Assembly: GCA_964291275.2 (NCBI GenBank)
Contig: OZ219799.1
Coordinates: 2,334,914-2,398,913, forward strand
Direction of reading: 5' to 3'
Source: Rhodothermales bacterium
GTDB lineage: Bacteria; Bacteroidota; Rhodothermia; Rhodothermales; Bin80
DNA: 64,000 bases
How positions within the stretch are numbered: position 1 is the stretch's first letter; each line of letters opens with the position of its first letter. The notes under the pieces were generated by a model. It did no database searches and was not told the origin of the DNA. It saw only the letters and a list, made by a program, of their open reading frames with translations. Both the position numbers and the translations under genes were made by a program. Below are positions 1 to 64,000 of this stretch, one piece after another.

Positions 1-861
1 TTCTTTACCTACCCGAGAAGGCTTGGCCACGAAATATCTGTCAAGGTACTGGAGTCCGCGGGTGACCTCGCTCCGGGTACGTATTGTGCGGTTAATCCGT
101 ACATGTTCTGTGCAGATTGCCAGGCCTGTAGACGCGGAGACACAAATTGCTGCTGCAAACTCCGTGTGCTCGGGATTCATCAGGAAGGTGCGTTCACGAG
201 GCTTATGAGGTTGCCTGCATCAAGCCTCCATCCAAGCGACTCACTTCCACCCGCTATACTTGCACTTGTTGAACCCCTTGTGGTTGGCTATCATGCGGTA
301 AAACGTGCCCGTATTGGTGCACGGGATCAAGTTCTGGTTGTAGGGCAGGGCCCAATTGGGCTTTCTTGTGCACTAATGGCGAAAGCTCTGGGGGCGAATC
401 TTGCAGTGATGGATATTCGGGAAGATCGCAGGCAATCGGGACGTCGATTGACTAAGCGTGTATTGACTCCCGGCGAAAATTCAGAGATTGTGGTACGGGA
501 GGCTTTCGACGGTGATTTACCTGTTACCGTGATCGAAGCAACCGGCAATCGTGCTGCCGTGCATCAAAGTTATCAGTTGGTTGCACCTGGCGGGACCCTG
601 GTGTTTGTGGGATTGTATATCGGGAGCTTCGAATTTGATGATCCAGATTTTCATCGAAGGGAATTAACTTTGCGGGCCAGTCGTAATGGCACTCACGATG
701 ATTTTTGTGCGGTTATGTCACTGCTGGAAACCGGCACCATAGATCCAAGTTGGTTCATCACCAATCAGATTCCATTCACTGAGGTACCAGACCGAATTAA
801 GGCACTTGATGGTGCCCTAGGCTGTATAAAAGCCATTGTTGATATGAACGCTGCATGCTAG
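1..861 (+). CDS. Zn-dependent medium-chain (MDR) alcohol/polyol dehydrogenase; 5' end lies outside the window
   Basis: Frame 1 is open from nt 1. It has a GHE motif at 25-33, a structural-Zn Cys cluster (CADCQACRRGDTNCC) and a VVGQGPIG dinucleotide-fold motif. Stop is TAG 859-861. Confidence 0.85.
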   Translation, partial: FFTYPRRLGHEISVKVLESAGDLAPGTYCAVNPYMFCADCQACRRGDTNCCCKLRVLGIHQEGAFTRLMRLPASSLHPSDSLPPAILALVEPLVVGYHAVKRARIGARDQVLVVGQGPIGLSCALMAKALGANLAVMDIREDRRQSGRRLTKRVLTPGENSEIVVREAFDGDLPVTVIEATGNRAAVHQSYQLVAPGGTLVFVGLYIGSFEFDDPDFHRRELTLRASRNGTHDDFCAVMSLLETGTIDPSWFITNQIPFTEVPDRIKALDGALGCIKAIVDMNAAC

Positions 862-873
862 GCCATGCGCCCT

Positions 874-881
874 TTAACAAA
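874..881. repeat. Left copy of the 8-bp target-site duplication ttaacaaa of the IS1595-type transposon
   Basis: An identical octamer occurs at 7318-7325. Both copies directly abut the 38-bp IR tips (gggaat / atcccc). 8 bp is the usual TSD length for the IS1595 family. Confidence 0.8.
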
Positions 882-919
882 GGGAATTATATACGTGTGT
901 ACCCAAATTTCTGAAAAGT
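882..919 (+). repeat. IRL of the IS1595-type transposon (gggaattatatacgtgtgtacccaaatttctgaaaagt)
   Basis: 888-919 is the exact reverse complement of 5382-5413. 882-887 (gggaat) matches the reverse complement of 7312-7317 (atcccc) at 5 of 6 positions. Confidence 0.9.
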
Positions 920-965
920 TTGCAGTAAATTACAAAAATCTGCAACACTTTACTTAGAATGTCGT

Positions 966-986
966 ATATTTGGGTACACACATACA
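966..986 (-). repeat. Internal partial copy of the IR in IRR orientation; with IRL it forms a roughly 100-bp MITE-like IR pair
   Basis: atttgggtacacac (968-981) is identical to the IRR core, with further partial matches on both sides. It ends 11 nt before the transposase ATG. Confidence 0.6.
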
Positions 987-996
987 AATAAATACG

Positions 997-1968
997 ATGG
1001 CAAAGCGTAGAACAGGACCAGGGAAATCGTACCGGCAAGGGCTTTCATGGGTAAAGCTCATGAAGATGTTTCCTGACGACGCAACTGCTGAAGCATGGTT
1101 TGCAAAGCAACGCTGGGGCAATGAACCCATGTGTCCACACTGCCAATCAACGAATGTGCAAACCGGGGCAAAACATCATATGCCTTACCGCTGCCGTAAT
1201 AAGGAATGCCGTAAGCGGTTCAGTGTGCGTATTGGAACGGTTATGCAAGACTCGAAGTTGGGCTATCAAGTTTGGGCAATGGCCATTTACATACTGGATA
1301 CAGGGATCAAGGGCGTATCCAGCATGAAGTTGCACCGTGATCTGGATATTACGCAGAAGACTGCCTGGCACTTAGCTCACCGTATTCGTAAATCATGGGA
1401 TACGGAACTTGAAGAGTTTGAAGGGCCGGTCGAAGTGGATGAAACGTATGTAGGGGGCAAAGAAAAGAATAAGCACGAGAACAAGAAACTCAACGCAGGT
1501 AGGGGCCCCGTAGGTAAGACGGCCGTAGTAGGTATCAAAGACAGGGAGACACTGCAAGTCCAAGCAAGGGTCGTACAGGATACCACCGCAGATACGCTCA
1601 CAGGCTTCGTGTACAGCACTTCGAGGCAGGAGGCACAAACCTACACCGATGACGCAAAAGCGTACCAGGCGTTGAAGAGAGCTGCACACGCGACCGTTAA
1701 GCACTCCGTCAAGCAATACGTGGACGGAATGGCGCACATCAACGGCATGGAATCGTTCTGGTCGTTACTGAAGCGTGGCTACTATGGCACCTATCACAAG
1801 ATGTCGCCCGAGCATCTCCAGCGCTACGTAGATGAGTTTGTTGGACGGCACAATGTACGTCGACTGGATACCGTCGAGCAAATGGAATTGACCGCACAGG
1901 GGCTTGTAGGGAAGCAGCTCACGTACAATATGCTCACCCGGAAAGTTGGCAAAACAGCAAGGACATGA
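997..1968 (+). CDS. IS1595-family (ISXO2-like) DDE transposase with N-terminal zinc ribbon
   Basis: Motifs CPHCQS...YRCRNKECRKRFSV (zinc ribbon) and VEVDETYVGGKEKNKH, GKTAVVGIKDR, typical of IS1595 transposases. The ATG at 997 is preferred over the TTG at 970. Confidence 0.85.
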   Translation: MAKRRTGPGKSYRQGLSWVKLMKMFPDDATAEAWFAKQRWGNEPMCPHCQSTNVQTGAKHHMPYRCRNKECRKRFSVRIGTVMQDSKLGYQVWAMAIYILDTGIKGVSSMKLHRDLDITQKTAWHLAHRIRKSWDTELEEFEGPVEVDETYVGGKEKNKHENKKLNAGRGPVGKTAVVGIKDRETLQVQARVVQDTTADTLTGFVYSTSRQEAQTYTDDAKAYQALKRAAHATVKHSVKQYVDGMAHINGMESFWSLLKRGYYGTYHKMSPEHLQRYVDEFVGRHNVRRLDTVEQMELTAQGLVGKQLTYNMLTRKVGKTART

Positions 1969-2011
1969 GTTATCACCAGATTGCACGCAAAGAACTCATA
2001 GCTTAAGCAGT

Positions 2012-3016
2012 ATGTCCTATAATCGCAATTTACACAAAGCAAAGGCATCTGCAAATGATGAGTTTTACACGCAACTGGAGGACATTGAAAACGAACTGCG
2101 ACACTACAAATCACACTTCAAGGACAAGGTGGTCTATTGCAACTGCGATGATCCACGGGTGAGCAACTTCTTCAAGTATTTCTCTTCTAATTTTGAGTTC
2201 TTGGGTCTCAGCAAGCTGATTACCACCTGCTACAAGAATCAGCAGTCAGATTTATTTTCGCAGCATGATTCCGAGCGGGCAATCAGCTTGGAGTACACTG
2301 GTGATAAAGATGGGGACATGGTGGTCAGTCGTGAGGAAATTGCGGTGACGCACCTGCGGGGCAATGGATGCTTCAAAAGCCCAGAATGTATTGAGCTTCT
2401 GAAGCAGGCAGATATTGTCTGCACGAATCCTCCATTTTCGCGATTCAAAGAGTATGTCGCGAAACTAATGGAGTATGAGAAGAAAATCTTAATTATTGGA
2501 AACATGAACGCGGTCACCTATAAGGAGATATTCCCGCTCATCAAAAATGACAAGCTATGGTATGGACCAAGCATATCAAGTGGTGACAGAGAATTTGGAG
2601 TCCCTGACCATTATCCCCTAACGGCGGCATCCTCTCGGGTTGACGACCAAGGCAGGAAGTACGTTCGTGTAAAGGGAGTGCGTTGGTTCACGAACCTGGA
2701 TCACAGAAAACGCCATGAGGAGTTATTTCTGTACAAAGAGTACTCCCCTGAGGAATATCCGAAATATGATAATTACGACGCGATTGAGGTGGGCAGGACG
2801 AAGAATATTCCAGGAGACTGGCTTGGTGTAATGGGCGTTCCAATCACATTCCTAGATAAGTACAATCCAGATCAGTTTGAGATACTGGGAGCAACGGAAA
2901 GTGAGGGTAAAGGCTTTTCATGTGGCCTTTGGAATCCTCAAAGTAGAGTTGCACAAGCAGTTGTCAATGGACGGAGGGTTTACAAACGGCTCTTTATCCG
3001 TAACAAACAGCTCTGA
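2012..3016 (+). CDS. N6-adenine DNA methyltransferase, EcoRI-methylase-like family (passenger gene)
   Basis: N-terminal DEFYT motif and CTNPPFS (NPPF catalytic motif IV). The ATG at 2012 avoids overlap with the transposase. Its stop is 3 nt before the next ATG. Confidence 0.7.
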   Translation: MSYNRNLHKAKASANDEFYTQLEDIENELRHYKSHFKDKVVYCNCDDPRVSNFFKYFSSNFEFLGLSKLITTCYKNQQSDLFSQHDSERAISLEYTGDKDGDMVVSREEIAVTHLRGNGCFKSPECIELLKQADIVCTNPPFSRFKEYVAKLMEYEKKILIIGNMNAVTYKEIFPLIKNDKLWYGPSISSGDREFGVPDHYPLTAASSRVDDQGRKYVRVKGVRWFTNLDHRKRHEELFLYKEYSPEEYPKYDNYDAIEVGRTKNIPGDWLGVMGVPITFLDKYNPDQFEILGATESEGKGFSCGLWNPQSRVAQAVVNGRRVYKRLFIRNKQL

Positions 3017-3019
3017 TCG

Positions 3020-4171
3020 ATGAAGATTAAACCCGTGGAAATCACCGTTCGCCAGCTTGTGAAAGGCTACGCTGATGATGGAGAGGGCGGTGTGACTGGA
3101 TATAGCGGCCGGCTTGATATCCGCCCCCCATACCAGAGGGAATTCATCTACAATGCTAAGCAGAGGGATGCGGTAGTTGATACGATCTCAAAAGGTTACC
3201 CCCTGAATGTCATGTATTGGTCCGTGCGGGCTGATGGAAGATTCGAGATTATTGATGGACAGCAGCGCACCATTTCGATTGCCCGATATGTGAAGGGAGA
3301 TTTCTCGGTAGGGGATCTCTTTGACTGGAGGGACAAACGCCAATTCCATCGTCTCCAAATAGATGAGCGGGAGAAGATTTTAGACTACAAGCTACATATA
3401 TATCAATGTACTGGAACTAATAGTGATCGTTTGAAGTGGTTCGAGAGGATCAATATAGCTGGCGTGAAGCTGACACAGCAGGAGATTCGGAACGCGGTCT
3501 ATTATGCTCCATGGTTGGAAGAAGCGAAGCGAATATTCAGCAGGAAAGGCTGTCCTGCTTCTGATGTTGGTAAAGGCTATATCAAAGGTAGAGCAGACCG
3601 GCAGGAATACTTGGAACGCGCTATTCAGTGGATTAACCAAGGAGATGTAGTTGGCTATATGAATCGAAAGGAGGGGACGGAAAATGCCCCCAACGGAAAG
3701 AGACTTTGGGATCACTTCGTGTCCGTGATCAACTGGGTAAACGCAACATTCACGGAATATCGCGAAGAGATGGAAGGCGTGGATTGGGGTGATCTTTATC
3801 TCAAATTCAAGGATGCGTCCTTGGAACTTGTTGAGATAGAGGGAAAGATAGCAGAGTTAATGAAATGTGACGAAGTCACGAAAAAGGGAGGTATCTATCC
3901 ATTCGTACTAACAGGTGACAAGAAACATCTGAGTGTCCGTAATTTCAAAAAAAACGACCAGCGTGAGGCTTACGAAGAGCAAAAAGGGATTTGTCCAGAT
4001 TGTGGAGACAAATTCAAAGAAAGAGACATGGATGCGGACCATAAAATCCCTTGGGTCAACGGCGGCCCCACCATTCTAAGCAACTGCCAAATGATGTGTA
4101 GAACCTGTCATAAAGAAAAAACCGCAAGACAGTTACGAGGGTTCTGGATATCATCAGGAAAATCAGAATAG
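3020..4171 (+). CDS. DUF262 (ParB-like/GmrSD N-terminal) domain fused to a C-terminal HNH endonuclease
   Basis: IIDGQQRTISI (the DGQQR hallmark of DUF262). The C-terminus reads DADHKIPWVNGGPTILSNCQMMCRTCHKEKT (HNH). It is translationally coupled to the methyltransferase. Confidence 0.75.
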   Translation: MKIKPVEITVRQLVKGYADDGEGGVTGYSGRLDIRPPYQREFIYNAKQRDAVVDTISKGYPLNVMYWSVRADGRFEIIDGQQRTISIARYVKGDFSVGDLFDWRDKRQFHRLQIDEREKILDYKLHIYQCTGTNSDRLKWFERINIAGVKLTQQEIRNAVYYAPWLEEAKRIFSRKGCPASDVGKGYIKGRADRQEYLERAIQWINQGDVVGYMNRKEGTENAPNGKRLWDHFVSVINWVNATFTEYREEMEGVDWGDLYLKFKDASLELVEIEGKIAELMKCDEVTKKGGIYPFVLTGDKKHLSVRNFKKNDQREAYEEQKGICPDCGDKFKERDMDADHKIPWVNGGPTILSNCQMMCRTCHKEKTARQLRGFWISSGKSE

Positions 4172-4230
4172 AATCGGTTTCAAAAATCTTGGGTACTATC
4201 GTATACAAATTCCTACTTCCCTGTCATTGA

Positions 4231-5166
4231 ATGACAATTTCGATAACAACACAAGCATCTGAGATACCAGAGAATCTGCCTCCGTCAGACTTTGGATTTT
4301 ATATAGATTATGACCAAAGGGATAGAGCAGCCAAACATATTTTTGAGGCAACCTATAGATTCATTGAGGCTTGTGAAGCATCCAGTCAAGCTCTTCTGGG
4401 ATCCGCCGGGGTATCTATTGAGCCAGTTATTGTGTTGGAAAACATCACAACGGGGTCAATTAAAACATGGTTCAAGATATTTTGGCAAGAGGAAGGAGAG
4501 GAAGCAGCCAAAAGTGGAAGCCTAAAGAGATTCCTTGTCACACTTTCCGTTGAGGGAATCAAGAAAATTTTGAGTAATACCAATAATGTTGATGATCCGC
4601 CAGAACTAAGGAATCTTCAAAATGATCTGTTCGAGTTGGTCAATGAAGTAGACATGGACACTCTTTCGCTACGTTTTCCGATTCCTGATAAAAACCTTAT
4701 AGATGTAATTACACGATTTGAGTCTGTAAAAGAACTTCTTGGGCCTGAAGACAGGGCGGCATTGGTACTATCAGATGATACTACTATACGTCTTAATCAG
4801 TCTGTTTCCGTGAACATTGAGAAACTCAAAAAAGAGGCTACAAAGGAAACTCTGGTGAATCCTACGATCACTATGATTCTCATTGTAAGAAAACCTGATT
4901 ATCTTGCGAATAGTCAATGGTCATTTCGACATGAAAGAAGAACCATTGCTGCGACTATTGAAGACCGGAAGTGGTTGAGCGAATTTCAAGGCCGAAAGAT
5001 AGACGTTAGACCGGGAGACGCCCTCAAGTGTCAAGTCAGAATTGAGACATCATACGGGTTCGACAACGAGGTTATTTCCCAAAAGCATTGTATTGAGAAA
5101 GTAGAAGAGGTAATCGAGAATGAACAAGGAGGAACGCAGATGCCTCAGTTATTTGGAAGAGAATAA
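4231..5166 (+). CDS. Hypothetical protein, 311 aa, third passenger gene
   Basis: A long ORF co-oriented with the two genes upstream, 60 nt downstream of the nuclease. No motif I recognise. AT-rich like its neighbours. Confidence 0.55.
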   Translation: MTISITTQASEIPENLPPSDFGFYIDYDQRDRAAKHIFEATYRFIEACEASSQALLGSAGVSIEPVIVLENITTGSIKTWFKIFWQEEGEEAAKSGSLKRFLVTLSVEGIKKILSNTNNVDDPPELRNLQNDLFELVNEVDMDTLSLRFPIPDKNLIDVITRFESVKELLGPEDRAALVLSDDTTIRLNQSVSVNIEKLKKEATKETLVNPTITMILIVRKPDYLANSQWSFRHERRTIAATIEDRKWLSEFQGRKIDVRPGDALKCQVRIETSYGFDNEVISQKHCIEKVEEVIENEQGGTQMPQLFGRE

Positions 5167-5189
5167 TTTCCCAAAACCAAAATCTCACC

Positions 5190-5354
5190 ATGAAACCAAC
5201 CAAATCCACTCCCTCTACCAAGAAGTCTAATGCTCCGCGTGGACGTCCAGCCAAGGATTTGGCACACATTCAGCGGTCAATCCAGTTGGGTTCTCCCGAG
5301 GAGCTGGCGAAGAAGATTTTGAACACTCCACCTGGGAAAATCAAGTTGCGGTAG
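5190..5354 (+). CDS. Possible 54-aa basic protein with an AT-hook-like PRGRPAK motif
   Basis: ATG 5190 to TAG 5352-5354, below the ORF-track cutoff. Sequence MKPTKSTPSTKKSNAPRGRPAKDLAHIQ.... It lies just inside IRR. Support is weak. Confidence 0.25.
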   Translation: MKPTKSTPSTKKSNAPRGRPAKDLAHIQRSIQLGSPEELAKKILNTPPGKIKLR

Positions 5355-5381
5355 ACAAAAACGGTAATGAATTCAACGAGG

Positions 5382-5413
5382 ACTTTTCAGAAATTTGGGT
5401 ACACACGTATATA
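5382..5413 (-). repeat. IRR of the IS1595-type transposon (inner 32 bp); the outer 6 bp (atcccc) are displaced to 7312-7317 by the intron
   Basis: Exact reverse complement of 888-919. Confidence 0.9.
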
Positions 5414-7311
5414 GTGTGCCACGAAAATACATATGAGGTGAAGCGATGACTTAGCTGAGATGTATTGAACTGTGCAAGGGATGGGGGTCGGCCCCCCGCA
5501 ACCGCTGTACAGGCGGAGGTTGCAAACCACCCACAGCTGCGGTATTTAAGAGGTATCGTGGTGAGCGTGTAGGGAAAAGGCAGGTGTAGGAATCTGTTAG
5601 GTGAGGATCGTAGAGTCGAATGAAAATGAACCATGGATGACGTGTCGAAAAGAATTAGATGATGGTCGAAACCGGGGTCGTATATTAATCCTGGGACGAG
5701 GTTGGCGGGGACCTGTTTACTGGCCAACTGGCCTCCGGCATATACATGGCGAGAATGCGATTTGGGCCCTTGTATGGAACGTGGGAACATGTCGGAGTGA
5801 TGCGAAGGGAGCGTGTCAAGCGGGCGCCCCCCGTGAGACATTGAGTACCAAAGCACTCCACATGGGCGGATCACCTCGTAGTAGTGAGGAAGCTTCTGTA
5901 ATGGAAGTAGAGCGAAGGGGGTGAACCATGCAGCAGGACGCGAGGGAGCAACCGAGAGGGAGGACTTCAACGCAAAATGCAAAGCCGTTTCCGGTGACCA
6001 AGCGACAAGTTTGGGAGGCATGGAAGCGGGTGAAGGCGAATCAGGGCGGGGCAGGGATTGATCAACAGTCTATTGCGGATATCGAGGAGAATCTTGCGGA
6101 CAATCTCTACAAGATTTGGAATCGGATGGCATCGGGCAGTTATCATCCGAAGCCGGTGCGCCGCGTGAATATTCCGAAGTCAGACGGAGGGGTTCGTCCC
6201 TTGGGAATACCCACGGTGGCAGATCGGGTGGCACAGATGGTGGTGAAACAAGTTTTGGAGCCGGAACTGGAACGCGTGTTCCATCCGGATTCCTATGGGT
6301 ACCGACCGAACAAATCGGCTCATGCTGCGCTCCGGCAGACGCGAAGGCGGTGCTGGGAACGGGCCTGGGTACTGGACATGGATATCAAGTCCTATTTTGA
6401 CACGATAGACCATGCGCTGTTGATGAAAGCGGTCCGACGACATACGGATCAGAAGTGGGTGCTCTTGTACATAGAGCGCTGGCTGACGGCACCGGTGATT
6501 CACCCAGACGGGACGGAAGCGGCTCGGGACATTGGGACACCCCAAGGCGGGGTCATCAGTCCACTGTTGGCCAATCTGTTTTTGCACTACTCGTTTGATA
6601 AGTGGATGGAGCGGTATTACCCGCAGATTCCATTTGAGCGATATGCAGATGATATTGTGTGCCACTGCACGAGTGAGGAATAGGCGCACGAACTTTGGCA
6701 GGTGCTCAAGGGACGTTTTACGGCCTGTAACTTAAAGTTACACCCGGATAAGACCCGGATCGTATACTGCAAGAGTGCGCGCCGAGAAGGCACGTATCCG
6801 GAGATTTCCTTTGATTTCTTGGGCTACACGTTTAGACCTCGAATGACAATGAGTCGCGGGGGCAAGATCTTTCTTGGGTTCAATCCAGCGATAAGCCGAA
6901 AGGCGGCGAAAGCCATACGGGAGACCATTTACAGTTGGGGATTGGCTCGCATGAGTCCATTCTCAATGGCACACATTGCAAGCAGGATAAATGCCGTGGT
7001 GCGGGGATGGATTGCCTATTATGGCGTATTCTTCAAATCGGAACTGAAAAAGGTTTTGAGAAGCATTGACCAACACCTCATCCGATGGATGATGCGGAAG
7101 TATAAGCACTTCCGGGGACATTGGAGACGGTCGTGGCGATGGTTAACGAGAATTGCTCGTCAAAATTCCGGTATATTCGTGCATTGGGCGTTTCTTTACG
7201 GTTCACCTTTGTTCAATTCCAAACGGTTGCATGGTAAGAGCCGCGTGAGTTGAGAGGCTCACGCGCGGTTCTGTGAGAGCCCGGGGGTGAAATTCCCCCG
7301 GGCTACTTGAC
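5414..7311 (+). mobile_element. Group II intron, copy 1 (ribozyme plus RT/maturase ORF in domain IV)
   Basis: The 5' end is GUGUG. A canonical 34-nt domain V lies at 7238-7271 (AGC triad, 2-nt bulge, GAGA tetraloop). The domain VI hairpin has a bulged A and a terminal AC at 7311. The boundaries are independently confirmed because removing 5414-7311 restores the transposon IRR. Confidence 0.85.
5928..7253 (+). pseudogene. Group II intron RT/maturase (IEP) interrupted by one in-frame TAG (6681-6683)
   Basis: The two ORFs 5928-6683 and 6702-7253 share a frame. Their total length (1326 nt) equals that of the intact copy at 30427-31752. The sequence has YADD and RT motifs and an X domain (RGWIAYYG) but no En domain. 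The stop replaces the Gln codon seen in copy 2. Confidence 0.8.
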
Positions 7312-7317
7312 ATCCCC

Positions 7318-7325
7318 TTAACAAA
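7318..7325. repeat. Right copy of the 8-bp target-site duplication ttaacaaa
   Basis: Identical to 874-881 and immediately outside the IRR tip at 7312-7317. Confidence 0.8.
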
Positions 7326-7339
7326 CCTATAACACATTG

Positions 7340-8035
7340 ATGCAAGCAGAATACACACTTCGTCGGCCGGTTATCGAGCTTGATGTCAGCGCGCGGGCGG
7401 CATTCATCATGCACACGTACGGACACCTGGCGGGGGCGATCGGCTGCTTTGTTTTGCTGGAGATGTTCTTTTTCCAGAGCGGGTTGGCTGCGAGCATTTA
7501 TCAGGCACTTGCGGGCGTCAATTGGCTTTTTGTGTTGGGTGGCTTTCTTGTTGTTGGATGGCTTGCGAGTCGTGCAGCACACCAGGCTGTATCAAGGGGA
7601 GTCCAATATCTGGCATTAGGAGGGTTTGTGTTGGCGGAGGCGATCATATTTGTCCCTTTGCTCTATACGGCACAGGCTGTGGCTCCTGGTGCGATTGAGA
7701 GTGCCGCCTCGGTGACCATCATGGGTTTTGTGGGCCTAACGCTTGTGGCGTACTTCTCTCGCAAAGATTTTTCTTTTTTGGGGAGCCTGTTGCGCTGGGG
7801 GTTTGTTGTAGCGCTCGTGCTGATTGCTGCCTCTGTACTGTTCGGGTTGCATCTGGGGACGTTCTTCAGTGTTGGGATGATTGCACTTGCAGGTGGTGCT
7901 ATCTTGTACGACACGTCTAATGTGCTGCACAGGTATCCCGTCGACCGTCATGTAGGGGCGGCGCTCCAGCTGTTTGCTTCTGTCGCACTCCTGTTTTGGT
8001 ATGTTTTGTCGATTTTCATCGGCGGACGTGACTAA
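7340..8035 (+). CDS. Bax inhibitor-1/YccA family inner-membrane protein
   Basis: A seven-TM-like hydrophobic profile. Family-typical segments AFIMHTYGHLA and GAILYDTSNVLHRY. Confidence 0.75.
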   Translation: MQAEYTLRRPVIELDVSARAAFIMHTYGHLAGAIGCFVLLEMFFFQSGLAASIYQALAGVNWLFVLGGFLVVGWLASRAAHQAVSRGVQYLALGGFVLAEAIIFVPLLYTAQAVAPGAIESAASVTIMGFVGLTLVAYFSRKDFSFLGSLLRWGFVVALVLIAASVLFGLHLGTFFSVGMIALAGGAILYDTSNVLHRYPVDRHVGAALQLFASVALLFWYVLSIFIGGRD

Positions 8036-8043
8036 GCTTTCTC

Positions 8044-9048
8044 ATGCAGTATGACCTGATTGCGATGGGCCGTTCGTCCATCGACCTGTACTCGGATGAT
8101 ATCGGGGCGCCGTTCCCGCAGATCACCAGTTTTTCTGCGTATGTGGGAGGGTCACCCACCAATGTATGTGTGGGTGCGAGCCGGCTTGGAATGAAAACCG
8201 CACTGCTCACCGCGGTTGGGGAGGATCCAGTTGGAGATTTTGTATTGAATTTTCTCCAGAATGAGAGGGTGGAGACGAAGTATATCTCACGCAAGCCCGA
8301 CAGGCGGACAAGTGCAGTCATCTTGGGCATCGAACCACCAGAGCGTTTCCCTCTGGTATACTACAGAGATAACTGCGCTGACAATGCGCTGAGTATTGAA
8401 GATGTATTAGCTACTCCAATAAATCAGGCGAAAGTTTTCGAGTTTGCCGGCACGAATCTTGCCCAGGAATCCAGCCGAAGTGCGACGCTATTCGCTGTAG
8501 AGCGTGCTGTCCGTTCCGATGTAACTGTTGTTTTTGATCTTGATTTTCGTCCAGATCAATGGCATGATCCCCGCGCATTCGGGGTTACAGTAAGGAACGT
8601 GCTTGCCAGCGTTGATATCTTGCTCGGCACTCAGGACGAGATTAACGCCGCAGTCCTTGAGGATCCCGCCCAGATAGAATTGACGCATCAGCAGGTATCG
8701 GATGCTCGTGTGGGAGGGAATGTTGATTCAGCCATTCAGACATTATTTGATTGGGGCGTTGAATCTATAGTGGAGAAATGCGGAGCCGAGGGGGTCCGTA
8801 TTCATGAGCGGGGGAAGTCTCCGATTAAAGTGCCGGGGTTCCCGGTCGAGGTACGCAATATTCTTGGGGCCGGAGACGCTTTCGCCGCGGGATTCATTTA
8901 TGGAGTCGTTCATGGTTGGACCTACTATGATGCGGCTCGACTTGGTAATGCCTGCGGTGCTATTGTGGTGACCCGGCACGGATGTGCTAACTTCATGCCC
9001 ACGTTCGAGGAAGCGACTGCATTGATGGACGCTCAAGATGCGTCGTAG
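8044..9048 (+). CDS. iolC: PfkB-family sugar kinase, probable 5-dehydro-2-deoxygluconokinase
   Basis: N-terminal DLIAMGRSSIDLY, C-terminal GAGDAFAAGF (PfkB signature), 334 aa. Other iol genes occur in the window. Confidence 0.7.
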   Translation: MQYDLIAMGRSSIDLYSDDIGAPFPQITSFSAYVGGSPTNVCVGASRLGMKTALLTAVGEDPVGDFVLNFLQNERVETKYISRKPDRRTSAVILGIEPPERFPLVYYRDNCADNALSIEDVLATPINQAKVFEFAGTNLAQESSRSATLFAVERAVRSDVTVVFDLDFRPDQWHDPRAFGVTVRNVLASVDILLGTQDEINAAVLEDPAQIELTHQQVSDARVGGNVDSAIQTLFDWGVESIVEKCGAEGVRIHERGKSPIKVPGFPVEVRNILGAGDAFAAGFIYGVVHGWTYYDAARLGNACGAIVVTRHGCANFMPTFEEATALMDAQDAS

Positions 9049-9872
9049 TTGTATCAAGGGCGCAGACTACGGTGCCGTGGGTAAAGTGGTTGAATCAATC
9101 AATAGCCGTTATTAATTGGAACCCGTTAGTCGGGGGTAGTAATTTTTTTTCTATGAGCATCAACAAAAGAAGACAGCAATCTTTTGCAAGGAGTTCGTAC
9201 TGTTATGCATGGCCTGAAGCTGAGCGACCAATAGTAATCCCACGAACCTGACTGAGTGTACATACTCGTGTATTGAATTATGTACACCTGTCAACGGAGG
9301 TTACCCTCATAACTGGACTACGTCAATCCATAACACCACCACGGCTTCGCTGACAAAGAGCGGATCTCAAATATCCGCAGTGCTTCCATCCGCACCGCAT
9401 GCAGCGTGACTTCATCCCCGTATTCTGACAACGCAATCATCCCCAATACCTGTACGGGCATCTCTTTCTAGTCCAGAATTTCTTCTGGTGTACATTCCGC
9501 ATCCAGACCGACCGAGCCCTATCCTCGCAACGACACGACCATATCCAAATTGCAGCCTAAATTCGAATCAACTTGCCAAAATGACGCAGTAGAGACAGTC
9601 GCAGCGATTGACCAACCCCGCCAGCCTCGCGGAACGTCTGATCCAGTTGGAAAACTCATCTGATCGGAACATGATACTATCGTAAAGCGCGGTAAATGAA
9701 AGGTTGAAACTCCAAAGCAACTACAATCCAGGTCAAATAGGTTCCAACTAACTCTGACACTACGCCAGACAGGGGGGAGAAGCAGCGCTGGCAATGCGCG
9801 TGTTGGTTATCTTAATGATCGTAGTCCTGCCTGCGTCGGCCGCTTGCCTTTTTTCGTCATTACACGCGCCGG

Positions 9873-11543
9873 ATGATGGTCCTTCTTTCTGCATGCAAAC
9901 CCAGGGACACGCGGTTTTTCGCCCATTCGATCCTTCCATTGGTCCTGGTCTTACTTGGGCCGGCGGCTCTTGCGCAGGAGGAGCCAACGTACAAGGCCGG
10001 AGTCATCGTGGTCCAGTTTGCTCCAGAGGTCTCCATTGCCAACAAGGCTGCCCGCGCCAGACTGCAGGACTTTGATCGGCGGGCAGCGGGTTATGGCGTC
10101 CACCTGATTGAGCGGGTGTATCCGTTTCTGGACCACGTGGAGCCGACGCCGAAGACCCGTCGCAACCTTCTGGCTCTCCGCCGAACGTATTACGTGCACT
10201 ATACTGCCGACGCCCTACCGAAAGAGGTCGCTGCCGATCTGGCTTCGGTGCCGGGCGTGGTGTATGCCGAGCCGGTGCTCATTAACCGGACGCAGGCGGA
10301 CTACGGGCAGCGCGTGGACCCAAATGATCCACGCTTTGGCGATCAACCGGCGCTTCGCCTGTTGCGGTTGCCAGAGGCGTGGGATGTGGTCAAGGGAGAA
10401 GGCATGAGCCCGCCGGTGGTGATCGCTATAGTGGAGCTTGGGGGCAGCGATTGGCGCCACGAAGACCTTCTGGCCAACGTGTGGACCAACGCGAATGAGA
10501 TACCAGGCAACGGCATAGACGACGATAACAACGGGTTCATCGATGATGTGCACGGGGCGAATCTTAGGAACGGAGATGACACCAATAACGATCCATTCGA
10601 GCCGGGGCAAAGCAGCAGGCATGGCACGGCGGTTGCGGGCGCGGCCGGTGCCGTGACCAACAACGGCATCGGGGTGGCTGGGGCGGCCTGGAATGCCCAG
10701 CTCATGCATATTCGCGGCAGCTATGATGGCATCCTCTATGCGGCCGCCAACGGGGCGGACATCATCAACACGAGCTGGGGTAGTTTGCGGGACACCGAGG
10801 ATCAGATCAAGCTCCCTAACCAGACGCTGGATTTGGCCACGGACATGGGCGCGCTCGTGGTGGCATCGGCCGGTAACGACAATCGCAACAACGACCTTTT
10901 TTGGCACTACCCGGCCAGTAATCCTCGAGTGCTGTCGGTGGGCGCCACGGAGAGGGACACGCGCCGGCGGGCGGGCTCTTCGAACTACGGGAAGCTGGTG
11001 GACGTCTTTGCACCGGGCGGCATTCTGACGACCGCCCCCTACAACGGCTATAGGCATGCCAGCGGCACGTCGTTTTCGTCGCCGCTGGCGGCCGGCGTGG
11101 CGGCATTGGTGAAGACAAGGTTTCCCGAGATGACGCCGGACGCCCTGCGGGAGCATATTCGGCTGACGAGCGACAACATAGACGCGGAGAACCCGGCTGA
11201 TGCCGGGCAGCTGGGACGCGGGTTTGTCAATGCGCTGTCCGCTGTTCGGGCGCCGTCCGTACCAGAGTCCTTTGCCGTGCACGGCAACTACCCCAATCCG
11301 TTCCGGCAGTCCACGCGCCTCGTGTTTGACCTTCCCTGGCCTGCTAGCGTGACGGTCGAGGTCATGGACATAACGGGCCGGCGCGTGTTTACCGTGCCGG
11401 CAACCGGGAAATCTGCAGGATGGAAGCACACGATACCGCTGAGCGGCCGTGCGATGTCCTCCGGCTTGTACCTATACCGCCTGACTGCTACTTCGCCGGA
11501 AGGAAGCTCCGTTCACACAGGCAGCTTCGTACGCATACGGTGA
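9873..11543 (+). CDS. Secreted S8 (subtilisin-like) serine peptidase with T9SS C-terminal sorting domain
   Basis: A signal peptide, a catalytic His context (HGTAVAGAAG) and Ser context (SGTSFSSPLAAG). The C-terminus reads NYPNPFRQSTRLVF...YLYRL (Por/T9SS CTD). Confidence 0.85.
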   Translation: MMVLLSACKPRDTRFFAHSILPLVLVLLGPAALAQEEPTYKAGVIVVQFAPEVSIANKAARARLQDFDRRAAGYGVHLIERVYPFLDHVEPTPKTRRNLLALRRTYYVHYTADALPKEVAADLASVPGVVYAEPVLINRTQADYGQRVDPNDPRFGDQPALRLLRLPEAWDVVKGEGMSPPVVIAIVELGGSDWRHEDLLANVWTNANEIPGNGIDDDNNGFIDDVHGANLRNGDDTNNDPFEPGQSSRHGTAVAGAAGAVTNNGIGVAGAAWNAQLMHIRGSYDGILYAAANGADIINTSWGSLRDTEDQIKLPNQTLDLATDMGALVVASAGNDNRNNDLFWHYPASNPRVLSVGATERDTRRRAGSSNYGKLVDVFAPGGILTTAPYNGYRHASGTSFSSPLAAGVAALVKTRFPEMTPDALREHIRLTSDNIDAENPADAGQLGRGFVNALSAVRAPSVPESFAVHGNYPNPFRQSTRLVFDLPWPASVTVEVMDITGRRVFTVPATGKSAGWKHTIPLSGRAMSSGLYLYRLTATSPEGSSVHTGSFVRIR

Positions 11544-11710
11544 CGACATACACAGAAGTCCATAAGTCCGGGCTGCTGCTTCACTGGTTAGCAACGGTGC
11601 AGGGCGCAAACAGCCTCGGAAATCTCCTTCAATGGCACTTCCCCGCAGATCCGTTAAGATGTTGTAATGATCCCGGATTGAGACTCAATTTTGAGTATTG
11701 AGCTATGGAG

Positions 11711-14700
11711 TTAGATGGGTTCGACCTCAAGCTTCTCTGGCAGCGGTTTCTGTTTGAAGAGCGACAGCATGGCCACTGAGGCAAATGGGGCAAGCAGCGT
11801 AGATGCTATAAGTCCACCTGTAACCGTGACTGCCAAGCCTGTCCAGAAATCGTCACTATCAGGAAAGACCAGCAATGGCAGCATTGCTGCACAACTGGTC
11901 AATGTTGTTGTCCACATTGGGCGTAGTCGTTCACGAACGGCCAGACGCGCCAGTATAGAAGGTTCTCCATATGGACGATCCAGTCGTAATTGCCGAAAAC
12001 GATCTGTCAGTAGAATACTGTCGTTAACGGCGATGCCAATCAAAAGGACGGTTCCGATGAAGGCTCCCTCAACAAAATTGGCTTTTGTGAGCATGAAGCC
12101 GACACAAACCCCCACTGCAGCCAATGGGACACTGAGCATGACCACGAGGGGTAGACGCCATGATTCAAATACTGATGCCGTAACCAGGAATACAAGGATA
12201 ATGGTTGCCACAAAAACCCAACTGAAGGCACGTTTTGTTTCATCAGTGAAAAAGTAGTTGTACCCGTACTCCATTCGATACCCGGGCGGTACAGGGAAAG
12301 CCTCGATTGATTCCTCCATAAATCTTCGTGTCATGTCAAACGAGCCACGATAATCAACGCTCAGATGGCGTACATATTGCTGGTCCTCACGCTCAATCTC
12401 GGCAGACATACGGACGATGTTGTAGTCTGCCACACCCGCTAACCTTAGGAATGAGCTGTCAGCGACCATGAGCGGACGCTGGATAACGCGGTCAATATCC
12501 ATCTCGGTCGCATTATCGATAATAATCCGAATGGGTATGCCAGTATCTCCGGCTAGATCGGCCCTCCAGAATACGCGCTCAGTTTCGATGTAGGGACTCA
12601 GTTGATCATTAATCCAAACAGCATCAGCGCCGGTTCTTGCCGTAGCATTACCGGTCCATTCAAGCTGAAGGACCTGGCGAGCCTGATTAGCGATCCATGA
12701 ATTTCGTGAACGATTCAGGTCTACGCTTTGGACACGGCGACTTCTTCGCTTAACAAAGGTTGCATATTGATTTGCCAAGGCGTCCAGGTCCTCGTAGTTT
12801 GGACCATACATGCGAAGCTGTGCGCCACTGTAGCCCCCTCCAAGCCCACTGTAATAACCGGTCTGCGGGATTATTTCTCCCACACGTACTCCTATGCCGC
12901 CGAGGAGGATGGCTTGTCCTACGAGTCGTCTTTGTAGGATATAGGGGCCAGGTTCCATGAGTGCGCCTTTCTTGAATTCGATAAGCAAATGAGCCCTTCC
13001 CTCCCTAATCGTTACATCGGTTCGGTAGACGCTTGCCTCTGCAAGGGCCATCTGCTCAAACCCTGCAATTAGTGAATCGCTCCGCTCGATCGTATTTCCT
13101 TTTGGAAATGACAGCGAAACATAGATAGTTTCTCGTTCACGGTAGCTCCAAGGTTTGTAGAATGACGTGTTCCTGAAAAAAGGTCGCAGGACTCCACCTG
13201 TAAGTGGGTTCAGCCATTCGCGCGCCCTCTGGACTTTTTGTGTTCCTAATGTGACGTTATACACGTTAGCAAAACGTCCCTTAACCTCGCTCGACCATCC
13301 TCGCCGAGGCTCATTGATTTCCGTGGGCAGTGTCCATATGGGGACGCCGAGCACAAGAAACAGTGCGACTAGGGTAAGTTTTGGGAATCGGGCAACTACG
13401 CGGTAAGGTCCGGCAACTGCCCGTCTAAGCCAGCGGCGTTCCAGCTTTTCGGCTTTGGGAGGTAGAAAGCGCACAACCACTGGCACGAAAATGACCGCGC
13501 TTGCCAAAGAAATAAGAAGGGTAAGGCTCACCAAAATCCCAAACGGTAAAAACAAATCACGCAAATCCCCACTCAGGTAAACTAGGGGAAGCATGACCGC
13601 CATGGTACTTAAAGTTCCTCCCATAAGCGGCAGCCAGACTGCTTTCAGGGCGGCTCTTGTGCGCACTATTTGCAATTCAAGTCCCGTCATTCCGCGTGCC
13701 ATCAGTTTTTGTTGCTGCAAGAGCAGCTGTTCAACAATGACAACACTGTTGTCGACTAGAAGGCCGAAGACAAGAACCAGCCCGGCGAGGGTAATAACAT
13801 TCAGGGAAAGGTCGAAAAATCTGAACAGGGCCAGTGCAGGCGCCAGCGCCAGGGCAACACTGAACAACACAATAACAGTAGCCCTTACGCTCTTGAGCAT
13901 AAAGAGCAGTACGAACGTAACAAGAATTAATCCAATACCACCGCGCAAGGCCAGATCATCAAGCAGCTCGCGGACATCTTCAGTACGATCCAGTACGATC
14001 AGGAGCCGCGTACCTTCTGGTAGGGAATCCCGAATATCCTCAATACGATTATTGACGGTCTTGGCGACATTGATCATATGCGAACCCCGTGTACGCTCCA
14101 GATCCAATGCCACGGCATTAAGCCCGTCGATACGCCGAATACTTTGTCGTGGGGCTGGGCCTAGGTTCAAGTCAGCTACCTGATCAAGGCGAATCGGAAG
14201 TCCCTCTGGGTTGCTTCGGCTAACTATGATGGCTGACAGACGGCTTATATCAAGCTCAGGGCGGCTAATCATCAGATGGCCCCGTCCCTTGGCATCCATG
14301 CGTCCGTAGACGTGATCCCGTAATGCCGAACTTATTTGCCCCATCACTTCGGAATTGTCAATTCCATAGGCATCCAGTCGGCTTGGATTCAGTGTAATCA
14401 GAAGCTCCCGTTTACTGCCGCCGGTAACCTCAACCAAGTCAATACCGGCCAGACTTTCGAATTGGGGCTTGAGGTGTTCGTCAGCCAGCTTCCTAAGCTC
14501 ATCCGGGTTGTATGGGCCGATTAACCTTAGCGTCATAAAGCCCTGAACGTCACGAAATGCTTCCGGGATCTGCTTTGTCAATCGAGGCGAGACATCATCG
14601 GGCAATTGATCTCTAAGCAGGGTCAATCTCTCCCCGATCTGAGTGGCAAAAGTGCTCAGATCAATTTCCTCATCCACCTGGATCTGTACATGTGAGTGCC

Positions 14701-14962
14701 CTTCAGAGGAAATACTGTTTATTTCGGCAATACCGGGAACGGTCTGGATTTCACGTTCAATCGGGGCGGTCACATACCGCTCGACCTGTCGAGGGGATGC
14801 ACCGGGCCAAGTTGCCTCAACACTCACGCGTGGCAACTCGGTGTTCGGTGAATATTCTATTGGAATATCAATGGCAGCCCAGATGCCGGCGAGAACCACA
14901 GCAACACACCAAGACATCACAGAGATGGGCCTTTTAAGGAGTCCGGCCCCCTTACTGAACAT
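11711..14962 (-). CDS. RND efflux transporter, inner-membrane permease (AcrB/CzcA superfamily)
   Basis: About 1080 aa with 12-TM RND architecture. The start is chosen at MFSKGAGLLKRPISV (ATG 14962) rather than the longer ORF that begins at 15037. Confidence 0.8.
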   Translation of the reverse strand: MFSKGAGLLKRPISVMSWCVAVVLAGIWAAIDIPIEYSPNTELPRVSVEATWPGASPRQVERYVTAPIEREIQTVPGIAEINSISSEGHSHVQIQVDEEIDLSTFATQIGERLTLLRDQLPDDVSPRLTKQIPEAFRDVQGFMTLRLIGPYNPDELRKLADEHLKPQFESLAGIDLVEVTGGSKRELLITLNPSRLDAYGIDNSEVMGQISSALRDHVYGRMDAKGRGHLMISRPELDISRLSAIIVSRSNPEGLPIRLDQVADLNLGPAPRQSIRRIDGLNAVALDLERTRGSHMINVAKTVNNRIEDIRDSLPEGTRLLIVLDRTEDVRELLDDLALRGGIGLILVTFVLLFMLKSVRATVIVLFSVALALAPALALFRFFDLSLNVITLAGLVLVFGLLVDNSVVIVEQLLLQQQKLMARGMTGLELQIVRTRAALKAVWLPLMGGTLSTMAVMLPLVYLSGDLRDLFLPFGILVSLTLLISLASAVIFVPVVVRFLPPKAEKLERRWLRRAVAGPYRVVARFPKLTLVALFLVLGVPIWTLPTEINEPRRGWSSEVKGRFANVYNVTLGTQKVQRAREWLNPLTGGVLRPFFRNTSFYKPWSYRERETIYVSLSFPKGNTIERSDSLIAGFEQMALAEASVYRTDVTIREGRAHLLIEFKKGALMEPGPYILQRRLVGQAILLGGIGVRVGEIIPQTGYYSGLGGGYSGAQLRMYGPNYEDLDALANQYATFVKRRSRRVQSVDLNRSRNSWIANQARQVLQLEWTGNATARTGADAVWINDQLSPYIETERVFWRADLAGDTGIPIRIIIDNATEMDIDRVIQRPLMVADSSFLRLAGVADYNIVRMSAEIEREDQQYVRHLSVDYRGSFDMTRRFMEESIEAFPVPPGYRMEYGYNYFFTDETKRAFSWVFVATIILVFLVTASVFESWRLPLVVMLSVPLAAVGVCVGFMLTKANFVEGAFIGTVLLIGIAVNDSILLTDRFRQLRLDRPYGEPSILARLAVRERLRPMWTTTLTSCAAMLPLLVFPDSDDFWTGLAVTVTGGLIASTLLAPFASVAMLSLFKQKPLPEKLEVEPI

Positions 14963-15167
14963 AGTAGTTACGTGAAGAGTATTCGGTGGACAAATTTGTA
15001 GCGTGCACAACTGAACTGAACTCAAAGTCAACAGCATAGTTCGGTGAGCTTTCGCGAAGGAGGGGATATCGCTTAACGTGCGTTAGCCCAGTTTGGCGCG
15101 TTTCTTGCTGTGGGGATGTTAAAATCGACACTCTGTAGGAGGACTACTTAAGAAGCATATAATATAT

Positions 15168-16442
15168 ATGGCCGGTAAATCGCGTTCGTCAAGGAGGATT
15201 CGTTCTTGGCAGGTATTTGGTTTAATTTTAGCTCTGGCTACGGCAGGTCTGGTCCTGTACGGAGTCTGGCCTGCTATAACCGGAGAGGATGCGGAGGAAG
15301 ATCGGGAAGTGCCTGAAGAGCCGGAGGCGGCACGTGCTCCTGTCGAAGTTATGGTTATAGAGCGGGGAGAATTTCCACTTCGCGCTGAAGCGACAGGGCA
15401 CTTGGCGCCGTGGCGAAAAACCGAGATAAGCGCAGAGATCGGTGGTCTCATTCTGGAACGACCGATAGAAGAAGGGCAGCGTGTGCAGGCAGGTCAGGTG
15501 CTGATGCGACTGGATGATCGCGAACTGCTCATACGGCTGAGGGAAGCAGAAGGAGCCCTACTCAGGGCAATGGCGGATTACTCGGCACGACTCAGCAGTG
15601 CCGGAGAGCTGACAGAAACCGACACCACTAAACTTGCCGAAGCCAGAGTCCAGCTGAAGACAGCCGAAGAAGCCTTTGCGGCAGGTAATCTTCTACAGAC
15701 AGAACTTGATGATGCCCGCCGTCGTTTTGAAGCTATGAATCTACTCGTTGGTAATCAGCGCGAGGCTGTAGCAGCAGTATACACCGATCTTACACAGCGC
15801 GAACAGCAGGTAGAGCTGGCACGCCTGCAATTAGAGCGCACACGAGTGGTGGCTCCATTCAATGGGCGAATAGCAGACCTTGAGGTGGAAGCGGGTCAGA
15901 ATATTGGGGCTGGTACGACGCTGCTAACACTGATCAGCGATAGCCGAATGAAGGTGGAAGTAGATGTCCTAGAGGGCGACCTGGTGCATATTCGTAAAGG
16001 GGCATCGGCCAATGTAAACGTACCGAGTTACAGCGATGAGGTGTTTCAAGGTTACGTGCATTCAGTCAACCCCTCTGTTGACACAAAGACTGGCGCAGGG
16101 CGTGTTACTGTAGCCTTACAGAATCCTGGCGGACGGCTCGTATCCGGGCTTTATGCAGACGTAGCCTTGGAAAAGAATCGTCTACAGGATCGAATGGTTG
16201 TCCCGTCTGACGCCGTAGTCGTCCGGCAGGGTAGAGATGTCGTTTTCCTGGTCATAGAGGGTAGATCCTACTGGATGTACGTGATTACAGGTGAGCGCTC
16301 CGGTGATTTCACGGAAATCATTAGTGGTGATCCGCCGGCCGTTGTTGAGCCGGGTGATTCCCTTGTCGTTCTGGGTAATTATGCGCTGGCTCATGACGTT
16401 CCTGTGGAGGTGACCGCTGTTGTAGAATTGGGATTAAAGTAG
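15168..16442 (+). CDS. RND efflux periplasmic adaptor (membrane fusion protein, HlyD/AcrA-like)
   Basis: An N-terminal TM anchor, a coiled-coil region and a beta-barrel segment (RVVAPFNGRIADLEVEAGQ). It lies directly upstream of an RND permease. Confidence 0.8.
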   Translation: MAGKSRSSRRIRSWQVFGLILALATAGLVLYGVWPAITGEDAEEDREVPEEPEAARAPVEVMVIERGEFPLRAEATGHLAPWRKTEISAEIGGLILERPIEEGQRVQAGQVLMRLDDRELLIRLREAEGALLRAMADYSARLSSAGELTETDTTKLAEARVQLKTAEEAFAAGNLLQTELDDARRRFEAMNLLVGNQREAVAAVYTDLTQREQQVELARLQLERTRVVAPFNGRIADLEVEAGQNIGAGTTLLTLISDSRMKVEVDVLEGDLVHIRKGASANVNVPSYSDEVFQGYVHSVNPSVDTKTGAGRVTVALQNPGGRLVSGLYADVALEKNRLQDRMVVPSDAVVVRQGRDVVFLVIEGRSYWMYVITGERSGDFTEIISGDPPAVVEPGDSLVVLGNYALAHDVPVEVTAVVELGLK

Positions 16443-16476
16443 GTATTGTGTTGCCTGAGTCGACCTCCAGTAAGGC

Positions 16477-19400
16477 ATGAGATCCTTTATTGCTGCCTGC
16501 CTTAATCGTCCGGTTGCAGTCACGGCATTCTATTTGCTGTTGATGGTCTTGGCAGTCGTAGCCTACGTACGATTGCCAGTTGCTTTGCTCCCTGACTTGC
16601 GATATCCAGGGCTCGTGGTATGGACCAGTTATCCTGATGTGCCTCCAGAAAGAGTCGAGCGGGCGGTAACCGAACGGGTGGAACAAGCTGTTGCCGGCAC
16701 GGCGGGGCTCACACGCGTGACTTCGCGTACGCTTCTTGGCGGGAGTCTTGTGCATATGCAGTTCGGATGGAATGCAGATCTGGATCTGGCACTACTGGAT
16801 GTAAGAGATAAACTGGATCGCTTAGGTGACAGCTTTCCGCGGGAAGCATCAAGGCCAGCTGTGCTTCACCTTAATCCGGGTGATCGCCCCATAATGGTCA
16901 TTGCACTGCGCTATGAAGGAGAACTCGAAGAGGGGCGCTCGGACGATCTAGTAGAGCTCAAGCGTGTCGGCCGGGATATTATTGCACGGCGACTGGAGCA
17001 ACTTGGCGATGTGGCGCGTGTGCAGGTGACGGGTGGATTTGAGCGTCAAATTGAAATTGAGGTCGATCCAAACCAGGCCTTGGCGTACGGGATCAGCTTA
17101 AATCAGATCGCCGGCGAATTGCGAGGGGCAAACGTAGCATTGCAGGGAGGGGTAATTCGGCGGGGGCCGTTTAGATATCCCGTTGAGGTCAGTGGAGAGT
17201 TTAAGGACACCGAGGATATTGCAGAAACGGTTATTTCCATTCGAAACAATACGCCAATTCGATTAAGGGATGTCGCTCAGGTGCGTGATGGAGTTGCGGA
17301 CCGTCGTGGGTTAGTGCGCTTGGACGGAGTAGAGACACTCCTGCTGCTCGTTGAGCGTAAGGCAGACGCAAATGTTGTTCGGGCAGTGGAAGAAATTCGC
17401 ACAGTTCTGACTGAGCTGGAAGAAGAACACGAGCGGATCACGCTGGATGTAGTTGTGGATGAGAGCGAGTTCATTAGGGCTGCGATCGGCGGGGTTACAC
17501 AGGCCGTGATGCTGGGAGGCATACTGGCCATCCTGGTTTTGCTTGCTTTTCTGAAGCGTGTGCGTGTTCTTTTGGCGGCTGCGGTGGCTGTACCGCTTTC
17601 AGTGGCTGTGACGTTGGTGTTATTTGAACCACTGAACGTTACGTTCAACTTGATTTCGTTGAGTGGTCTCGCACTGGGTGCAGGGATGCTCGTTGATAAT
17701 GCGATTGTTGTTATTGAGAACATTTCCCGGTTGCGGGAGCAGGGGCAGGGGGCGTTGGAAGCTGCACGCAACGGTGTATCCGAGGTGGCAGGGGCTATAA
17801 CGGCAAGCACACTGACCACGATTGCCGTTTTCTTGCCGATCACCTTGGTTGAGGGGCTGGCAGGTCGTCTCTTCCGGGACCAGTCGTTGGCAGTCGTATG
17901 TTCGCTGCTGGCTTCGTTGCTCGTGGCACTGACAGTAGTGCCACTCATCGTATCCCGTGAAAAGAAAACCGCTGGTCGTACGGAGCGCGAATCTCGTATG
18001 GGATCGAGATTATTGACTGGTTATGAACGTGCTCTTTCCTGGAGTTTGGATCACCGTTGGACGGTGGTGATGCTTTGTACGCTGGTGCTCATGGGTGCTG
18101 GGCTGGTAATCACGAACCTGCCTCGCGAAGTGATCCCCAAGACGGAGCAGGGGCGTATTGATGTGCGTATTACGCTACCTACTGATGCTGACTTAACAAT
18201 GGTTGCAGCACGTGCATCAGAGATTGAGTCTCAAGCTAAATCTCGAGGATGGGCTGAAAGAGTACTTGCAGACTTGGGGGAACGGGATCAGGCCCGCTTG
18301 GATCTGGATCCACGCCCACCCTATGAAGGTGATATTACCTTATTGTTACCGCCTGGGCAGCGTGCTGATGAAATATTGCTAGACGTACAGTCGCTTGATC
18401 TGCCTGACGATGTCTCGATCAAGGTTCAGCGCGTAGAAACCCAACTTGAGCAATTGCTGACTACAAGTGATGCCGACATATTAATTGATCTTGTGAGCGA
18501 AGAGCGGCGTGAGGCAGAAAATGTCGTAGAACGCGTACAACAACTGTTGGAGCTAAGACCGGAATTAGCCAATGTGCGTCGTACGGATGCGGCGTCGGTT
18601 CCTACGTATCAACTTGGCTTCAATCGGGATGTAATGAACCGCTTTGGCGTTACTGCCGGAGCATTGACGGCATACCTGGAGGCCGGTGCACGCGGGAGTG
18701 AAGCTACCACGCTTAAGACCGTTAACGAGGAAGTGCCTATCGTGATACGGTCGCGTCATATTGATTCTATTGAGCGGCTTTTAGCTGAACAGATCCCTGC
18801 ACGTGATGGATTGATGCCCATCGGGGCATTCGTAACCGCGACATCAGTACCATTACCTGCTGCACTCATTCGAGTAGAGCAGGCTTCTGTAGTTCGATTG
18901 ACAGCGGATGTTGCACAGGGATATGATCTTGGAAGGGCGATAAGCGCAGTAAACGATGTAACCAGACGCACCTTGCCGATTGCCGTACGCAGTCGTGTGG
19001 GTGGTGCAGCCGAGGTATTTCAGCAGAGTTTATTGGGGGTGGGTCTCAGTTTGGCGTTAAGCTTATTGCTCGTGTATCTAATTTTGGCTGCTCAGTTTGA
19101 AAATCTGGTTCAACCACTTATCATCCTGGTTTCGGTGCCCTTGGCAGCAGCAGGCGTTTCTTTTGTGCTTGGTCTTACAGGTCAGTCCATTAACCTGATG
19201 AGCCTTATGGGGGCTGTGGTACTTGTTGGGATTGTGGTTAATGATGCTATCATAAAGACTGATTTCATTAATCAGAGGCGTGCTGCGGGTATGCCGATAC
19301 GCGAGGCTATTCTGGCGGCGGGACGTGATCGTGTGCGGCCGATTCTTATGACCACTATCACGACTGTTCTTGGGCTTTTGCCTCTGGCGATGGGCTTTGG

Positions 19401-19539
19401 TCAGGGAGCGGAGTTACGTGCGCCGCTGGCCATTGCCATAGTTGGTGGCTTAACCAGTGCGACTATACTTACACTTTTCATAGTCCCGGTGTTGTACAGC
19501 ATAGTCGTTCGAATGCAGCCCCGGCCTGACTCCATCTGA
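16477..19539 (+). CDS. RND efflux transporter permease (AcrB-like)
   Basis: 1020 aa. N-terminal FIAACLNRPVAVTAFYLLL, then conserved GMLVDNAIVVIENI and VGIVVNDAII segments. Confidence 0.85.
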   Translation: MRSFIAACLNRPVAVTAFYLLLMVLAVVAYVRLPVALLPDLRYPGLVVWTSYPDVPPERVERAVTERVEQAVAGTAGLTRVTSRTLLGGSLVHMQFGWNADLDLALLDVRDKLDRLGDSFPREASRPAVLHLNPGDRPIMVIALRYEGELEEGRSDDLVELKRVGRDIIARRLEQLGDVARVQVTGGFERQIEIEVDPNQALAYGISLNQIAGELRGANVALQGGVIRRGPFRYPVEVSGEFKDTEDIAETVISIRNNTPIRLRDVAQVRDGVADRRGLVRLDGVETLLLLVERKADANVVRAVEEIRTVLTELEEEHERITLDVVVDESEFIRAAIGGVTQAVMLGGILAILVLLAFLKRVRVLLAAAVAVPLSVAVTLVLFEPLNVTFNLISLSGLALGAGMLVDNAIVVIENISRLREQGQGALEAARNGVSEVAGAITASTLTTIAVFLPITLVEGLAGRLFRDQSLAVVCSLLASLLVALTVVPLIVSREKKTAGRTERESRMGSRLLTGYERALSWSLDHRWTVVMLCTLVLMGAGLVITNLPREVIPKTEQGRIDVRITLPTDADLTMVAARASEIESQAKSRGWAERVLADLGERDQARLDLDPRPPYEGDITLLLPPGQRADEILLDVQSLDLPDDVSIKVQRVETQLEQLLTTSDADILIDLVSEERREAENVVERVQQLLELRPELANVRRTDAASVPTYQLGFNRDVMNRFGVTAGALTAYLEAGARGSEATTLKTVNEEVPIVIRSRHIDSIERLLAEQIPARDGLMPIGAFVTATSVPLPAALIRVEQASVVRLTADVAQGYDLGRAISAVNDVTRRTLPIAVRSRVGGAAEVFQQSLLGVGLSLALSLLLVYLILAAQFENLVQPLIILVSVPLAAAGVSFVLGLTGQSINLMSLMGAVVLVGIVVNDAIIKTDFINQRRAAGMPIREAILAAGRDRVRPILMTTITTVLGLLPLAMGFGQGAELRAPLAIAIVGGLTSATILTLFIVPVLYSIVVRMQPRPDSI

Positions 19540-20130
19540 GGGTTAGACTCGCCGAACCTTTCAGCGTGAGAGTCTACCAAACCGATTGGGGTGTGCAGCA
19601 AGAGCACTGATCGTTTCTGCCACATTCGGTTGCTGGATCCTGATACAATTGAGGCTGCTTCTCCGCTGCGTTGATACAGATCCAACCTGCTCCTCCACGC
19701 CACCTGGGCATTTCATCACTCACTTGGGTCCCTCACGGTCAACTGATTTTGGAGTACTCCCACAGGGATCGTCATCTGAGAGAACTTGATACCGCGCAAG
19801 GTAAAGTGTGCTGATGCCATTGGTCGGTCTCCTATATGAGACAGTTCGTCTTGCAGCATGGGGAGTCAGATTTGAAGGGAGGATGATTGAGACACGCTGG
19901 TAGACGATCCCGAACACTGGCCGTCCTATTGTCTATCTGTACGAAAATGCAAGATCACCAGAGGGATCTCTACAAGCCACGGGTCACCTTGTAACAGCGC
20001 GCTATTCAGTTGTAGATATTCAATCAACTTGCGGTTCGGAACGGTAATACAGCGAGCATTCCCGGAGCACATTGGTTGTATTCTGTGCCAACTAAGGTCT
20101 TCCATCAACTTTACATGAACGGGCCATCCG

Positions 20131-21222
20131 TTACTCGTCCGACGGCGGGACGAATCGGTAGCGGATGATCGTAGGATTGATGACTTCTTCGGTGGGCTCA
20201 TCTCCCGGATCACTCACAATATACAACCTTCCATTCTCGGCAACCTCTGGAGTCTCCTCAAACCGAGTGCTGACAGCTGGAAAACGATCACTGTGGCTGG
20301 CAATGATTGCTCCTTTAGTCAGCTCCTCATTGCTGGAATCAATAGAATCGTACACGATCATGCGTGTCTCGTTATCAAGCGTAAACACCCCAATCACGCT
20401 TGTTGCCTCGGCTTCAGCTTCATCAATCATTCTAGTAATTTCTCGAAAATTGGACTGATCCACTAATGGATACTCTGGAAAATCCTGAATCCGCTCCACG
20501 AAAAAGTCTGGTATATACTGGGTCAGCCCCGCACGGGGTAGCCGGGGAGTGGCATCAAAATTTTCTGAATACACCCACCAAACATCGTCATTAAAACATG
20601 CAATGTTGAGTCCCGAGTGTGTCAGCATAACGGACGCCCGTCTTTGGAACTTGGGCGTAGGGAGTGGGAATTTGTCAATGAGCGTAAAGTCCGAACTGTA
20701 GGCTCGAATGAAAGTGTTTTCCCTGATATCACGCGGCATGGCAAATATGGTATCTCGGTACGAGCATAGCCCCCACGTATTGGTCGCCAAATCCCCGTCA
20801 GTGCTGGTCTGAACGCATTCCCCATTCTGACCTAAAACGATCGCCCCCTTGTTAATCAAAACGGCAACGTGAGAGTCGTCCAGGAATGAAGCTTGTGCGT
20901 TGAAACCGAAGTTTGCTTCGGGATTGCAGTTGGTGATTACCATTGTCCAAACTAATATTCCGTCTGGCGAAAACAGGTGTACGCCCTGACTTTGGATATC
21001 AAGTACCAAGAGCTCACCTTTGGAATTCGCATCCAGACGCCATCTCGAACCGAGCAAGACCGTACTATCAAGTTGGACTACACTCTCCTGTACAAAGAGA
21101 TCTTCAAAGTCCATGTGAGTCGGAGTCAGAATCTGATCAACTGCAGATCTAGAGTTGCAGCCACCGACCAGGCAAGCCAACAGCCCGGCAGCAATAATGG
21201 GTGTACAGTGGGGGAATTTCAT
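20131..21222 (-). CDS. Hypothetical lipoprotein (possibly a beta-propeller fold)
   Basis: Lipobox LVGGC after a signal sequence; 363 aa; no catalytic motif recognised. Confidence 0.5.
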   Translation of the reverse strand: MKFPHCTPIIAAGLLACLVGGCNSRSAVDQILTPTHMDFEDLFVQESVVQLDSTVLLGSRWRLDANSKGELLVLDIQSQGVHLFSPDGILVWTMVITNCNPEANFGFNAQASFLDDSHVAVLINKGAIVLGQNGECVQTSTDGDLATNTWGLCSYRDTIFAMPRDIRENTFIRAYSSDFTLIDKFPLPTPKFQRRASVMLTHSGLNIACFNDDVWWVYSENFDATPRLPRAGLTQYIPDFFVERIQDFPEYPLVDQSNFREITRMIDEAEAEATSVIGVFTLDNETRMIVYDSIDSSNEELTKGAIIASHSDRFPAVSTRFEETPEVAENGRLYIVSDPGDEPTEEVINPTIIRYRFVPPSDE

Positions 21223-21395
21223 AGGGGCAGAGCGGGGATGCCTTGGTTTATTGCCTGAGGAGCAGCTGTGACTGCCACAGTATATGCACGCATAACAACA
21301 CTTGCAAGTGGTAACGTTTTAGGGTGTAATCCTATTTTTTATGGTCCTCAAGAACGAAAGACGGGGAGTAGTTCCCGAAATTCTGCATGCAGTAT

Positions 21396-22565
21396 TTATT
21401 CACCCAAGACCTCAAACTTATTATTCTGCACCCGGGCAATGACTGGACTAGTAACAGCGTCACCATTCTCATCAAAGGAAAATGACCCAAAAATGGAGTT
21501 GAATTCTCTTATTTCGGCTAATCCATCCCTGATTGAGGCGGCATCATACATTGAAACTCGGTTCAACGCCTCTCCCAGGATGGTTACGGCAGCGTAGCCA
21601 CGAGCGGCAAAGTCTCCCGGCTCCTCGCCGAATTTACTGTGGTAGTTATCTACAAATACTCGACTGGCCTCAACCGTAGAATTTGGTAACCATACCTGAA
21701 ATGTGATGACACCCTCTGCGGCGCCAGGCTCTGCATCATTTACGGCATGAATGACATCAATCGAAATAAAGTTAACAATAAACGGTGTGCGAAGTCCGAA
21801 CCGGTGTGCAGCCACGAGCGTGCCGGTTCGTCCCTCTGGCAATGCAGAAAGAAAGATGACATCAGGTGTGGGGACTGCATTTTGAATTGCGGTCAGTTGA
21901 GCCGTAATATTCCCAAAGTCTGTTCCCTGAGGAAGTCGGTACGAAGCCGAATGAACAATGGTCACATCACTGTACGTTCCCAGCTCCTGCGTTATGAAAT
22001 CGTTGCTGCTGACCGAAAATGCATCCACCTTATTAACCAGTGTCGCAACGTTTTTGTAGCCCAGATGCTTTTTCGAAATGCGCACACCTTCCGGTACCGT
22101 ACGGCCTACGGTGAGCGACGAGAGAAACAAGAACTCACTTTGTGCACTCAAGCCGCTGCGTGCTGCGGTGGGACTGATTGTAGCTACTTTTTTGTTGTTG
22201 ATTAGCGGGATCGCGCGTTCCGTTTCGGATGAAGTTGCAGGTCCAATAATGACCGGCACTCTGTGTTCATCCGCCAGTCGAGAATATGCGATCAGGGCGC
22301 TATCAATGTTGCTCTCACTGTCCTCTATAATGAAACGAAGACGAAACGGCTCTCTAGCATTGATCTCTTCCAGAGCCAGATCCATGCCATTCAGAATTCT
22401 CTGTCCCGCTACACCCAGAGTACCTGAGAGCGGCAGGATAACCCCTACTGGTATTTCCACGGGCTCAACTACTTGGTCGCAGGCTGAAGTATTGAATATC
22501 AAGCCTGCGATCATCAGTGCTGTAACTGTATTTCGTCCAATTGAGTGATGAATTCTGGTCATCAT
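21396..22565 (-). CDS. Periplasmic substrate-binding protein, LivJ/branched-chain-amino-acid-type (Peripla_BP_6-like), orphan
   Basis: VGVILPLSGTLGVAGQRILNGMDLALEEIN and VIIGPATSSE, typical of type I SBPs. No permease or ATPase gene is adjacent. Confidence 0.7.
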   Translation of the reverse strand: MMTRIHHSIGRNTVTALMIAGLIFNTSACDQVVEPVEIPVGVILPLSGTLGVAGQRILNGMDLALEEINAREPFRLRFIIEDSESNIDSALIAYSRLADEHRVPVIIGPATSSETERAIPLINNKKVATISPTAARSGLSAQSEFLFLSSLTVGRTVPEGVRISKKHLGYKNVATLVNKVDAFSVSSNDFITQELGTYSDVTIVHSASYRLPQGTDFGNITAQLTAIQNAVPTPDVIFLSALPEGRTGTLVAAHRFGLRTPFIVNFISIDVIHAVNDAEPGAAEGVITFQVWLPNSTVEASRVFVDNYHSKFGEEPGDFAARGYAAVTILGEALNRVSMYDAASIRDGLAEIREFNSIFGSFSFDENGDAVTSPVIARVQNNKFEVLGE

Positions 22566-23277
22566 GATGATGTTTAGGATTCAAAGATGTTCTTGAACCA
22601 GAAATTGTATCTATGGTTACTTATGCGTATTCGTCATTTTGATACGTAGCAGGCTTGGTTTGGGCCTCAAGTGTTGTTCAGCCTTATCACCTTCCTTCTT
22701 CTTGTGCATTGGGGTACTTCTTGACTTCCTCCAACGAGCACCCCATTGACCTGTTGCCCCTGATTGAATTGCAACTGCCTGTAGCAGTTGTAGGTTACTA
22801 TCATCGTCCTGCTTGCCGTTTCAACTCAGCGCTATATGGTTTACATAGAATGTCTCGGAACGCCCTCCGCTTTACTCGCCGGGAAGGATACCTCTTATGT
22901 TCTTCGAATGGTGAGCGTTCTTCGGCTGGACCAACGTATCGGATCTGTGGATTGTTTTGGGGATGAACAAGCCCAGTTCTTTGTGAAACTGCCGCAATAT
23001 CAGGTCATGTGCGTTCGCTGAGATATCTATGTTGATTCACCGACGATTCAGTTTTTCAGCTGTGATACAAGCGGTCGTACACCCACAGAACGGGCCGAGG
23101 ATCAAGCCGCCCCTACTTGTTGCTGTTCGACTTGGCAATGCGTTCTAAAAGGCAATTGACTTTTGTATACCGTAGTTACAATTCTCTTTGATCTTGCGAA
23201 ATTTTCTTATTTTGCGCCAATGGAGTAATTTCGAATTCTAACTCCCAACAGTTCTGCTGACGGCCCTAGACCTAACG

Positions 23278-24156
23278 ATGCCGGAGATTCCAGAAGTACG
23301 CCTTGATACTGCGAGTGAGCTATGGGATCAACTTAGCTCCACCAAGAGGCAATCCGATTCGGACAATCGAATAATTTATCGGGGCCACGCAAACGCTAAG
23401 TGGGAGATAAAGCCAACGTTTTTGCGGCAGAAGTCTCTCCAACTACAGCAAGAGCTGTGGTCTGCTCCTCTTACTTGTGAGCTCTTGGCATGGATAGAAT
23501 TCAGGAAATTGCGACTCTTCATCCACTGTTGTGATGAAAACGGAGTGGAGGTTCCCAACGACTCGCTTGAGTTGCGCAATACAGTATTCTCTGACATTAA
23601 CTTCAGGAAGCATCACGAATTTCCGTCTACTTGGCCCTCTGACGAGTTCTTAGAAATAATGGCATTTGGGAGGCTGCACGGGTTGCCTACAAGACTCTTG
23701 GACTGGTCCACTAATCCATATGTCGCCGCCTATTTTGCTGCGAGCGAGGCATTGTTCTCACAAGACGATTGGGTGCCAGGTCAGAGAATTGCAATATTTG
23801 AGCTAGACTTCGGGCCTGTAGAAACCACGTATTTGGGAAAGGTTAGACTTCTCCAAATCAGGGGCTCCATTTCGCCCAACATTGTAGTGCAACAAGGCAT
23901 GTTTACCTTGCACCCTTTAGTTGGGAATAAGAACGAAATGGCAGAAGTAAAAAGCCTTGAAAAGTACCTGTCACCCCGCTCTGAACCACCAATAAAAGCG
24001 TTTACAATTCCAGTATGTCAAGTTCCAGAACTTTGCAAGCTGTGCGACACTTTCGGCTATAATGCCGCTCGCCTATACCCCAGCCCTGAGGGGGCCGTTA
24101 GGGCCATGCGAGAATCCGATATGTACAGACTTGCACGGAAGAATGGTCAAGGATAA
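23278..24156 (+). CDS. FRG-domain protein
   Basis: IIYRGHANAKWEIKPTFLR (Y/FRG motif), GRLHGLPTRLLDWSTNPYVAAYFA and VVQQGMFTLHP match the conserved blocks of the FRG domain. Confidence 0.7.
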   Translation: MPEIPEVRLDTASELWDQLSSTKRQSDSDNRIIYRGHANAKWEIKPTFLRQKSLQLQQELWSAPLTCELLAWIEFRKLRLFIHCCDENGVEVPNDSLELRNTVFSDINFRKHHEFPSTWPSDEFLEIMAFGRLHGLPTRLLDWSTNPYVAAYFAASEALFSQDDWVPGQRIAIFELDFGPVETTYLGKVRLLQIRGSISPNIVVQQGMFTLHPLVGNKNEMAEVKSLEKYLSPRSEPPIKAFTIPVCQVPELCKLCDTFGYNAARLYPSPEGAVRAMRESDMYRLARKNGQG

Positions 24157-24362
24157 GAGACCAGATCACATTAAGGGTAGGCTAGCTTCGCGGCCCAAGT
24201 TGGAAAAATACCCTGCGAGACAAGATCCACCTAAGAGTAATCCAATGTATGATCAATCAAGGGACGGCTACTCTACGGTCCTAGTGTATTTGACGACCAC
24301 GCTTAGCTGTACCGTACCTATGTCGGCAGAGGCGTTCGGAATATGCTTTGAACCTGGACTAG

Positions 24363-26048
24363 ATGAGGGTTATGAAAATTACATCCATCGAAATACATAA
24401 CTTTCGGAGCATTCTGGAGTGCCGTCTGTCGTGTCGCGACATGCTCGTTCTGCTCGGCCAGAACAACCATGGAAAATCAAATATTATCGGTGCCTTGGAT
24501 TTTGCACTGAACTCGTCAAAGCCGAATATAGACGACCTCTTTGCCCTCGCTGAGCCTGGCGATAAAACGATATGGGTAGAAGTCTCATTTGGTCGGTTGA
24601 CCGACCAAGAAAAGACGACATGGAGAAAATATGTTCAAGCTGATGGCATTTTCTGCTTTCGGAAAACAGCTAGTTTTGACGATGAAGACAGGGTCGACGT
24701 CAAATACAACGGCTATGTGTCTGAACCTAACGAAGAATGGTTGAAAGCAGATAACGTGCGTAACTACATGAAGCGCGACGTAGTTTCTGGAACACCGCTG
24801 AGTCCCTATATTCCGGAGTCAGGACGAGTCACCAAAGCTATGATTGTAGCGGCCCAAGAGCAGTATATCAGAGAGCACAGTGAGGATTTAAATTTCAGAG
24901 TAGCCCTCGAGGAAGGCCCATTGCTTGGCCAGAAAAACGTAGCGAAAGGCGTTCTGCCAGAATTTTTCCTAGTTCCCGCTATCCGTGATTTGAGCGACGA
25001 GTCGAAAGTCAGGAATACTGCACTCTTCGGGAAACTTCTTACCTATACAGTCAAGGAAATGGCGTCCAGGAATCCTCTCTTTCATAGCATTGAAGAACAA
25101 CTCAGCGAGTTGGTCAATGTGCTCAATGCAGGGCCGAAAACCGAGGATCGCCCTCAGCAGCTCACTGATCTTGAGTCTTCTATTCAGCAAGAACTAACTG
25201 GATGGGATGTGCGTGTTTCTGTGGAAGTGACACCGCCGGACATCTCTAAAATCATTGAATTGGGGACGGAAATCCATCTCAACGATGGCCTTAAAACCTT
25301 GGCCAAACGCAAAGGACATGGTCTACAACGTGCCGTGATCTTTGGTCTCATGAAAGCATGGGCAAGGGTAATGCGCGGGTCTGATGCAGCGGACGGAAGC
25401 ATTACTGCACGCAGAGCGTCTGAATCAGTTATTTTCGCAATAGAAGAACCCGAGCTTTTCTTGCATCCACATGCACAACGTACTTTTAACAAGGCCCTTC
25501 GAGTACTTTCAGAAGGTACTAATAGTCAGGTTATCGTTAGCAGCCATTCCACACATTTCGTGGACTTGGACGACTACCGAGGTATTGCCCTGATTCGAAA
25601 AGAATCTGTCGAGAAGGGCACTATCTCGGTACAATGCACTGAGGACTTATTTGAAGGAGAAGCTGACCGAAAGCGCCGATTTCATATGGCCACATGGGTG
25701 AATCCAGATCGCGGCGAGATGCTCTTCGCTCGCCGAGTAGCATTCGTTGAAGGTGAAACTGGAAAATTACTCTTCCCGTTCCCTGCCGAGAAAATGGGTT
25801 GCCATTCGGAGGATGTTTCCATAATTGATTGTGGTTCGAAAAACAACATCCCGCTCTATGTAGCCATTGCTGAGGCCTTCCATCTCAATTACGTCGTTGT
25901 GCATGATCAGGACTCGTTGTCCAATCTGAGTTCCCAAAAATTGAACACTAAAATCAAGGAATTGGTAGGCGAGACAGGTTCGGTCGCAGTCTTACGACCA
26001 GATTTTGAGGACTGTGGTCAGGTGCCCAAGAGTGAGGGTCAACGATAA
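24363..26048 (+). CDS. OLD-family nuclease: N-terminal ABC-type ATPase (AAA_15-like) plus C-terminal TOPRIM
   Basis: MKITSIEIHNFRS start (the alternative ATG at 24372 is more likely the true start). Walker A is GQNNHGKSN and Walker B/D-loop is IFAIEEPELFLHP. TOPRIM-like motifs are VAFVEGETG and VVHDQDS. Confidence 0.8.
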   Translation: MRVMKITSIEIHNFRSILECRLSCRDMLVLLGQNNHGKSNIIGALDFALNSSKPNIDDLFALAEPGDKTIWVEVSFGRLTDQEKTTWRKYVQADGIFCFRKTASFDDEDRVDVKYNGYVSEPNEEWLKADNVRNYMKRDVVSGTPLSPYIPESGRVTKAMIVAAQEQYIREHSEDLNFRVALEEGPLLGQKNVAKGVLPEFFLVPAIRDLSDESKVRNTALFGKLLTYTVKEMASRNPLFHSIEEQLSELVNVLNAGPKTEDRPQQLTDLESSIQQELTGWDVRVSVEVTPPDISKIIELGTEIHLNDGLKTLAKRKGHGLQRAVIFGLMKAWARVMRGSDAADGSITARRASESVIFAIEEPELFLHPHAQRTFNKALRVLSEGTNSQVIVSSHSTHFVDLDDYRGIALIRKESVEKGTISVQCTEDLFEGEADRKRRFHMATWVNPDRGEMLFARRVAFVEGETGKLLFPFPAEKMGCHSEDVSIIDCGSKNNIPLYVAIAEAFHLNYVVVHDQDSLSNLSSQKLNTKIKELVGETGSVAVLRPDFEDCGQVPKSEGQR

Positions 26049-26497
26049 GGAAAGCCACTCGCCGCTTTAGACCACTTTGATTCAGTTACAGCCGATCAGA
26101 TTCCACAGCAACTCGTTGACATGATTCGGCTAGTTTACGGAGATACATAATAAATATGCATCCTCTCCGGTCCTGTCCACACGGATATGATCTCGCTCCG
26201 TTTCTAGCAAGCATAGTCATTATAGAATCCCCTGCGCTTTCGCGGACTTTCACCTGCTACACTTATCAGTTAGATTGTCGGGTTGCTGAACTTTTCCCAC
26301 CCACGAACCATCCCAGAGCTGCTCAAGACCTAGCTTCAAAATAGGTCCTAAGTCCTATTTGTTACAAAGGCAAAGGAAAAACTGTCCGCACTGATCTCGG
26401 TCTCGCAACAACTTCGGGGTTCCCCGTTTAGGGGGAATTTACTCCGGTCCTCCCTTAAGCTGGCGCCACTTGTGACATCGGGATTCCATGGTTGTGA

Positions 26498-26830
26498 TCA
26501 GTACAGTTTATTTTTCTCGTGCTTAGCCATACATGTGGGCTGCACATGCAGCTTCAAGTTCCTTCTTAACCTGTCTGGAAAAGTCTGGGTTGCTAATCTT
26601 GGAGGCAACATTTCCCGCTTGTGCCACTGACATCGCTGAATCGGTGCCCGATCTCCAAATACTTCTCGAACTCCTTTCTGCAATCCCTTGCATCCATCTA
26701 ATAGAACCAGCAACGAGCCCGCAGGCTGGAAGCCTCGTTCCTGTGATTCTGGAGTAGTGCGACCACGCAGGTATGCGCTTCGGTTTTGGTTTCCATGAAA
26801 GTGAACTGACAGAAACCAACATACGGCATC
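26498..26830 (-). pseudogene. IS256-family (Mutator-like) transposase remnant, frameshifted and truncated
   Basis: LLDGCKGLQKGVREVFGDRAPIQRCQWHKRE matches the IS256 core (D..GL...I...FP....QRC..HK.RN). The continuation NVASKI...DFSRQVKKELEAA is in another frame. Both the N and C termini are missing. Confidence 0.65.
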
Positions 26831-26876
26831 CGAGTTCGAGGGTGCGCGTTGTGTATGACTACGTAGGGTATTTCAG

Positions 26877-27614
26877 ATGAGAGTGTCCAAGCGCGTTATC
26901 TTCGCCTTCTCAATGACCATGCTATCTGCTGTCTCCGCGGTGACCTTTGCTCAGCCAATCTGCACCGTAGAAGATCTCCCGCGCGAGGCGACTGGCCAAG
27001 GGCGGCTAGCAGTCAGGCTTGATGGCGCATGGCAGCTATTTACCCAAGACGAGGCCGGATCCGCATACATCATCGAAATCGGCGGGCTCCAGAGCCTGTG
27101 CATTGCTTGGGAAGCACCTCCCTACGACAATGCTCGCCGGCAGATCGTCTATGTTAGCACCAAATACAGAGACAAACAGCCGCTGTGGCTCTTTCGAAAC
27201 AATGCGGCAGCTGGTCTTCCATTCGTTGGCAACCTACTGGGCAACTGGAGCCGGACACCCGATGCCTCGGGTTTAGATCCCGATGAGGCTTTCAGAGAGT
27301 TTCATCGTAGCCTCCCTGAGGATCCTTCTGAGCCCCCGTGGAACAACCTTACCACTTGGCACGACACGTCGGTATGGTTGTCCAATGTTAGCAGCTACGA
27401 GTTGGTGGTTGGTGCCACAAACAGCCTGCCCGTGCTTCCCTACGGTTCGGAGCGACTATTGAGGCTTGCAGGACATCGTCCACTCACCTCATGGGTACCG
27501 TTTACAACCCGTGCTCCGTCTGGGCAAAACGAACTCCGCATAGCGGTTTCCTATACAGGTGATCTTGATAACCTCGGCCCGGATATCTACCAGTACGTAT
27601 TCCGAGTCAGGTAG
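26877..27614 (+). CDS. Hypothetical secreted protein (signal peptide)
   Basis: N-terminal signal sequence ending AVTFAQP; 245 aa; no recognisable domain. The stop is 8 nt before the next ORF. Confidence 0.5.
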   Translation: MRVSKRVIFAFSMTMLSAVSAVTFAQPICTVEDLPREATGQGRLAVRLDGAWQLFTQDEAGSAYIIEIGGLQSLCIAWEAPPYDNARRQIVYVSTKYRDKQPLWLFRNNAAAGLPFVGNLLGNWSRTPDASGLDPDEAFREFHRSLPEDPSEPPWNNLTTWHDTSVWLSNVSSYELVVGATNSLPVLPYGSERLLRLAGHRPLTSWVPFTTRAPSGQNELRIAVSYTGDLDNLGPDIYQYVFRVR

Positions 27615-27622
27615 CTCTGCCC

Positions 27623-28123
27623 ATGCGTATTAAACACGAAGCCCGCCAAGTACTGAACGCGTTTGTAGGTCTCTTCACTCAACCGTTTAAACAGGATATT
27701 AATGCCTCTTTGAAGGGAGCTGTCACTGCGATCCTGCTCGCCATGTTCCCCGGCTTACCACTCTTGCTCAACGGTGTAATCCAGATAGAGGCAACAAAAT
27801 TTGCCGCCATTAGTCTCGTGCTCGTCCTCTTTTGGGCACTCTTGACGGCTATCTTCACCAAGCAGGACAGGCGTGAGTTGGCGATTGCTCGTAACCTCAC
27901 CATCCTGTCCTTTTGGATCGCTGCCACATTGGTGATCGTCTATTTGGTGAACATCATAGTCCCCAATCCTCTTGATGGAGCCTTACGTCGGGGAGTTGCA
28001 ACGGCCATGCTTATCCCCTTGATCTTCATCCACATGATTTGCAACCTGCCTTGTTTTCCAGCACTGAGAGTGGCATTCTCCCTGTCGATCAGCACCGTTT
28101 TATTGGTTTGGATGGTACTGTAA
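27623..28123 (+). CDS. Hypothetical integral membrane protein (about 4 TM)
   Basis: Four hydrophobic stretches. It is tightly coupled to 26877-27614. Confidence 0.5.
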   Translation: MRIKHEARQVLNAFVGLFTQPFKQDINASLKGAVTAILLAMFPGLPLLLNGVIQIEATKFAAISLVLVLFWALLTAIFTKQDRRELAIARNLTILSFWIAATLVIVYLVNIIVPNPLDGALRRGVATAMLIPLIFIHMICNLPCFPALRVAFSLSISTVLLVWMVL

Positions 28124-28358
28124 TGGCGATGTGTCATGGATCACTCGCGTCCATGTGTGTGTTGACTGGCGGCCTGTGGATAACATGGATGTTCCAAGGT
28201 CGCAGGGAATCTCCATTGTTTTGCACCAGAATTCCTTCTGACATGTGTGGTTTTGCAGGGGTCTCAGCTGCTTCTAATTAATAGTCCGGCAATGATCTGC
28301 TAAGCCTGCGAAATGAATAAGTGTAATATCTTTACACTTTGAAGACTTGAGCCCCAGC

Positions 28359-28522
28359 ATGGATAAGTTGAAGATGCACACACCTGATCTGAGTCAGGAA
28401 AATATCCTGAAGATTCGTAGTGCCTTCCCCAGCTGCGTAACCGAGGTGTTCAACGAAGCGAGAGGAGAATTACGCCTAGCGGTGGACTTTGATCTGCTTC
28501 GCCAAAAATTGAGTAATCATAT
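28359..28522 (+). pseudogene. mod: Type III R-M methyltransferase (Mod), N-terminal 54 codons, cut off by an IS insertion
   Basis: MDKLKMHTPDLSQENILKIRSAFPSCVTEVFNEARGELRLAVDFDLLRQKLSNH is the conserved N-terminus of Type III Mod proteins. The reading frame resumes in phase at 32022 (IIEGPQERYRLDWPGKRQ). Confidence 0.8.
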
Positions 28523-28778
28523 GAGCTAGTTGCAAAACCCATTTTGTTGCAACTGGTGAATCGGCCAATTCGGGACATAAATGGGTCTGATTTTCTTGGA
28601 ATACGTGAATGATTGGCCTGTGTTCACCGCTTTCTTCGAAGCTGTGGGTGATTGACCTTCAACGAGGTGTTAACTTGGAGAATTTTGTCCACGATCCGTG
28701 CGGACTCTACGCATCGATCCCACGGCTTCTGTATTCCAGAACCCCCCAATTCTGTACGCGACCACTCGACGATCCGGT

Positions 28779-29909
28779 TTAGTGGACCATCCGCAGCAGT
28801 TGATCCACCGTGAGCACAACAATTCCAAACATCAGGTGACACATCACTTTGCTGTGCCCACGCACCCGTACATGGCGTCCACCAAACTCATCTTTGAGTC
28901 GTCCAAAGACCCGCTCCACGGTCGAACGTTCCTTGTAGCGCGCCCGCTCAGGTGGAATAAACCCGGCACTGCGCTGTGCCTTCTGCTCACGACGGTGCGC
29001 CGCCTTTCGATTACGCGGATTCGTGTCAATGATCGGCACATGTCCCGCTGCCGTACTGTGTGCGTGAATCTCCTTCGCGTCATACGCACTATCCATGAGA
29101 TCATAGCAGTTGTCCACCCGCTCACCCGTCATGGTCGCCAATGGAATGGCCGCTTGGCTATCGTGCAGGGACGCGGAAGATAGCATACAGCTGATCGGAA
29201 TCCCGCCGTCTGCTGCATCTATATGTAGCTTATATCCCGTCCAGGATTGCGTATGCCCTTTCGCATTTCGCTTGCTCCCCACCGTGCACGCCTTGGGCAA
29301 ATCCGCCAACATCTCCGCTTTGTTCATGGTACGCTGGCGCTCCAAACGCGTGGGGACCTTTGGACGTTCCTCCCCCTTCCGTGGACGCCCACGCTTGCGT
29401 TTCACCGGTTCCGGCGCCTTTTTCTTCGGCACCGGCTTCTCTCTTGCCTCAATCGCCGTCGAATCCCGCGAAATATGGCCCACCAACGAATCCGCGTAGC
29501 TCTCCTGAATCAAGACTTCGTGGATCCGTGTCGGTAACTCGGACTCCGCAAACTCCTTGAACGCACGGGAAAATGTGGACGCACTGGGCACATCCCGCTG
29601 CCGCGACCAACCACACATCGACCGAAGCAATGGGTCCGAAAGTAGGCGCTCTCGCAATCCGGCAGTCGTCGGAATATTCAAGACCATCTTGGCCAAAAAC
29701 GACCGTGCAAGCGAAACCCGAGACGCCAGCGGGCGCCCCGGCGTACGGAACGAGGTGCGGGACAGAAAATCCTCTACACACGCCATCTCGAATACCAACA
29801 ACAACTTCTGGTACCGTTTGGGCAACGAACCAAATTCCTCCTCCACCCAAGGAAACAATTCTCGTTGGCAGGCAATATAAAAACCTCGTGTTTTCTTCCT
29901 AAGGGACAT
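28779..29909 (-). CDS. DDE transposase, IS4/IS5 superfamily (DDE_Tnp_1 with DUF772-like N-terminus)
   Basis: The C-terminal YKERSTVERVFGRLKDEFG matches the Y-2-R-3-E-6-K signature. There is a basic KRKRGRPRKGE linker. Start taken at ATG 29909 (MSLRKK...), because the 8 upstream codons of the ORF run into the intron's 5' end. Confidence 0.8.
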   Translation of the reverse strand: MSLRKKTRGFYIACQRELFPWVEEEFGSLPKRYQKLLLVFEMACVEDFLSRTSFRTPGRPLASRVSLARSFLAKMVLNIPTTAGLRERLLSDPLLRSMCGWSRQRDVPSASTFSRAFKEFAESELPTRIHEVLIQESYADSLVGHISRDSTAIEAREKPVPKKKAPEPVKRKRGRPRKGEERPKVPTRLERQRTMNKAEMLADLPKACTVGSKRNAKGHTQSWTGYKLHIDAADGGIPISCMLSSASLHDSQAAIPLATMTGERVDNCYDLMDSAYDAKEIHAHSTAAGHVPIIDTNPRNRKAAHRREQKAQRSAGFIPPERARYKERSTVERVFGRLKDEFGGRHVRVRGHSKVMCHLMFGIVVLTVDQLLRMVH

Positions 29910-29915
29910 GGGAGA

Positions 29916-31810
29916 GTGTGCCACGAAGTACACGGAGGTGAGTCAATGACATAGCCGAAATGTACGAACTGTATAAGGGATGGGGGACGGCCCCCCGCAA
30001 TCGCCGTGCAGGCGGAGGTTGCAAACCGCCCACAGCTGCTGCACTAAAGAGGTGTGGTGGTGAGCGTGCTGGGAAAAGGCAGGTGTAGGAACCTGTCAGG
30101 TGAGAGTCGTAGAGTCGAACGCAAGTGAATCACGGATGACGAGTCGAAAGTCCTTAGAAGATGGTCAAAACCGGGGTATTCTCCTGATCCCGGGACGAGG
30201 TTGGCGGGGACCTGCTTACTGGCCAACCGGCCTCCGGCATAAACGTGGCGAGAATGCGACTTGGGCCCTTATACGGAACGTGGGAACGTGTCGGAGTGAT
30301 GAGAAGGGAGCGTGGCAAGCAGGCAGTACCTGTAAGCCATTGAGTACCAAGGCACTCCACACGGGCGGATCACCTCGTAGTAGTGATGAGACTCCTGTAA
30401 CGGGAGAGGAGCGAAGGGGGTGAACCATGCAGCAGGACGCGAGGAAGCAACCGAAAGGGAGGACTTCAACGCAAAACGCAAAGCCGTTTCCAGTGACCAA
30501 GCGACAAGTTTGGGAGGCGTGGAAGCGTGTAAAGGCGAACCAAGGCGGGGCGGGGATCGATGCGCAGTCCATCGCAGATTTCGAGGCCAAGCTTGCGGAT
30601 AATCTCTACAAGCTCTGGAATCGAATGGCATCGGGCAGTTATCATCCACAGCCGGTGCGACGGGTAAATATTCCGAAGTCGGACGGAGGCGTCCGGCCCT
30701 TGGGAATCCCAACCGTTGCGGATCGGGTGGCACAGATGGTGGTGAAGCAGGTTTTGGAGCCGGAACTGGAACGAGAGTTCCATCCCGATTCCTATGGATA
30801 CCGACCGAACAAATCGGCCCATGACGCACTCCGGCAGACGCGAACGCGATGCTGGAAGCGGGCCTGGGTACTGGACATGGATATCAAATCTTATTTTGAT
30901 ACGATAGACCATGCTCTGTTGATGAAAGCGGTCCGGCTACACACGGATCAGAAGTGGGTGCTCTTATATATAGAGCGTTGGCTGACGGCACCGGTGATTC
31001 ATCCAGACGGGACGGAAGAGGCTCGGGATGTTGGGACCCCGCAGGGCGGGGTAATCAGTCCGCTGCTGGCCAATCTGTTTCTGCATTACGCGTTTGATAA
31101 ATGGATGGAACGGAGGTATTCGCACATTCCATTTGAGCGGTATGCAGACGACATCGTATGCCATTGCACGACAAAGAAGCAAGCGCGCTACCTCTGGAAG
31201 GTGCTGAGGGAACGCTTTAAGGCTTGCAACTTAACCTTGCACCCAGTGAAAACCAAGATTGTATACTGCAAGCAGGCATACTTTCGGGGTTCATTTCCAA
31301 ACACTTCGTTCGATTTTCTGGGGTATACGTTTCGACCGCGGAAGACACGGAGTCGGAGGGGGAGGAATTTTCTTGGGTTCAATCCGGCGATAAGTCGGAA
31401 GGCGATGAAGGCCGTACAAGAGACGATCCATGGTTGGAGGTTGGCTCGAATGAGTCCACACCCGATTACGTACATAGCGGGCAAGATCAATGCCACGGTA
31501 CGTGGATGGATTGATTATTACGGTGCGTTCTTTAAATCAGCATTAAGGCGGCCATTGGAAGGCATTGACCGTCACCTAACACGGTGGCTAATGCGGAAAT
31601 ATAAACGTTTCCGTGGTCGGTGGCTTCGGGCGTTTACGTGGTTAATAGAGCGTGCTCGTCGGGATTCGGGATTGTTCGTGCACTGGGAGTTTCTTCATGG
31701 TTCACCTTTATTCAATTCCGAACGGCTGCATGGTAGGAGCCGTGTGAGTTGAGAGGCTCACGCACGGTTCTGTGAGGGCCGGGGGGTGAGATTCCCCCCG
31801 GCTACTTGAC
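29916..31810 (+). mobile_element. Group II intron, copy 2 (intact IEP), nested in the IS and antisense to its transposase
   Basis: Collinear with copy 1 along its whole length but clearly diverged. It has the same GUGUG 5' end, domain V at 31737-31770 and a 3' end ...ggctacttgac at 31810. Confidence 0.85.
30427..31752 (+). CDS. Group II intron-encoded reverse transcriptase/maturase (no endonuclease domain)
   Basis: 441 aa with RT blocks ([28 protein letters not shown]) and maturase X domain (RGWIDYYG). The stop codon lies inside domain V. Confidence 0.9.
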   Translation: MQQDARKQPKGRTSTQNAKPFPVTKRQVWEAWKRVKANQGGAGIDAQSIADFEAKLADNLYKLWNRMASGSYHPQPVRRVNIPKSDGGVRPLGIPTVADRVAQMVVKQVLEPELEREFHPDSYGYRPNKSAHDALRQTRTRCWKRAWVLDMDIKSYFDTIDHALLMKAVRLHTDQKWVLLYIERWLTAPVIHPDGTEEARDVGTPQGGVISPLLANLFLHYAFDKWMERRYSHIPFERYADDIVCHCTTKKQARYLWKVLRERFKACNLTLHPVKTKIVYCKQAYFRGSFPNTSFDFLGYTFRPRKTRSRRGRNFLGFNPAISRKAMKAVQETIHGWRLARMSPHPITYIAGKINATVRGWIDYYGAFFKSALRRPLEGIDRHLTRWLMRKYKRFRGRWLRAFTWLIERARRDSGLFVHWEFLHGSPLFNSERLHGRSRVS

Positions 31811-32021
31811 CTCCGGTTTTCGTGGAAAATTTCGACACTGATTGATACGAAATCCGGGGGACTCCGGTCCCTTTTTTAGGCCTATCGAGGGATGTTCCTA
31901 TGCTCGGGGCGGATACAAATCCCAATCACAATCGCCTCCTCTACCCGGAGGCACCAACCAGAAACCATGACCTCAAAATTCCAAAAAATCCCCCGATTTG
32001 GGAGTTTTGCAACTGGCTCAT

Positions 32022-33833
32022 ATTATTGAGGGGCCGCAGGAACGCTACAGACTTGACTGGCCAGGCAAGCGTCAAGCACTCTTGATTGCAAATTCGCCGG
32101 TCAACAAGGCACTGCGACCCGTAAGGAGTGACAGCCCTCACTTTGATACAACCAGAAACCTATTTATCGAAGGTGATAACCTTGAGGCGCTAAAACTCAT
32201 TCAAGAGATCTATCTCAGACAGATCAAGCTAATCTATATTGACCCACCGTACAATACGGGCAAGGATTTTATCTACCGAGATAAATTTGAATCAGAACAG
32301 ATTCCCCACGAAATAGCATCTGGTGAGCGAACAGAGGAAGGGAGACGTCTTGTTACTAATCCCGAAAGAAATGGGCGATTTCATTCAAATTGGCTTACGA
32401 TGATTGCTCCGCGACTGCGGTTGGCCAAGAACTTGCTGACTAGAGATGGTGCGATCTTTGTATCCTGTGATGAGGGAGAACAGCCCCGCCTGCGCATGGT
32501 CATGGATGAAATCTTTGGTCAATCCAATTTCGTTGCCGATATGGTGTGGGCGGCCGGTCGCAAGAATGATTCGCGATTCGTATCCGTCTCGCATGAGTAT
32601 ATCGTTTGTTACGCCCGTGACTCTGCATATCTCAGCGAAAACAAAGTAATCTGGCGCCAGCGAAAGAAAGGGTTGGAAGACATTTATTCCCAGTATTATC
32701 GCTTGAAGCGCCAACACGGAAATGATTTTGAGGCAATCACGCAGGGTCTTAAGAAGTGGTATTCAGGCCTCGCTGATAGTAATCCCGCGAAAAAGCATAA
32801 GCATTATTCCCACGTTGACGCTCGGGGAATCTACTTTCCTGATAATATCTCATGGCCTGGTGGTGGCGGACCAAAATATGAGGTGCTTCATCCAGAGACC
32901 CAAAAGCCAGTAAAAATCCCATCTAGCGGTTGGCGCTTCAGTAATCCGAAGCTAATGCAGGAACGGATTAACGATGATCGCGTCCACTTTGGCGAGGATG
33001 AGAACTCAGTTCCTTGCATTAAACGTTACTTGAAAGACAATGAGCGCCAAGTACCGTACAGCGTTTTTTACCAAGATGGACGTGCTGCATCTAAACGTCT
33101 GCGGGCCCTCATGGATGGAAAATTTTTTGATTACCCCAAGGACGAATTGATTCTCCAGGAAATCATTGAAATGGTAACCAAGGATTCGGATATTATACTC
33201 GACTTCTTTGCAGGATCATCCACCACCGCACATTCCGTGATGCTTCAGAATGCCGCTGATGGAGGAAATCGCAAGTTCATCATGGTGCAATTGGATGAAG
33301 CGGTAAACGAGAATTCTGAGGCTTTCAATGCCGGTTTCAAGACTATACCTGAAGTTAGCCGAGAGCGAATCCGCCGAGCAGGACAGAAAATATTAGAGGA
33401 GGATTATCACACTGACTGGAATCAAGATGTGGGCTTTCGATCGCTTAAGGTGGATTCATCAAACATGAAGGATGTTTATTACCGCCCCGACGATGTAAAA
33501 CAATCTCAACTTTGGGAGATGGTGGACAGCGTTAAAGATGACCGGACGCCTGAGGATCTGCTGTTCCAAGTGCTGGTTGACTGGGGCATAGACTTAACAC
33601 TGCCGATTCGACAAGAGATTGTCCATACAAAAACCGTTTTCTTTGTTAACGAAAAGGAACTGGTGGCATGTTTCGACCAAGGCGTGACCGAGGAAATAGT
33701 GAGGGAATTAGCAAAACTTACTCCCTTTCGTGTCGTCTTCCGCGATAACAGCTTCGTCTCGGATGCAGTAAAGATCAACACACAGCAAATATTTCGCCAA
33801 CTTTCTCCTTCGACAGACTTGAAATCAATCTAA
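32022..33833 (+). pseudogene. mod: Type III R-M methyltransferase (Mod), C-terminal about 600 codons
   Basis: IIEGPQERYRLDWPGKRQ continues the 28359-28522 fragment. Motif IV is IDPPYNTG and motif I is DFFAGSSTT. An in-frame TTG at 31998 inside the IS end could allow an N-terminally altered product. Confidence 0.8.
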
Positions 33834-33847
33834 ATGAAGGGGCGTAT

Positions 33848-36800
33848 ATGAAGCTTAAATACAAAATTCAACAGTACCAAACCGAGGCTGTTGATGCAAT
33901 CATTGATTGTTTCAAAGGACAGCCAAAGGCTGATGCTCTCCATTATAGAATCAATCCTAGTACGGGAGGGGAACGACAGTATAACCTTCAATATGATCTT
34001 CAGACCGGCTTCAGGAATAATGAGATTCTTTTGAGAGATGAGGATCTCCTAGAAAACATACAAGCGGTGCAGAATCGCCAAGGCCTACCGTCTTCCAGAA
34101 CACTTGCGGATTTCACGACGCTAAACAGAAGGGGCATCCGTAAACCCGTCAATCACCGTTACAAGCCGGGGGCAAAGATCAACCTTGATGTTGAAATGGA
34201 GACTGGCACCGGCAAGACGTACTGCTACATCAAGACTATGTTCGAGATGAATAGACAGTATGGCTGGTGTAAGTTTATCGTTATGGTGCCAAGTATTGCA
34301 ATCCGTGAAGGTGTCCAAAACTCTTTCCAGGCCACAGCAGAGCATTTCTCAGAAACCTTCCAGAAAAAGGCTCGCTTCTTTGTGTATAATTCAAGGCACC
34401 TCCAAGAACTGGAAAGTTTTTCGTCCGATGCGGGCATCAATGTAATGATCATTAATATTCAAGCCTTCAACGCAAGAGGAGCTGATAATCGTCGGATTTA
34501 CGAAGAACTGGACGAGTTTCAATCAAGACGCCCGATTGATGTGCTCAGTGCAAACAGGCCTATCCTTATACTGGACGAGCCTCAGAAAATGGAAGGCAAC
34601 GCCACACTTGGAGCTCTGCCAAAGTTCAAACCATTAATGATCCTGCGGTATTCTGCAACACACCGTACCCATCACTGCCAAGTACACCGGCTTGATGCGA
34701 TTGATGCTTATGAGGGGAAGCTGGTTAAAAAAATTTCGGTGCACGGTATCCAAACACATAGAATTTCCGGCACAGATGCCTATCTATTTCTTGATGGTAT
34801 TGAAGTCTCCTCCAAAGCCCCAGTCGCACGGATTGAGATTGAAGTAAAGCTCAGGTCCGGTAAAATCATACGCAAACTCAAACGTCTCTCCGAAAATGAT
34901 GACCTCTATCATGCTTCAAATAGGCTTGAGCAGTATCGTGGTTATATAATATCCGACATTAAGCCTATCCTGAATATCGTTGAATTCATCAATGGAAAGA
35001 AGCTGTCTGCCGGTGAGGCAATCGGAGATGTAAATGAAAACGATATCCGCCGCTTTCAAATCCGCGAAACAATCAAAGCCCATCTTCGGAAGGAACATCA
35101 ACTCTTTTTGCAGGGTGTCAAGGTACTCTCACTTTTTTTTATTGACGAGGTGAAAAAGTATCGGGACTACGAGCAAGTAGATGAAAAGGGCGAATATGCG
35201 CACATCTTTGAGCGCGAATATAAAGCGGAACGCGATTATTATCTCGCAAAATCAGTGGATCATGATGAGCCCTATCGAAACTATCTCACAGAGATTGACC
35301 CGGCCAAAACCCACAACGGTTACTTTTCTATAGATAGGAGCGGGCGTATGGCAAATCCTAGTAGGATCAAGAAGCGAGGTGAAGGAAAAGGGACCTGTGA
35401 TGATATTTCTGCCTATGACCTCATCCTAAGAGAGAAAGAGCTTCTCTTATCCCTTGAAGAGCCAACCCGCTTCATCTTCTCGCACTCTGCTCTACGTGAA
35501 GGCTGGGACAATCCAAATGTCTTCGTCATGTGTATGCTGAAACGTAGCGAAAGCAATATCTCACGCCGCCAAGAAGTTGGACGTGGCTTACGACTCTCAG
35601 TTGATCAGAACGGAGACCGAAAAGATCATCCTGCTACGGTCCATGAGATTAATGTACTCAGTGTCGTGGCGAGTGAAAGCTATGAAAATTTTGTCCGAGA
35701 ACTCCAAACTGAAATTGCAGACACACTCTCAGCACGACCTAGAAAAGCAGATCAAGCCTATTTCAAAGGGAAGTTTATCCAAACTCAGGAAGGTCCAATT
35801 GAGATATTGGAATTAATGGCACGACGAATTTATCAATATCTGGTCAGGAACAACTTCGTTAATGACATGGATGAAATCACGGGTACCTATCGTCAAGCCA
35901 AGGCGGCAGATCAACTGCCAGACATGGGAGAATTACAACCCTATCGTTGCCAGATTATTGAGCTAATTGATAATCTGATTGACGAATACAAATTTCCCAA
36001 GATTGATGACGGGCGGAAGACAAAGATCAATCGGCTGAACGCTAACTTCAGAAAAAAGGAATTCAAGGAACTCTGGGCAAGGATAAACCGAAGGGCTATC
36101 TATCAGGTCGATTTCGACACAAGGGAATTAACAGAAAAATGTGTCAGTGCATTGAATGAAAATTTAAATGTCCCTTCTTTGCAATACACCCTGAAGGTAG
36201 GAACTCAGAGGGAGGAATTGACTAATAGCCAGATACATGGTCTAGATGGCTTCACTGTCACAGGCAGAAAGACAGAGAGTGGTCCGGTCATTCGGTCATC
36301 GGTGAAATATGACATCGTAGGTAAGATTGCTGAGAAGTCACAGATTACCCGAGCTACTGCTGTAGATATTCTCTCGAAGATCAAGCCCCAGTCCTTCGAA
36401 CAGTTCATGGACAACCCCGAGTACTTTATCTCAGAATCCTCTCGTATCATCAGAGAAAAAATGGCCGCTATGGTTGTTGAGTGTCTTGTATATGATGAAA
36501 TCGACGAGTGCTACGATATCAACATTTTTACTGCCAACCAGACTGGTCAGAACTTTTCTCGGGCTACGAAAAAACTTCAACGCCATATCTATGACTTTGT
36601 AATCACGGACTCAGAAATAGAGAGAAGTTTTGTGAAAGACTTAGATACAAGTAGCGAAGTAACTGTCTATGCTAAGTTGCCTCGTGGTTTTCTGATTCCA
36701 ACCCCCATCGGCGACTACAACCCCGACTGGGCAATTTCTTTCAAATTTGCCACCCACAAACATATCTACTTCGTGGCCGAAACGAAGGGGTCAATGTCTT

Positions 36801-36955
36801 CCCTTGAGTTTCGAGGTAGTGAAGGGATTAAAATTGAATGTGCCCGAAAATTTTTCAATGAAATTAGCAGACAGATTGACGCGGATTGTGCCCAATATGA
36901 TGTGGTTACTGACTATGAGAGCTTAATGAAACTTGTTGCTCCCAGCAAAAAATAA
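33848..36955 (+). CDS. res: Type III restriction enzyme Res subunit (SF2 helicase plus C-terminal PD-(D/E)xK nuclease)
   Basis: METGTGKTYCYIKTMFEM (motif I), ILDEPQKMEG (motif II), and YNPDW...YFVAETKGS nuclease motifs. It begins 14 nt after the mod stop. Confidence 0.85.
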   Translation: MKLKYKIQQYQTEAVDAIIDCFKGQPKADALHYRINPSTGGERQYNLQYDLQTGFRNNEILLRDEDLLENIQAVQNRQGLPSSRTLADFTTLNRRGIRKPVNHRYKPGAKINLDVEMETGTGKTYCYIKTMFEMNRQYGWCKFIVMVPSIAIREGVQNSFQATAEHFSETFQKKARFFVYNSRHLQELESFSSDAGINVMIINIQAFNARGADNRRIYEELDEFQSRRPIDVLSANRPILILDEPQKMEGNATLGALPKFKPLMILRYSATHRTHHCQVHRLDAIDAYEGKLVKKISVHGIQTHRISGTDAYLFLDGIEVSSKAPVARIEIEVKLRSGKIIRKLKRLSENDDLYHASNRLEQYRGYIISDIKPILNIVEFINGKKLSAGEAIGDVNENDIRRFQIRETIKAHLRKEHQLFLQGVKVLSLFFIDEVKKYRDYEQVDEKGEYAHIFEREYKAERDYYLAKSVDHDEPYRNYLTEIDPAKTHNGYFSIDRSGRMANPSRIKKRGEGKGTCDDISAYDLILREKELLLSLEEPTRFIFSHSALREGWDNPNVFVMCMLKRSESNISRRQEVGRGLRLSVDQNGDRKDHPATVHEINVLSVVASESYENFVRELQTEIADTLSARPRKADQAYFKGKFIQTQEGPIEILELMARRIYQYLVRNNFVNDMDEITGTYRQAKAADQLPDMGELQPYRCQIIELIDNLIDEYKFPKIDDGRKTKINRLNANFRKKEFKELWARINRRAIYQVDFDTRELTEKCVSALNENLNVPSLQYTLKVGTQREELTNSQIHGLDGFTVTGRKTESGPVIRSSVKYDIVGKIAEKSQITRATAVDILSKIKPQSFEQFMDNPEYFISESSRIIREKMAAMVVECLVYDEIDECYDINIFTANQTGQNFSRATKKLQRHIYDFVITDSEIERSFVKDLDTSSEVTVYAKLPRGFLIPTPIGDYNPDWAISFKFATHKHIYFVAETKGSMSSLEFRGSEGIKIECARKFFNEISRQIDADCAQYDVVTDYESLMKLVAPSKK

Positions 36956-37210
36956 TTATGCGAGACTTGCTACTTCACGGCTTTCTTTGAGTCATCTAAA
37001 TCTGAACTTCCTCCCTTCTCAACTCCTCCAAGGCGCGATATTTTCCAGTGGCTGTACCGCAATTATTGTGGAATGCTTAAAGTTGTGGATCCTCTTGTAC
37101 ATACGCAGCCGATATACATATATACCTACTACTAACGGGATGAATATCCCTAAAACTATTCCTCGAATCTCCCAAAATCCTGCTTTACAATCCTAAAATC
37201 GAGCGATTCC

Positions 37211-38437
37211 ATGAAACGTGTCACATTCCTTTTGGGAGCAGGAGCTTCCATTCCCGCCGGATATAGTTCCACCCATTGCCTGACAGAGCGAATACGAGCT
37301 CCGAGCGGTTATTATCGACACACAGATGAAAGATATTACCGTGGGCCTCCCTGTCCCGACACAGATTTTAGAACGCCTCTCGTGCGCCGCATCATTTGCT
37401 GGCTATACGAGCTAGCACATGAATACCTCTTTTATCGTGAGGAATCCAAGGAAATCAATTATGAGGACTTATACTATCTGGCCTCACAATTGGGGGACGA
37501 TTGGTCAGAATTGCAGAATCCGGCAATGCTACCGCTAATACGTAACCTGAAATGTGTAATGATCTCATGGCCGGAATACAGGGAATTCTGTGAGCGATCT
37601 GGTCGCACATTGAGTATCCCTGATCTGCGGGAATTTCACCAACTTTGCGAGGAAACGTGCCACTACATTGAAGACATTGTTGTCAATGTTTTGAGCCATG
37701 ATGGTCAGCATCACCCCAAGCATCTTGCGCTAATTACAGCCATCGGTGAAGCAAATGATCTAGATTTGAAAGGTATTGCAACGCTTGCACATGACACACA
37801 TGTGGAGAATTTTTTATCTGAACAGGGTGTCTCACTCGCAGATGGCTTCAGTCCCGAGCAGACTGACTGTGGTTGGAGAGTCTGGCAGGATCATTTTCCT
37901 GACGGTAGTACCCCATTTCTTAAGCTTCACGGTTCTACCAATTGGAAAAAGCTTCGTAAGGATGGAAACAATAATAGATCTCCTGAGACAATTGGTATCA
38001 ACATGGCAAACTCGGAGTGCTCTTCTCCCTGGCCTGATGAACCCTCAGACCCAGAGTGCTGGAGGAGAGGTTTTGATAGACGGCCTCTTTTGCTAATAGG
38101 TACGTTTAACAAGCCAGCCATGTACACGGGGCCAATGTTGCTGGATGTTCATTATCGATTTCGTAAGATCTTGAGGAATACAGATACGCTAGTTGTGTGC
38201 GGTTATAGTTTCGGCGATAAGGCAATAAATACTCAACTTATTTTTTGGTTGACCTCCTTATCAGGCAGATCTCTTGTAGTGATAGATCCTCGTTGTCCTT
38301 CTCAGATACAGAAAAATGCCCGATACGCTACTCAAAAAATCTTGAATGACCGGGGAACCAGATTAATCAACGAGAAGATGGAAGACGTTCGTAAGGATCA
38401 GTTGCTTGGTCTACTGAGAGGCGTAGATGGGACTTAA
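37211..38437 (+). CDS. SIR2-like (SIR2_2 family) domain protein, stand-alone
   Basis: FLLGAGASIPAG (NAD-binding GAGxS), LKLHGSTNW and VVCGYSFGDKAIN are typical of prokaryotic defence-type SIR2 domains. Confidence 0.65.
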   Translation: MKRVTFLLGAGASIPAGYSSTHCLTERIRAPSGYYRHTDERYYRGPPCPDTDFRTPLVRRIICWLYELAHEYLFYREESKEINYEDLYYLASQLGDDWSELQNPAMLPLIRNLKCVMISWPEYREFCERSGRTLSIPDLREFHQLCEETCHYIEDIVVNVLSHDGQHHPKHLALITAIGEANDLDLKGIATLAHDTHVENFLSEQGVSLADGFSPEQTDCGWRVWQDHFPDGSTPFLKLHGSTNWKKLRKDGNNNRSPETIGINMANSECSSPWPDEPSDPECWRRGFDRRPLLLIGTFNKPAMYTGPMLLDVHYRFRKILRNTDTLVVCGYSFGDKAINTQLIFWLTSLSGRSLVVIDPRCPSQIQKNARYATQKILNDRGTRLINEKMEDVRKDQLLGLLRGVDGT

Positions 38438-38472
38438 CGTCAAGAATCTCAGAGAATTTTCACCTCCAGACT

Positions 38473-38513
38473 CTCACTGAACCGTACGTGAGCCCTCTGG
38501 CGGGCTACTTGAC
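38473..38513 (+). mobile_element. 3'-terminal remnant of a related group II intron (domain V 3' strand plus shortened domain VI)
   Basis: ctcac..gtgag.ccc......gggctacttgac aligns with 7257-7311 and 31756-31810. It ends in the same ctacttgac and is followed by atcgcc (compare atcccc after copy 1). Confidence 0.55.
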
Positions 38514-38685
38514 ATCGCCATAATTTCCTACTACAAGGTGTAAATTCGCATTGATCAAGCCGAATCCCAGAGCTACGAGGCGGGGAGACTAACAGGCCTT
38601 GGCAGGCCGGGTGCTGGAACAGAAAAACAGTCGTAACTTTACCTCCCATGCGCAAGCAGTCAATCATCAATTATCTGCGGTTTAG

Positions 38686-40569
38686 ATGAGAACAGTCCGT
38701 TGTACGACGGCGCAAGCGGTCGTAGCATTTTTGAAGAACCAGTTTGTGATGCGTGATGGCTTCGAGCAGCGTTTTTTTGCCGGTTGTTCGGGGATCTTCG
38801 GCCATGGAAACGTCAGTGGGATCGGTCAGGCACTGCAGGAGCATCAAGACTTCAGGTACTACCAGTCCAGAAATGAACAAGCGATGGTTCATACGGCGGT
38901 GGCATTCGCCAAAATGAAAAACCGCCTGCAAACACTTGCCTGCACCACATCAATTGGTCCGGGGGCAACGAATATGATCACGGGAGCGGCGGTGGCTACC
39001 GTGAACCGTTTGCCAGTACTGCTTTTGCCGGGTGATATCTTCGCCCGTCGCAACGTAGCCCCCGTCCTGCAGCAACTCGAGAGCGAACACTCACAAGATA
39101 TGAGTGTGAATGACTGCTTTAAGCCTGTCAGTCGTTACTGGGATCGTATAAATCGTCCAGATCAACTCATTACTGCGTTGGCGGAGGCAATGCGTGTACT
39201 CACCAGCCCCTCCGAAACCGGAGCAGTGACCCTTGCATTACCGCAGGATGTCCAAACCGAAGCCCATGACTACCCCGGGGAGCTATTTAGGAAACGCGTC
39301 TGGAAGGTGCACCGCAATCGCCCCGATAGGGAGGCCCTGGTTCAGGCAACAGAATGGATCAAGAATAGTCATCGGCCGCTCATCATAGCAGGGGGAGGGG
39401 TTCTTTACAGTGAAGCAGAAGAGTTGCTTCGGAGCTTTTCTGAGCGTAGAGGCATCCCTGTATGCGAAACCCACGCGGGCAAGGGCAGCGTCCTGCATGG
39501 TGATCCATACAATCTTGGAGCAGTCGGGGTTACAGGCACGCTTGCCGCTAATCGTATCGCTAAGGGCGCCGATTTGGTTATAGGTATTGGTACGCGTTAC
39601 AGTGATTTCACAACCGCAAGCAAAACGTTGTTTGAGCACGCGGACGTACGTTTCATAAACATAAACGTGGCAGAGTTCGACTCCTTTAAGCACGGCGCAT
39701 TGCCCCTGACGGGAGATGCAAAGGTGACGATGGAGGAACTGAACGATGCACTTTCCGGCTGGACGACCTCACACGAGTATCAATCTGAGTGCAAAGCACT
39801 TGTAGAGGCCTGGTCAGCGGAAGTTGACCGGATATATGCTATCCGCAATAAGCCATTACCCAGTCAGGGTGAGATTATTGGGGCTGTTAATGAGTCAGGT
39901 GATCCAGATGCTGTTATGGTGTGTGCTGCCGGGAGTCTCCCGGGAGATCTGCATAAGCTTTGGCGTACCAGACATCCAAAGCAGTACCATATGGAGTATG
40001 GTTTCAGTACAATGGGCTACGAAATAGCCGGCGGTCTGGGCGTAAAAATGGCTGCACCGGAGCGTCCGGTGTACGTACTCGTCGGAGATGGCAGTTACCT
40101 CATGCTGTCCAGTGATCTTGTTACAGCAATTCAAGAAGGCTGCGATTTGACTATTGTGTTATTCGACAATGACGGGTTTAAGAGCATTGGTGTTCTTAGC
40201 CGTTCTTTGGGGCAGGAAGGGTTCGGGACCAGATACGTATTCCCCGAAAACGGCGTCTTGCCGGGAGATACTGATGAAGATGTCAGAACCTTACCAGTCG
40301 ATCTTGCTGCAAATGCAGCTTCCCTTGGCGCCCGCGTCATCGAGTGTAAGAATGTTGGTGATGTGGAAAATGCTCTCAAAAAAGCGAAGAAAGAGAAGGG
40401 GACTACTGTCATTTATGTTCGTAATGACCGCTACGTAGATGTACCGGGATACGAGGCATGGTGGGATGTACCGCCCGCGGAGGTCAGCGAAATGCCAGCT
40501 GTCCAGGAGGCTAGAAAGAACTGGGAGCTTATGCGTGTCAAAGAGCAAAATCATTTTTCTCGGAATTAA
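38686..40569 (+). CDS. iolD: 3D-(3,5/4)-trihydroxycyclohexane-1,2-dione acylhydrolase (ThDP-dependent)
   Basis: 627 aa. N-terminal RCTTAQAVVAFLKNQF and the ThDP motif GDGSYLMLSSDL. Matches the IolD family in length and layout. Confidence 0.85.
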   Translation: MRTVRCTTAQAVVAFLKNQFVMRDGFEQRFFAGCSGIFGHGNVSGIGQALQEHQDFRYYQSRNEQAMVHTAVAFAKMKNRLQTLACTTSIGPGATNMITGAAVATVNRLPVLLLPGDIFARRNVAPVLQQLESEHSQDMSVNDCFKPVSRYWDRINRPDQLITALAEAMRVLTSPSETGAVTLALPQDVQTEAHDYPGELFRKRVWKVHRNRPDREALVQATEWIKNSHRPLIIAGGGVLYSEAEELLRSFSERRGIPVCETHAGKGSVLHGDPYNLGAVGVTGTLAANRIAKGADLVIGIGTRYSDFTTASKTLFEHADVRFININVAEFDSFKHGALPLTGDAKVTMEELNDALSGWTTSHEYQSECKALVEAWSAEVDRIYAIRNKPLPSQGEIIGAVNESGDPDAVMVCAAGSLPGDLHKLWRTRHPKQYHMEYGFSTMGYEIAGGLGVKMAAPERPVYVLVGDGSYLMLSSDLVTAIQEGCDLTIVLFDNDGFKSIGVLSRSLGQEGFGTRYVFPENGVLPGDTDEDVRTLPVDLAANAASLGARVIECKNVGDVENALKKAKKEKGTTVIYVRNDRYVDVPGYEAWWDVPPAEVSEMPAVQEARKNWELMRVKEQNHFSRN

Positions 40570-40573
40570 TCTT

Positions 40574-41536
40574 ATGCGCTGTTTGTGGATTCCTTTGTTA
40601 TTCGTGTTGGGGGTTGTCTGCGGTGGCTGTGCGTCTGATGATGACGCTGGCACCGATGCTCCGATCCTGCGATTCGTGTTTGTGACGCACGGGCAGGCCT
40701 CAGATCCTTTCTGGAGTGTTGTTCAGAGGGGAGCATTGGATGCCGCTCAACATACCGGAACAAGGGTGCTGTACCAGGCCCCTGAATCTTTTGACTTGGT
40801 GACTATGTCCCAGCTTATTGATGCCGCTCTGGCATCCCAGCCAGATGGGCTTGTGGTTAGTATCCCTGATGCAGACGCATTGGAAGCAGCACTGATGTCG
40901 GCCCGCGAAGCGGGTGTTCCGATCGTGAGCATTAATTCCGGTGGTGAGCATGCTCAGCGGCTGGGGAGCCTGCTCCACGTAGGCCAATCTGAATATGAAG
41001 CCGGTTATCAGGGAGGTCTGCGATTATCTGCAGTGGGTGCAACGAATGCGTTGTGTATTAATCAGGAGGTTGGCAATCTCGCACTCGACGAACGTTGCCG
41101 AGGTTTTACTGACGCGCTAGAAAGCCAGGGGAGCAGCGTAGAAATGCTTGCCGTGGAACTGGGAGATCCTACTGAGTCCACACAGCGGATAATTGCAGCG
41201 CTTCGCAGTGACCCTTCCATTGATGCTCTAATGACCTTGGGACCAACCGGTGCGCTGCCATGCATGCGCGCGCTGGAAGAAATTGATAACCCAGGAATCA
41301 ATTTCGCAACCTTTGATACCTCCCCCGAAATACTCAACGCAATCGAGTCCGGCGCGATCCTGTTTGCAATTGATCAGCAGCAGTATATGCAGGGTTATCT
41401 GCCCGTTGTACTTTTGGCGCTGTACCACCGTAACGAAAATCTGTTGGCTCACGAGAGCCTGCAGACAGGACCAGGGTTCATCACAAAGAGCAACGTAGGG
41501 CGATTAAAAGAATTGACCGCACGGGGTACACGTTGA
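40574..41536 (+). CDS. Sugar ABC transporter substrate-binding lipoprotein (Peripla_BP_4-like)
   Basis: Lipobox VVCGGC; [18 protein letters not shown] is typical of ribose/inositol-type SBPs. The ATG at 40574 begins 5 nt after the iolD stop. Confidence 0.8.
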
Positions 41537-41538
41537 GT

Positions 41539-42567
41539 ATGGTTTCCCGGGATGAGCGACTGCGCAAGATACATCCGATCCGCCGACTCCTCTCACGCCC
41601 GGAGGTAGGCGCTCTGGGAGGTGCGTTGGTTATCTGGCTATCATTTGCTCTGGTGGCTGGTGATCAGGGCTTTCTCTCACTAAGAGGCACTGCAACCTAT
41701 CTGGAAGTGGCAGCAGAACTGGGCATCTTGGCGTCAGTTGTCGCTCTGCTGATGATTGCCGGCGAGTTTGATCTTTCTGTTGGTTCCATGATTGGTGCCA
41801 GTGGGATGCTACTTGTTGTGCTCAGTGTGCATTTGGGCTGGAATATATGGCTTGCTGCAGTTGCAGTAGTCATCTTTGCTGGACTGGCAGGTCTCTTTAA
41901 CGGTATGCTTGTGGTACGAACTGGGTTGCCATCCTTTATTGTGACGTTAGCCACACTTTTCGCCTTCCGGGGCGCGACAATTGCACTGACGCGGCTTATT
42001 ACAGGTCGAACCCAATTGGGTGGGCTCCAGGAAGCGAGCGGGTTTGATTCAGCACAGGCATTGTTCGCGAGTGAGTTGACGCTTGGAGGGGCCAACTGGC
42101 CGGTATCCATTCTCTGGTGGATTCTGATCACGGCGGTCGCCACTTGGGTGCTTCTGAAAACGCGGTTTGGCAATTGGATATTTGGGACTGGGGGAGATGC
42201 TAAATCTGCGAGTAGCGTGGGCGTGCCAGTGCGGCGTGTAAAGGTTACTTTGTTCATAATGACAGCATTAGCTGCCGCCTTGGTGGGCATGATTCAGGCT
42301 GTCACTTTCAGTGGGGCAGATGTTCTTCGCGGTGAGTTGCGGGAGTTTTATGCAATTATCGTTGTTGTGATTGGGGGCACATTACTTACCGGAGGGTACG
42401 GATCAGCCATTGGAGCTGCGATAGGGGCATTGATATTTGGGATGGTGCGGCAGGGGATTGTTTTTGCAGGCGTGGATGCCGACTGGTTCCAGGTGTTTCT
42501 TGGCGTGATGCTGCTCATTGCTGTACTGGTTAATCATTGGATTCGTCGCAAGGCTCTGCAGGAATGA
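41539..42567 (+). CDS. Sugar ABC transporter permease (RbsC/BPD_transp_2-like)
   Basis: A polytopic membrane protein with the conserved GEFDLSVGS segment. Confidence 0.8.
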
Positions 42568-43325
42568 GTACTTCGCTCTTACACACACATCAACTTGGCA
42601 AAGTTTTTGGTCGCGTCATCGCGCTACAGGATATCACCATGGAGTTGCGTGCAGGTGAAGTATTGGGACTCCTAGGGGATAATGGTGCAGGGAAGTCAAC
42701 GCTGATCAAATGTCTGTCTGGCGTACATCGCCCTAGTCAGGGAGGGATATTCATTGAAGGCAACGAGGTCGTGTTCACCTCACCAAGGGAGGCCTTGAAA
42801 ATGGGTATTGCCACCGTTTACCAAGACCTTGCTATGGTACCACATCTGGGCATAAGCCGCAATTTTGTCTTGGGTAACGAGCCTACAAGGGGTTGGGGAT
42901 TACTGCAAAGGCTGGATATGGCCAAAGCGGATCGGATTACACGTGCCGGCTGCGGCAGACTCGGTATAGATCTACGAACAACCAGGCAACCGGTCGGAAC
43001 ACTGAGTGGTGGGGAGCGCCAAAGTGTTGCAATAGCACGGGCGATACACTTCGGTGCCCGGATCCTGATTCTTGATGAGCCGACCTCTGCGCTCGGAGTC
43101 AAAGAATCAGCAAATGTACTGCGGGACGTGGCGGAGGCACGCGACCGCGGTGTAGGCGTCATAATCATCACGCATAATGTGTATCATGCTTTCGAAGTTG
43201 CTGATCGATACACGATATTGCACCGCGGGCGCAGTTATGGTAACTTTATGCGGGATGAAATCAGCCGGAACGATGTAATCAACATGATGTCCGGTCGGGT
43301 CACAAACACTACTGAACAAGGATGA
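42564..43325 (+). CDS. Sugar ABC transporter ATP-binding protein
   Basis: Walker [10 protein letters not shown], signature LSGGERQ and Walker [12 protein letters not shown]. The start overlaps the permease stop (ATGA). Confidence 0.85.
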
Positions 43326-44800
43326 GTAACGTACTTGAGTTAGATCATTTTATAGGGGGGAAGTGGAGACCTTCCCAGGCCGGTGATGCCCAGAAGGTCA
43401 TCAATCCAGCTACCGGAGATACCATAGCAAACGTTCCTATGGCTTCGTACACGGATGTTGATGTGGCCGTCCGTGAGGGGCAAGCCGCATTCAAACAATG
43501 GCGACGGACCCCGGTAACCGAGCGGATCCGTTATCTGTTCGCCTTCAGGGAAAAGCTTGAGTATCATTTCGAGGATATTGCCCGTTCGATTACTAAGGAA
43601 TGTGGCAAGACCATCGCCGAGAGCAGGGGCGAATTGCGACGTGGTATAGAAAATGTTGAGGTCGCATGCGGGACTCCTATCCTAATGCAGGGCTACAACA
43701 ATGAGGATATTGCAAGCGGGGTTGATGAGCATATGATCCGGCAGCCGTTGGGCGTCGTAGTTGCGATCACGCCCTTCAATTTTCCGAGTATGATTCCTCT
43801 GTGGTTTCTGCCTTACGCCATAGCGACCGGTAACTGCTTTATCCTTAAGCCAAGCGAAAAGGTACCTCAGACGAGTGCTTGGTTAGTGCGTCTGCTGGAT
43901 GAAGTGAATTTGCCTGCGGGTGTAGTGCAGTTGGTGCACGGAGGTAAGGAGGCGGTAGATGCATTAATTGAGCATCCAGGTACGCAGGCTGTCAGTTTCG
44001 TGGGCTCTACAACGGTGGCCCGTTATGTTTACGCTCAGTCCGCTGCGAATGGTAAGCGGGTTCAGTGTCAGGGTGGGGCCAAGAACATAGCAGTTGTGCT
44101 AGAAGATGCCGTCATGGATATGACCTCGACGATTGTAGCGGATTCTGCTTTTGGCTGTGCAGGTCAGCGTTGCCTCGCGAACAGCCTGGCCGTGACGGTT
44201 GGTGGAGCACAGGGAGTATTTACCGAGGCCATGGTTGAAGCGGCACGTACGCGCAGGGTTGGATACGGGTTGGATGGACACTCAGAAATGGGCCCGGTGA
44301 TCACACCGGAAAGTCGGTCTGCAATCGAAGGTCTAGTAGGTGTAAGTGAGCGAGAGGGCGCGCATGTGCTGGTGGATGGTCGAGGTAAAGTGGTTGATGG
44401 CTTCCAGAATGGTAACTGGATTTTTCCGACCCTCATTGATAATGTGGATCCGGCCAGCACATTTGCCCAGACAGAGGCATTCGGACCAGTATTTGGATTA
44501 ATGCATACGGATGATCTGGACGGCGCAATTGAGTTGATCAACTCCCAGGCCTATGGTAATATGGCTTGCCTGTTTACCAGTGATGGCGCTGCGGTCCGAA
44601 AATTTCGCTATGAAGCTGATGCCGGTAACATTGGGATCAATTTGGGAGTTGCTGCTCCGATGGCCTTTTATCCATTCAGTGGCTGGAAGGATAGCTTCTT
44701 TGGATCGCTTCATGCCCAGGGCAGGCACGGGATTGAGTTCTACACACAGACCAAGGTTGTCGTAGAGCGATGGCCGAGCGGTTGGAGTCGAAAATTCTAG
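43322..44800 (+). CDS. mmsA: CoA-acylating methylmalonate-/malonate-semialdehyde dehydrogenase
   Basis: An ALDH fold with FPSMIPLW and [11 protein letters not shown], catalytic Cys context GQRCLA, 492 aa. The start overlaps the ATPase stop (ATGA). Confidence 0.85.
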
Positions 44801-45387
44801 CCCTATCTTATTAATCAACAGGTAGAACTACGTTTTTCTGCTTTGTCGCAGGGCGTTGTTGGAACAATGCTTCCGACTCAAATACGTCTCCAACACCATT
44901 GGGGCATCTATGAGGCTTAATGAAAAACGGAGCGTGTTTCATACCGTTCAATATTCTCATCAACCTAATTCGTAGCTGTCAGAAAATACCTATTCTGTCG
45001 GGTTGAGGGCGTCATAGCCGTGGTTTGTGTACGTCTGAAGTATCAATTCGAGGGGAATGGCTTGGTCGCGGCGTATTTGGGGTTGGTATTTCTCCTAATA
45101 GTTGGATTTGAGCCAATTTCGGCAAAGTTTGTCGGGGTCTGATCTGCCCAGAGGACACACTTCGGTCAGTTTTGTTGTTCTGATTTCTTGTTCTACCGTA
45201 TCCGTATGGCCGGGAGTGGCTTCATGTCGCCTTTCGGCAGTCCTATACCACTGGTCGTGTTACCTCTTCTTAACAATCTGACGCAGGCGGTACATATTCG
45301 CCGCCACGCCCCCAGCGTGACTGTCCGAACGAGCTCCTCCTCACCGTGCGTCCGGATCTAATCCAGTCCACGGTGATTGACTCGTCC

Positions 45388-45418
45388 TTGTCGTGCGCCT
45401 TTCGACGGCGCACGACAA
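45388..45418. other. Perfect 12-bp stem / 7-nt loop hairpin in an ORF-free intergenic region
   Basis: ttgtcgtgcgcc-tttcgac-ggcgcacgacaa. No U-tract follows on either strand. Coordinates could not be cross-checked against an ORF (plus or minus 1). Confidence 0.5.
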
Positions 45419-45644
45419 ACTTGGGCTACGCATAACAAATAGGAGATAAATGCCTCGAACGAAGCTTTAATTTATAGAAAATCCCGGGGATTATCCTAAA
45501 TTACCATCGAATCATTCGGATGCAGCTCAACATTTGCAGGAACAAGCCCCGAAATTAAAAGGGCCACCAAGCGCCAAAGCCTGACAAATAGGTCAAATAT
45601 GTCCAAAACCCTACTGTAAGGACCCCATAGAAACATTCAAATCA

Positions 45645-45830
45645 ATGAACACTTACTTTTCATGCAACACAACGGGGAAGCATCTTTGTTTGCTAGGTCT
45701 GCTGAAGGGGCTTACTGACTTAGTCATAGTAGGAGGATATCCTGCGGCGGATCAAACTGTTGATGACGTCCTCCTTGTTACGGAACAGGGAGACCCCGAG
45801 TCACAATACAATCTGGGTTTATGTACTTGA
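45645..45830 (+). other. Out-of-frame upstream segment of the Sel1-repeat gene (possible original N-terminus)
   Basis: It ends ...VTEQGDPESQYNLGL, which continues the Sel1 repeat consensus. A 1-nt deficit relative to other repeat units, near 45815-45820, shifts the frame into a stop. Confidence 0.55.
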
Positions 45831-47224
45831 ATGGTCTGAATGCGCCAGAGAGCGATCAAGAAGCCGTCGAATTGTACCGCCTTGCTGCGGAACAGGGACT
45901 TGCCAAGGCACAATACAATCTTGGGGTCATGTATGCCAATGGTCGGGGCGTGCCGCAAGACGACCAAGAAGCCGTCAAATGGTATCGCCTTGCTGCGGAA
46001 CAGGGACACGCACGGGCACAATCCAGTCTGGGGCACTTGTACGCCGATGGTCGGGGTGTGCCAGAGAGCGATCAAGAAGCCCTCAGATGGTTCCGCATGG
46101 CAGCGGAACAGGGATACTCCGAGGGACAATTCAATCTGGGGATCATGTACTTGAATGGTCGGGGCGTGCCAGAGAGCGATCAAGAAGCCCTCAAATGGTT
46201 CCGCCTTGCTGGGGAACAGGGATACTCCGAGGGACAATTCAATCTGGGGATCATGTACTTGAGTGGTCGGGGCGTGCCAGAAAACTATCAAGAAGCCGTA
46301 AAATGGTTCTGCCTTGCTGCGGAACAGGGAGATGCAGAGGCACAAAACGCTCTGGGGCGCATGTACGCCAATGGTTGGGGTGTGCCAGAGAGCGATCAAG
46401 AAGCCGTCAAATGGTATCGACTTGCAGCGGAACAGGGATACGCTCTGGCACAATCCAATCTGGGGGTCATGTACTTGACTGGTCAGGGCGTGCCAGAGAG
46501 CGGCCAAGAAGCCCTCAAATGGTTCCGCCTTGCTGCGGGACAGGGAAACGCACAGGCACAATACAACCTGGGGCGCATGTACGCCAATGGTCGGGGCGTG
46601 CCAGAGAGCGGTCAAGAAGCGGTTAAATGGTATCGCCTTGCTGCTGAACAGGGAGACGCTCTGTCACAATCCAATCTGGGGATCATGTACTTGACTGGTC
46701 AGGGCGTGCCAGAGAGCGGTCAAGAAGCCGTCAAATGGTTCCGCCTTGCAGCGGAACAGGGATATGCTCTGGCACAATACAGCCTTGGGGTCATCTACGA
46801 AGGTGGTGGTGGCGTAGCTCAAGATGACCAAGAAGCCGTCAAATGGTATCGCCTTGCAGCGGAACAGGGATACGCTCCTGCACAATGCAACCTGGGGCAC
46901 ATGTACGCCAATGGTCGGGGCGTACCAGAGAGCGATCAAGCAGCCGTTAAATGGTATCGCCTTGCAGCGGAACAGGGGGACGCACAGGCACAATCCAATC
47001 TCGGGTATATGTACTTGAGCGGTCGGGGCGTGCCAGAGAGCGATCAAGAAGCCGTCAAATGGTTCCGCCTTGCTGCGGGACAGGGATATGCTTTGGCACA
47101 ATTCAGCCTGGGGATCGTGTACGAAAGCGGTTGGGGCGTAGTTCAAGATGACCAAGCAGCCGTCAAATGGTATCGCCTTGCAGCGGAACAGGGATACGCT
47201 CTGGCACAATACAATCTGGGGCAC
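45750..47224 (+). repeat. Tandem 108-bp coding repeats (Sel1 units)
   Basis: For example, gaagccgtc...ggaacaggga recurs at 45860 and 45968, exactly 108 nt apart. Similarity between units is high enough to create long spurious ORFs in other frames and on the other strand. Confidence 0.85.
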
Positions 47225-47428
47225 ATGTACGCCAAGGGCGAAGGCGTACCGAAGGATTATGTAGAAGCCTATGCATGGAGTAGTCTCTCTGCCTCGCAAG
47301 GAAATGTTGATGCAACTGAGCTAAAAGATTTACTCCTATCAGACATGACGTCCACTCAAGTAGCCGAGGCGAACAAGCGGTCATATGAGATATTCGGTCG
47401 AATCGAATCTGGAAATCTTCAACAATGA
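45821..47428 (+). CDS. Sel1-like repeat (SLR/TPR-type) protein
   Basis: 13 consecutive 36-aa units (MYxxGxGVPxxxxEAVKWYRLAAEQGxAxAQxNLG) plus a degenerate 14th. Confidence 0.85.
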   Translation: MYLNGLNAPESDQEAVELYRLAAEQGLAKAQYNLGVMYANGRGVPQDDQEAVKWYRLAAEQGHARAQSSLGHLYADGRGVPESDQEALRWFRMAAEQGYSEGQFNLGIMYLNGRGVPESDQEALKWFRLAGEQGYSEGQFNLGIMYLSGRGVPENYQEAVKWFCLAAEQGDAEAQNALGRMYANGWGVPESDQEAVKWYRLAAEQGYALAQSNLGVMYLTGQGVPESGQEALKWFRLAAGQGNAQAQYNLGRMYANGRGVPESGQEAVKWYRLAAEQGDALSQSNLGIMYLTGQGVPESGQEAVKWFRLAAEQGYALAQYSLGVIYEGGGGVAQDDQEAVKWYRLAAEQGYAPAQCNLGHMYANGRGVPESDQAAVKWYRLAAEQGDAQAQSNLGYMYLSGRGVPESDQEAVKWFRLAAGQGYALAQFSLGIVYESGWGVVQDDQAAVKWYRLAAEQGYALAQYNLGHMYAKGEGVPKDYVEAYAWSSLSASQGNVDATELKDLLLSDMTSTQVAEANKRSYEIFGRIESGNLQQ

Positions 47429-47875
47429 ACCTCAACGCAAGCTTATTATGTGCAATAATAGGCGCCTTTCCGTGGCGGGTGTGTGCCACGAGATACACGG
47501 AGATGAAGCAATGAGTAACCAAAATACACTGAATTGTGCAGGGGAGGAGGGATTCTCTACCATTTATTCGAGGGCGTTGTAGAGTCGGACGCCGTGCCCC
47601 CCTGACCCACCTGACACCTACGCCGCAAAATCATCAGGTTAGCACAAAACTCAGTATTATTTATCGAAAAGTAGGACAATTCCTGCATGAAGGATTATAT
47701 TCTGGATTCGTAGAAACAGCACCTGCCGGATTGATTGCCTGACTCTCCCAGCGGTTGGTATTGCAATCAGTATTAGGTTACAGTGCGATTCGCCGTTATG
47801 ACGGATATTCCGAAGCTGTGGCATAATTGCCGGGTATATAGGCTCTCCGCTTTGCCGCTCAATAATTTATGAGAA

Positions 47876-50800
47876 ATGACGATTAACAGACACACCGTGA
47901 CTTGGCTTTTAGCGTTCGCCTGCATGCTCTTCTATACCGCAGCAGAGGCGCAGACTGGCGAGTTGTTCAAGGACTTGAAGTTTCGCTACATAGGCCCATC
48001 ACGCGGGGGGCGCGTAACAGCAGTCACCGGGCATAAGGCTGATCCAGGCACGTTTTATATGGGGGCAACCGGTGGTGGAGTCTGGAAGACGACAGATTAT
48101 GGAGTAAGCTGGGAGAATATTTCTGACGGATACTTTGAGACAGGTTCCATAGGATCCATTGATGTAGCGGACACCGATCCCGAGATCGTGTATGTAGGGA
48201 CGGGATCAGACGGTATTCGCAGCAATGTGATTATCGGCCGGGGCATGTATAAGTCAACGGATGGAGGCGAGTCTTGGGAGCATATAGGACTTCGGGAGGC
48301 CGGCCAGATTGGTTCCGTGGTCGTGCATCCAACCAATCCACAAGTGGTGTATGTGGCGGCGTTGGGCAACCCATTTGGTTCTAATCCACAGCGCGGTGTG
48401 TTCAAGTCGGTTGACGGCGGTAAGAGCTGGGAGCACGTACTGTTTGTATCGGAGAGGACGGGGGCAGTAGATATTGAGCTTGCACCGGGTAATCCAGAGA
48501 TTGTGTATGCCGCTTTATGGCGCGCAGAGCGCAAACCGTGGACGATTATTAGTGGGGATGATGGTAGCGAGAACGGTGTCTATGTTTCACGCGATGCAGG
48601 CGAAACCTGGTCCAAAAGTACAGAGGGCTTACCACAAGGTCTTATTGGTAAAATTGATTTTGCAGTAAGTCCGGCAGATCCAAGCCGGGTGTACGCACTG
48701 GTGGAAGCAGTCCCGGAAGAGGAAGGCCTCTACAGATCCAATGACAATGGGGCTACCTGGCACGTGATAAGCACAGAGGGATACCTTATGACACGTCCTT
48801 TCTACTACACCAATGTGGATGCGGACCCGACAGATGCCGATATCGTGTGGGTAAATAACCTCGCGCTTTGGCGCTCCGTAAATGGTGGAGAAGAATGGTC
48901 ACGTGTGGGTACACCGCACGGTGATAACCACGATATGTGGATCAATCCGGATGATCCACGAATTATTGTACAGTCGAACGATGGCGGGGCGAACGTAACT
49001 AGGGACGGTGGACGAACATGGTCAACCCAGCACAATCAGCCCACAGCGGAGCTCTATCAGGTCGACGTAGATGAGCGGTTTCCTTATTGGGCTTATGCTG
49101 GTCAGCAGGATAATACCACGGTTGCTGTTCCAAGTCTACCCCCGGACTCACGTCCGGGTGGCCCGACTGCATACTGGGAAGCCATCGGGGGCTGCGAGAC
49201 CGGACCATCTGTCCCTAGTCCAGTAGATGCCACAATCGTTTACAGCAATTGCAAGGGCAGATTCAGTCGATATAATCGTGCATCAGGCCAGGAGCAGTCA
49301 TACTATGTCGGAGGGGTCAACATGTATGGTGTCAATCCACGTAAGTTACCGTATCGATTCCAGCGTGTTGTTCCCATTGAAATTTCACCGCATGATGCTA
49401 ATGTGATATACCATGGATCGCAATATGTCCACCGCACTATGGATGAAGGGCGCACATGGGAGACGATCAGTGGTGATTTGACTGCTTTCAGACCCGAGCG
49501 TCAGGTAATCAGTGGAGGTCCAATCACGCGGGACATTACCGGAGAGGAGCACTACAGTACACTATATGTAATTGAAGTGTCTCCGGTGGAAGCAAACGTG
49601 ATCTGGACAGGAGCAAACGATGGTCCAGTACATGTGACGCAGGATGGTGGAGAGACATGGACGGAGGTTACTCCACCCGGAATGCCCCCCGAGGGCCGTA
49701 TACAAACCATTGATCCTTCACCGCACGCGGCTGGCAAGGCCTACGTAGCGGGATATCGATATTTACTGGGGGATTTTCGACCGTACATTTATCGGACGAC
49801 GGATTTTGGAGCAACGTGGACGCTATTGACAGATGGTATGAATGGAATCCCCGAGGATTTTCCGACCCGCGTGATTCGCGAAGATCCTGGTAAGGAAGGG
49901 TTGCTTTATGCAGGAACAGAGTTCGGATTATTCGTGTCTCTGGACGACGGCATAACCTGGGAGAGATTCCAGCAAGGTTTGCCCGTAACCCCGATTACCG
50001 ACCTGAAAGTTCACCGCGAGGATCTAGTCGTTTCGACCATGGGGCGCGGGTTTTGGATTTTGGACAACATCACTGCACTACACCACGCAACCCCCGAAGT
50101 CATCAATTCAGAGGTCCATCTCTTTCCGATTCGTGATTCATACCGGGTGAGATACGGTTCAGGCGGCGGTAACGCTGCCCCCATGTATCCCAGACCGGGT
50201 ATGGTCATTGATTATTATTTCAAGGAAGAACAGATTGGCGAGGTTTCTTTGGAGATCGTAAATGAAGAGGGGGAAGTTGTTCGAGAAATTGAAGCTGAGG
50301 AACTTCAACCCGAATCGGCTGCTACTCAGGGAATGCGTGGTCCGGTTCCACGGCGTTCTGCTGCGACAGTCCTACAGCGTCGACCAGGAATGCACAGATA
50401 TACGTGGAACCTGCGTCATGATGGTTTTGACATGCCGGATGGGGGAGGCAGTTTGTCTGGTCCAGTGCTTCCCCCGGGTATGTATACTCTGCGCCTGCAT
50501 GTGGATGGAACCACATTCTCGCAGGAAGGCGAACTGCTTATGGATCCGCGTGTAGCCGCCGACAATGTTAGCGTAAGTGATCTCCAGGCACAATTGGACT
50601 TTAGCTTGGAGCTGATGCAGGTTCGTGTCGACGCGGCGGAAGCCGTTCAGCGTATTGAATCACTGATGGAAACCTCGGCAGATGAAGTGCACACAGATAC
50701 ACTCAAAGGATTACACGCACTACTCGTAACGGCGGTGGGTGACAGCTATCCTCAGCCTATGCTCATAGATCAGCTAAGATATCTGTCCGGTTTTGTTTCT

Positions 50801-50896
50801 CGGGGAGATTATCGCCCTGGGCAAGATGCATATGATCGCCTAGCACAGCTGCAGAAGGAGCTTTCTGCAATCGTCAAGCAACTTGATGTGTTTTAA
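47876..50896 (+). CDS. Secreted BNR/Asp-box repeat protein, VPS10/sortilin-like double beta-propeller
   Basis: A signal peptide and repeated S-x-D-x-G-x-T-W motifs (STDGGESW, SVDGGKSW, SRDAGETW, TRDGGRTW, TQDGGETW); 1006 aa. Confidence 0.7.
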   Translation: MTINRHTVTWLLAFACMLFYTAAEAQTGELFKDLKFRYIGPSRGGRVTAVTGHKADPGTFYMGATGGGVWKTTDYGVSWENISDGYFETGSIGSIDVADTDPEIVYVGTGSDGIRSNVIIGRGMYKSTDGGESWEHIGLREAGQIGSVVVHPTNPQVVYVAALGNPFGSNPQRGVFKSVDGGKSWEHVLFVSERTGAVDIELAPGNPEIVYAALWRAERKPWTIISGDDGSENGVYVSRDAGETWSKSTEGLPQGLIGKIDFAVSPADPSRVYALVEAVPEEEGLYRSNDNGATWHVISTEGYLMTRPFYYTNVDADPTDADIVWVNNLALWRSVNGGEEWSRVGTPHGDNHDMWINPDDPRIIVQSNDGGANVTRDGGRTWSTQHNQPTAELYQVDVDERFPYWAYAGQQDNTTVAVPSLPPDSRPGGPTAYWEAIGGCETGPSVPSPVDATIVYSNCKGRFSRYNRASGQEQSYYVGGVNMYGVNPRKLPYRFQRVVPIEISPHDANVIYHGSQYVHRTMDEGRTWETISGDLTAFRPERQVISGGPITRDITGEEHYSTLYVIEVSPVEANVIWTGANDGPVHVTQDGGETWTEVTPPGMPPEGRIQTIDPSPHAAGKAYVAGYRYLLGDFRPYIYRTTDFGATWTLLTDGMNGIPEDFPTRVIREDPGKEGLLYAGTEFGLFVSLDDGITWERFQQGLPVTPITDLKVHREDLVVSTMGRGFWILDNITALHHATPEVINSEVHLFPIRDSYRVRYGSGGGNAAPMYPRPGMVIDYYFKEEQIGEVSLEIVNEEGEVVREIEAEELQPESAATQGMRGPVPRRSAATVLQRRPGMHRYTWNLRHDGFDMPDGGGSLSGPVLPPGMYTLRLHVDGTTFSQEGELLMDPRVAADNVSVSDLQAQLDFSLELMQVRVDAAEAVQRIESLMETSADEVHTDTLKGLHALLVTAVGDSYPQPMLIDQLRYLSGFVSRGDYRPGQDAYDRLAQLQKELSAIVKQLDVF

Positions 50897-51071
50897 GGCC
50901 GCCACGAATTATACAGTAAAGCGAAACATCGCTGTCGTATCGGCGAGCAGTAACCAATCCAATTGCTTGGGATACACGCTTGAGAGCGCCCGTAAAGTGT
51001 CCAATGTCATGCTGTTCGGGCGTATTGTAAGTAATCAAATTTGGTTGTGACGTAACAGGTTGGATATCAAA

Positions 51072-52097
51072 ATGAAGGAACCCCTACGAATAGCTGTTAT
51101 TGGGGCAGGGCGTATAGGGAAGATGCACGCGGAGCACATTGCCTATCACGTGCCACGTGCAAAGCTTGTATCGGTAGTCGATCTACGAGAAGAACTGGCA
51201 CAAGCCTGTGCAGCTGCCTGTGGACTTGGCGATTATGGAACGTCTGTCTCAAATATCCTGGATCGGAGCGATGTGGATGCGGTCGCAATCTGTACTTCAA
51301 GTACAACTCACACCGAAATCATTGAGGCTGCCGCCAGTGCAGGCAAACACATTTTTTGCGAAAAGCCCATAGACTTAACACTGGAGCGCATAGACAGCGC
51401 TCTGGAGGCTGTACAGTCAGCAGGTATTCTATTCCAGGTGGGATTTCAGAAACGCTTTGATCCCAGTTACCAACGTATTCGCCAGGCAATAGATAACGAT
51501 GAGATCGGTATACCATATTCAGTCCATATTGCCAGTCGGGATCCCGAACCACCACCGATAGAGTTTCTGCGCACTTCGGGTGGGTTGTTCCTTGATATGA
51601 CCATACATGACTTCGACATGTCCTGCTTCCTGATGGGGCACGACGTTTTGACGGTCTACGCCGCCGCCGCTGTCCGGGTTGATCCAGCCATCGGCACTAT
51701 CGGAGATGTAGATACAGCTACCATTGTGTTGCAGTACCGGGATGGCACACTGTTAACCATCGAAAACGGTCGGTCATCAGCGTTTGGCTACGATCAACGT
51801 GTAGAGGTTTTTGGAAGCAAGGGGAGTGTCCGAGTTGATAACTCTTACCCAAACACTGCAATTTTGTCGACCGGGGACAGCGTCCGCAGGGATGTACCTT
51901 ACCACTTTTTTCTAGACAGGTATAAGGAGGCATACATTGAGGAATTGCGGGCTTTTACCGAAGCTATTCTGGATGGTAAGCCGTCTCCACTCTCGGGAAG
52001 AGAGGCCAGGATGCCAGTTGTCATTGGTTTGGCTGCTAAGCTGTCACTGAAAACCGGGCGGCCCGTGGGGATTGCGGAGATCGCTCCTACCATTTGA
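51072..52097 (+). CDS. iolG: Gfo/Idh/MocA oxidoreductase, probable myo-inositol 2-dehydrogenase
   Basis: IAVIGAGRIGKMHAE Rossmann motif and HIFCEKP motif. Sits in the iol gene context. Confidence 0.65.
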   Translation: MKEPLRIAVIGAGRIGKMHAEHIAYHVPRAKLVSVVDLREELAQACAAACGLGDYGTSVSNILDRSDVDAVAICTSSTTHTEIIEAAASAGKHIFCEKPIDLTLERIDSALEAVQSAGILFQVGFQKRFDPSYQRIRQAIDNDEIGIPYSVHIASRDPEPPPIEFLRTSGGLFLDMTIHDFDMSCFLMGHDVLTVYAAAAVRVDPAIGTIGDVDTATIVLQYRDGTLLTIENGRSSAFGYDQRVEVFGSKGSVRVDNSYPNTAILSTGDSVRRDVPYHFFLDRYKEAYIEELRAFTEAILDGKPSPLSGREARMPVVIGLAAKLSLKTGRPVGIAEIAPTI

Positions 52098-52098
52098 C

Positions 52099-53154
52099 AT
52101 GACGAACATTGCGGCAGTTCTTGGAGCTGAGGCCGATAGTTTGCTCCAGCATCGGTGCACACATGTACCTGAATCGGCTATCAAAGCTTCTGGTTTGCAA
52201 CGTTTGAAGTCCATTGCAAGTAACTCAGATCGATCTCCCCAAGTACTGGCTGCCCTGCAAATGCTATACGGTGCAGGCCGCTTGGGAGGAACCGGATACC
52301 TGAGTCTACTTCCTGTGGATCATGGGATTGCTCACACGGCTGGCATGGTCTTCGCCCCCAATCCAGTATATCTGGATCCAGCTGCCATCCTTCAACTGGC
52401 GGAGAGAGGAGGGAGTAGCGGTCTTGTGAGCACATATGGGGTTTTGGGAGCAATCGCCAGAATGTCTCGGCGAAAGGTGCCACTGGTGCTTAAGCTCAAT
52501 CACGATAATCAGTTTACTTGGCCCGCACATTACGAAAATATTCTCTTTGCCCGTGTGCGCGAAGCTGTGCAAATGGGCTGTGTAGCTGTCGCAGCTACGG
52601 TGTATTTCGGGGGGCCGGGGGCACGCCGTGAGCTGCAATTAGTGTCATCTCTATTCGCTGAGGCTCACAGCGTGGGTATGGCGACCATTTTGTTCAGTTA
52701 CTTACATCCAAAGGCCCTTCAAGCGGGGGGAAAGGATGTGATATTTTCGGCGGATCTGACTGCCGAGGCGAACCATCAGGCGGCTACCGTACAGGCTGAT
52801 TTGATTAAGCAGAAGCAACCGTTATGGACAGGCGGGGCGAAGGCTTTAGGGGCAGATTATGGGCGCAGTGATGAGCGGATCTACAGTGAATTGTCGTCTT
52901 CGCATCCCATTGACCTTACCAGGTACCAAGTTCTGGCCAGTTATGCTGGGAGCGTGGGCTTAATCCATTCGGGAGGCGCCAAGGGGGAGAATGATATAGC
53001 TCAAGCTGTCCGTGCGGCTGTGATCAATAAGCGGGGTGGCGGCACGGGGCTTATTGCGGGCCGCAAGGCTTTTCAGGTGCCCTTGCTAGAGGGGGTTCAG
53101 CTCCTGAACGCAATCCAGGATGTTTACCTGAATCCCGAGATCACGGTCGCGTGA
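52099..53154 (+). CDS. Class I aldolase (DhnA/FbaB/LsrF family); candidate 5-dehydro-2-deoxyphosphogluconate aldolase
   Basis: Family-like segments LLPVDHGIAH and ADLIKQK (candidate Schiff-base Lys region). It begins immediately after iolG. The functional assignment is inferred from context. Confidence 0.5.
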   Translation: MTNIAAVLGAEADSLLQHRCTHVPESAIKASGLQRLKSIASNSDRSPQVLAALQMLYGAGRLGGTGYLSLLPVDHGIAHTAGMVFAPNPVYLDPAAILQLAERGGSSGLVSTYGVLGAIARMSRRKVPLVLKLNHDNQFTWPAHYENILFARVREAVQMGCVAVAATVYFGGPGARRELQLVSSLFAEAHSVGMATILFSYLHPKALQAGGKDVIFSADLTAEANHQAATVQADLIKQKQPLWTGGAKALGADYGRSDERIYSELSSSHPIDLTRYQVLASYAGSVGLIHSGGAKGENDIAQAVRAAVINKRGGGTGLIAGRKAFQVPLLEGVQLLNAIQDVYLNPEITVA

Positions 53155-53529
53155 GTGTGGGGTTCAGGCCGATCGTGGCGGGAGTTGCATATTCCACAGA
53201 AAAACTTCCTCCGTATCTATATCCAGATTCGACGTCAAATGACGTACCAAATCGCTGAAATGGCGCAAAAGATACAGACGCAACTGATGACCAGACGCTC
53301 CAGATTCTTGAAGCAGGTGATCAAGCTGTGAAAAATCATCGGAAAGGATCATAGATCAATCGGAAATGGTTAATGTGAATCAGTTGAATCGCTCAAGCCC
53401 ATCATAAACCAGTTCGCAAAAGATCAACTAAATCCGGGACATCCCCATGCACTAATTCGGTCCTGCCACCGTTCTCTTCTTTTGTGGAAGTTTGACTTTT
53501 ATCACAACTACCGCAGTAGAGCACAAAAC

Positions 53530-53571
53530 AAAAAGGGTATCCCCTCCATACGTCAAGGGATACCCTTTTTG
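53530..53571. terminator. Bidirectional intrinsic terminator between convergent genes
   Basis: acaaaaa-GGGTATCCC-ctccatacgtcaa-GGGATACCC-ttttt. A 9-bp GC-rich stem with a T-run on both strands. Confidence 0.75.
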
Positions 53572-53586
53572 CTCTAACACAAGCTA

Positions 53587-55023
53587 CTATTTCACAAGCG
53601 TCATTTTACCGCTAAGATGATACCCGGCAACAGCTAACCGGTAGATGTATGTACCAGAAGACAAGTCGGTCGCATTAAAAGTAGCGGTGTACTTGCCAGT
53701 AACTAGGTGCTCGTCAACGAGTGTAGCAACCTCCCTACCCAGTACATCATAGACCTTTAGAGTAGCCAAACCCGCATCTTTTATTTCAAACTCAATATTG
53801 GTCTGAGGATTGAACGGGTTGGGGTAGTTCTGCGACAGGGTAAACCCATCTGGAATCTCAGTCGGATCTCGGTCAATACTCGTGACCATGCCCCGCATGA
53901 ATTTCTTATACACGAAACCCCGGTTAAGCGGTTCAGGATTATCATTAGGGATCCAGACACAAGTATCATCGCCCTCAACACGACTCACCGCTTGAAGTGC
54001 TGCCCATATGCCTACGTAAGCATAAACTCCGTCTTGCGAAAACCCGACGGAACGAGCATCTCTGTTCTCGCCTGCACCACAGTAATTAAATGGCGAATCA
54101 AACTTGAGGCTATCAACAATTACATCCTCGGCTTCAGGATCAAGCGCATACCAAGTTAACTCGCTGCCAGGACGAAAAACAACATCATTGTCACCAGGTG
54201 GCTCAATTAATCCTGAGTGACCTAGCCAGATGTGCCCAGTAGTGGGATGTCGAACACTTGAAGTAGCGACAAGCCCCTCATGAACTAGCCCCAACGAATC
54301 ATATGAAGAAAATTCGTCGGCACGATGGTACTTATACGTACCTCGATGGGTAAATGCCGTCCAGTATACAGAATTCCCATCAGCGCTGACCTCCAAGGTA
54401 CGTCCAATACCTGGGGAATTCAGGGATACAATACCAAGAAATCGAAAATCGGGGTCGAGTATAGAAATTGGGGCAGATGAAGCTACCGGAGCTACATATA
54501 TATTCCCGGCTGCATCAATTCCTGGAGCGGCCGGAGAACCAAACGGAAATTCGATCCTATTCATGACCTCCCCGGTTTTATGATTGAGCCGAACCATTAA
54601 GCTAGCAGTACTTCCTAACACTACAATAATGTCTCCATTATGGTCGGCCTTAATTCCTCGAATATCGACCCTAGGAGCATCCCAAGAAATGCTATCCATT
54701 ATGGCGTTACCCTGGGCATCTACATAATTGAGGGCAGTGATAGGATCCATCGCTCTGGTGCCATCGGGATTAAAGACATGGATGGCCGAATTCGAAACGT
54801 TTTCCCCATCAGCGTTTTTCAACGTGTCACCGCTGGCAAGAGTTAGAAATTCAGGATAGTATTGCGAAAGCCAAACCTTGCCTTCTGCATCAACGGCCAG
54901 CCCATGAGCTCCACGCCAGAATGTACTCGAATCGGGGAATACGTCCCCGTTAATCCAATTCTGCGCGCTAGCAGAACTGCTAGCAAGAAGAAGGGCTGCG
55001 AATAGTACAGTTTTACGAATCAT
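53587..55023 (-). CDS. Secreted beta-propeller-like protein with T9SS C-terminal sorting domain
   Basis: A signal peptide (start taken at MIRKTVLFAALLL). The C-terminus reads NYPNPFNPQTNIEFEI...GTYIYRL. Confidence 0.7.
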   Translation of the reverse strand: MIRKTVLFAALLLASSSASAQNWINGDVFPDSSTFWRGAHGLAVDAEGKVWLSQYYPEFLTLASGDTLKNADGENVSNSAIHVFNPDGTRAMDPITALNYVDAQGNAIMDSISWDAPRVDIRGIKADHNGDIIVVLGSTASLMVRLNHKTGEVMNRIEFPFGSPAAPGIDAAGNIYVAPVASSAPISILDPDFRFLGIVSLNSPGIGRTLEVSADGNSVYWTAFTHRGTYKYHRADEFSSYDSLGLVHEGLVATSSVRHPTTGHIWLGHSGLIEPPGDNDVVFRPGSELTWYALDPEAEDVIVDSLKFDSPFNYCGAGENRDARSVGFSQDGVYAYVGIWAALQAVSRVEGDDTCVWIPNDNPEPLNRGFVYKKFMRGMVTSIDRDPTEIPDGFTLSQNYPNPFNPQTNIEFEIKDAGLATLKVYDVLGREVATLVDEHLVTGKYTATFNATDLSSGTYIYRLAVAGYHLSGKMTLVK

Positions 55024-55098
55024 GGTAACAAGAAAGTTGGTTAAGAGTGTGCGTGCCGAAAGTGATGCTCCCCGCGCCAAAAAGAAAAATCCTCATGC

Positions 55099-56310
55099 TC
55101 ATTCGCGTGTTGTAATACGAATGATGCCAGCAGCAACCGTTTCGGTTGAATTGGTCGCAGCATAAAGTTGCCTTTGCATGCCCCATGCAAACCTCCGAGC
55201 AGGCTGGGTTAAAACGCCAGGATACAGCGACTGACCAACTCCATCAGGATCCACTACGACTACAGGGTCAGTAGCATCAGTTCCAATGAATAAATGTCCC
55301 GCGGCAGAAAATGCTAGGGCGAACGCCGTCGCTCCATTAAATGAAGTCATATCAAAGACTTCCTCTGGTGCTCCTAAGGTACCACTAGAATCTATCTTAA
55401 AGCGCCAAATCTTACTGTTTCCATTCTCAATCGCCGCTAGGTACAGAAAATCACCGAACAAAACGATATCCTGAACATCAGCATTGAACTCATAACTTTG
55501 GATGGTTTTATCAGGCGAGATCCTGTAAAGTTCCGCATTATCGCCTGCAGCCCATATTTGGCCACTATTATCAATTGCAATTGTGCTTAACCTGACAGCA
55601 TTGTTCGGAATTACAGCAAATACTTCAGGGTTCGTTCCACTTCCCTGAAACCTAAAAATGGCTCGAACAAATCGAACGGCATACAAATAGTCGTCTGCTC
55701 CAAACGCCAAGTCGGCCCAAAAGAATGTGGAACTAATAAATTCACTACGCTCCCCGTCTGGAGATATCCGAATGATGCCAACCGGTATACTGAACGCCAC
55801 CAGGGAAGCATATAAATTTCCCGACGGATCCGTGGTGATTCCATATATATCTTCAAAATCCCGGATGTCACCAAATTCAATAAATGGAGGGTCCAGTCCG
55901 TAAGAGACACTATTACTGAAGTTTTCAGCACCAATAACCACGAGGCGAAGTTGCAATTCAGGCTGTGGACTATTTGGAGCGACCATACGAAGCTGTGTGG
56001 ACGAGGCCTCAACTACATCCGCACGAGCATCGCCAAAGTATACCAGATTGTCGGTGGTCTGTGTTGAAAAATTTTGACCCGTGATCGTTACTATATCTAC
56101 TCCGGCCAAAGCCCTGTCCTCAGGGATCACATCCTCAATGACCGGATCAGGTAAACTGGTGCGGTTTGGATCGTAAATGCTTGGCGCCGTTCCCGAGTCA
56201 CAACCCAGTAACAGTGCTGTACACAGGATACCGCAAATAAGCAGGGCACAACATCCCTGCCTATAGCGAAAATCGTACGGCAAGACGTTGTACATTTGAT
56301 AAAACTCCAA
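55099..56310 (-). CDS. Lipoprotein with IPT/TIG domain followed by beta-propeller-like repeats
   Basis: Lipobox LLLGC and an IPT-like VDIVTITGQNFS...VYFGD segment. The start (56310 or 56295) overlaps the end of the upstream gene. Confidence 0.6.
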   Translation of the reverse strand: MEFYQMYNVLPYDFRYRQGCCALLICGILCTALLLGCDSGTAPSIYDPNRTSLPDPVIEDVIPEDRALAGVDIVTITGQNFSTQTTDNLVYFGDARADVVEASSTQLRMVAPNSPQPELQLRLVVIGAENFSNSVSYGLDPPFIEFGDIRDFEDIYGITTDPSGNLYASLVAFSIPVGIIRISPDGERSEFISSTFFWADLAFGADDYLYAVRFVRAIFRFQGSGTNPEVFAVIPNNAVRLSTIAIDNSGQIWAAGDNAELYRISPDKTIQSYEFNADVQDIVLFGDFLYLAAIENGNSKIWRFKIDSSGTLGAPEEVFDMTSFNGATAFALAFSAAGHLFIGTDATDPVVVVDPDGVGQSLYPGVLTQPARRFAWGMQRQLYAATNSTETVAAGIIRITTRE

Positions 56311-57265
56311 AATCGGTGAATGAATAGTCTGCTCCGAATCCGAATCTTCGGAGTGACTGTTTCAGCCCAAAACCAACACTGAAACCCTGTTCATCGGTTG
56401 GAAAAGCATAGCCTGCTCGAAGGATGAACGTGTTCAAAAAGACATATTCAGTGCCAACCTTTATTTGTTCAGAAAAATCGCGTGGATTTGAAGCATCAAT
56501 GGAAAGTAGTAATTGGTGCATATTGGCCCCCTGAGTAAAAAGATCCACCATGTTCATGGAGACGCCAATATTGAGTGTCAGCGGCAGCGCAACGCTCTCT
56601 TCACTGAATGTAATCTCCGGTGCAAAATTTCGAGCGCTGACCGCAAAATTGAGGCTTCGAAAACCAGTCTTGTATAGAACTCCAAAATCATAAGCCAAAA
56701 CCCCCTCCTCAACGTTCTCCCGTACATAGTCGCCTCCATCAGCAATCCCCATCACCGAGTTGGCCAGGAATTGATTGGCCCACTTGAACTGGGCTCCCAC
56801 TGAAAAGCGCTCTGAGAGTTTACGTGCATACCCAATGCCAAAACTCCACGCAGACGGCGAAAAGGTGCCTACATCTAAAAACCCCTGATCGTTATCAAAG
56901 CGTATAGTTTCTTCCAGTTCACCATAATCAACCATGACAAATGAAAACCCGATAACCCCCAAACGCCCGCTCCCTGGACGGAAAGAGATACTTCCCACGG
57001 AGTAATTGATTTCAGCAATCCATTGCGTTTGTCCAACTGTAACATCCAAATTGCTCTCCTGCCAAGCCATCCCGCTGGGATTGTAGAACAACGAAGCAGA
57101 CCCATGCTCAATTGCAGTAAGCGCATCTCCTAAACCAGCAGCACGAGGACTCACGGACACGGACAAAAACTTCATCGCGGTCTGAGCGAGTTTTTTCTGC
57201 TGCGCTGAGACAGAAACTGCGGTAAACAGTGGCAAAAATAGCAGTATGTACATCCATCGCCTCAT
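56261..57265 (-). CDS. PorV/PorQ-family outer-membrane beta-barrel protein
   Basis: A signal peptide. GLGDALTAIEHGSASLFYNPSGMA resembles the conserved N-terminal block of the family. The pattern ends in an aromatic-rich barrel terminus. Confidence 0.6.
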   Translation of the reverse strand: MRRWMYILLFLPLFTAVSVSAQQKKLAQTAMKFLSVSVSPRAAGLGDALTAIEHGSASLFYNPSGMAWQESNLDVTVGQTQWIAEINYSVGSISFRPGSGRLGVIGFSFVMVDYGELEETIRFDNDQGFLDVGTFSPSAWSFGIGYARKLSERFSVGAQFKWANQFLANSVMGIADGGDYVRENVEEGVLAYDFGVLYKTGFRSLNFAVSARNFAPEITFSEESVALPLTLNIGVSMNMVDLFTQGANMHQLLLSIDASNPRDFSEQIKVGTEYVFLNTFILRAGYAFPTDEQGFSVGFGLKQSLRRFGFGADYSFTDFGVLSNVQRLAVRFSL

Positions 57266-57272
57266 ACTACCA

Positions 57273-59396
57273 TTAACGGATAATGACAAACTTCTTGTAA
57301 ATTCTCTCACCTGTATCTAAATCGGTGATCACCGCGATATATACACCACTAGATACAATTTGCCTCGACAATGTCGTATGATCCCAAAATTCATCCCCGC
57401 TTCCATCGGTGTGCTCAATCTCATCTACCAGTTCTCCCAGATCCGTGTAAATCGCAATCGTACAGCGACCAGGGATATTAAAAAACGCCAGCTTATCCGT
57501 TTGGTCTGGAAAACGTACGAATGGGCTTGACGCAATGTTAAATGGATTTGGAACGATTCGAACGTCTGATAAAGCAGTCCCGGCCGGTCTTTTTAAGCGA
57601 GTCGGCGTGTAGGTCTGTGTCGCATACCGGGAACTCCGTAATGCCCGTCCGGATGGAGTGAGGCCAGTGCCATCATTTTGGCTGGCACTCTGTACACCGA
57701 CAATGTAGTAGTAATAGTCAATCCCGCGAATCGGCGTGGTGTCATCAAAACTCGTGTCCCCACTGGATGCAGTATGGACAAGTGTGTATGTACTATCATA
57801 ACGACCTTGGGCACGATAAATCTCCCAGTTTTCTGGCAAGGATTCCGTCTCATTGGGAGACCAGGTTAAACGAATGCGATCACCTCCTCCATCTACCTCA
57901 AAGATACTTGGTGGAGCCGGTGCACGAGGAATTGTGTATTCCGATGCATAATTGGCAATCGCCCTTCGAAACGTTTGGAAAAGTGAATCCCGACTCGTGA
58001 ACACCCATTCATTCTTTGTCATCGTATGGGCCTGGCCATGCACTTCATATATAATCGGTGCGCTATCATTTGCACCAGAGTTCTTGTAGGCTCGACCAAT
58101 CGCCGAATTCGCCTCACGGCTCAGTCCTGAAGCTGCCTCTGCAATGACGATTCGTACGCTTTCTCCAGGAGCTATTGTATAAGGACCATAACCATTAGCA
58201 TTGGAGAACCCGCCTGGCGTCCCCAAGCTCGGATCACCAATTGGGTCCAGGAATCCTGGGAGACCTGTGGGTTCGACCACATCCGCGTGGCGTGGAGACT
58301 TATGGCCTCCAGACATCACGTTGTATTCCACCTCCATTTTTGCTGGATTAAATGCGTCATTTTGTGACTGATACGGCTCGTCAGAGCCAATCCAGGAGGT
58401 TGTGCTAGGCTGGCTCGGGTCATCCGTCCGATCGGAAGGTGATGTATCAGCATGGATAGTAACAATCCCGGCAAACTGGGAAGCCCCCAAGCGACCTGTC
58501 GTGTCGGTAGGTGCAATGTTAACCGCCGGGAGTGCCTGCGGCAGGATCGGTCCACCAATATTGTCATAAGCATTAAAGGGCGGAAACTTGCCATGCCATA
58601 CAAACTGAGCACGAAAATCTTCACCTATAGGATCCGCTCTGACTCCATCTCCGCGAGTATCCAACATTGCATTTAATCCCCAACCTGTACCGTTTCCGAT
58701 GACATACCGGGTTTCCTTAGCTACCGAGAGACGCCATTGAAAAAAGAAGTAGACGCCTTCCAGCGTCTGACCGGGGAGCTCAATATCTGGATCATCATCA
58801 ACATTCCCCGTATTCGTGAACGTATATTCGAAGATGTGGTAGTTGTCGTGATATTCCTGCGTGAACTGGAGGATCTTGCGCTCCATCGTGATACCAAGGA
58901 GTGTATTCGCCTCATTTACGATCATCACATCAGCATCAATGGATGGATCGGAATCATCTGCCACCATAGCTGTCTCTGGCTCTGTAATTGCACCATCTAC
59001 AAATACAATTGTAGGAGGCAGGCGGCTGATCAATTCAAAGCGAGTTGGAAAAAATTCTCCTCCCCCAGATACTCGTGGCCCAGCATGCACTACCCGACGC
59101 GCATAATTTGTCCCAAGATCATCCGTTACATCCACGGCGCCGATCCACAATGCTTTTGCTGCCTGCATGTCCGTGAACCGGTAAATACCGGGCCAGCGAA
59201 GTCCGTCCTGCTGTGTACCCACAAAACCACACGACTCACACTCAGCGCCAATCTCAGAGTACCAGTTATGCAAAGATCCTGCTGATAACCACTTGTTGAT
59301 GAACTGGGCCTGAACAACAGAAACGGGAACCAAGATCATAATCAGCACCGATAGCGAGGTGGATCGAATCATCCAAGTTGTAACAGATTGCAGCAT
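57273..59396 (-). CDS. Large secreted hypothetical protein with FN3-like and C-terminal FlgD-Ig/T9SS-like domain
   Basis: A signal peptide, an RIRLTWSPNE...WEIYRA (FN3-like) segment, and a C-terminal VRIVPNPFN...GVYIAVITD segment. Confidence 0.55.
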   Translation of the reverse strand: MLQSVTTWMIRSTSLSVLIMILVPVSVVQAQFINKWLSAGSLHNWYSEIGAECESCGFVGTQQDGLRWPGIYRFTDMQAAKALWIGAVDVTDDLGTNYARRVVHAGPRVSGGGEFFPTRFELISRLPPTIVFVDGAITEPETAMVADDSDPSIDADVMIVNEANTLLGITMERKILQFTQEYHDNYHIFEYTFTNTGNVDDDPDIELPGQTLEGVYFFFQWRLSVAKETRYVIGNGTGWGLNAMLDTRGDGVRADPIGEDFRAQFVWHGKFPPFNAYDNIGGPILPQALPAVNIAPTDTTGRLGASQFAGIVTIHADTSPSDRTDDPSQPSTTSWIGSDEPYQSQNDAFNPAKMEVEYNVMSGGHKSPRHADVVEPTGLPGFLDPIGDPSLGTPGGFSNANGYGPYTIAPGESVRIVIAEAASGLSREANSAIGRAYKNSGANDSAPIIYEVHGQAHTMTKNEWVFTSRDSLFQTFRRAIANYASEYTIPRAPAPPSIFEVDGGGDRIRLTWSPNETESLPENWEIYRAQGRYDSTYTLVHTASSGDTSFDDTTPIRGIDYYYYIVGVQSASQNDGTGLTPSGRALRSSRYATQTYTPTRLKRPAGTALSDVRIVPNPFNIASSPFVRFPDQTDKLAFFNIPGRCTIAIYTDLGELVDEIEHTDGSGDEFWDHTTLSRQIVSSGVYIAVITDLDTGERIYKKFVIIR

Positions 59397-59399
59397 GAC

Positions 59400-62300
59400 T
59401 TAAAGGGACAACCGGATTCCCCAGAAAATATCACGTGGATCTAGGAATGTGAGAAATCCCTGATTCGGCATATCAATGTATGCCTTATCCTTGACCACCT
59501 TCCCCACAACTTCTGCATCTGCAGGACCCCAGGCACCGTCACGATAGATCAGATATTGCCGGGATTCATGCTCCCAATAGATGACGCGTTCACTCGGAGA
59601 GGTGATACTCTCACGCGCCGGAATCCTCTGCATTGGCTGGTAAGGCACATCATATTCCCGGTATGCACCGATCTTATCGTTCCCCGGAATATTTGTCTGA
59701 TAATCATCAGACTCAGGAAGATGCAAAGATCTTAAATAGGATAGTTGATCATTCCCGTCAATGAAGCCATTAAAAGAAAGTCTGCGGGTATTCAGCACGT
59801 TGAAGATATCCACGAAAAATTGTGCACGCTTACCTGCAATAATAATGTTTTTAGTGAAACGTAAATTTGCATTCCAGTAATCGCGAAAAGAAACATTATT
59901 GACCACACCTGGGACAGCTCCTCCACCGGTCCAGGTATATTTTGATCCTTGCTGCCAAGTACCAATTAGACTAATTCGCCAGTCGCCAAGAATCGCATAG
60001 GAACCAATGCGTGGGCCAAATTCAGTTGGCGTAAAAAAGTCCAAGTTGAGCCGGGCATAGGGTCGTGGAAGTGGTCTGGATGACGCACGGCGACGCTCAA
60101 CATCACTTTCCGCAAATTCCCGTTGAGCTGTCGGATTTTCAAAATTACGTCGGAGACTGAAATATCCAGACGTAAACACCATATAGGTATAGTTCACAAA
60201 TCCCCGAACCCAGCGCCCACGATTACGGGACAAGGTAAATTCAAACCCTCGAATATCTTCAAATGAATTTGGCTCACTGATAGTGTAGTTCACCTGCCCA
60301 TCGCGGCTGATATATTCTGTGAGATAAGGCTGAAGTGAGACATCCTTGTAATAGCCGGCCATTCGAATCAGCAGTTGATCAAAAAGTGACTGCTCATAGC
60401 CAAGTTCGTATGCGACCGTCTTGGGTAAGGGGTTGCTGGGATCCGCTACCCGGCTAATCTGTCCGGTTTCGGTGAATTCCCGCAACAGAAATAAATTATT
60501 GGGATCGGGAAGCGACCGAAAATGCCCGTAATTGAAATAGAGCTTGCTATACTCCGTAATGGGAAAAGAAACTCCCATGCGAGGACTCAGCGTAAAGATG
60601 TGGCGCGTGGGCTCTTGGGTTAAGAGCGTATCAATGCCAGATGCAAACCTTGCACTGAACGCAGCACTGAAAGGTTCAAAATCATACCAATCCCCTCCTG
60701 CGTGGAAGTAATCCAGTCGGAGCCCCAGATTCGCGATCATACCGGAAAACTCGAGCTTCCCTTGCGCGTATGCGGCCCCTCGAACCGGCGTGCGATCCCA
60801 TTGAGAATGCGAATTGCCACTCGGTAGAAAAGCATCAAAGCGCCCGTAGTTCACTTTGGAATCCGAAAGATTATACTCAACTCCTGTCTTGATTTGCAAA
60901 AACCGGTTGAGCTGACTAGTGAGATCACCTTTTATATTGTAGGCCGTGACCATACTGGTATCCCGGGCATTACTCATGCCCACACCAGTACGCATGCCAT
61001 CTACCCCAAAGGCGGGGCTTGGCTGAAACCCAAATGGGGCTTCATCGAATCCCACTCCACCAAAGGTTACAACTGGGGTCTCGTCGCGTAACCGTCCTGG
61101 ATTTGTATCATATTTTGAACGGAAAGCATTGACGCGTATCTCGTAGAATGTAGAGGAACTGAGTGTGTGTGTAAGCTTCAGTCCACCCATAAGGTTATTG
61201 ACTTCCGTCGGTGTCCAGTAATCGGTGGAATAAATCCTGGAATCAATAAAACTGACACGGCTCAACTGACCCGCAATACTGAAAGAAGAGCGGAAGATCC
61301 CGGGCTGTCCGGCCCGACTGATAGAAGTGCCTGTGATACGACCTCGTAGCCCCTCAAACGTGAGTTTCATTCCAGGTCTAAGATCCGCGGTTAGTTTTAC
61401 ATGACCTGACCATTCCTGATACCGGTCCGTGTTCAGCGGAATCAGATACATACTCTGATCAGCACGAACCGAAGCATAGAAACGGAGTCCACCCAAATAC
61501 CGGTTTAAATAGGGAACCGGTCCACCAAGGCCAACATCAATGTTATAGTCTGGATTGACGACCTCCATAGCCTTTCGGTGCTGCCACAAAAAAGCCTGCT
61601 GCAGGGCCTCGGGGGTCATATCATTCGAAGGATCATCATCCTTCAATCTCTCCTCTGCAATCGCAATCCATCCTTCGAACCGTGGATACTGCGCCTGTGT
61701 AAACTCGTCCCACCCCCCTGCTTCCGTGCCAGCCCACGCGACATCCGAGTCTGTAAATGGACGAATCCAATAAGAATTCGGATCATCAGCACGAGGCCCA
61801 AAATGTTTCTGTGCCGGGGCGCTGTAGCGAATAATGGCACTCCCCGAATAACGATCTCGAGCCCCCTCCTTGGTCACAACATTAACAACACCCGAACGAA
61901 CATTTCCATACTCTGCATTGAATCCGCCTGTTTGAACCTGTACTTCCTCCACAGAGGAAAGGCTGATGCTGGTGTACGGCGCATTGTTGCGCTCATCTCT
62001 TAGGGTCAGACCATTGACCATAAATGAGAGCTCATCCGAGCCGCTACCACGTACGGAAAGGCCTTGAATTCCAGCCTGTAAACCAACCACACTATTGATG
62101 CTGGAAACGGGCAAAGCCTCAATCTGATCAGAGCTCACGTTTAGCTGACTATTCGATACATCTGCCTGCACCACCGGCAATTCCGCCGTCACGATCATCT
62201 CTTCCAGCCCCACAGCGTCCTCCATAAGTTGGAAATTCACCGTCGTGGTTTGCTCAATATTCACCCGAACTCCCTCAACAATTTGAGTGGCAAAGCCAAT

Positions 62301-62531
62301 AAATGAAGAACGAATGGCATACGTACCGGGAGATACGTTTAGGATAGTATAATACCCGTCCAGATCAGAAGTAGCCCCCTGTAAAGTAGTGGGGATGAAG
62401 AGGTTAACACCGGGAAGCCCTGCCCCAGACTCATCGGTTACCCGGCCAGCGATTTTGCCAGACTGGGCAAACACATTGCCAACTGATAAAACGAGTACTA
62501 AGGCTAATATATGTGGGAGCCGTACCAGCAT
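59400..62531 (-). CDS. TonB-dependent-receptor-like outer-membrane protein with N-terminal carboxypeptidase-regulatory-like domain
   Basis: GKIAGRVTDESGAGLPGVNLFI...DGYYTILNVSPGTY (CarboxypepD_reg), then plug-like and long beta-barrel regions; 1043 aa. Confidence 0.75.
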   Translation of the reverse strand: MLVRLPHILALVLVLSVGNVFAQSGKIAGRVTDESGAGLPGVNLFIPTTLQGATSDLDGYYTILNVSPGTYAIRSSFIGFATQIVEGVRVNIEQTTTVNFQLMEDAVGLEEMIVTAELPVVQADVSNSQLNVSSDQIEALPVSSINSVVGLQAGIQGLSVRGSGSDELSFMVNGLTLRDERNNAPYTSISLSSVEEVQVQTGGFNAEYGNVRSGVVNVVTKEGARDRYSGSAIIRYSAPAQKHFGPRADDPNSYWIRPFTDSDVAWAGTEAGGWDEFTQAQYPRFEGWIAIAEERLKDDDPSNDMTPEALQQAFLWQHRKAMEVVNPDYNIDVGLGGPVPYLNRYLGGLRFYASVRADQSMYLIPLNTDRYQEWSGHVKLTADLRPGMKLTFEGLRGRITGTSISRAGQPGIFRSSFSIAGQLSRVSFIDSRIYSTDYWTPTEVNNLMGGLKLTHTLSSSTFYEIRVNAFRSKYDTNPGRLRDETPVVTFGGVGFDEAPFGFQPSPAFGVDGMRTGVGMSNARDTSMVTAYNIKGDLTSQLNRFLQIKTGVEYNLSDSKVNYGRFDAFLPSGNSHSQWDRTPVRGAAYAQGKLEFSGMIANLGLRLDYFHAGGDWYDFEPFSAAFSARFASGIDTLLTQEPTRHIFTLSPRMGVSFPITEYSKLYFNYGHFRSLPDPNNLFLLREFTETGQISRVADPSNPLPKTVAYELGYEQSLFDQLLIRMAGYYKDVSLQPYLTEYISRDGQVNYTISEPNSFEDIRGFEFTLSRNRGRWVRGFVNYTYMVFTSGYFSLRRNFENPTAQREFAESDVERRRASSRPLPRPYARLNLDFFTPTEFGPRIGSYAILGDWRISLIGTWQQGSKYTWTGGGAVPGVVNNVSFRDYWNANLRFTKNIIIAGKRAQFFVDIFNVLNTRRLSFNGFIDGNDQLSYLRSLHLPESDDYQTNIPGNDKIGAYREYDVPYQPMQRIPARESITSPSERVIYWEHESRQYLIYRDGAWGPADAEVVGKVVKDKAYIDMPNQGFLTFLDPRDIFWGIRLSL

Positions 62532-63084
62532 TACAACAAAAACCAGTGGAAATCTGAATGGAGAAGCATGCCTCCTTTTGCTTTAGAGTAACATCTCACC
62601 GTGTCTCTGATCTTCTCGCCGTCACAGGCAACTAATACTAGCCCACCGAAAGCTCCCGCATAATTAATATGAATAATTCGATATTGTATTATTGCCGGTT
62701 TTTGAATTCGCAAAAAGACCACAAAATGAGATAGAAAATATCCTTGATAAGACCAGACTTTTGACCCAGGGACAGAAACCATCTCGCAATGCTTTGACAA
62801 CGATGCCATGTTAAAACCCCACTCGTCGACCCAACAACCTGGAAGAGTCTCTGTTCCAACCCCTGGATATCGGCCCCTCTAGACTCTATGCCCCTATAAC
62901 TGAACTCCCCCCTGTATCTTAAACGCGATGCTTAACTGAGTTCAATTTTGGAGGGATCGATGAGGTTGAAGGTCAGAGGCACAGCCGAAGATTATTGACT
63001 AGGTGCAGGAGTGTTTTTTGAAAAATTGATTACGGCGATCGGGGGATACGGCAGGATTTTGTTTCAGTCCTGTGAGCCGAATGA

Positions 63085-63960
63085 CTACAAAAGTTTGATG
63101 TTCAAGAGTTTGAACGCACGCTTTTGTGTGGCACTGATCTTTTCTACCATAACCACTTCGGGTGTAGCGTCTGTGCCAATTTTCGGAACGACAACCAGGC
63201 GGCACAGTCCAGAGAGTTCTTCCATCAGACTCGCAAAACTCATCGCCTTCTCGGCCGTTACCGTTCGTTTGGTTCGGGCTTTGATCATGAGTCCAGCCTG
63301 CCGCGCCATTTCCGAATACACCAATTCCATGGCTCCCGCATCAGGGCCATCTTGTGAGTTAGCAAATTTGACAAGCCATGGTTCATAGCCTTTCGGTAAA
63401 TTCTGCCTCCCATGAGTGACGTGCCCGGTCTTGCGATTAAATCCAATAAACGCTTTGGGCCTCGCACCTGCTGATGATCCATTCAGTGCCAGAAGTTCGT
63501 CTAAAACATCCTCGGCTCCGCCTTCCAGAACATCCTGAGACTGCTGGGCAAGCCAGTCCAAATCTATTCCGGTTCCTTCTACAGCTTCGGAGTGATCCGG
63601 CTCATAGATCAACGCCCCCATGCCAGATTTACCGACATACGCCAATCGGTCAAGCGGACTCAACGTCTGCGGTAAAATGCCTCGCTTACGCATGGCCCTG
63701 TCAAACAAAAGTCTCCCCCAACCATCCGGTAAACTATCATTGAATACGCCCGGTAGGCTTTCAAAAAGTCGTGTATGGGAGGTTTGTAACCCAGATTTTA
63801 ATGGGAGTTGGAAAGGTGACAGGGCAAGGCCGCGACGTATAAAATCTGCATCATATTCAAAATATATTTGTTGATCCCGAAGGGCTAGATCCCCCACAGG
63901 CCTAGAGCCACTCCCAAAATTCAGTCCAGCTTTTATGTGTTGTACCGGCTTGTATCTCAT
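63085..63960 (-). pseudogene. hipA: HipA-like toxin kinase, apparently C-terminally truncated
   Basis: An N-terminal HipA coupling region (FEYDADFIRRGLALSPFQLPL, DSLPDGWGRLL) and a GARPK P-loop-like motif. The ORF stops at 291 aa. I found no DxHxxN catalytic loop in any downstream frame. Confidence 0.6.
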
Positions 63961-64000
63961 GAACGTGAACCACGTTTGCGCTTGGGACGAATCTTGCCGG
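63957..64000 (-). CDS. 3' end (13 codons) of an upstream gene overlapping the hipA start; possibly the cognate antitoxin
   Basis: The frame ...GKIRPKRKRGSRS* ends in a TGA that overlaps the hipA ATG (ATGA). The rest lies outside the window. Confidence 0.3.
   Translation of the reverse strand, partial: GKIRPKRKRGSRS

Follow-up and report, generated by a model that had tools for sequence, protein, structure and literature searches.

Insertion sequences (ISs) of the IS1595 family generate 8-bp target duplications and encode a transposase with an N-terminal zinc finger and a DDE_Tnp_IS1595 domain; Zn_Tnp_IS1595 is present in all IS1595 subgroups except IS1016 (PMC8101967). Members of the family that carry cargo form an established category, the 'transporter IS', as far as the citations of Siguier et al. 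2009 in PMC3129680 and PMC11891212 convey it, and the term is defined in PMC3129680, PMC9330008 and PMC11891212. The IS1595 passengers cited are transcription regulators (PMC11891212). ISNwi1 and the 'ISNwi1+' transporter subgroup (ISfinder; Siguier, Gagnevin & Chandler 2009) resemble the locus described here in having a single Zn-ribbon DDE transposase, inverted repeats (IRs) and an 8-bp duplication, with the passengers downstream of the transposase and within the IRs. The present locus differs from them in its cargo, a two-gene restriction-modification (R-M) pair and a candidate defence gene, and in a right inverted repeat (IRR) that a group II intron divides in two.

In keeping with the definition of a transporter IS, three genes without a role in transposition lie between the transposase gene and the IRR, and the duplication and an empty site bracket the whole unit. 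The element tip GGGAATTAT matches ggnnatTAT, which we take to be the ISNwi1 end consensus of the ISfinder table; the E252-(7)-K259 spacing of the transposase matches what is presumably the DDE(7)K or DDEK signature of the ISNwi1 subgroup; and the 4.5-kb element falls inside the range of ∼1.75–4.75 kb that we assume for ISNwi1+ members. We know of no biochemical characterisation of IS1595 transposition chemistry. The element is a further example of the transporter IS, a kind on record since 2009, and does not stand for a new one: the original prediction of a cargo-bearing, transporter-IS-like member was right about the three passengers inside the IRs but not in regarding this as an unusual variant.

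The element and its termini

The window, by which we mean the whole 64-kb stretch of DNA that was analysed (64,000 nucleotides), contains one such element at 882–7317. Its length is 6,436 bp with the intron and 4,538 bp once the intron is subtracted. The layout is left inverted repeat (IRL), subterminal IR-like site, transposase gene, cargo slot, 54-aa basic ORF and IRR, with all genes on the forward strand. The features are as follows.

874–881, no strand: left target-site duplication, 8 bp, TTAACAAA (direct reading; single octamer in the bin80 empty site)
882–919, + strand: IRL, 38 bp, tip GGGAATTATATAC (IR match; tip common to L001, L002, L005, L006, L008, L098 and L099)
968–984, + strand: subterminal IR-core copy in inverted orientation, ATTTGGGTACACACATA (17 nt; 94% complementarity with 892–908)
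997–1968, + strand: IS1595-family DDE transposase, 323 aa, intact (Pfam, NCBIfam, alignment with relatives)
2012–3016, + strand: passenger 1, EcoRI-family N6-adenine DNA methyltransferase, 334 aa (Pfam PF13651, 1.9e-139, full length; PADLOC MTase_II, 9e-125)
3020–4171, + strand: passenger 2, DUF262 (GmrSD_N/ParB-like) plus HNH nuclease, 383 aa (Pfam PF03235 and PF01844; PADLOC REase_II)
4231–5166, + strand: passenger 3, LAPAL-family/PDC-S42-like protein, 311 aa (NCBIfam NF053583, 71.7 bits, cutoff 60)
5190–5354, + strand: small basic ORF of 54 aa with RGRP and PPGxIK motifs (homologues at the right end of relatives)
5382–5413, − strand: IRR, inner 32 bp (inverted match to IRL)
5414–7311, + strand: group II intron, 1,898 bp, within the IRR and in the orientation of the element genes (Rfam, Pfam RVT_1 and GIIM, paralogue boundaries)
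5928–7253, + strand: RT/maturase ORF with an in-frame TAG at 6681–6683 (Pfam RVT_1, GIIM)
7312–7317, − strand: IRR, outer 6 bp (ATCCCC), severed by the intron (direct reading; tip variant GGGGAT also in L099)
7318–7325, no strand: right target-site duplication, 8 bp, TTAACAAA (direct reading; bin80 comparison)

The IR arms at 888–919 and 5382–5413 are 32 nt long and 100% complementary. When the 64-kb window was searched with a 31-mer of the IR, allowing up to three mismatches, only these two arms were recovered, and there was no match in any of 100 shuffles. Removal of the intron in silico extends the repeat to 38 bp, with 37 of 38 positions paired between 882–919 and the joined segments 5382–5413 and 7312–7317. 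By direct reading the IRL is GGGAATTATATACGTGTGTACCCAAATTTCTGAAAAGT and the reverse complement of the joined right segments is GGGGATTATATACGTGTGTACCCAAATTTCTGAAAAGT, so that every coordinate of the perfect 32-bp repeat and of its predicted growth to 38 bp agreed with the DNA. The 8-bp duplication that had been proposed to flank the whole unit was also found as described, at 874–881 and 7318–7325, with one copy in the empty site. Both copies of TTAACAAA abut the element tips directly, where the chance of an 8/8 agreement at positions fixed by the tips is about 4^-8.

Further copies, which the original prediction had proposed looking for, were not found: neither the exact element nor its IR recurs in the 64-kb window, nor was either recovered from the metagenome and viral collections, where the 20-nt IR core has no exact match. 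With no second copy, the mobility of this cargo combination rests on one insertion and its empty site. We also considered the IR 2030–2052/5136–5158 as a boundary of a cargo cassette and rejected it; its exact core is 9 nt and about 100 such matches would be expected by chance in 7 kb.

An intact transposase and three passenger genes

A single transposase ORF lies within the IRs, and its predicted assignment to the IS1595 type was upheld by three profiles, all above their cutoffs: PF12762 (2.8e-40, profile positions 3–153 of 153), PF12760 (27.7 bits, cutoff 25.4, residues 26–73) and NCBIfam NF033547 (174.1 bits, cutoff 75). The protein aligns over its full length with relatives at 65–85% identity and has no frameshift. 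In this alignment D148, D218, E252 and K259 are conserved and the zinc-ribbon cysteines C46, C49, C66 and C71 are invariant. Plasmid homologues with 37–39% identity are labelled 'IS1595 family transposase' by PGAP.

The passenger stretch covers ∼3.2 kb (1969–5189). A passenger module is thus present as first proposed, although it is somewhat smaller than the 3.4 kb given for it; of the 'three to four' genes expected in it three are passengers, the fourth candidate (the 54-aa ORF) being a backbone gene in relatives. A cluster look-up placed the transposase and the three passenger proteins all on one 2.84-Mb NCBI/ENA contig.

The methyltransferase and nuclease genes are separated by 3 nt, and the match of each to its PADLOC R-M profile is near full length (for passenger 2, REase_II at 3.8e-115, positions 1–362 of a 372-position profile). 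The two genes are also adjacent at four other loci (L102, L103, L104 and L105). On the basis of these profiles the two proteins are a predicted type II R-M pair, which would guard the host against foreign DNA and penalise loss of the element. The combination of DUF262 and an HNH-type domain in passenger 2 is also like the layout of type IV (GmrSD-like) enzymes, so that methylation-blocked cutting by this protein is a prediction from the profile match. Pairs on the plasmids Sulfitobacter pDSM14862_g and Aeromonas caviae p1 consist of the same two genes in the same order, with 50–59% protein identity and with frames that abut or overlap. These methyltransferase and DUF262-HNH pairs differ from that of the window in lying on plasmid or prophage-like DNA outside any IS and in lacking a third, LAPAL-like gene.

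Passenger 3 has no Pfam match. In addition to the NCBIfam assignment, its C-terminal residues 200–304 match PADLOC PDC-S42 (1.5e-9). The AF2 model is confident (pLDDT 86.8); Foldseek gave no PDB match for it below E = 0.035, and its matches in BFVD were only to uncharacterised phage proteins. Passenger 3 is an uncharacterised, candidate defence gene. A literature search on IS1595 with R-M passengers and on PDC-S42/LAPAL returned nothing relevant.

Relatives share a backbone but differ in their cargo

Relatives whose transposases are 76–85% identical to that of the window have the tip GGGAATTATATAC in common; the tip is GGGAATTATATAC or GGGGATTATATAC in L001/L002, L005, L006/L008, L098, L099 and L101. 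Four relatives are flanked by perfect 8-bp AT-rich duplications (cttttttt, ttactttt, ttaaatat and gaagatta) at four different sites, while the flanking octamers of L007 agree at 5/8 positions only. One and the same 2,966-bp element lies at one site in L001 and at another in L002. The ends assigned to the window element are thus those of independent relatives, with the same tip and 8-bp duplications elsewhere. When metagenomes were scanned with the transposase, just 7 loci were recovered; most were partial, and there was no complete element among them.

L001/L002 (2,966 bp), L005 (2,872 bp), L008 (2,642 bp) and L101, with transposases 76–83% identical to that of the window, share with it the tip, the 8-bp AT-rich duplications, a small ORF at the right end, gene order and strand. 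Their cargo, in contrast, is one fused N6_N4 methyltransferase-HNH protein of 386–489 aa, which is non-homologous to the EcoRI-family methyltransferase or the DUF262-HNH nuclease of the window, and they have no LAPAL-like gene.

Homologues of the 54-aa ORF are found at the right end of L001–L009 and, more weakly, in L101 and L096, and DNA homology between the window and L002 picks up again at this ORF. Because it holds the right-end position in every complete relative examined, despite their differing cargo, the 54-aa ORF is, as judged from these comparisons, part of the conserved backbone of the clade and not a passenger.

A gap of 12 nt separates the subterminal site from the ATG of the transposase gene downstream. 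The site is kept 9–18 nt before the transposase start codon in L002, L005, L098 and L099, where its sequence co-varies with the IR of its own element. We consider 968–984 a candidate transposase-binding or operator site, or the arm of a hairpin with IRL. A reading as a hairpin only is weakened by L099, where the copies are ∼900 bp apart, and by L008, where the second copy is direct. By these comparisons the 54-aa ORF and the subterminal IR-like site are features of the clade; we know of no description of them.

The recurrence of methyltransferases and nucleases raises the possibility that the two enzymes belong to the life cycle of the element, as an addiction module or through homing-type cutting of unmodified empty sites, with the 54-aa AT-hook-like protein as an accessory DNA-binding factor. 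The N6_N4 methyltransferase-HNH fusion fills the same slot in four distinct relatives (L001–4, L005, L006–9 and L101), where the window has a non-homologous methyltransferase and a separate HNH nuclease; EcoRI-family methyltransferase genes form an array beside a related transposase in L096; and the small ORF is kept throughout. However, the two elements whose transposases are closest (85%), L098 and L099, have other cargo, namely small unknown ORFs, a Panacea/SocA module and an unknown protein of 496 aa, with no methyltransferase in their assembled part. The sample is also of 8 elements only, and many mobile elements commonly carry R-M genes. We therefore treat this as a tentative proposal that is rather unlikely to hold. 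Its fuller form may be put as follows: the clade would act as a dedicated shuttle in which the backbone is fixed (transposase, operator-like site and 54-aa AT-hook-like protein) and an exchangeable slot is preferentially filled by modules of methyltransferase and HNH nuclease, as a fusion in most relatives but as separate genes in the window. These modules would serve the element itself via addiction or homing-type cleavage of unmodified empty sites, instead of being mere passengers. We regard this as doubtful.

An empty site in a related genome

The insertion was expected to lie in a very short spacer between the ADH and BI-1 genes, and this spacer proved to be 31 bp before insertion and 30 bp in a relative with an empty site. 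In this relative, the MAG Rhodothermaceae bin80 (L011), positions 5107–5986 correspond to window 1–881 (96.8% identity) and 5976–7813 to window 7315–9153 (95.1% identity). The ADH/BI-1 spacer is uninterrupted there; the junction has one octamer, TTTACAAA, one base off both window copies of TTAACAAA, and no intervening DNA. A related genome without the element, with flanks 95–97% identical and a single octamer, is what the proposed empty-site comparison looked for, and by this alignment the bin80 spacer is a true empty site.

From what is known of the family, the DDE transposase would bind the two 38-bp repeats and insert the complete unit at the AT-rich octamer TTAACAAA, within the 31 bp that separate the alcohol-dehydrogenase-like gene from the BI-1 gene. 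Cuts staggered by 8 bp, followed by repair, would then give the target duplication.

The same comparison bears on whether the unit moved as one piece. A 1.1-kb IS1595 element could instead lie by chance beside unrelated R-M genes, or the locus could be a degenerate compound transposon whose right repeat was left by a deleted second IS. The base composition might be read in this way, as the passengers have a GC content of 45%, 46% and 41% against 51% for the backbone (passenger 3, 40.8% against 50% for the window), and so might the methyltransferase and nuclease pairs of L104 and L105, which have no adjacent IS1595 transposase. This is very improbable, however: the empty site is short of exactly 882–7317, no transposase remnant lies close to the right end, and the repeat search gave no second IRR between 1969 and 2011. 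The right end has the small ORF and IRR, as in all complete relatives, and relatives with other cargo have a single transposase and 8-bp duplications round the whole unit. That bin80 lost the element by precise excision is scarcely credible, since DDE cut-and-paste elements are able to excise but nothing specific favours it, excision normally leaves a footprint or both duplication copies where bin80 has a single clean octamer, and the one-base difference between TTTACAAA and TTAACAAA is consistent with the window lineage having duplicated the allele that it carried itself. We conclude with high confidence that 882–7317 goes back to one insertion event, that of an IS1595-family transporter IS of 4,538 bp, which an intron subsequently lengthened to 6,436 bp.

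A group II intron splits the right repeat

The intron starts with GTGTG at 5414 and ends with CTTGAC at 7311. Two Rfam models match it at full length: RF01999 (group-II-D1D4-2) at 5483–5602, with 103 bits, and RF00029 (Intron_gpII, domains V/VI) at 7236–7311, with 55.9 bits. A second intron copy lies in the window at 29916–31810, and the limits of homology between the two copies are exactly 5414 and 7311. The intron resembles other bacterial group II introns in mobile DNA in its GTGTG...AC ends, D1–D4 and D5/D6, sense orientation, RT-maturase ORF in domain IV and EBS1–IBS1 match to the 5′ exon. By direct reading, positions 5–9 of a 13-nt loop are TATAT in this intron, where the 5′ exon ends in ATATA, and the equivalent loop positions are TCTCC in the second intron, where the 5′ exon ends in GGAGA. 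The EBS1–IBS1 complementarity of the first intron, as read, is therefore 5 bp (TATAT/ATATA); no convincing EBS2/IBS2 pairing was found for it.

The window intron departs from other group II introns in that its RT gene has a nonsense codon and its target is an IS terminal repeat, so that an end of the host element is disabled as well. The TAG is codon 252, just after the YADD motif, in an RT/maturase 80.5% identical to the intact paralogue; the protein is thus probably inactive. After insertion of the element, the intron would have retrohomed into the right repeat at bases 6/7 from the tip, guided by the EBS1–IBS1 pairing. As the intron is removed from RNA only, the right end remains split in the DNA, 6 bp from the IRR tip, and the intron thereby probably immobilises the element, even though the transposase gene is intact.

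Significance

In an uncultivated lineage of the Rhodothermaceae, the locus provides a base-exact case, verified by an empty site, in which one IS moves a small package of restriction-modification and defence genes. It does not overturn the present view of IS1595 or of transporter ISs. The element is useful for annotation because its transposase, cargo, 54-aa ORF and split repeat would otherwise be entered as genes that have nothing to do with one another. Group II introns occur in these elements at least twice, and the window case, which should freeze the element in place, is a small lead. Further small leads are the conserved small basic ORF and the subterminal IR-like site that define the clade, and the recurrence within it of methyltransferase/HNH cargo.

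Delimitation of the inserted unit

Scanning the GTDB species genomes for the BI-1 protein recovered contig MPNB01000040.1 ('MAG: Rhodothermaceae bacterium bin80'), whose protein match is 100% identical. At this locus (L011), positions 5107–5986 align to 1–881 of the window (96.8%) and positions 5976–7813 align to 7315–9153 (95.1%), with no sequence between the two aligned blocks. The junction reads ...GCATGCTA-GCCATGCGTCCTTTTACAAACCTATAACAC... and holds a single octamer, TTTACAAA, so that the sequence absent from bin80 is exactly 882–7317 plus one octamer copy. The original prediction had proposed looking for such an empty site in a related genome, and bin80 provides one, with an uninterrupted spacer. 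In bin80 the dehydrogenase ORF runs to 5967 and the BI-1 ORF begins at 5998. The reconstructed ADH-to-BI-1 spacer of the window is 31 bp, as short as had been claimed.

The left terminal repeat (IRL, 882–919) has the sequence GGGAATTATATACGTGTGTACCCAAATTTCTGAAAAGT. In a repeat search, 888–919 and 5382–5413 were recovered as 32-nt inverted arms with 100% complementarity. The 31-mer of this repeat occurs only twice in the 64 kb with up to three mismatches, at the element's own ends, and gave no match in 100 shuffles. Joining 5382–5413 to 7312–7317 gives the reverse complement GGGGATTATATACGTGTGTACCCAAATTTCTGAAAAGT, which agrees with IRL at 37 of 38 positions; the predicted extension of the perfect 32-bp repeat to 38 bp after intron removal was thus reproduced when both arms were re-read. 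The octamer TTAACAAA directly adjoins both tips, at 874–881 and 7318–7325, as expected from the 8-bp direct repeat reported there.

Related elements allow the tip to be fixed independently. Their left tips are all GGGAATTATATAC or GGGGATTATATAC, and four of them have perfect AT-rich 8-bp duplications (cttttttt, ttactttt, ttaaatat and gaagatta). The relatives also show ATCCCC at 7312–7317 to be the true outer end of the right repeat (IRR). The entire 4.5-kb unit would have entered an AT-rich octamer by DDE transposition. Each terminal repeat also contains an outward-facing sigma-70-like match, TTCAGA-N18-TATAAT, at 886–915 (minus strand) and 5386–5415 (plus strand). These are consensus matches only, and the −10 element of the right-hand match is cut by the intron.

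Group II introns in the right repeat and elsewhere

The 1,898-bp segment within IRR (5414–7311) is a group II intron in sense orientation, beginning with GTGTG at 5414 and ending with GAC at 7311. Full-length Rfam matches were obtained for group-II-D1D4-2 (5483–5602, 103 bits) and for domains V/VI (7236–7311, 55.9 bits), and its ORF matches the RVT_1 and GIIM maturase domains. A second copy (intron 2, 29916–31810) is 81% identical in DNA and 80.5% in protein, and the limits of homology between the two coincide exactly with the proposed intron boundaries. By reading, a 13-nt loop on a 5-bp stem varies between the copies in step with the 5′ exon: the loop has TATAT in intron 1, where the exon ends ATATA, and TCTCC at the equal positions in intron 2, where the exon ends GGAGA. 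We read this loop as the EBS1-IBS1 pairing; its matching to the exon in both copies argues that introns 1 and 2 both arrived by genuine retrohoming. The coding frame of intron 1 is interrupted by a TAG at 6681–6683 (codon 252), directly past the YADD motif, where the paralogue has CAA.

Intron 1 would have arrived after the element had inserted, since, in the reverse order, the transposase would have been forced to act on an end with its outer 6 bp lying 1.9 kb from the remaining repeat. The window element is probably now immobile at the DNA level.

Intron 2 (plus strand) encodes an intact 441-aa RT-maturase (30427–31752). It lies within a second IS (28515–32027) that has inverted repeats of ∼24 nt at 28515 and ending at 32027. 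This IS encodes an IS5/IS1182-like transposase (28779–29909, minus strand); intron 2 is antisense to the transposase gene and 6 nt upstream of its start codon. Each of the two introns of the window is thus housed in an IS element. A related element, L006, carries at 10098–10321 a group II intron of a different class (Rfam RF02005, D1D4-6), inside a methyltransferase-HNH cargo gene; this element (8769–13344) is 4,576 bp, versus 2,642 bp for the intron-free L008. This indicates at least two intron invasions of the IS clade.

Transposase and conserved backbone

Genes of the window element
997–1968: transposase, 323 aa (DDE_Tnp_IS1595, 2.8e-40; Zn_ribbon_IS1595, 27.7 bits, cutoff 25.4)
2012–3016: EcoRI-family adenine methyltransferase, full length (PF13651, 1.9e-139; PADLOC MTase_II)
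3020–4171: DUF262 (GmrSD_N) and HNH protein (PADLOC REase_II, 3.8e-115, profile covered nearly end to end)
4231–5166: LAPAL/PDC-S42-like protein (NCBIfam LAPAL_fam, 71.7 bits, cutoff 60; PADLOC candidate PDC-S42, C-terminal residues 200–304)
5190–5354: small ORF, 54 aa

The transposase gene is intact. Its product scores 174 bits against NCBIfam transpos_IS1595 (cutoff 75) and is full length in an alignment with seven homologues. All eight proteins share the zinc-ribbon cysteines, D218, E252 and K259, and seven of them also have D148. Pfam and NCBIfam models, matched above their cutoffs, and this alignment bear out the proposed IS1595 assignment. Both the tip GGGAATTAT and the E-(7)-K spacing are compatible with the ISNwi1 subgroup of ISfinder, a placement that is only a lead. 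Members of the IS1595 family usually have 8-bp duplications at their flanks and a single transposase with Zn_Tnp_IS1595 and DDE_Tnp_IS1595 domains (PMC8101967), and the window element shows every feature summarised there.

The best transposase homologues are 74–87% identical and come from Rhodothermaceae, Gemmatimonadetes and unlabelled metagenome contigs. Complete related elements are 2,642–2,966 bp, except for the intron-containing one of 4,576 bp, and an identical 2,966-bp element occupies different sites in L001 and L002. A copy of the 2,642-bp relative (L007, 6780–9421) has flanking octamers that match at 5 of 8 positions; its surroundings are phage-like, with tail tape-measure and Dit-like genes as neighbours.

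DNA homology with the relatives covers the left end and transposase gene, then breaks, and resumes from the 54-aa ORF. L001–L009 have clear counterparts of this ORF (MKPTKSTPSTKKSNAPRGRPAKDLAHIQRSIQLGSPEELAKKILNTPPGKIKLR) at their right ends, and L101 and L096 have weaker ones, which makes the ORF a backbone gene of the clade rather than a passenger. Of the three to four passenger genes originally predicted, three stand and the fourth does not.

A 17-nt inverted copy of the repeat core lies at 968–984, 12 nt before the transposase start codon. Copies just before the start codon are also found in L002, L005, L098 and L099 and co-vary with each element's own repeat. A simple RNA hairpin is one reading of this arrangement. 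However, in L099 ∼900 bp (a Panacea/SocA module) separates the copy from IRL, and in L008 the copy is direct, not inverted; we therefore favour a candidate transposase-binding or operator site.

Cargo genes

The methyltransferase and nuclease genes are 3 nt apart, and all three cargo genes share the orientation of the transposase. Adjacent methyltransferase and DUF262-HNH genes recur on one plasmid each of Sulfitobacter and Aeromonas and on two further contigs (50–88% protein identity), and we predict a type II R-M pair. The DUF262 and HNH-type layout is also like that of type IV enzymes, however, and the methylation dependence of the pair is a prediction only.

No Pfam domain was found in the 4231–5166 protein. 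Its AF2 model is confident (pLDDT 86.8, pTM 0.79); Foldseek gave no significant PDB match, and the structural relatives were uncharacterised phage proteins only (best E = 2e-8). A 56%-identical homologue in another genome is solitary and adjoins an unrelated IS.

The GC contents of the cargo genes (45, 46 and 41%) are below those of the transposase and small ORF (51%) and the window (50%), which suggests that the cargo is foreign in origin, possibly acquired in two steps.

In four distinct elements among the relatives, the slot is occupied by a fused N6_N4 methyltransferase-HNH protein; other relatives have a Panacea/SocA module with an uncharacterised 496-aa protein, or small uncharacterised ORFs. 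In L099 (GCA_009836215.1, VXVW01000034.1), which has the most similar repeat (GGGGATTATATACGTGTGTACCC), the two-gene Panacea/SocA module lies at 8055–9001, between IRL and the subterminal site, so cargo can also be placed left of the transposase gene.

Two further loci carry related methyltransferases. L104 has a methyltransferase and DUF262-HNH pair (6982–9173) 60–64% identical to that of the window, with a solitary IS1595-type tip, GGGAATTATATCC, at 10058, ∼900 bp away; a 78%-identical transposase also seems to be encoded in its genome (a 3,745,182-bp contig), and the locus may be a decayed relative of the window element. L096 (Ga0209022_1000166) has at ∼441–8262 and 9001–9900 an unusual array of at least seven tandem head-to-tail EcoRI-family methyltransferase paralogues, 50–58% identical to that of the window, adjoining an IS1595 transposase homologue and a further copy of the small ORF (RGRP).

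Elsewhere in the window, 23278–36955 looks like a defence island.

Genes of the apparent defence island
23278–24156: FRG-domain protein
24363–26048: OLD-family AAA_15 and TOPRIM ATPase
31998–33833: N6_N4 DNA methyltransferase
33848–36955: 1,035-aa ORF

Relation to known elements and effect on the host locus

As Siguier et al. (2009) are cited in PMC3129680, PMC9330008 and PMC11891212, the category 'transporter IS' was first exemplified by passenger-bearing IS1595 members, and the window element is therefore of an already described kind. The original reading of a cargo-bearing, transporter-IS-like IS1595 element is supported overall, the duplication and the empty site bracketing the whole unit, cargo included. 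Three details may be new: the conserved small ORF together with the subterminal site, the repeated occurrence of methyltransferase/HNH cargo, and the intron-split terminal repeat. For the host, the insertion would separate BI-1 from its upstream gene, so that BI-1 expression would now depend on read-through or on new promoters.

Follow-up and report, generated by a model that had tools for sequence, protein, structure and literature searches.

Analysis of a 64,000-nt stretch of Rhodothermales bacterium DNA (hereafter the window) revealed that positions 2012-4171 hold what is, judged from sequence, a two-gene Type II-like restriction-modification (R-M) module, widespread and already catalogued in PADLOC models. 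The module was the cargo of an IS1595-family transporter IS located at 882-7317. Taken as a whole, the locus very probably represents a known R-M pair carried by this IS, with the 311-aa and 54-aa proteins encoded downstream of the pair belonging to the IS lineage and not to the restriction system.

The ends of the element were identified by a 38-nt left terminal inverted repeat (IRL, GGGAATTATATACGTGTGTACCCAAATTTCTGAAAAGT, 882-919, plus strand) and a right terminal inverted repeat (IRR) whose inner 32 nt lay at 5382-5413 on the plus strand. Residues 888-919 and 5382-5413 were 100% complementary, and shuffled sequences gave 0 such matches. The tip of the IRR (ATCCCC, 7312-7317, plus strand), recognized from the right ends of relatives, was displaced by an intron, and five of its six positions paired with the IRL tip GGGAAT. 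Unbroken right ends in related elements (GGTATATAATCCCC in L164 and GGTATATAATTCCC in L165) corresponded to 5407-5413 joined to 7312-7317, and the left ends of such elements were GGGGCTATACACG (L002), GGGATTATATACC (L019), and GGGAATTATATACC (L165). When the intron was removed, the inverted repeats matched at 37 of 38 nt, and the element was 4.5 kb long. The target-site duplication, the octamer TTAACAAA, was found directly outside both reconstructed ends, at 874-881, 13 nt past the stop of a flanking ADH-like gene, and at 7318-7325. The target-site duplication of the IS1595 family is 8 bp. The methyltransferase (MTase), nuclease, 311-aa, and 54-aa genes all lay between the IRL and the IRR, and all ORFs were on the plus strand.

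The transposase gene (997-1968, plus strand) most likely started at ATG 997 to encode 323 aa; its ORF opened at TTG 970, and the 332-aa version from that codon was absent among existing gene calls. The protein matched the Pfam families DDE_Tnp_IS1595 (2.9e-40) and Zn_ribbon_IS1595 (2.7e-6), as well as NCBIfam transpos_IS1595 (NF033547; 3.9e-51; score 174 bits, cut-off 75). The sequence-only reading had placed the module on a transposon, and the transposase and the perfect repeats bore this out. That reading had also described the module as AT-rich, in agreement with a GC content of 0.40-0.48 over 2000-5250 versus 0.50-0.56 in the flanks, with the minimum over the 311-aa gene. Elements that carry passenger genes, called “transporter IS”, were first defined within the IS1595 family (PMC3129680, citing Siguier, Gagnevin and Chandler 2009), and the element in the window resembled these in its DDE_Tnp_IS1595 and zinc ribbon domains, terminal inverted repeats, 8-bp duplication, and passenger genes. 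Transposon-like R-M units with inverted repeats, 8-bp duplications, and a transposase-like gene have also been reported (Furuta et al. 2010, PMC2853133). The window copy differed from both in carrying the R-M pair plus the 311-aa and 54-aa genes of its lineage, in keeping an internal relic end, and in having a group II intron inside the right repeat.

This intron (5414-7311, plus strand) was inserted in the IRR, 6 bp from the tip, and was supported by Rfam, Pfam, and a second copy. The group II domains D1-D4 and D5/D6 were recognized through the Rfam models RF01999 and RF00029, which matched at 5483-5602 (103 bits) and 7236-7311 (55.9 bits), respectively, and the boundaries (5' GTGTG, 3' AC) agreed with the group II consensus GUGYG...AY. 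Both intron ends were set by the second copy, located at 29916-31810 and 82% identical. The RT/maturase ORF (5928-7253) contained the Pfam domains RVT_1 and GIIM and was interrupted by one in-frame stop at 6681-6683. A later insertion of the intron would have split the right end, probably immobilizing the element.

A degenerate internal right end (IRR', 4178-4214, plus strand) was found between the nuclease gene and the 311-aa gene, beginning 7 nt past the nuclease stop. It was 37 nt long, in right-end orientation, and 70% complementary to 881-917. In L042, a related element from Chitinophagales, the order was IRL, transposase, 311-aa homologue, a 57-aa GRPAR ORF, a 70-aa ORF, and IRR, with stops and starts overlapping among the first three genes and no R-M present, which was the order of the window minus the R-M pair. 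In L002, a transposase pseudogene was followed by the MTase gene, the nuclease gene, and then the IRR, and no 311-aa gene was found. The element in the window looks like a hybrid of two such relatives because the internal relic end was kept. From this one decayed repeat, with 70% identity, we infer an origin from two elements. The IS backbone would consist of the transposase, the 311-aa gene, the 54-aa gene, and the right end, as in L042, and an L002-type relative (transposase, MTase, nuclease, right end) would have contributed the R-M pair together with the decayed right end belonging to it. The hybrid would then have moved as a single unit to produce the 8-bp duplication.

NCBIfam and PADLOC profiles assigned the 311-aa protein (4231-5166, plus strand) to an IS1595-associated family, NF053583/PDC-S42. 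It scored 71.7 bits against NF053583 (cut-off 60), with residues 66-295 aligned to positions 48-291 of 292, and matched PDC-S42 (1.5e-9) over its C-terminal 100 residues only, which corresponded to the C-terminal third of that model. The protein had been described as lacking a recognizable domain, which was true only of Pfam, where no match was obtained. NF053583 is named “LAPAL motif-containing putative phage structural protein”, and the 311-aa protein resembled it in scoring above the NCBI cut-off but differed in context and motif: its sequence contained no literal LAPAL string, no phage genes were present in the window or near the family in 79 loci, and the recurrent neighbor was the IS1595 transposase. 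The AF2 model (pLDDT 87.4) had a C-terminus resembling OB folds and no whole-chain match in the PDB. The search returned 285 homologues. In 79 genome loci, an IS1595 transposase was located within 1.5 kb of the homologue in 16 and anywhere in the locus in 19; it was the sole recurrent neighbor of the family, the others being mostly housekeeping genes. Inverted repeats surrounded the 311-aa gene and the transposase in at least five loci (L028, L029, L032, L042, and L061). The 54-aa basic protein (5190-5354, plus strand) had an AT-hook-like RGRPAK core (PRGRPAK). A possible AT-hook-like peptide had been suggested earlier at this position, and the ORF belonged to a real small family with eight representatives at E<1e-3 and 28 proteins matching the profile. 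Its homologue was just inside an IS1595-type right end in all three loci read, one of which was an element of about 846 bp that had no transposase and carried the homologue as its only ORF. The 57-aa GRPAR ORF after the 311-aa homologue in L042 was analogous. The 54-aa gene is a conserved right-end gene of this IS lineage.

The 311-aa and 54-aa proteins might be transposition accessory factors (DNA binding, target choice, or regulation) rather than host-level cargo, a tentative interpretation that we consider possible but on balance doubtful. The overlapping stops and starts of the transposase, 311-aa, and 57-aa genes in L042 were consistent with such a role, as were the association with IS1595 transposases across several phyla and transposase subgroups (30-58% identity) and the retention of the 54-aa ORF in the mini-element lacking a transposase. 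The OB-like C-terminal domain of the former and the AT-hook-like core of the latter also suggest nucleic-acid binding. However, about 75-80% of the 311-aa homologues had no IS1595 transposase nearby, and most also lacked flanking inverted repeats. The orientation of the gene relative to the transposase was variable, being convergent in most alphaproteobacterial elements, and the status of PDC-S42 as a PADLOC candidate points to enrichment near defense genes.

In L011, L040/L041, and a further locus, homologues of the 311-aa protein were also immediately adjacent to other R-M genes and in the same orientation, and in L019 the homologue adjoined a transporter IS carrying R-M. On the basis of these few loci, the 311-aa family may be linked to R-M cargo generally. 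In one IS1595 lineage, the 311-aa protein and the small AT-hook protein could then work as a functional module alongside whichever R-M genes the element carries, although we regard this as improbable. The R-M genes adjoining the homologues belonged to three unrelated families, and three unrelated, co-oriented R-M types beside the 311-aa family fit a module of this kind. If it existed, the module could act as a second-line defense effector, alleviate restriction, or couple the cargo to transposition through DNA binding; the earlier proposal that the “third component is new” would be right in spirit, and the elements would be self-mobile mini defense islands.

The stricter form of that proposal, a three-component system in which a functional third part (regulator, sensor, or second effector) is provided by the 311-aa protein, perhaps jointly with the 54-aa protein, is very unlikely. 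The genes were co-oriented and separated by gaps of only 59 nt (nuclease to 311-aa) and 23 nt (311-aa to 54-aa), the 311-aa family matched the defense candidate PDC-S42, and the homologues beside R-M genes in L011 and L040/L041 and beside the R-M-carrying element in L019 pointed in the same direction. However, no 311-aa homologue was found in the 80 metagenome loci of the nuclease or in the 4 closest loci, and the R-M pair appeared in only one of the 79 loci with a 311-aa homologue, where the distance was 2.3 kb and a transposase fragment lay in between. The unrelated R-M partners, the immediate neighbors (mostly housekeeping genes or the IS1595 transposase), the relic transposon end between the nuclease gene and the 311-aa gene, and the presence in L042 of the transposase, the 311-aa gene, and a small ORF without any R-M also argue against it. 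When conservation of the three-gene neighborhood was checked, only the MTase-nuclease pair recurred, and the pair was of a catalogued type. IS1595 transposases were likewise absent from the 80 metagenome nuclease loci.

The first gene of the pair (2012-3016, plus strand) encoded a 334-aa EcoRI-family N6-adenine DNA methyltransferase with the sequence VCTNPPFS, in which NPPF agreed with the catalytic (D/N)PP(Y/F) motif of the Type II R-M definition (PADLOC/DefenseFinder-style). It matched Pfam EcoRI_methylase over positions 1-345 of 345 (1.9e-139) and PADLOC MTase_II PDLC03297 end to end (9e-125), and shared 88% identity with the MTase of L001 and 77% with that of L002. An identical 334-aa product is recorded in a public protein collection, and the 2.84-Mb contig that encodes it also encodes the nuclease and the 311-aa protein of the window. 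The second gene (3020-4171, plus strand) started 3 nt past the MTase stop codon and encoded a 383-aa nuclease with a ParB-like DUF262 (DGQQR) domain and a Cys4-HNH domain. Its motifs were IIDGQQR at residues 77-83, D340-H341...N355, and CxxC at 325-328 and 361-364. The genes and the 3-nt gap were placed as the sequence-only reading had given them, and the NPPF, DGQQR, and HNH/Cys4 motifs were intact. Alignments of 21 and 49 nuclease homologues showed that D79-R83, D340, H341, N355, and C325 were invariant, confirming that the HNH and DGQQR residues were intact, and that conservation of the remaining cysteines was incomplete. The QR, DGQQR, and FxxxN motifs, as defined in PMC4619093, and D-H-N were invariant across the homologues.

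Pfam searches with the nuclease revealed GmrSD_N (1.6e-19) and HNH (9.4e-13), whereas the PADLOC model REase_II PDLC03418 covered nearly the whole chain (3.8e-115, 383 bits, residues 1-362 on 1-364 of 372). The earlier suggestion of an R-M module whose restriction component is ParB-like/HNH was supported. The AF2 model of the nuclease (pLDDT 86.7) had BrxU, ParB/Noc, and the Gme HNH nuclease as top PDB matches; only BrxU (7P9K) matched the fold of the whole chain, and weakly, and a PDB sequence search returned no chain matching outside the HNH part. Among the catalytic classes of Type II enzymes, HNH with a Cys4 zinc structure ranks second in frequency (PMC4081073). The pair was similar to Type II HNH R-M systems (KpnI, Hpy99I, SphI, and PacI) in being a two-gene unit with the MTase gene before the nuclease gene, in its N6A MTase with NPPF, and in the D-H...N residues and two CxxC pairs of the nuclease, but none of those enzymes has the N-terminal ParB-like DUF262 domain. 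The nearest specific family was the one behind MTase_II PDLC03297 and REase_II PDLC03418, with full-length matches.

The pairing of an MTase with a DUF262 nuclease had been thought unexpected. On the contrary, besides these full-length Type II matches, it was nearly universal. Sufficient upstream DNA was available for 65 of the 80 metagenome nuclease loci, and an EcoRI-family MTase gene was just upstream of the nuclease homologue in 64 of these 65, within 300 nt in 55 and within about 1.3 kb in 9 more. The two genes were usually abutting or overlapping. They were adjacent in L001 to L004, and the 3-nt spacer of the window was also seen in L001 and L002. The stretch of nucleotide similarity between the window and L001 (1996-4171) had precisely the limits of the pair. 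The MTase gene was directly upstream of the nuclease gene on Sulfitobacter and Aeromonas plasmids, and the pairing was present in most rows listed for 50 plasmid records, which included Alpha- and Gammaproteobacteria, Firmicutes, Actinobacteria, and Bacteroidota. Palindrome avoidance gave no signal in the 64-kb window, and our literature search found no paper describing this pairing of an MTase with a DUF262-HNH nuclease.

It is also very unlikely that the nuclease belongs with the GmrSD-like Type IV enzymes, which depend on modification, and that the MTase is not its protector (an orphan or anti-restriction methylase, for example). In favor of this view were the N-terminal GmrSD_N domain with DGQQR, QR, and FxxxN, the top structural match to BrxU, a Type IV enzyme and the nearest solved protein, and a weak match of the HNH part to PADLOC mREase_IV (0.003). 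Against it stood the far stronger full-length REase_II match, the MTase gene in nearly all loci, a pattern that marks a protective partner the nuclease cannot do without, and the presence of the pair on plasmids of 7-10 kb, as is typical for addiction-type R-M. The nuclease did share with GmrSD, BrxU, and SspE (Type IV, DUF262 plus DUF1524) an N-terminal DUF262 with invariant motifs and a C-terminal His-Me-finger nuclease, but its C-terminus was a PF01844 HNH with Cys4, and DUF1524 (PF07510) gave no Pfam match. It was also about 200 residues shorter than BrxU, and its family was MTase-paired instead of standing alone as in the GmrSD family.

For the Type II-like R-M pair, the family membership of the MTase suggests that this gamma-class enzyme would mark host copies of a specific site. 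The nuclease, probably translationally coupled, would cut DNA without that mark; because it is paired with a methyltransferase, modification should block its activity instead of being required for it. The Cys4-HNH domain is the putative catalytic center, and DNA and/or nucleotide binding may be supplied by the ParB-like DGQQR and middle helical domains, so that NTPs may modulate the nuclease family, as with GmrSD and BrxU. The R-M pair would plausibly benefit the IS as addiction and defense cargo. In the NCBI annotation, these nucleases were named just “DUF262 domain-containing protein”.

The locus was found to be a catalogued Type II-like restriction-modification (R-M) pair carried on an IS1595-family transporter IS, and both kinds of unit are already known. 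R-M genes have been described on units that resemble transposons, with inverted repeats and 8-bp duplications, one of them with a transposase-like gene (PMC2853133), and passenger-carrying "transporter IS" were defined in the IS1595 family (PMC3129680). All of the ORFs proposed in the sequence-only reading were present on the + strand at the positions given there. The first of the pair (2012-3016, + strand) encoded a 334-aa EcoRI-family methyltransferase (MTase, M) with the motif VCTNPPFS, which matched Pfam EcoRI_methylase across the entire profile (1.9e-139) and PADLOC MTase_II PDLC03297 end to end (9e-125). A public protein collection contained an identical 334-aa product, encoded by the same 2.84-Mb contig that also encodes the nuclease and the 311-aa protein. 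The DUF262-HNH nuclease (R; 3020-4171, + strand, 383 aa) began 3 nt past the MTase stop codon and matched PADLOC REase_II PDLC03418 at 3.8e-115 (residues 1-362 aligned with positions 1-364 of the 372-position profile), compared with 0.003 at best for a PADLOC Type IV model, in the HNH part alone. Sequence searches of the PDB returned no match for the MTase and generic HNH matches only for the nuclease.

The nuclease family was very large: of 8,000 candidates scored, the upper limit of the search, 7,985 reached E<=1e-10, so that the family has at least this number of cluster representatives. In its closest relatives, the comparison loci L001 (83% identity) and L002 (73%), an EcoRI_methylase gene was located upstream of the nuclease with a spacer of again 3 nt. 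In a metagenome sample of 80 nuclease loci, 65 had at least 1 kb of DNA upstream; the MTase was on the same strand within 300 nt upstream of the nuclease in 55 of these and 0.3-1.3 kb upstream in a further nine. The coupling of an MTase to a DUF262 nuclease, which had been called unusual, was thus ordinary, since the PADLOC Type II models matched both proteins end to end and the MTase was upstream in 64/65 loci. The nuclease was also carried in 50 plasmid records, from hosts including Sulfitobacter, Aeromonas, Mammaliicoccus, Variovorax, Gordonia, lactobacilli, and Enterococcus, where the gene annotated at the match as "adenine-specific methyltransferase EcoRI family protein" overlapped or directly adjoined one annotated as "DUF262 domain-containing protein". 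The pair was found on plasmids of 7-10 kb. With an obligate, usually abutting MTase and residence on such small plasmids, the pair looked like a classical R-M/addiction pair and not like a modification-dependent enzyme. The window pair is a catalogued, very common Type II-like R-M module. A literature search for the pairing of an EcoRI-family MTase with a DUF262-HNH nuclease found no paper describing it. Palindrome avoidance in the 64-kb window gave no signal as a clue to the recognition site, and the counts of GAATTC, CAATTG, and AATT were all near expectation. The correlation between MTase and nuclease identities across loci was not taken as evidence because two close relatives drove the Pearson value of 0.68 (Spearman 0.14). 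The nine loci with the wider M-R gap of 0.3-1.3 kb (L098, L099, L104, L122, L124, L129, L141, L162, and L163) possibly hold a small regulator in it. A 26-nt imperfect inverted repeat (2555-2580 and 3113-3138), retained in L001 and L002, joined the MTase codons of LWYGPSISS to the nuclease codons of LDIRPPYQR. Conserved codons probably account for it, with mRNA pairing across the M/R junction as a conceivable alternative.

In predicted fold, the nuclease was closest to a Type IV enzyme among solved proteins. Pfam domains were found at residues 34-161 (GmrSD_N) and 325-370 (HNH). When sets of 21 and 49 homologues were aligned, the invariant elements were PPYQREF ("QR"), D79-G-Q-Q-R83, F141...N145, D340-H341, and N355, of which the QR, DGQQR, and FxxxN-type motifs are those of the GmrS domain according to Machnicka et al. 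(PMC4619093). There were two CxxC pairs, and C325 was the only one of their cysteines to be invariant. Among Type II enzymes, the second commonest catalytic class is HNH with a Cys4 zinc structure (PMC4081073). In the AlphaFold model (pLDDT 86.7), a ParB-like alpha/beta domain at the N-terminus was followed by a helical middle region and, at the C-terminus, by a beta-beta-alpha HNH. The top PDB fold matches of this model were BrxU, CTPase domains of ParB/Noc, and the Gme HNH nuclease, all with low whole-chain TM; BrxU was the single match at E<=0.001, so that the nearest solved protein by fold belongs to Type IV. The window nuclease nevertheless ends in a PF01844 domain, whereas BrxU-like Type IV enzymes have DUF1524 there, and the nuclease behaves genomically like a Type II R subunit despite its Type IV fold neighbour. 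The NCBI label for the family is merely "DUF262 domain-containing protein", yet the family behaves like a Type II R subunit paired with an EcoRI-family methylase, and it would be misjudged if DUF262 were equated with Type IV. Since the ParB-type motifs were invariant, the alignments suggest that nucleotide binding may matter for the activity of the nuclease. How a ParB-like domain that probably binds nucleotides would work in a restriction enzyme that methylation blocks, and that does not depend on it, seems not to have been described in the literature searched, and would merit biochemical work. The residual interest of the locus is modest and lies in this domain and in the role of the IS-borne 311-aa protein.

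The 311-aa protein (4231-5166, + strand) is not part of the R-M pair. The sequence-only reading had suggested a three-gene system, which was not supported: a 311-aa homologue was absent from all 80 nuclease loci and from L001-L004. In a survey of the neighbourhoods of 79 genome loci encoding a 311-aa homologue, just one (L036) also held the pair. The pair in L036 was 2.3 kb from the 311-aa homologue, behind a transposase fragment and between different 66-nt repeats; this case was read as clustering of mobile elements. The sole recurrent neighbour was an IS1595-family transposase, which was within 1.5 kb in 16/79 loci and immediately adjacent in 13/79, and the remaining neighbours were assorted housekeeping genes. 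Inverted repeats surrounded the 311-aa gene and the transposase in L028, L029, L032, L042, and L061. That lone 311-aa genes are transposase-less cassettes was rejected, as flanking inverted repeats with a score of at least 15 were found in only 3/73 loci; the score was above that of the best shuffled control (13) in six of the 73, and two of these six lacked any IS1595 transposase ORF. Since the 311-aa gene was directly beside unrelated R-M genes in a few loci, a small probability was kept for a generic functional link between the protein and R-M cargo.

The protein had been described as having no recognisable domain, which was true of Pfam alone, where no match was found; it scored 71.7 bits with NCBIfam NF053583, whose cut-off is 60, and matched the PADLOC candidate PDC-S42 at 1.5e-9. 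Its family comprised 285 homologues of ~300 aa, most strongly conserved towards the C-terminus, and the nearest relatives were from Rhodothermales MAGs. The model was confident (pLDDT 87.4, pTM 0.82), but the PDB fold search gave no whole-chain match, only OB-fold-like partial matches with low TM. In the model, the C-terminal ~100 residues resembled OB folds such as those of SSB, ExoVII, and the LysRS N-domain. A search of the viral structure library returned uncharacterised phage proteins with a TM of about 0.3. The protein may be cargo that serves the host, for instance in defence, which would fit the majority of homologues without a transposase nearby and the PADLOC candidate status of the family, or it may be an accessory factor of the IS, to which the tight gene coupling in L042 and its possible nucleic-acid-binding features point. 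PDC-S42 travels largely with IS1595 transposases, and this association calls for caution in naming it a defence gene from context alone.

The 54-aa ORF (5190-5354, + strand) belongs to the IS. Its family was represented by eight sequences at E<1e-3, and its profile matched 28 proteins, with the conserved core RGRPAKD...IQRSIQLGSPEELAKKIL.TPPGKIKLR. In all three loci read (L164, L165, and L166), the homologue was just inside an IS1595-type right end, which in L164 read ...GGTACACAGGTATATAATCCCC and in L166 was run through by the ORF itself. The element in L165 was ~846 bp long, with 24-nt IS1595-type inverted repeats, no transposase, and the 54-aa homologue as the sole ORF; this mini-element (7386-8231 of L165) was inserted among fatty-acid oxidation genes. 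L042, from Chitinophagales, consisted of the left terminal inverted repeat (IRL), the transposase, a 311-aa homologue, a 57-aa ORF with a GRPAR core, a 70-aa ORF, and the right terminal inverted repeat (IRR), and the stops and starts of its first three genes overlapped. Its gene order was that of the window element minus the R-M pair. In L011, a transposase was followed by a 748-aa HSDR_N/N6_Mtase/S fusion and a 311-aa homologue of 52% identity, so this locus is a window-like frame with a different R-M cargo.

The proposal that the module sits on a transposon and is richer in AT than the backbone was borne out, by 38-nt inverted repeats with an 8-bp duplication and by a GC content of 0.40-0.48 across the module against 0.50-0.56 in the flanks. 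The IRL started at 882 (GGGAAT), and perfect 32-nt inverted repeats (888-919 and 5382-5413) were extendable to 38 nt. The last 6 nt of the IRR (ATCCCC) were displaced to 7312-7317 by a group II intron (5414-7311; Rfam D1-D4 and D5/6 matches, GTGTG...AC ends) that had inserted 6 bp from the tip, splitting the transposon end by 1.9 kb. The contiguous right ends of relatives matched the joined halves of the IRR exactly, and both intron boundaries were set by a second copy at 29916-31810 (82% identical). The RT/maturase ORF of the intron in the IRR (5928-7253) had one in-frame stop (6681-6683); the second copy had an intact 441-aa ORF (30427-31752). The duplication TTAACAAA (874-881 and 7318-7325) flanked the reconstructed element, which had an ADH-like gene on one side and Bax1-I and PfkB genes on the other, not a defence island.

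A decayed right-end repeat of 37 nt (4178-4214) was found 7 nt past the nuclease stop, 70% complementary to the IRL and in right-end orientation, and it marks a former boundary of a transposase-M-R element. The related L002 element, bounded by an IRL and an IRR, contained a 154-aa ORF followed by a transposase pseudogene and by M and R, without a 311-aa gene, and its nucleotide similarity to the window covered the transposase, M, and R and ended at the R stop codon. From this relic end and the L002 element, the window element was read as a hybrid. We infer that an L002-type transposase-M-R transporter IS would have combined with an L042-type IS of transposase, 311-aa gene, and small ORF, that the hybrid then probably transposed as one unit, and that the group II intron would have invaded afterwards. 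The locus gives a view of an IS1595 transporter IS assembling its cargo.

A promoter and terminator scan gave counts close to those of shuffles. In the transposase start region, 59 nt inside the left end, the core of the left repeat recurred in inverted orientation over 17 nt (968-984, 94% complementary to 892-908); this copy could serve in transposase binding or in regulation. Two other IS1595 transporter IS, in L019 (7127-11078) and L011 (95-3281), shared the repeat type GGGATTATATAC... and carried a single-chain fusion of N6_Mtase and a specificity domain, with an added HSDR_N nuclease domain in L011; a 311-aa homologue directly adjoined each. Finally, an N6_N4_Mtase and Mrr_cat fusion was near 311-aa homologues in seven loci (L040, L041, L020, L034, L036, L059, and L063), adjoining the homologue in the same orientation in three of the seven, with positions 4219-5970 in L040 and L041.

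Follow-up and report, generated by a model that had tools for sequence, protein, structure and literature searches.

The window, meaning the whole 64-kb stretch of Rhodothermales DNA that we analysed, contains what its sequence identifies as an IS1595-family transposon carrying a type II restriction-modification system. The transposase gene (997 to 1968, + strand; ATG at 997, reading frame open from 970) encodes a protein that matches the Pfam domains DDE_Tnp_IS1595 (PF12762, 2.9e-40) and Zn_ribbon_IS1595 (PF12760), as well as the NCBIfam model transpos_IS1595 (NF033547) at 174 bits. Passenger genes follow on the same strand: an EcoRI-like type II adenine methyltransferase (1946 to 3016; Pfam EcoRI_methylase, 2.4e-139; PADLOC MTase_II), a GmrSD_N (DUF262) plus HNH nuclease that matches a type II restriction enzyme model (3020 to 4171; PADLOC REase_II, 3.8e-115), and an ORF of the LAPAL-motif family that is PDC-S42-like (4231 to 5166). 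Between the nuclease gene and this last ORF is a degenerate sequence resembling the right inverted repeat (4178 to 4214, + strand; 70% complementary to 881-917), which probably marks where a shorter, earlier element once ended on the right.

The left inverted repeat (IRL; 882 to 919, + strand) reads GGGAAT followed by TATATACGTGTGTACCCAAATTTCTGAAAAGT, and an inverted-repeat search covers its positions 888-919. These are complementary at 32/32 positions (100%) to 5382-5413 (+ strand), the inner 32 bp of the right inverted repeat (IRR), which form the 5′ exon of a group II intron. The outer 6-bp tip of IRR, ATCCCC (7312 to 7317, + strand), lies on the far side of the intron as the start of the 3′ exon; it is the reverse complement of GGGGAT and agrees with the start of IRL, GGGAAT (882-887), at 5/6 positions. 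With the intron removed, IRR matches IRL (882-919) at 37/38 positions, giving inverted repeats of 38 bp. The transposon-intron unit as a whole is flanked by the 8-bp target-site duplication TTAACAAA, at 874 to 881 on the left and 7318 to 7325 on the right, identical at 8/8 positions; a match of this length at a fixed position has a chance probability of about 1.5e-5. A target duplication of 8 bp is typical of the IS1595 family in ISfinder, and the termini presumably fit the ISNwi1 subgroup of that database (ggnnatTAT).

The intron, which we call copy 1, spans 1898 nt (5414 to 7311, + strand). Its 5′ end, GUGUG, fits the group II consensus GUGYG, and its 3′ end falls in domain VI (...CUACUUGAC). 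Rfam models detected the core of domain I at 5483 to 5602 (RF01999, group-II-D1D4-2; 103 bits against a gathering score of 36) and domains V and VI at 7236 to 7311 (RF00029; 55.9 bits, gathering score 40), both on the + strand. Domain V is 34 nt long (7238-7271) and has the AGC triad, and the branch-point A would be position 7305. A second intron, copy 2 (29916 to 31810, + strand; 1895 nt), gave equivalent Rfam matches at 29982-30101 and 31735-31810 and carries an intact gene for a 441-aa intron-encoded protein (IEP) at 30427-31752. Copy 1 and copy 2 can be aligned from GTGTGCC (5414 / 29916) to CTACTTGAC (7311 / 31810) with 82.3% identity by BLASTN, and similarity vanishes beyond both points. 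Minimum free energy folding of domains I to III as a single sequence was uninformative (z = -1.5), and we used comparative analysis instead. At the level of sequence, the alignment, the 32/32 arms, the 5/6 tip and the 8/8 duplication confirm the original prediction that a group II intron with the limits 5414-7311 lies inside IRR, 6 bp from its tip, and splits the repeat into 32 bp and 6 bp; every coordinate given in that prediction was correct.

Copy 1 contains a reverse transcriptase/maturase gene (5928 to 7253, + strand) that has no endonuclease domain. One in-frame TAG interrupts it (6681-6683), at a codon that specifies Gln in the intact homologues of copy 2 and the related intron L001; this stop codon was absent from the earlier description of the locus. 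If read-through transcripts are to splice, the maturase would have to be supplied in trans. The IEP of copy 1 is 80% identical to that of copy 2, and a domain scan of the latter found RVT_1 and GIIM only, with no HNH/En match and about 40 residues after domain X; it scored 438 bits against TIGR04416. Compared with the IEP of RmInt1, taken at its published coordinates (pSymB 675027-676910, NC_003078), the IEP of the window is 52% identical over 410-419 aa (E = 1e-157 to 1e-164). The C-terminal tail of class D proteins has been described as LX3AX3PXLF[V/A]HW (PMC4615759). Copy 2 has L-IER-A-RRD-S-G-LFVHW and copy 1 has L-TRI-A-RQN-S-G-IFVHW, so that both deviate by P to S and copy 1 also by L to I, while the other fixed positions match; the canonical P is present in the slightly more distant relatives P0015 and P0018-P0020. 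Taken together, the lack of an endonuclease domain, the 52% identity to the RmInt1 IEP and the near-canonical tail lead us to assign the intron to bacterial class D (IIB3, RmInt1-like).

Other assignments were considered and rejected. Group IIC (class C) identity is excluded by the 34-nt domain V with its AGC triad and by the covarying EBS2 described below, and the class C mode of targeting terminators or attC sites is excluded since a GC-rich hairpin is absent upstream of both insertion sites. A Sinorhizobium meliloti plasmid match (H1/L189, 60.7% IEP identity) was likewise rejected as RmInt1, since the intron there is a distinct one that lies within another RT gene.

Recognition of the 5′ exon by copy 1 centers on a hairpin in domain I (5672 to 5694, + strand), in which a 5-bp stem (5672-5676 / 5690-5694) with compensatory changes encloses a 13-nt loop (5677-5689). 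EBS1 occupies 5681-5686 of this loop (UAUAUU), and UAUAU (5681-5685) pairs with AUAUA (5409-5413), the last five nucleotides of the exon. EBS2 (AGAAUU) is at 5651 to 5656 and EBS3 is the U at 5743, both on the + strand; the matching exon elements are IBS2 (UACACA, 5400-5405), IBS1 (UAUAUA, 5408-5413) and IBS3 (A7312). Across 24 intron lineages, EBS1-IBS1 was paired in 94.4% of cells and the EBS2-IBS2 helix in 73.9%, with all six EBS1 pairs and all EBS2 pairs covarying, and the stem of the EBS1 hairpin was 100% paired. The mean number of pairs out of 6 was 5.69 for cognate and 2.81 for non-cognate combinations. As controls on the whole structure, sliding the partner columns lowered pairing to 30-43%, and 0/500 shuffles matched the observed covariation. 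The EBS3 column (5743) was the best covarying column, with 19/25 Watson-Crick pairs to exon position +1. EBS1 aligns with that of RmInt1, and intron nt 330 (EBS3) aligns with RmInt1 nt 329 (329G), the published position of EBS3 in that intron (PMC3123198). Thus the covariation landed on the same 13-nt loop that had been proposed to pair with the end of the exon.

Two other readings of the exon contacts fail. A IIA-type δ-δ′ recognition of the 3′ exon is excluded because in both copies the base 5′ of EBS1 is unpaired with +1; the EBS3 column shows IIB-type recognition through a single nucleotide instead. As a different IBS2 for copy 1, the upstream sequence AAUUU (5392-5396) would offer 5 pairs, but its distance from IBS1 is 8 nt greater than the spacing in every other lineage.

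The two copies differ in how well they fit their sites. In copy 2, EBS2 (30150-30155) and EBS1 (30180-30185) pair with IBS2 (29902-29907) and IBS1 (29910-29915) at 6/6 positions each. When we re-read the pairs, its loop sequence UCUCC (30180-30184) proved complementary to GGAGA (29911-29915), followed by wobbles G-U at -6 and U-G at -7, just as had been proposed, and with copy 1 this constitutes EBS1/IBS1 covariation. In copy 1, pairing is 5/6 for EBS1 (all A-U), 1/1 for EBS3 and only 2/6 for EBS2. The suggestion that each site was reached by genuine retrohoming therefore holds in part: the pairings fully support arrival by retrohoming for copy 2, and they make copy 1 a near-cognate case. EBS2 pairing is 4/6 and 5/6 at two other occupied inverted repeats, L001 and L194, and the low value in copy 1 suggests that the IR in the window is a near-cognate variant of the site usually used by the lineage. 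Homing of RmInt1 needs EBS2, and so an inefficient entry, or later drift of EBS2 or the IR, may apply to copy 1.

We surveyed relatives of the host element with and without an intron. In metagenomes, five intron-free IS relatives end in ...GTATATA/ATTCCC (the slash marks the insertion point), each with its own 8-bp duplication, showing that the 6-nt tip belongs to the IR. The terminus of IRL, GGGAATTATATAC..GTACCC, recurs in L001, L177, L166, L098 and L134, and the intron-free metagenomic elements L177, L166/L089, L098 and L134 all end in GGGAATTATATAC...GTATATAATTCCC, again with a separate 8-bp duplication each; IS1595 transposases are encoded by L177 and L166. A 17-mer scan of metagenomes gave 108 matches, mostly chance, and none of its roughly 10 true IS ends was occupied by an intron.

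Occupied repeats were found in three clear cases (the window, L001 and L194) and one probable case (L190). L001 reads ...GGGTACTCATGTATATA, intron, AATCCC, with the duplication ATAGATAG; the intron there shares 91.7% identity with copy 1. L194 reads ...GACTCATGGATATA, intron, ATTCCC, and here EBS1 has changed in step to UAUAUC, giving the pairings UAUAUC/GAUAUA for EBS1 and UGAGAU/GACUCA for EBS2. Both L001 and L194 carry a TnpB gene between IS1595-type IRs, and the host elements of the occupied repeats share the IR sequence only. In all 3/3 clear cases the intron is in the downstream IR and in sense orientation. The commonest IR variant, ACUCAU, matches an EBS2 of the L001 type. Since related introns occupy the same IR position in L001 and L194, we take the junction of positions 6 and 7 in the IR that this IS family conserves to be a homing site of a Rhodothermales intron clade.

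Our preferred explanation, which we consider very probable, is that copy 1 is a class D intron without an endonuclease that reverse-spliced into the top strand of IRR in the IS1595-family restriction-modification transposon, at an IR homing site of its clade. One alternative, which we regard as unlikely, is that homologous recombination or gene conversion with an intron-bearing copy of the IS brought in the occupied IRR, or that intron and IS transposed as a composite unit. It would explain the EBS2 mismatch of copy 1 if the first entry had been into a better-matched IR, and it draws on the further related introns in the genome (among them P0007, on the same 2.84-Mb contig) and on the composite look of the transposon with its degenerate internal repeat (4178-4214). 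However, for composite transposition the transposase would have to act on a repeat with 1.9 kb between its binding part and its tip, the 64-kb window has no second copy of its IR elsewhere, and no further copy of the composite was present in any collection searched.

A second alternative is ectopic retrotransposition, in which the intron would have entered a chance AU-rich site that happened to be within the IR rather than homing to a cognate IR. The weak EBS1 duplex of five A-U pairs is a point against our preferred explanation, and together with the 2/6 EBS2-IBS2 match it could be read in this way, as a poorly matched IBS has been taken to suggest retrotransposition (PMC3123198); moreover, the L192 intron, 99.7% identical to the L190 copy, sits at a non-IR site. 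Against this, L001, L194 and probably L190, elements that have nothing but the IR in common, carry introns of the same clade at exactly this IR position, 6 nt from the tip, EBS1 and EBS2 covary with IR variants such as that of L194, and the commonest variant fits the L001-type EBS2, and we judge an ectopic origin to be quite improbable. Finally, the idea that the IS stops at ...GTATATA with ATCCCC outside the IR and the intron just beyond it, which has in its favor only the 5/6 agreement of ATCCCC with IRL, is refuted by the 8/8 duplication directly outside the 6-nt tip and at the other end, and by the five independent intron-free relatives that have ATTCCC and then their own 8-bp duplications.

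Under homing to the IR, we propose the following history. The transposon would have come first, inserting between alcohol-dehydrogenase-like and Bax1-I-family genes and creating the duplication, and the intron would have arrived afterwards. Its ribonucleoprotein may have recognized ...GUAUAUA/A... through the five A-U pairs of EBS1-IBS1 and the U-A pair of EBS3-IBS3, with little help from EBS2. Given an IEP that lacks the endonuclease, nascent DNA at a replication fork presumably served as the primer for cDNA synthesis, as published work on class D introns would suggest. Both intron copies are on the + strand and the GC skew of the window is +0.046, which is compatible with a lagging-strand-template bias. 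Copy 1 would later have gained the CAG-to-TAG nonsense mutation and may now rely on a related protein in trans. With the cleavage tip 1.9 kb from the rest of the IR, the right end should be disabled and the transposon immobilized with its cargo, and splicing would not be expected to repair the split IR at the DNA level. RmInt1 insertion is thought to restrain the spread of its host IS (PMC5894124), and a loss of transposition here is a reasonable inference that agrees with this proposal of Toro and colleagues.

Homing into an IR is already known for class D introns, and the present case adds an example. RmInt2 homes into both inverted repeats of ISRm17 (PMC4615759, PMC5894124). Like it, the intron described here belongs to class D, has an IEP without an endonuclease and has the terminal inverted repeat of an IS as its natural target. 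The introns further share a relaxed EBS2-IBS2 pairing, a spacing of two nucleotides between IBS2 and IBS1, and a U at EBS3 that permits head-to-tail tandem copies, which we found in the relatives L009, L011 and L190. In contrast to RmInt2, the hosts are Rhodothermales MAGs rather than Alphaproteobacteria, the host IS belongs to IS1595 whereas ISRm17 is of the ISNCY/ISDol1 type (PMC10194956), and all 3 clear cases are in the downstream IR and in sense orientation only.

The likeness to RmInt1 of S. meliloti, the class D (IIB3) archetype that homes into ISRm2011-2, lies in residence inside an IS, in the full-length 52% IEP identity, and in the positions of EBS1 (nt 267-272 there, 268-273 here) and EBS3 (nt 329 there, 330 here). 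RmInt1 differs in that it is located within an IS630-family transposase gene and not in an IR, its IEP has 419 aa as opposed to 441 aa here, and its EBS2 requirements are strict. A further class D intron, Sr.md.I1 of S. medicae, lies in an IS66 transposase ORF, a setting probably resembled by that of the Alphaproteobacteria relatives L041-L080 described below.

The mechanism is textbook, and with RmInt2 already described as targeting IRs it should cause specialists no great surprise. What the locus contributes is an example, in a phylum and an IS family new to this behavior, of class D introns without an endonuclease that exploit conserved transposon ends as safe landing sites present in many copies, together with a clean natural case of an IR in which insertion has parted the cleavage tip and the binding part. 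Should the split IR be dead, a restriction-modification transposon has been frozen, which would support the published idea of introns restraining IS spread. We can also speculate, though we think it very unlikely, that the Rhodothermales class D clade is a dedicated parasite of a strongly conserved 23-bp IS1595-type terminus, always at the downstream end, at IR positions 6/7 and in sense, acting as a heritable lock that immobilizes elements and keeps their cargo in place; for L001 and L194, the intron would be situated at the expected 3′ end of the TnpB omega RNA, where splicing could gate a functional guide RNA. The EBS/IBS tables for more than 20 lineages could help to retarget class D introns. 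The related introns L041-L080 from Alphaproteobacteria MAGs differ from those of the window in their target, a repeated and conserved coding sequence that we take to be IS66-like and to which their EBS1 is matched (GGUGGU/ACCACC), and their IEPs are only 57-59% identical.

Rfam covariance models place two group II introns in the window, both on the plus strand. The domain I core (RF01999) was matched at 5483-5602 in copy 1 (103 bits) and at 29982-30101 in copy 2 (109 bits), and the domain V/VI module (RF00029) gave plus-strand 3′ ends at exactly 7311 and 31810. Aligned with each other (82.3% identity by BLASTN), the copies correspond from GTGTGCC (5414 and 29916) through CTACTTGAC (7311 and 31810), and the sequences beyond both limits are unrelated. 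The stretch directly 5′ of copy 1 (5382-5413) is a perfect 32-nt inverted match to 888-919. The hexamer directly 3′ of the intron is ATCCCC (7312-7317), which is complementary to GGGGAT, and the left inverted repeat (IR) starts GGGAAT (882-887). The 8-mer TTAACAAA lies directly outside both transposon ends, at 874-881 and 7318-7325. With the intron subtracted, the transposon has 38-bp terminal repeats (37 of 38 positions matching) and an 8-bp target duplication, and copy 1 sits between IR positions 6 and 7. The Rfam matches, the alignment of the copies, the 32-nt arm and the flanking 8-mer together bear out the original prediction of a group II intron inside the right repeat (IRR), 6 bp from its tip. 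Each IR also carries an outward-facing match to a sigma-70-like promoter, TTCAGA-N18-TATAAT, at 886-915 (minus strand) and 5386-5415 (plus strand); in the right repeat the -10 hexamer is cut by copy 1 after TATA and now reads TATAGT.

The IR core was used as a query in a scan of a metagenome collection, where most matches were due to chance. About ten were real IS ends, all reading GGGTAC(T/A)CA(T/C)GTATATA followed by ATTCC(C). Both ends, together with the element's own 8-bp duplication, were seen in five elements: L177 (GCTTATAT), L166 and L089 (AATTGGTT), and the MITE-sized derivatives L098 (AAATGTAA) and L134 (CAACAAAG); L177 and L166 encode IS1595 transposases. Since these intron-free relatives carry the tip inside their own duplications, the six bases do form part of the IR, as had been proposed, and ends are normally free of introns. 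Over the outermost 23 nt of the IR, the window (882-904) and L166 (6250-6272) are nearly identical, while their IS1595 transposases are only 37% identical; conservation of the termini to this degree is unusual.

The host element belongs to the IS1595 family, as its transposase has the DDE_Tnp_IS1595 domain and the family zinc ribbon and matches NCBIfam transpos_IS1595. It carries three passenger genes, encoding an EcoRI-like methyltransferase, a DUF262/HNH protein that matches a PADLOC type II restriction enzyme model, and a LAPAL-family ORF. The EcoRI-family methyltransferase and the DUF262/HNH enzyme (1946-4171; PADLOC MTase_II and REase_II) together look like a full type II restriction-modification pair. 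Just 3′ of the restriction gene, an additional degenerate stretch resembling IRR (4178-4214) suggests that the transposon grew from an older, shorter element by capture of 4215-5413. An IR-like 17-mer in IRR orientation also lies directly upstream of the transposase start (968-984).

Transposon insertion preceded the arrival of the intron, because transposon and intron lie together inside the 8-bp duplication. Following what has been published on class D introns, we infer that the intron would have reverse-spliced into DNA at a replication fork with nascent strands as primer, and that copy 1 would rely on a maturase acting in trans. The function of the right end was probably lost, because its transposase-binding part and cleavage tip are now 1.9 kb apart, and a DNA repeat cannot be restored by RNA splicing.

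With the intron protein as query, a scan of a genome collection returned 80 loci. Domain I was aligned for about 30 distinct introns, each of which was compared with its own exons. The hexamer homologous to 5681-5686 (exon-binding site 1, EBS1) tracks the last six exon bases (IBS1) in lineage after lineage. EBS1 UAUAUU faces IBS1 UAUAUA in copy 1 and L001, with UCUCCU facing GGGAGA in copy 2, GUAUGC/GCGUAU in L003, AGAUCC/GGAUCU in L009, GAAUCC/GGAUUC in L012, AGUCGU/ACGACU in introns within the YADD codons of other reverse transcriptase (RT) genes, AGUCAU/AUGACU in L030, GGUGGU/ACCACC in the L041 group and UAUAUC/GAUAUA in L194. Counted formally across 24 lineages, 94.4% of EBS1-IBS1 cells were paired, with both-sided changes in 6 of 6 pairs, and the stem closing the EBS1 hairpin was 100% paired with compensatory changes. 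Sliding the partner columns cut whole-structure pairing to 30-43%, and none of 500 shuffles reached the observed covariation score. The hexamer that follows GAAA (5651-5656) is EBS2; its partner is exon positions -14 to -9, and 73.9% of its cells were paired in the same lineages. EBS3 is the single base 5743, the top covarying column against exon position +1. Its counterpart in the alignment with RmInt1 is nt 329, which experiments defined as the EBS3 of that intron (PMC3123198). The count thus confirms the earlier placement of EBS1 in the domain I loop at 5681-5685, covarying with the exon end between copies.

The intron-encoded protein (IEP) contains RT and maturase domains only. RmInt1, a class D intron of S. 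meliloti, was taken by its published coordinates (NC_003078.1 675027-676910; PMC4496777), and its 419-aa protein is 52% identical over the full length to the IEPs of copies 1 and 2. In class D proteins the C-tail carries the motif LX3AX3PXLF[V/A]HW (PMC4615759); the window IEPs read L-x3-A-x3-S-x-[L/I]FVHW, with S in place of a proline that is kept in slightly more distant relatives. Because of this domain content, the RmInt1 identity, the C-tail motif, and EBS1 and EBS3 at nucleotides homologous to those of RmInt1, we assign the intron on sequence grounds to bacterial class D (IIB3).

The introns differ in how well they fit their sites. Copy 2 pairs at 6/6 positions for both EBS1 and EBS2, with an EBS3 mismatch (A.C), whereas copy 1 pairs at 5/6 for EBS1, all A-U, only 2/6 for EBS2, and has a paired EBS3 (U-A). 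In L001, whose intron is the sister of copy 1 (91.7% identity), EBS2 faces the commoner IR variant ACUCAU and pairs at 4/6, and in L194 it pairs at 5/6; the window IR is therefore a near-cognate form of the target that the clade usually uses. In RmInt1, EBS1-IBS1 alone is enough for excision, whereas homing also requires EBS2 and EBS3 (PMC3123198); RmInt2 tolerates EBS2 mismatches (PMC4615759).

The same IR position is occupied elsewhere. L001 comes from a Rhodothermales MAG and has an intact same-clade intron between GGGTACTCATGTATATA and AATCCC, in an element with left repeat GGGAATTATATACGTGTGTACCC and duplication ATAGATAG. Another intron in L194 lies between GACTCATGGATATA and ATTCCC, with EBS1 and EBS2 altered to match, and L190 has two head-to-tail copies in more diverged IR-like sequence. 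The IR is the sole sequence these host elements have in common with the window transposon, two of them having a TnpB gene in place of the transposase, so one IR position has been invaded repeatedly.

RmInt2, from S. meliloti GR4 and also of class D, occurs solely in the IRs of ISRm17, and its authors argued that IR use gives the intron twice as many targets, one of which is always on the lagging-strand template (PMC4615759, PMC5894124). Since ISRm17 is an ISNCY-family element (PMC10194956), the IS family and host phylum are new here, but the IR-targeting strategy is not; the window intron is a further example of known behaviour rather than a new kind of system. The same papers describe head-to-tail copies when EBS3 is U, as in the tandem copies of L009, L011 and L190, an IS66-resident relative, which the L041-L080 group resembles, and a decay path in which IEP point mutations come first and other copies provide rescue (PMC4615759, PMC5894124). 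Copy 1 fits this path, as its IEP gene is broken by a single in-frame TAG (6681-6683); the equivalent codon is CAA (Gln) in the intact copy 2, and the residue is Gln in L001. The original prediction was accurate, and its reasoning on EBS1 was correct.

The copy 1 protein is 80% identical to that of copy 2 and 88% identical to P0007, encoded on the same contig. P0013, a 407-aa database entry flagged as window-encoded, equals the copy 1 product except for Gln at the TAG codon, and may be a gene call under a TAG=Gln code or the product of a second copy. Copy 2 lies within another IS (IS5/IS1182-like, 28515-32027, candidate IRs 28515-28538 and 32004-32027), 6 nt upstream of the ATG of a minus-strand DDE_Tnp_1 transposase gene (28779-29909). 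Being antisense and between that gene and its upstream region, it cannot be spliced from the transposase mRNA. A third group II intron survives as an 85-nt remnant of its 5′ end (starting GTGTGCCACGAGATACACGG) at 47481-~47565, which is truncated inside domain I and shares ~75% identity with the first part of copy 2. Many related introns form a large subclade that homes into the YADD-coding sequence of other RT genes, producing nested introns (L010, L013, L014, L016, L021, L030, L035, L040 and L189).

Beyond the window is the loose end of most interest, TnpB genes bounded by IS1595-type repeats that have these introns at their downstream end. The TnpB genes of L001 (1081-2489) and L194 (1-960) encode OrfB_IS605 and Cas12f1-like TNB domains, are 40% identical to each other, and are bounded by IS1595-type IRs with no IS1595 transposase; L001 has an 8-bp duplication. 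Here TnpB seems to be carried as a passenger by a non-autonomous IS1595-type element. Both elements have a class D intron in the downstream IR (L001 4385-4390; L194 2861-2866), at a place where an omega RNA might be expected to end on its 3′ side. L001 also carries, some 200 nt past the 3′ end of the full intron, an isolated, extended palindromic copy of the domain VI hairpin and intron 3′ end (4581-4626), ending in CAAGTAGCCCGGGGGTGAAATTCCCCCAGGCTACTTGAC and followed by AGCCCC.

Follow-up and report, generated by a model that had tools for sequence, protein, structure and literature searches.

Type III restriction-modification systems are characterised by ATP-dependent cleavage at two inversely oriented unmethylated sites and by the methylation of one strand only. 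In the EcoP1 and EcoP15 systems, the Mod subunit carries recognition and stabilises Res (PMC3874151). In Pseudomonas syringae, a mobile element was reported to have disrupted a Type III methylase that lies next to its endonuclease gene (PMC6053426). The group II intron RmInt1, located in the insertion sequence (IS) ISRm2011-2, blocks the spread of that IS (PMC5894124).

We analyzed a window of 64,000 nucleotides from a Rhodothermales bacterium (positions are counted from its first letter), in which the two parts of a mod gene lie 3.5 kb apart. The locus is very probably a Type III operon that was knocked out when an IS1182-family element inserted into its mod gene, at codon 55. All of its parts are of known kinds, and this is an ordinary kind of gene knock-out; the knowledge of Type III systems, insertion sequences, and group II introns is unchanged by it. 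What is new here is that the same mod gene of a sister lineage was cut elsewhere by a different, IS1634-family element. The locus offers a clean and fully reconstructible case of the decay of a defence system, and the empty site of a near relative and an exact target duplication allow the event to be retraced base by base.

The split mod gene and res

The 5' fragment of mod (28359-28522, + strand) comprises codons 1-54 plus 2 nt. Its ATG at 28359 opens the peptide MDKLKMH...SNH and is the start used in mod homologues. Today this ORF runs into the IS for the residues MS and meets a stop at 28527-28529, giving 56 residues in total. The 3' fragment (32024-33833, + strand; Pfam N6_N4_Mtase) comprises codons 55-657 and the stop, and its first base completes codon 55. 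Deletion of 28523-32023 restored an ORF of 1,974 nt that encodes 657 aa with zero internal stops, and the junction reads ...KLSNH-IIEGPQERYRLDW....

The rebuilt Mod was compared with its 120 best database homologues (527-681 aa, mostly 655-664 aa; full-length identity up to 81%). The alignment, to which the 5' fragment contributes the region of the homologue N-termini, was gap-free over the junction, and columns near it (e.g., G58, E61, R62, and Y63) were conserved in 118-120 of the 120 proteins. At the junction, intact Mods mostly read S-[DEN]-[HS]-I-V-E-G-P-Q, and a few have exactly H-I-I-E-G-P-Q. The 54-aa peptide alone matched positions 2-49 of the PADLOC MTase_III profile PDLC03634 (E 7e-9); it had no match in a Pfam search, so the Type III-specific PADLOC profile was required. 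Positions 51-621 of the MTase_III profile were matched by the 3' fragment alone. Only once the IS was removed did the rebuilt Mod match PDLC03634 in a single stretch, from 2 to 621 of 621 (E 9e-213).

A sequence-only reading of this DNA had assigned a conserved Mod N-terminus to the 54-codon ORF and had predicted that removal of the insert would restore a Mod of about 657 aa. It staked itself on similarity of the short ORF to Mod N-termini and on the presence of the junction in intact relatives; both were found, and all of its coordinates proved correct.

In the rebuilt Mod, DPPY (residues 128-131) lies upstream of FFAGSS (449-454; FAGS at 450-453). This order, with motif IV before motif I (FxGxG) and the recognition domain between them, is that of a beta-class N6-adenine methylase. 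The alignment with EcoP15I Mod (E 9e-83) extends over residues 55-516 of the rebuilt protein. The mod gene of a Type III system is expected to be uninterrupted, and the locus is thus a disrupted member of the family; in annotation, mod should appear as one disrupted gene rather than as two ORFs. The closest intact Mod relatives (79-81% identity) are mostly proteobacterial, and the host looks like a member of the Rhodothermaceae.

The res gene (33848-36955, + strand; Pfam ResIII, DEAD, and RE_endonuc) is intact and encodes 1,035 aa. The two genes are neighbours on one strand, mod preceding res; 14 nt separate the mod stop at 33833 from the res ATG at 33848, and the mod-then-res order was likewise found in an intact relative (L099). 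Res has the helicase motifs GTGKT (residues 120-124) and DEPQ (243-246) and the nuclease motif PD...ETK (959-980). It matched the REase_III profile from 1 to 986 of 989 (1,065 bits) and aligned end to end with the Res of an intact mod-res pair, which bears out the earlier claim that res is free of lesions. It covered 1-963 of 986 positions of the NCBIfam type III endonuclease model with 371 bits, below the cut-off of 564. The proposed Type III assignment was borne out by both subunits, which matched those of EcoP15I (E 9e-83 for Mod and E 6e-68 for Res). Exact-sequence look-ups of the window's Res and of its intron-encoded protein (described below) gave no match in the assembly collection.

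The insertion sequence and its nested intron

The element in mod is an insertion sequence, best placed in the IS1182 family, of 3,497 bp (28523-32019, transposase on the - strand), or 1,602 bp without the intron that it contains, delimited by its inverted repeats, its target duplication, and its relatives. The terminal inverted repeats are GAGCTAGTTGCAAAAC at the transposase-3' end (28523-28538, + strand) and GAGCCAGTTGCAAAAC at the transposase-5' end (32004-32019, - strand); the IS ends correspond to the first and to the reverse complement of the second, and match at 15 of 16 positions. Within the window, the repeat motif was found at these two places only, besides one match with 2 mismatches, and shuffled sequences averaged 0.06 matches. 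The IS is flanked by ATAT at 28519-28522 and by a perfect copy of it at 32020-32023, and the empty site of the related contig L001 has a single ATAT. The insertion into mod was a standard transposition event, in which 4 bp (ATAT) were duplicated.

The transposase gene (28779-29909, - strand) encodes 376 aa plus a stop, and the protein is of the DDE type (Pfam DDE_Tnp_1 and DUF772). Its true start is the ATG at 29909: the frame upstream has no other start codon, and most of the 79 retrieved transposase relatives align from residue 1 to 374-376. A GTG at 29933 was considered as the start and rejected, as it lies inside the intron, whose 5' end is placed at 29916 by comparison with a second intron copy (copy B). 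The annotated transposase start therefore belongs at 29909. Small ORFs at 26.5 kb, considered as a transposase remnant, were dropped after a Pfam search without match.

Among NCBIfam models, the best for the transposase was IS1182 (93.5 bits vs. a cut-off of 270). The protein shares 52% identity with a plasmid-encoded one that is annotated as IS1182 family and 44% with another, likewise plasmid-encoded, annotated as ISUnCu17-like. We found 54 related IS of 1,444-1,637 bp with the same inverted-repeat core, nearly all with a 4-bp duplication, and none of the 54 contained an intron. A metagenome scan for other copies of the window IS, done with a 22-mer of the transposase start, gave no match.

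A group II intron of 1,895 nt (29916-31810, + strand) lies within the IS. It has the ribozyme domains, catalytic domain V and domain VI among them, scoring 109 bits with Rfam RF01999 (gathering threshold 36) and 58 bits with RF00029 (gathering threshold 40), and its boundaries agree with the consensus (5' GUGYG, 3' AY), with GTGTG at 29916-29920 and AC at 31809-31810. Its limits are the points where homology to copy B, also located in the window and 82% identical to the nested intron, begins and ends; with the intron removed, the IS is gap-free there against its relatives. The intron-encoded protein (30427-31752, + strand), which is intact and lies in domain IV, has 441 aa, the Pfam domains RVT_1 and GIIM, a YADD motif at residues 239-242, and a TIGR04416 score of 438 bits vs. 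a cut-off of 300; no endonuclease domain was detected in it. These Pfam, Rfam, and protein-model matches, together with the gap-free intron-less IS, substantiate the proposal that the insert is an IS with a nested group II intron. The orientation of the intron is a refinement of it: the intron shares its strand with mod and runs antisense to the transposase.

The intron is located exactly between the GGAG and the ATG of the transposase, 6 nt upstream of the ATG, which is thereby parted from the GGAG and from everything upstream. On account of its conservation, the GGAG is assumed to be the ribosome-binding site. The GGAG-N6-ATG arrangement is conserved in the IS relatives, in which the sequence at the insertion spot differs from that of the window. 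The final six bases of the 5' exon, GGGAGA (IBS1, 29910-29915, + strand), pair with the EBS1 loop TCTCCT (30180-30185, + strand) of the intron; the pairing includes one G-U pair, and in four intron copies, the nested one and three others, the loop and the 5' exon covary. The intron would have reached the IS through reverse splicing guided by the EBS1 loop. It would disable this IS copy in cis, so that movement would take place only with transposase supplied in trans from another copy. As the intron and mod share a strand, the mod promoter could still supply the intron with transcripts. Splicing would take out the intron only, leaving mod unrepaired.

Functional outcome and the sister lineage

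We propose that a Rhodothermaceae-like bacterium acquired the Type III mod-res operon horizontally and that the operon is part of a defence island. Functional Mod would not be produced from the split gene, and neither methylation nor restriction would occur, because target recognition and the stabilisation of Res are tasks of Mod in Type III enzymes. The locus is thus most likely restriction-minus, modification-minus, and safe for the cell, since Res depends on Mod, and the cell would survive the loss of protection. The loss of the recognition and methylation subunit first is the safe order for the cell. By analogy with EcoP1, mod may contain a separate promoter for res (PMC3874151), in which case the cell may go on making some Res. 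The earlier suggestion that loss of Mod would silence both activities without self-restriction agrees with the published biology of EcoP1/EcoP15 (PMC3874151).

Two metagenome contigs (L001 and L002) are 96% identical to the window over 19555-28522 and run straight from 28522 into 32018-33352 with one ATAT, that is, they have the empty site. The genes that flank the site in this relative are about 97-99% identical. The sister population is that of JGI 3300027951 and 3300002147. In this sister lineage, mod is interrupted behind codon 498 by another element, one of the IS1634 family, whose identical terminus was found in at least 16 flanking contexts; both contigs stop inside this element, and only its near side is visible. 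A resemblance of the L001 tail to the left end of the window IS was also considered and discarded, because the alignment score was trivial; a second scan identified an IS1634-family terminus. The idea that the event was recent is plausible in relative terms only, given that all parts are intact and that a close relative has the empty site.

Two further observations concern the related contigs. In the sister population an IS lies within a related intron and in the window an intron lies within an IS, both being nested mobile elements. The contig with the closest iolD homologue stops 300 nt upstream of iolD and gives no information on res in that relative.

The two sister lineages carry independent mod knock-outs by two unrelated IS families, which raises the question of whether the loss of mod was selected rather than accidental, with mobile elements repeatedly knocking out the system and the intron then locking the IS in place. 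Lower cost, entry of foreign DNA, and a population-level off switch are the suggested gains. The chance of a second insertion in a given 2-kb gene is about 1-3%, a rough estimate for ~16 random copies in a genome of ~3.5 Mb, a size assumed from related MAGs. However, there are two lineages only, both genomes appear rich in IS, and defence islands tolerate insertions. The far side of the IS1634-family insertion is unseen, the L001/L002 contigs ending within the element. Moreover, precise excision is rare among DDE cut-and-paste elements, so that no means of reversal is evident, and the intact res needs no selection as an explanation if the event is recent. We consider selection for the loss unlikely. 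Rather unlikely, too, is the broader proposition that mobile elements recurrently switch off the Type III system in this Rhodothermaceae population, and that an intron whose EBS1 matches the translation-start region of the transposase freezes the IS and stabilises the restriction-minus state. If such a switch were general, one selfish element (the intron) would police another (the IS), and host defence would be directly affected.

Mod has all its methylase motifs, as well as its recognition and C-terminal domains, downstream of the break, and a Mod without its first 54 residues, started at a TTG, might still methylate and perhaps guide Res. The sequence-only reading had pointed to an in-frame TTG at 31998; this codon is indeed in frame, as is a second at 32007, the nearest upstream in-frame stop being at 31968, with none onward to the mod 3' fragment. 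Transcription would come out of the IS end or by reading through from the promoter of mod. A promoter-like site (31998-32026, + strand) spans the IS end and the target, with TTGGGA as the -35 at 31998, a spacer of 17 nt, and TATTAT as the -10 at 32021-32026. However, the region has 2 sigma-70-type promoter-like sites vs. 2.8 ± 1.6 in shuffled sequences, and transcripts from the site at the IS end would begin downstream of both TTG codons. The Bacteroidetes-type motif TAnnTTTG was absent from the IS end and was not enriched in the window. No GGAG-type ribosome-binding site was found at a normal distance from the TTG codons, and a terminator-like hairpin with a T-run (31854-31880, + strand, that of mod; a consensus match only), between the intron end and the IS end, stands in the path of read-through. 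In addition, the absent residues correspond to most of the N-terminal domain of EcoP15I Mod (aa 14-60), whose helices intertwine in the Mod dimer interface (PMC4490356). Residual expression thus found no support, the promoter-like sites being at shuffle level, and retention of partial function is quite improbable.

IS elements and introns are multi-copy and common sites of misassembly, and the window contains a second copy of the intron, but that the nested structure is a chimeric repeat join with no real insertion in mod is hardly credible: the IS is joined exactly on both sides, its inverted repeats match, and its 4-bp duplication is perfect and of the length seen in nearly all 54 relatives. 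Further, the 5' region of the IS is gap-free once the intron junctions are closed, the flanking exon is paired by EBS1, and the two intron copies, only 82% identical, would not collapse in an assembly.

Comparison with known systems

As a Type III operon knocked out by an IS, the locus has its closest counterparts in EcoP15I and EcoP1I. Like them, it has two genes on one strand, mod being the upstream one. Its Mod, too, is an adenine methylase of the beta class in which DPPY precedes FxGxG and the recognition domain lies between the two, its Res likewise combines SF2 helicase motifs with a C-terminal PD-ExK nuclease, and sequence similarity is significant for both subunits. The locus differs in that mod is split by an IS, which makes it a pseudogenised member. 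In phasevarions (phase-variable Type III mod genes), mod is likewise the subunit that is switched off, and its loss is tolerated (PMC3874151); there, the changes are reversible changes of repeat length inside mod, whereas the lesion in the window has no evident reversal.

Like members of the IS1182 family such as ISUnCu17, the IS encodes a DDE transposase that contains DUF772 and DDE_Tnp_1, ends in terminal inverted repeats, and is flanked by a short duplication of its target. Its transposase is shorter (376 aa) and well below the model cut-off, which places it in a distant branch, and the window copy differs further in holding a 1.9-kb intron.

The intron within it recalls RmInt1 in ISRm2011-2 of Sinorhizobium meliloti. 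Both are bacterial group II introns inside an IS, encode a protein with reverse transcriptase and maturase domains in which an endonuclease domain is not detected, and are directed to their target by EBS-IBS pairing; as with RmInt1, the insertion is expected to block the spread of the IS (PMC5894124). The host element is of the IS1182 family in the window and an IS630 element in the case of RmInt1. The window intron also differs in lying antisense to the transposase, between the GGAG and the ATG, and it cannot be spliced at all from the transposase transcript. This IS copy is probably crippled in cis by its intron.

The nearest parallel for the decay of the operon is Pseudomonas syringae pv. 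actinidiae, where a horizontally acquired Type III system also has a broken methylase gene with the endonuclease gene still annotated alongside (PMC6053426). The lesions there are an in-frame stop and a MITE, whereas the only lesion of mod in the window is a complete IS that has an intron nested in it.

The split mod gene and its empty-site relative

The 5' fragment of mod, the methylase gene, starts at the ATG at 28359 (+ strand) and runs for 54 codons (MDKLKMH...), followed by two codons encoded by an insertion sequence (IS) and a stop. The insert occupies 28523-32019 (3,497 bp). It terminates in inverted repeats, GAGCTAGTTGCAAAAC and GAGCCAGTTGCAAAAC, that match at 15 of 16 positions, and ATAT is present on either flank (28519-28522 and 32020-32023). 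At up to one mismatch, the two ends were the only copies of the repeat motif in the window; shuffled sequences averaged 0.06 matches. Once the insert and one ATAT were taken out, the flanks joined into an ORF of 1,974 nt (657 aa) with the junction SNH-IIEGPQ, as predicted by the sequence-only reading, which had treated the two fragments as one split gene. The similarity to Mod N-termini claimed for the 54-aa peptide was also found: alone it matched positions 2-49 of the Type III methylase profile (E 7e-9) and the 3' fragment positions 51-621, and the rebuilt Mod gave one continuous match (2-621).

The rebuilt Mod was searched against 5.8 billion proteins, and the best 120 homologues were listed and aligned. 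Among these 120 matches, full-length homologues were at most 81% identical (99%-100% coverage) and most were 655-664 aa long. The junction was gap-free in the alignment, and the nearby residues G58, E61, R62, and Y63 were strongly conserved (118-120 of 120).

The closest Mod relative (93% identical) led to L001 and L002, metagenome contigs of a sister lineage. These show 96% identity to 19555-28522 and continue directly with 32018-33352, with a single ATAT. They thus carry the empty site of the IS insertion, where mod is uninterrupted. Their mod is instead broken after the codon equivalent to 498, where a terminus of an IS1634-family element (CCCAAGTTCGCCATTTCATAG...; L001 10415-10634, L002 10387-10514, corresponding to window 33352/33353) follows. 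This element encodes a 675-aa transposase (274 bits; cut-off 100), and in these metagenomes its terminus adjoins no fewer than 16 distinct flanking sequences. Both contigs stop inside the element and cover the near side of that insertion. Two IS families have thus struck mod in independent events. With two lineages and IS-rich genomes, the double hit is at most a hint of selection or of a target that tolerates insertions.

The duplication, the transposase, the protein of the intron, the two pieces of mod, and res are all intact, and most flanking genes are 97%-99% identical to those of the empty-site relative. A recent event, as the sequence-only reading had proposed, is consistent with this, although no date was obtained. 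Between 28201 and 32601, identity to L001 is 83%-92% over the mod promoter and the first ~190 codons; the rest of mod and the flanking genes are mostly 97%-99% identical. Such a mosaic suggests that mod has recombined in its 5' part.

The insertion sequence and its nested intron

The IS encodes a DDE-type transposase on the minus strand (ATG 29909) with DUF772 and DDE_Tnp_1 domains. Its best NCBIfam model was IS1182, with a score below the cut-off, and it shares 44%-52% identity with genes on plasmids that carry an IS1182-family annotation. Scanning GTDB genomes turned up 356 relatives, of which 79 loci were kept; the closest (74%-76%) were in Rhodothermales MAGs. Both ends were located at 54 loci, giving elements of 1,444-1,637 bp with common ends GAGCC..TTGCAAAA and, in nearly all, 4-bp duplications of no fixed sequence. 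None of these 54 contained an intron. A metagenome scan with a 22-mer from the transposase start found no other copies of the window IS. In the sister population, contig L082 has a solo 155-nt copy of the IS left end (2435-2589; 84% identical, terminal repeat included) with no transposase nearby; this copy could be either a remnant or a derivative resembling a MITE.

The group II intron nested in the IS lies at 29916-31810 (+ strand). Rfam group II domains were detected at 29982-30101 and 31735-31810, and homology to a second intron in the window (copy B, 82% identical) begins at GTGTG 29916 and stops at 31810. Its removal leaves an IS of 1,602 bp that is gap-free against its relatives in the 5' region. 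With the transposase domains, these data bear out the proposed IS with a nested intron inside mod. The intron sits within a conserved GGAG-N6-ATG, 6 nt ahead of the transposase ATG, on the mod strand and antisense to the transposase. The transposase start given by the ORF finder, GTG 29933, was rejected because it is intron sequence.

The intron encodes an intact reverse transcriptase/maturase (438 bits; cut-off 300) with a YADD motif; domain searches detected no endonuclease domain in this protein. The EBS1 loop TCTCCT pairs with GGGAGA, the last six exon bases, and loop and exon covary in three other copies (TATAT/TATATA, TGTTGG/CCAACA, and CGTTGG/CCAACG). From this pairing and covariation we infer that the intron arrived by genuine reverse splicing. 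The 1.9-kb antisense insert has cut the transposase off from its upstream GGAG and promoter region, and without help in trans this IS copy can probably no longer move; RmInt1 in ISRm2011-2 is the known parallel (PMC5894124). Even if the intron were spliced out of a transcript from the mod promoter, mod would stay unrepaired.

Copy B (5413-7311, + strand) has an EBS1 loop, GTATATT, that matches its own 5' exon (..TATATA). It is decaying, as its gene for the reverse transcriptase is broken into two ORFs (5928-6683 and 6702-7253). A ~72-nt fragment at 47481-47552 (+ strand), just downstream of a Sel1-repeat gene, begins GTGTGCCACG and is 75% identical to the intron 5' end. All three intron sequences are on the + strand, the one with positive GC skew. 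In the sister population, a related intron (86%-88% identical; contigs L092 1152-4912 and L090 1113-2096) lies within a transposase gene of IS1634-like type, while the IS1634-family element in turn cuts the reverse transcriptase gene of this intron, a reverse nesting.

The Type III system and its defence island

Mod and Res match their EcoP15I counterparts (E 9e-83 and 6e-68, respectively). In Mod, DPPY precedes FxGxG, the order of the beta class. Res, the endonuclease, has the motifs GTGKT, DEPQ, and a C-terminal PD...ETK and the Pfam domains ResIII, DEAD, and RE_endonuc. It covers positions 1-986 of the 989 in the Type III endonuclease profile, and its alignment with the 1,031-aa Res from an intact pair of mod and res genes (metagenome contig L099) runs from end to end. 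The res gene, 14 nt downstream of mod, is thus without lesions, as had been noted, and on these matches the locus is a Type III system with a single lesion, in mod.

It is improbable that the locus keeps residual Mod function. The sequence-only reading had suggested expression from an in-frame TTG at 31998; this codon exists, as does another at 32007, but the sole promoter-like site was not above shuffled expectation and would start transcription downstream of both. On the mod strand, a terminator-like hairpin also lies ahead of the IS end, and the product would lack most of the N-terminal domain, judged by comparison with EcoP15I Mod, in which this domain helps to hold the dimer together (PMC4490356). 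With Mod absent, the system would neither methylate nor make targeted cuts, since it is Mod that binds the recognition site and puts Res in position. This dependence would explain why the lesion is tolerated. The proposed silencing of both activities is consistent with EcoP1 and EcoP15, in which Mod determines how much Res is present (PMC3874151).

The operon lies in a defence island (23278-26048 and 37211-38437) that encodes a PDC-S15/FRG protein, an OLD/GajA-like ATPase-TOPRIM nuclease, and a SIR2-like protein. Just upstream of mod (26877-28123) lie the genes for two conserved proteins, 245 and 166 aa long, of unknown function. The G+C content of the operon (0.43-0.48) is lower than that of its flanks. 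Compared with the L099 pair, Mod is 79% identical and Res only 64%. Most of the close Mod homologues that carry a name belong to the Proteobacteria, whereas the host appears to be one of the Rhodothermaceae. These observations point to acquisition of the operon by horizontal transfer. The iolD gene next to the operon shares 91% identity with its counterpart in a Rhodothermaceae MAG. A second mobile/defence cluster (970-4171) comprises an IS1595-family transposase, an EcoRI-type adenine methylase (Pfam E 2e-139), and a GmrSD-N/HNH nuclease; no EcoRI-like nuclease was seen beside the methylase.

The finding is correct, and all of its components belong to known kinds. Introns inside IS have been described, and in Pseudomonas syringae a Type III methylase adjoining its endonuclease gene is likewise broken by a mobile element (PMC6053426).
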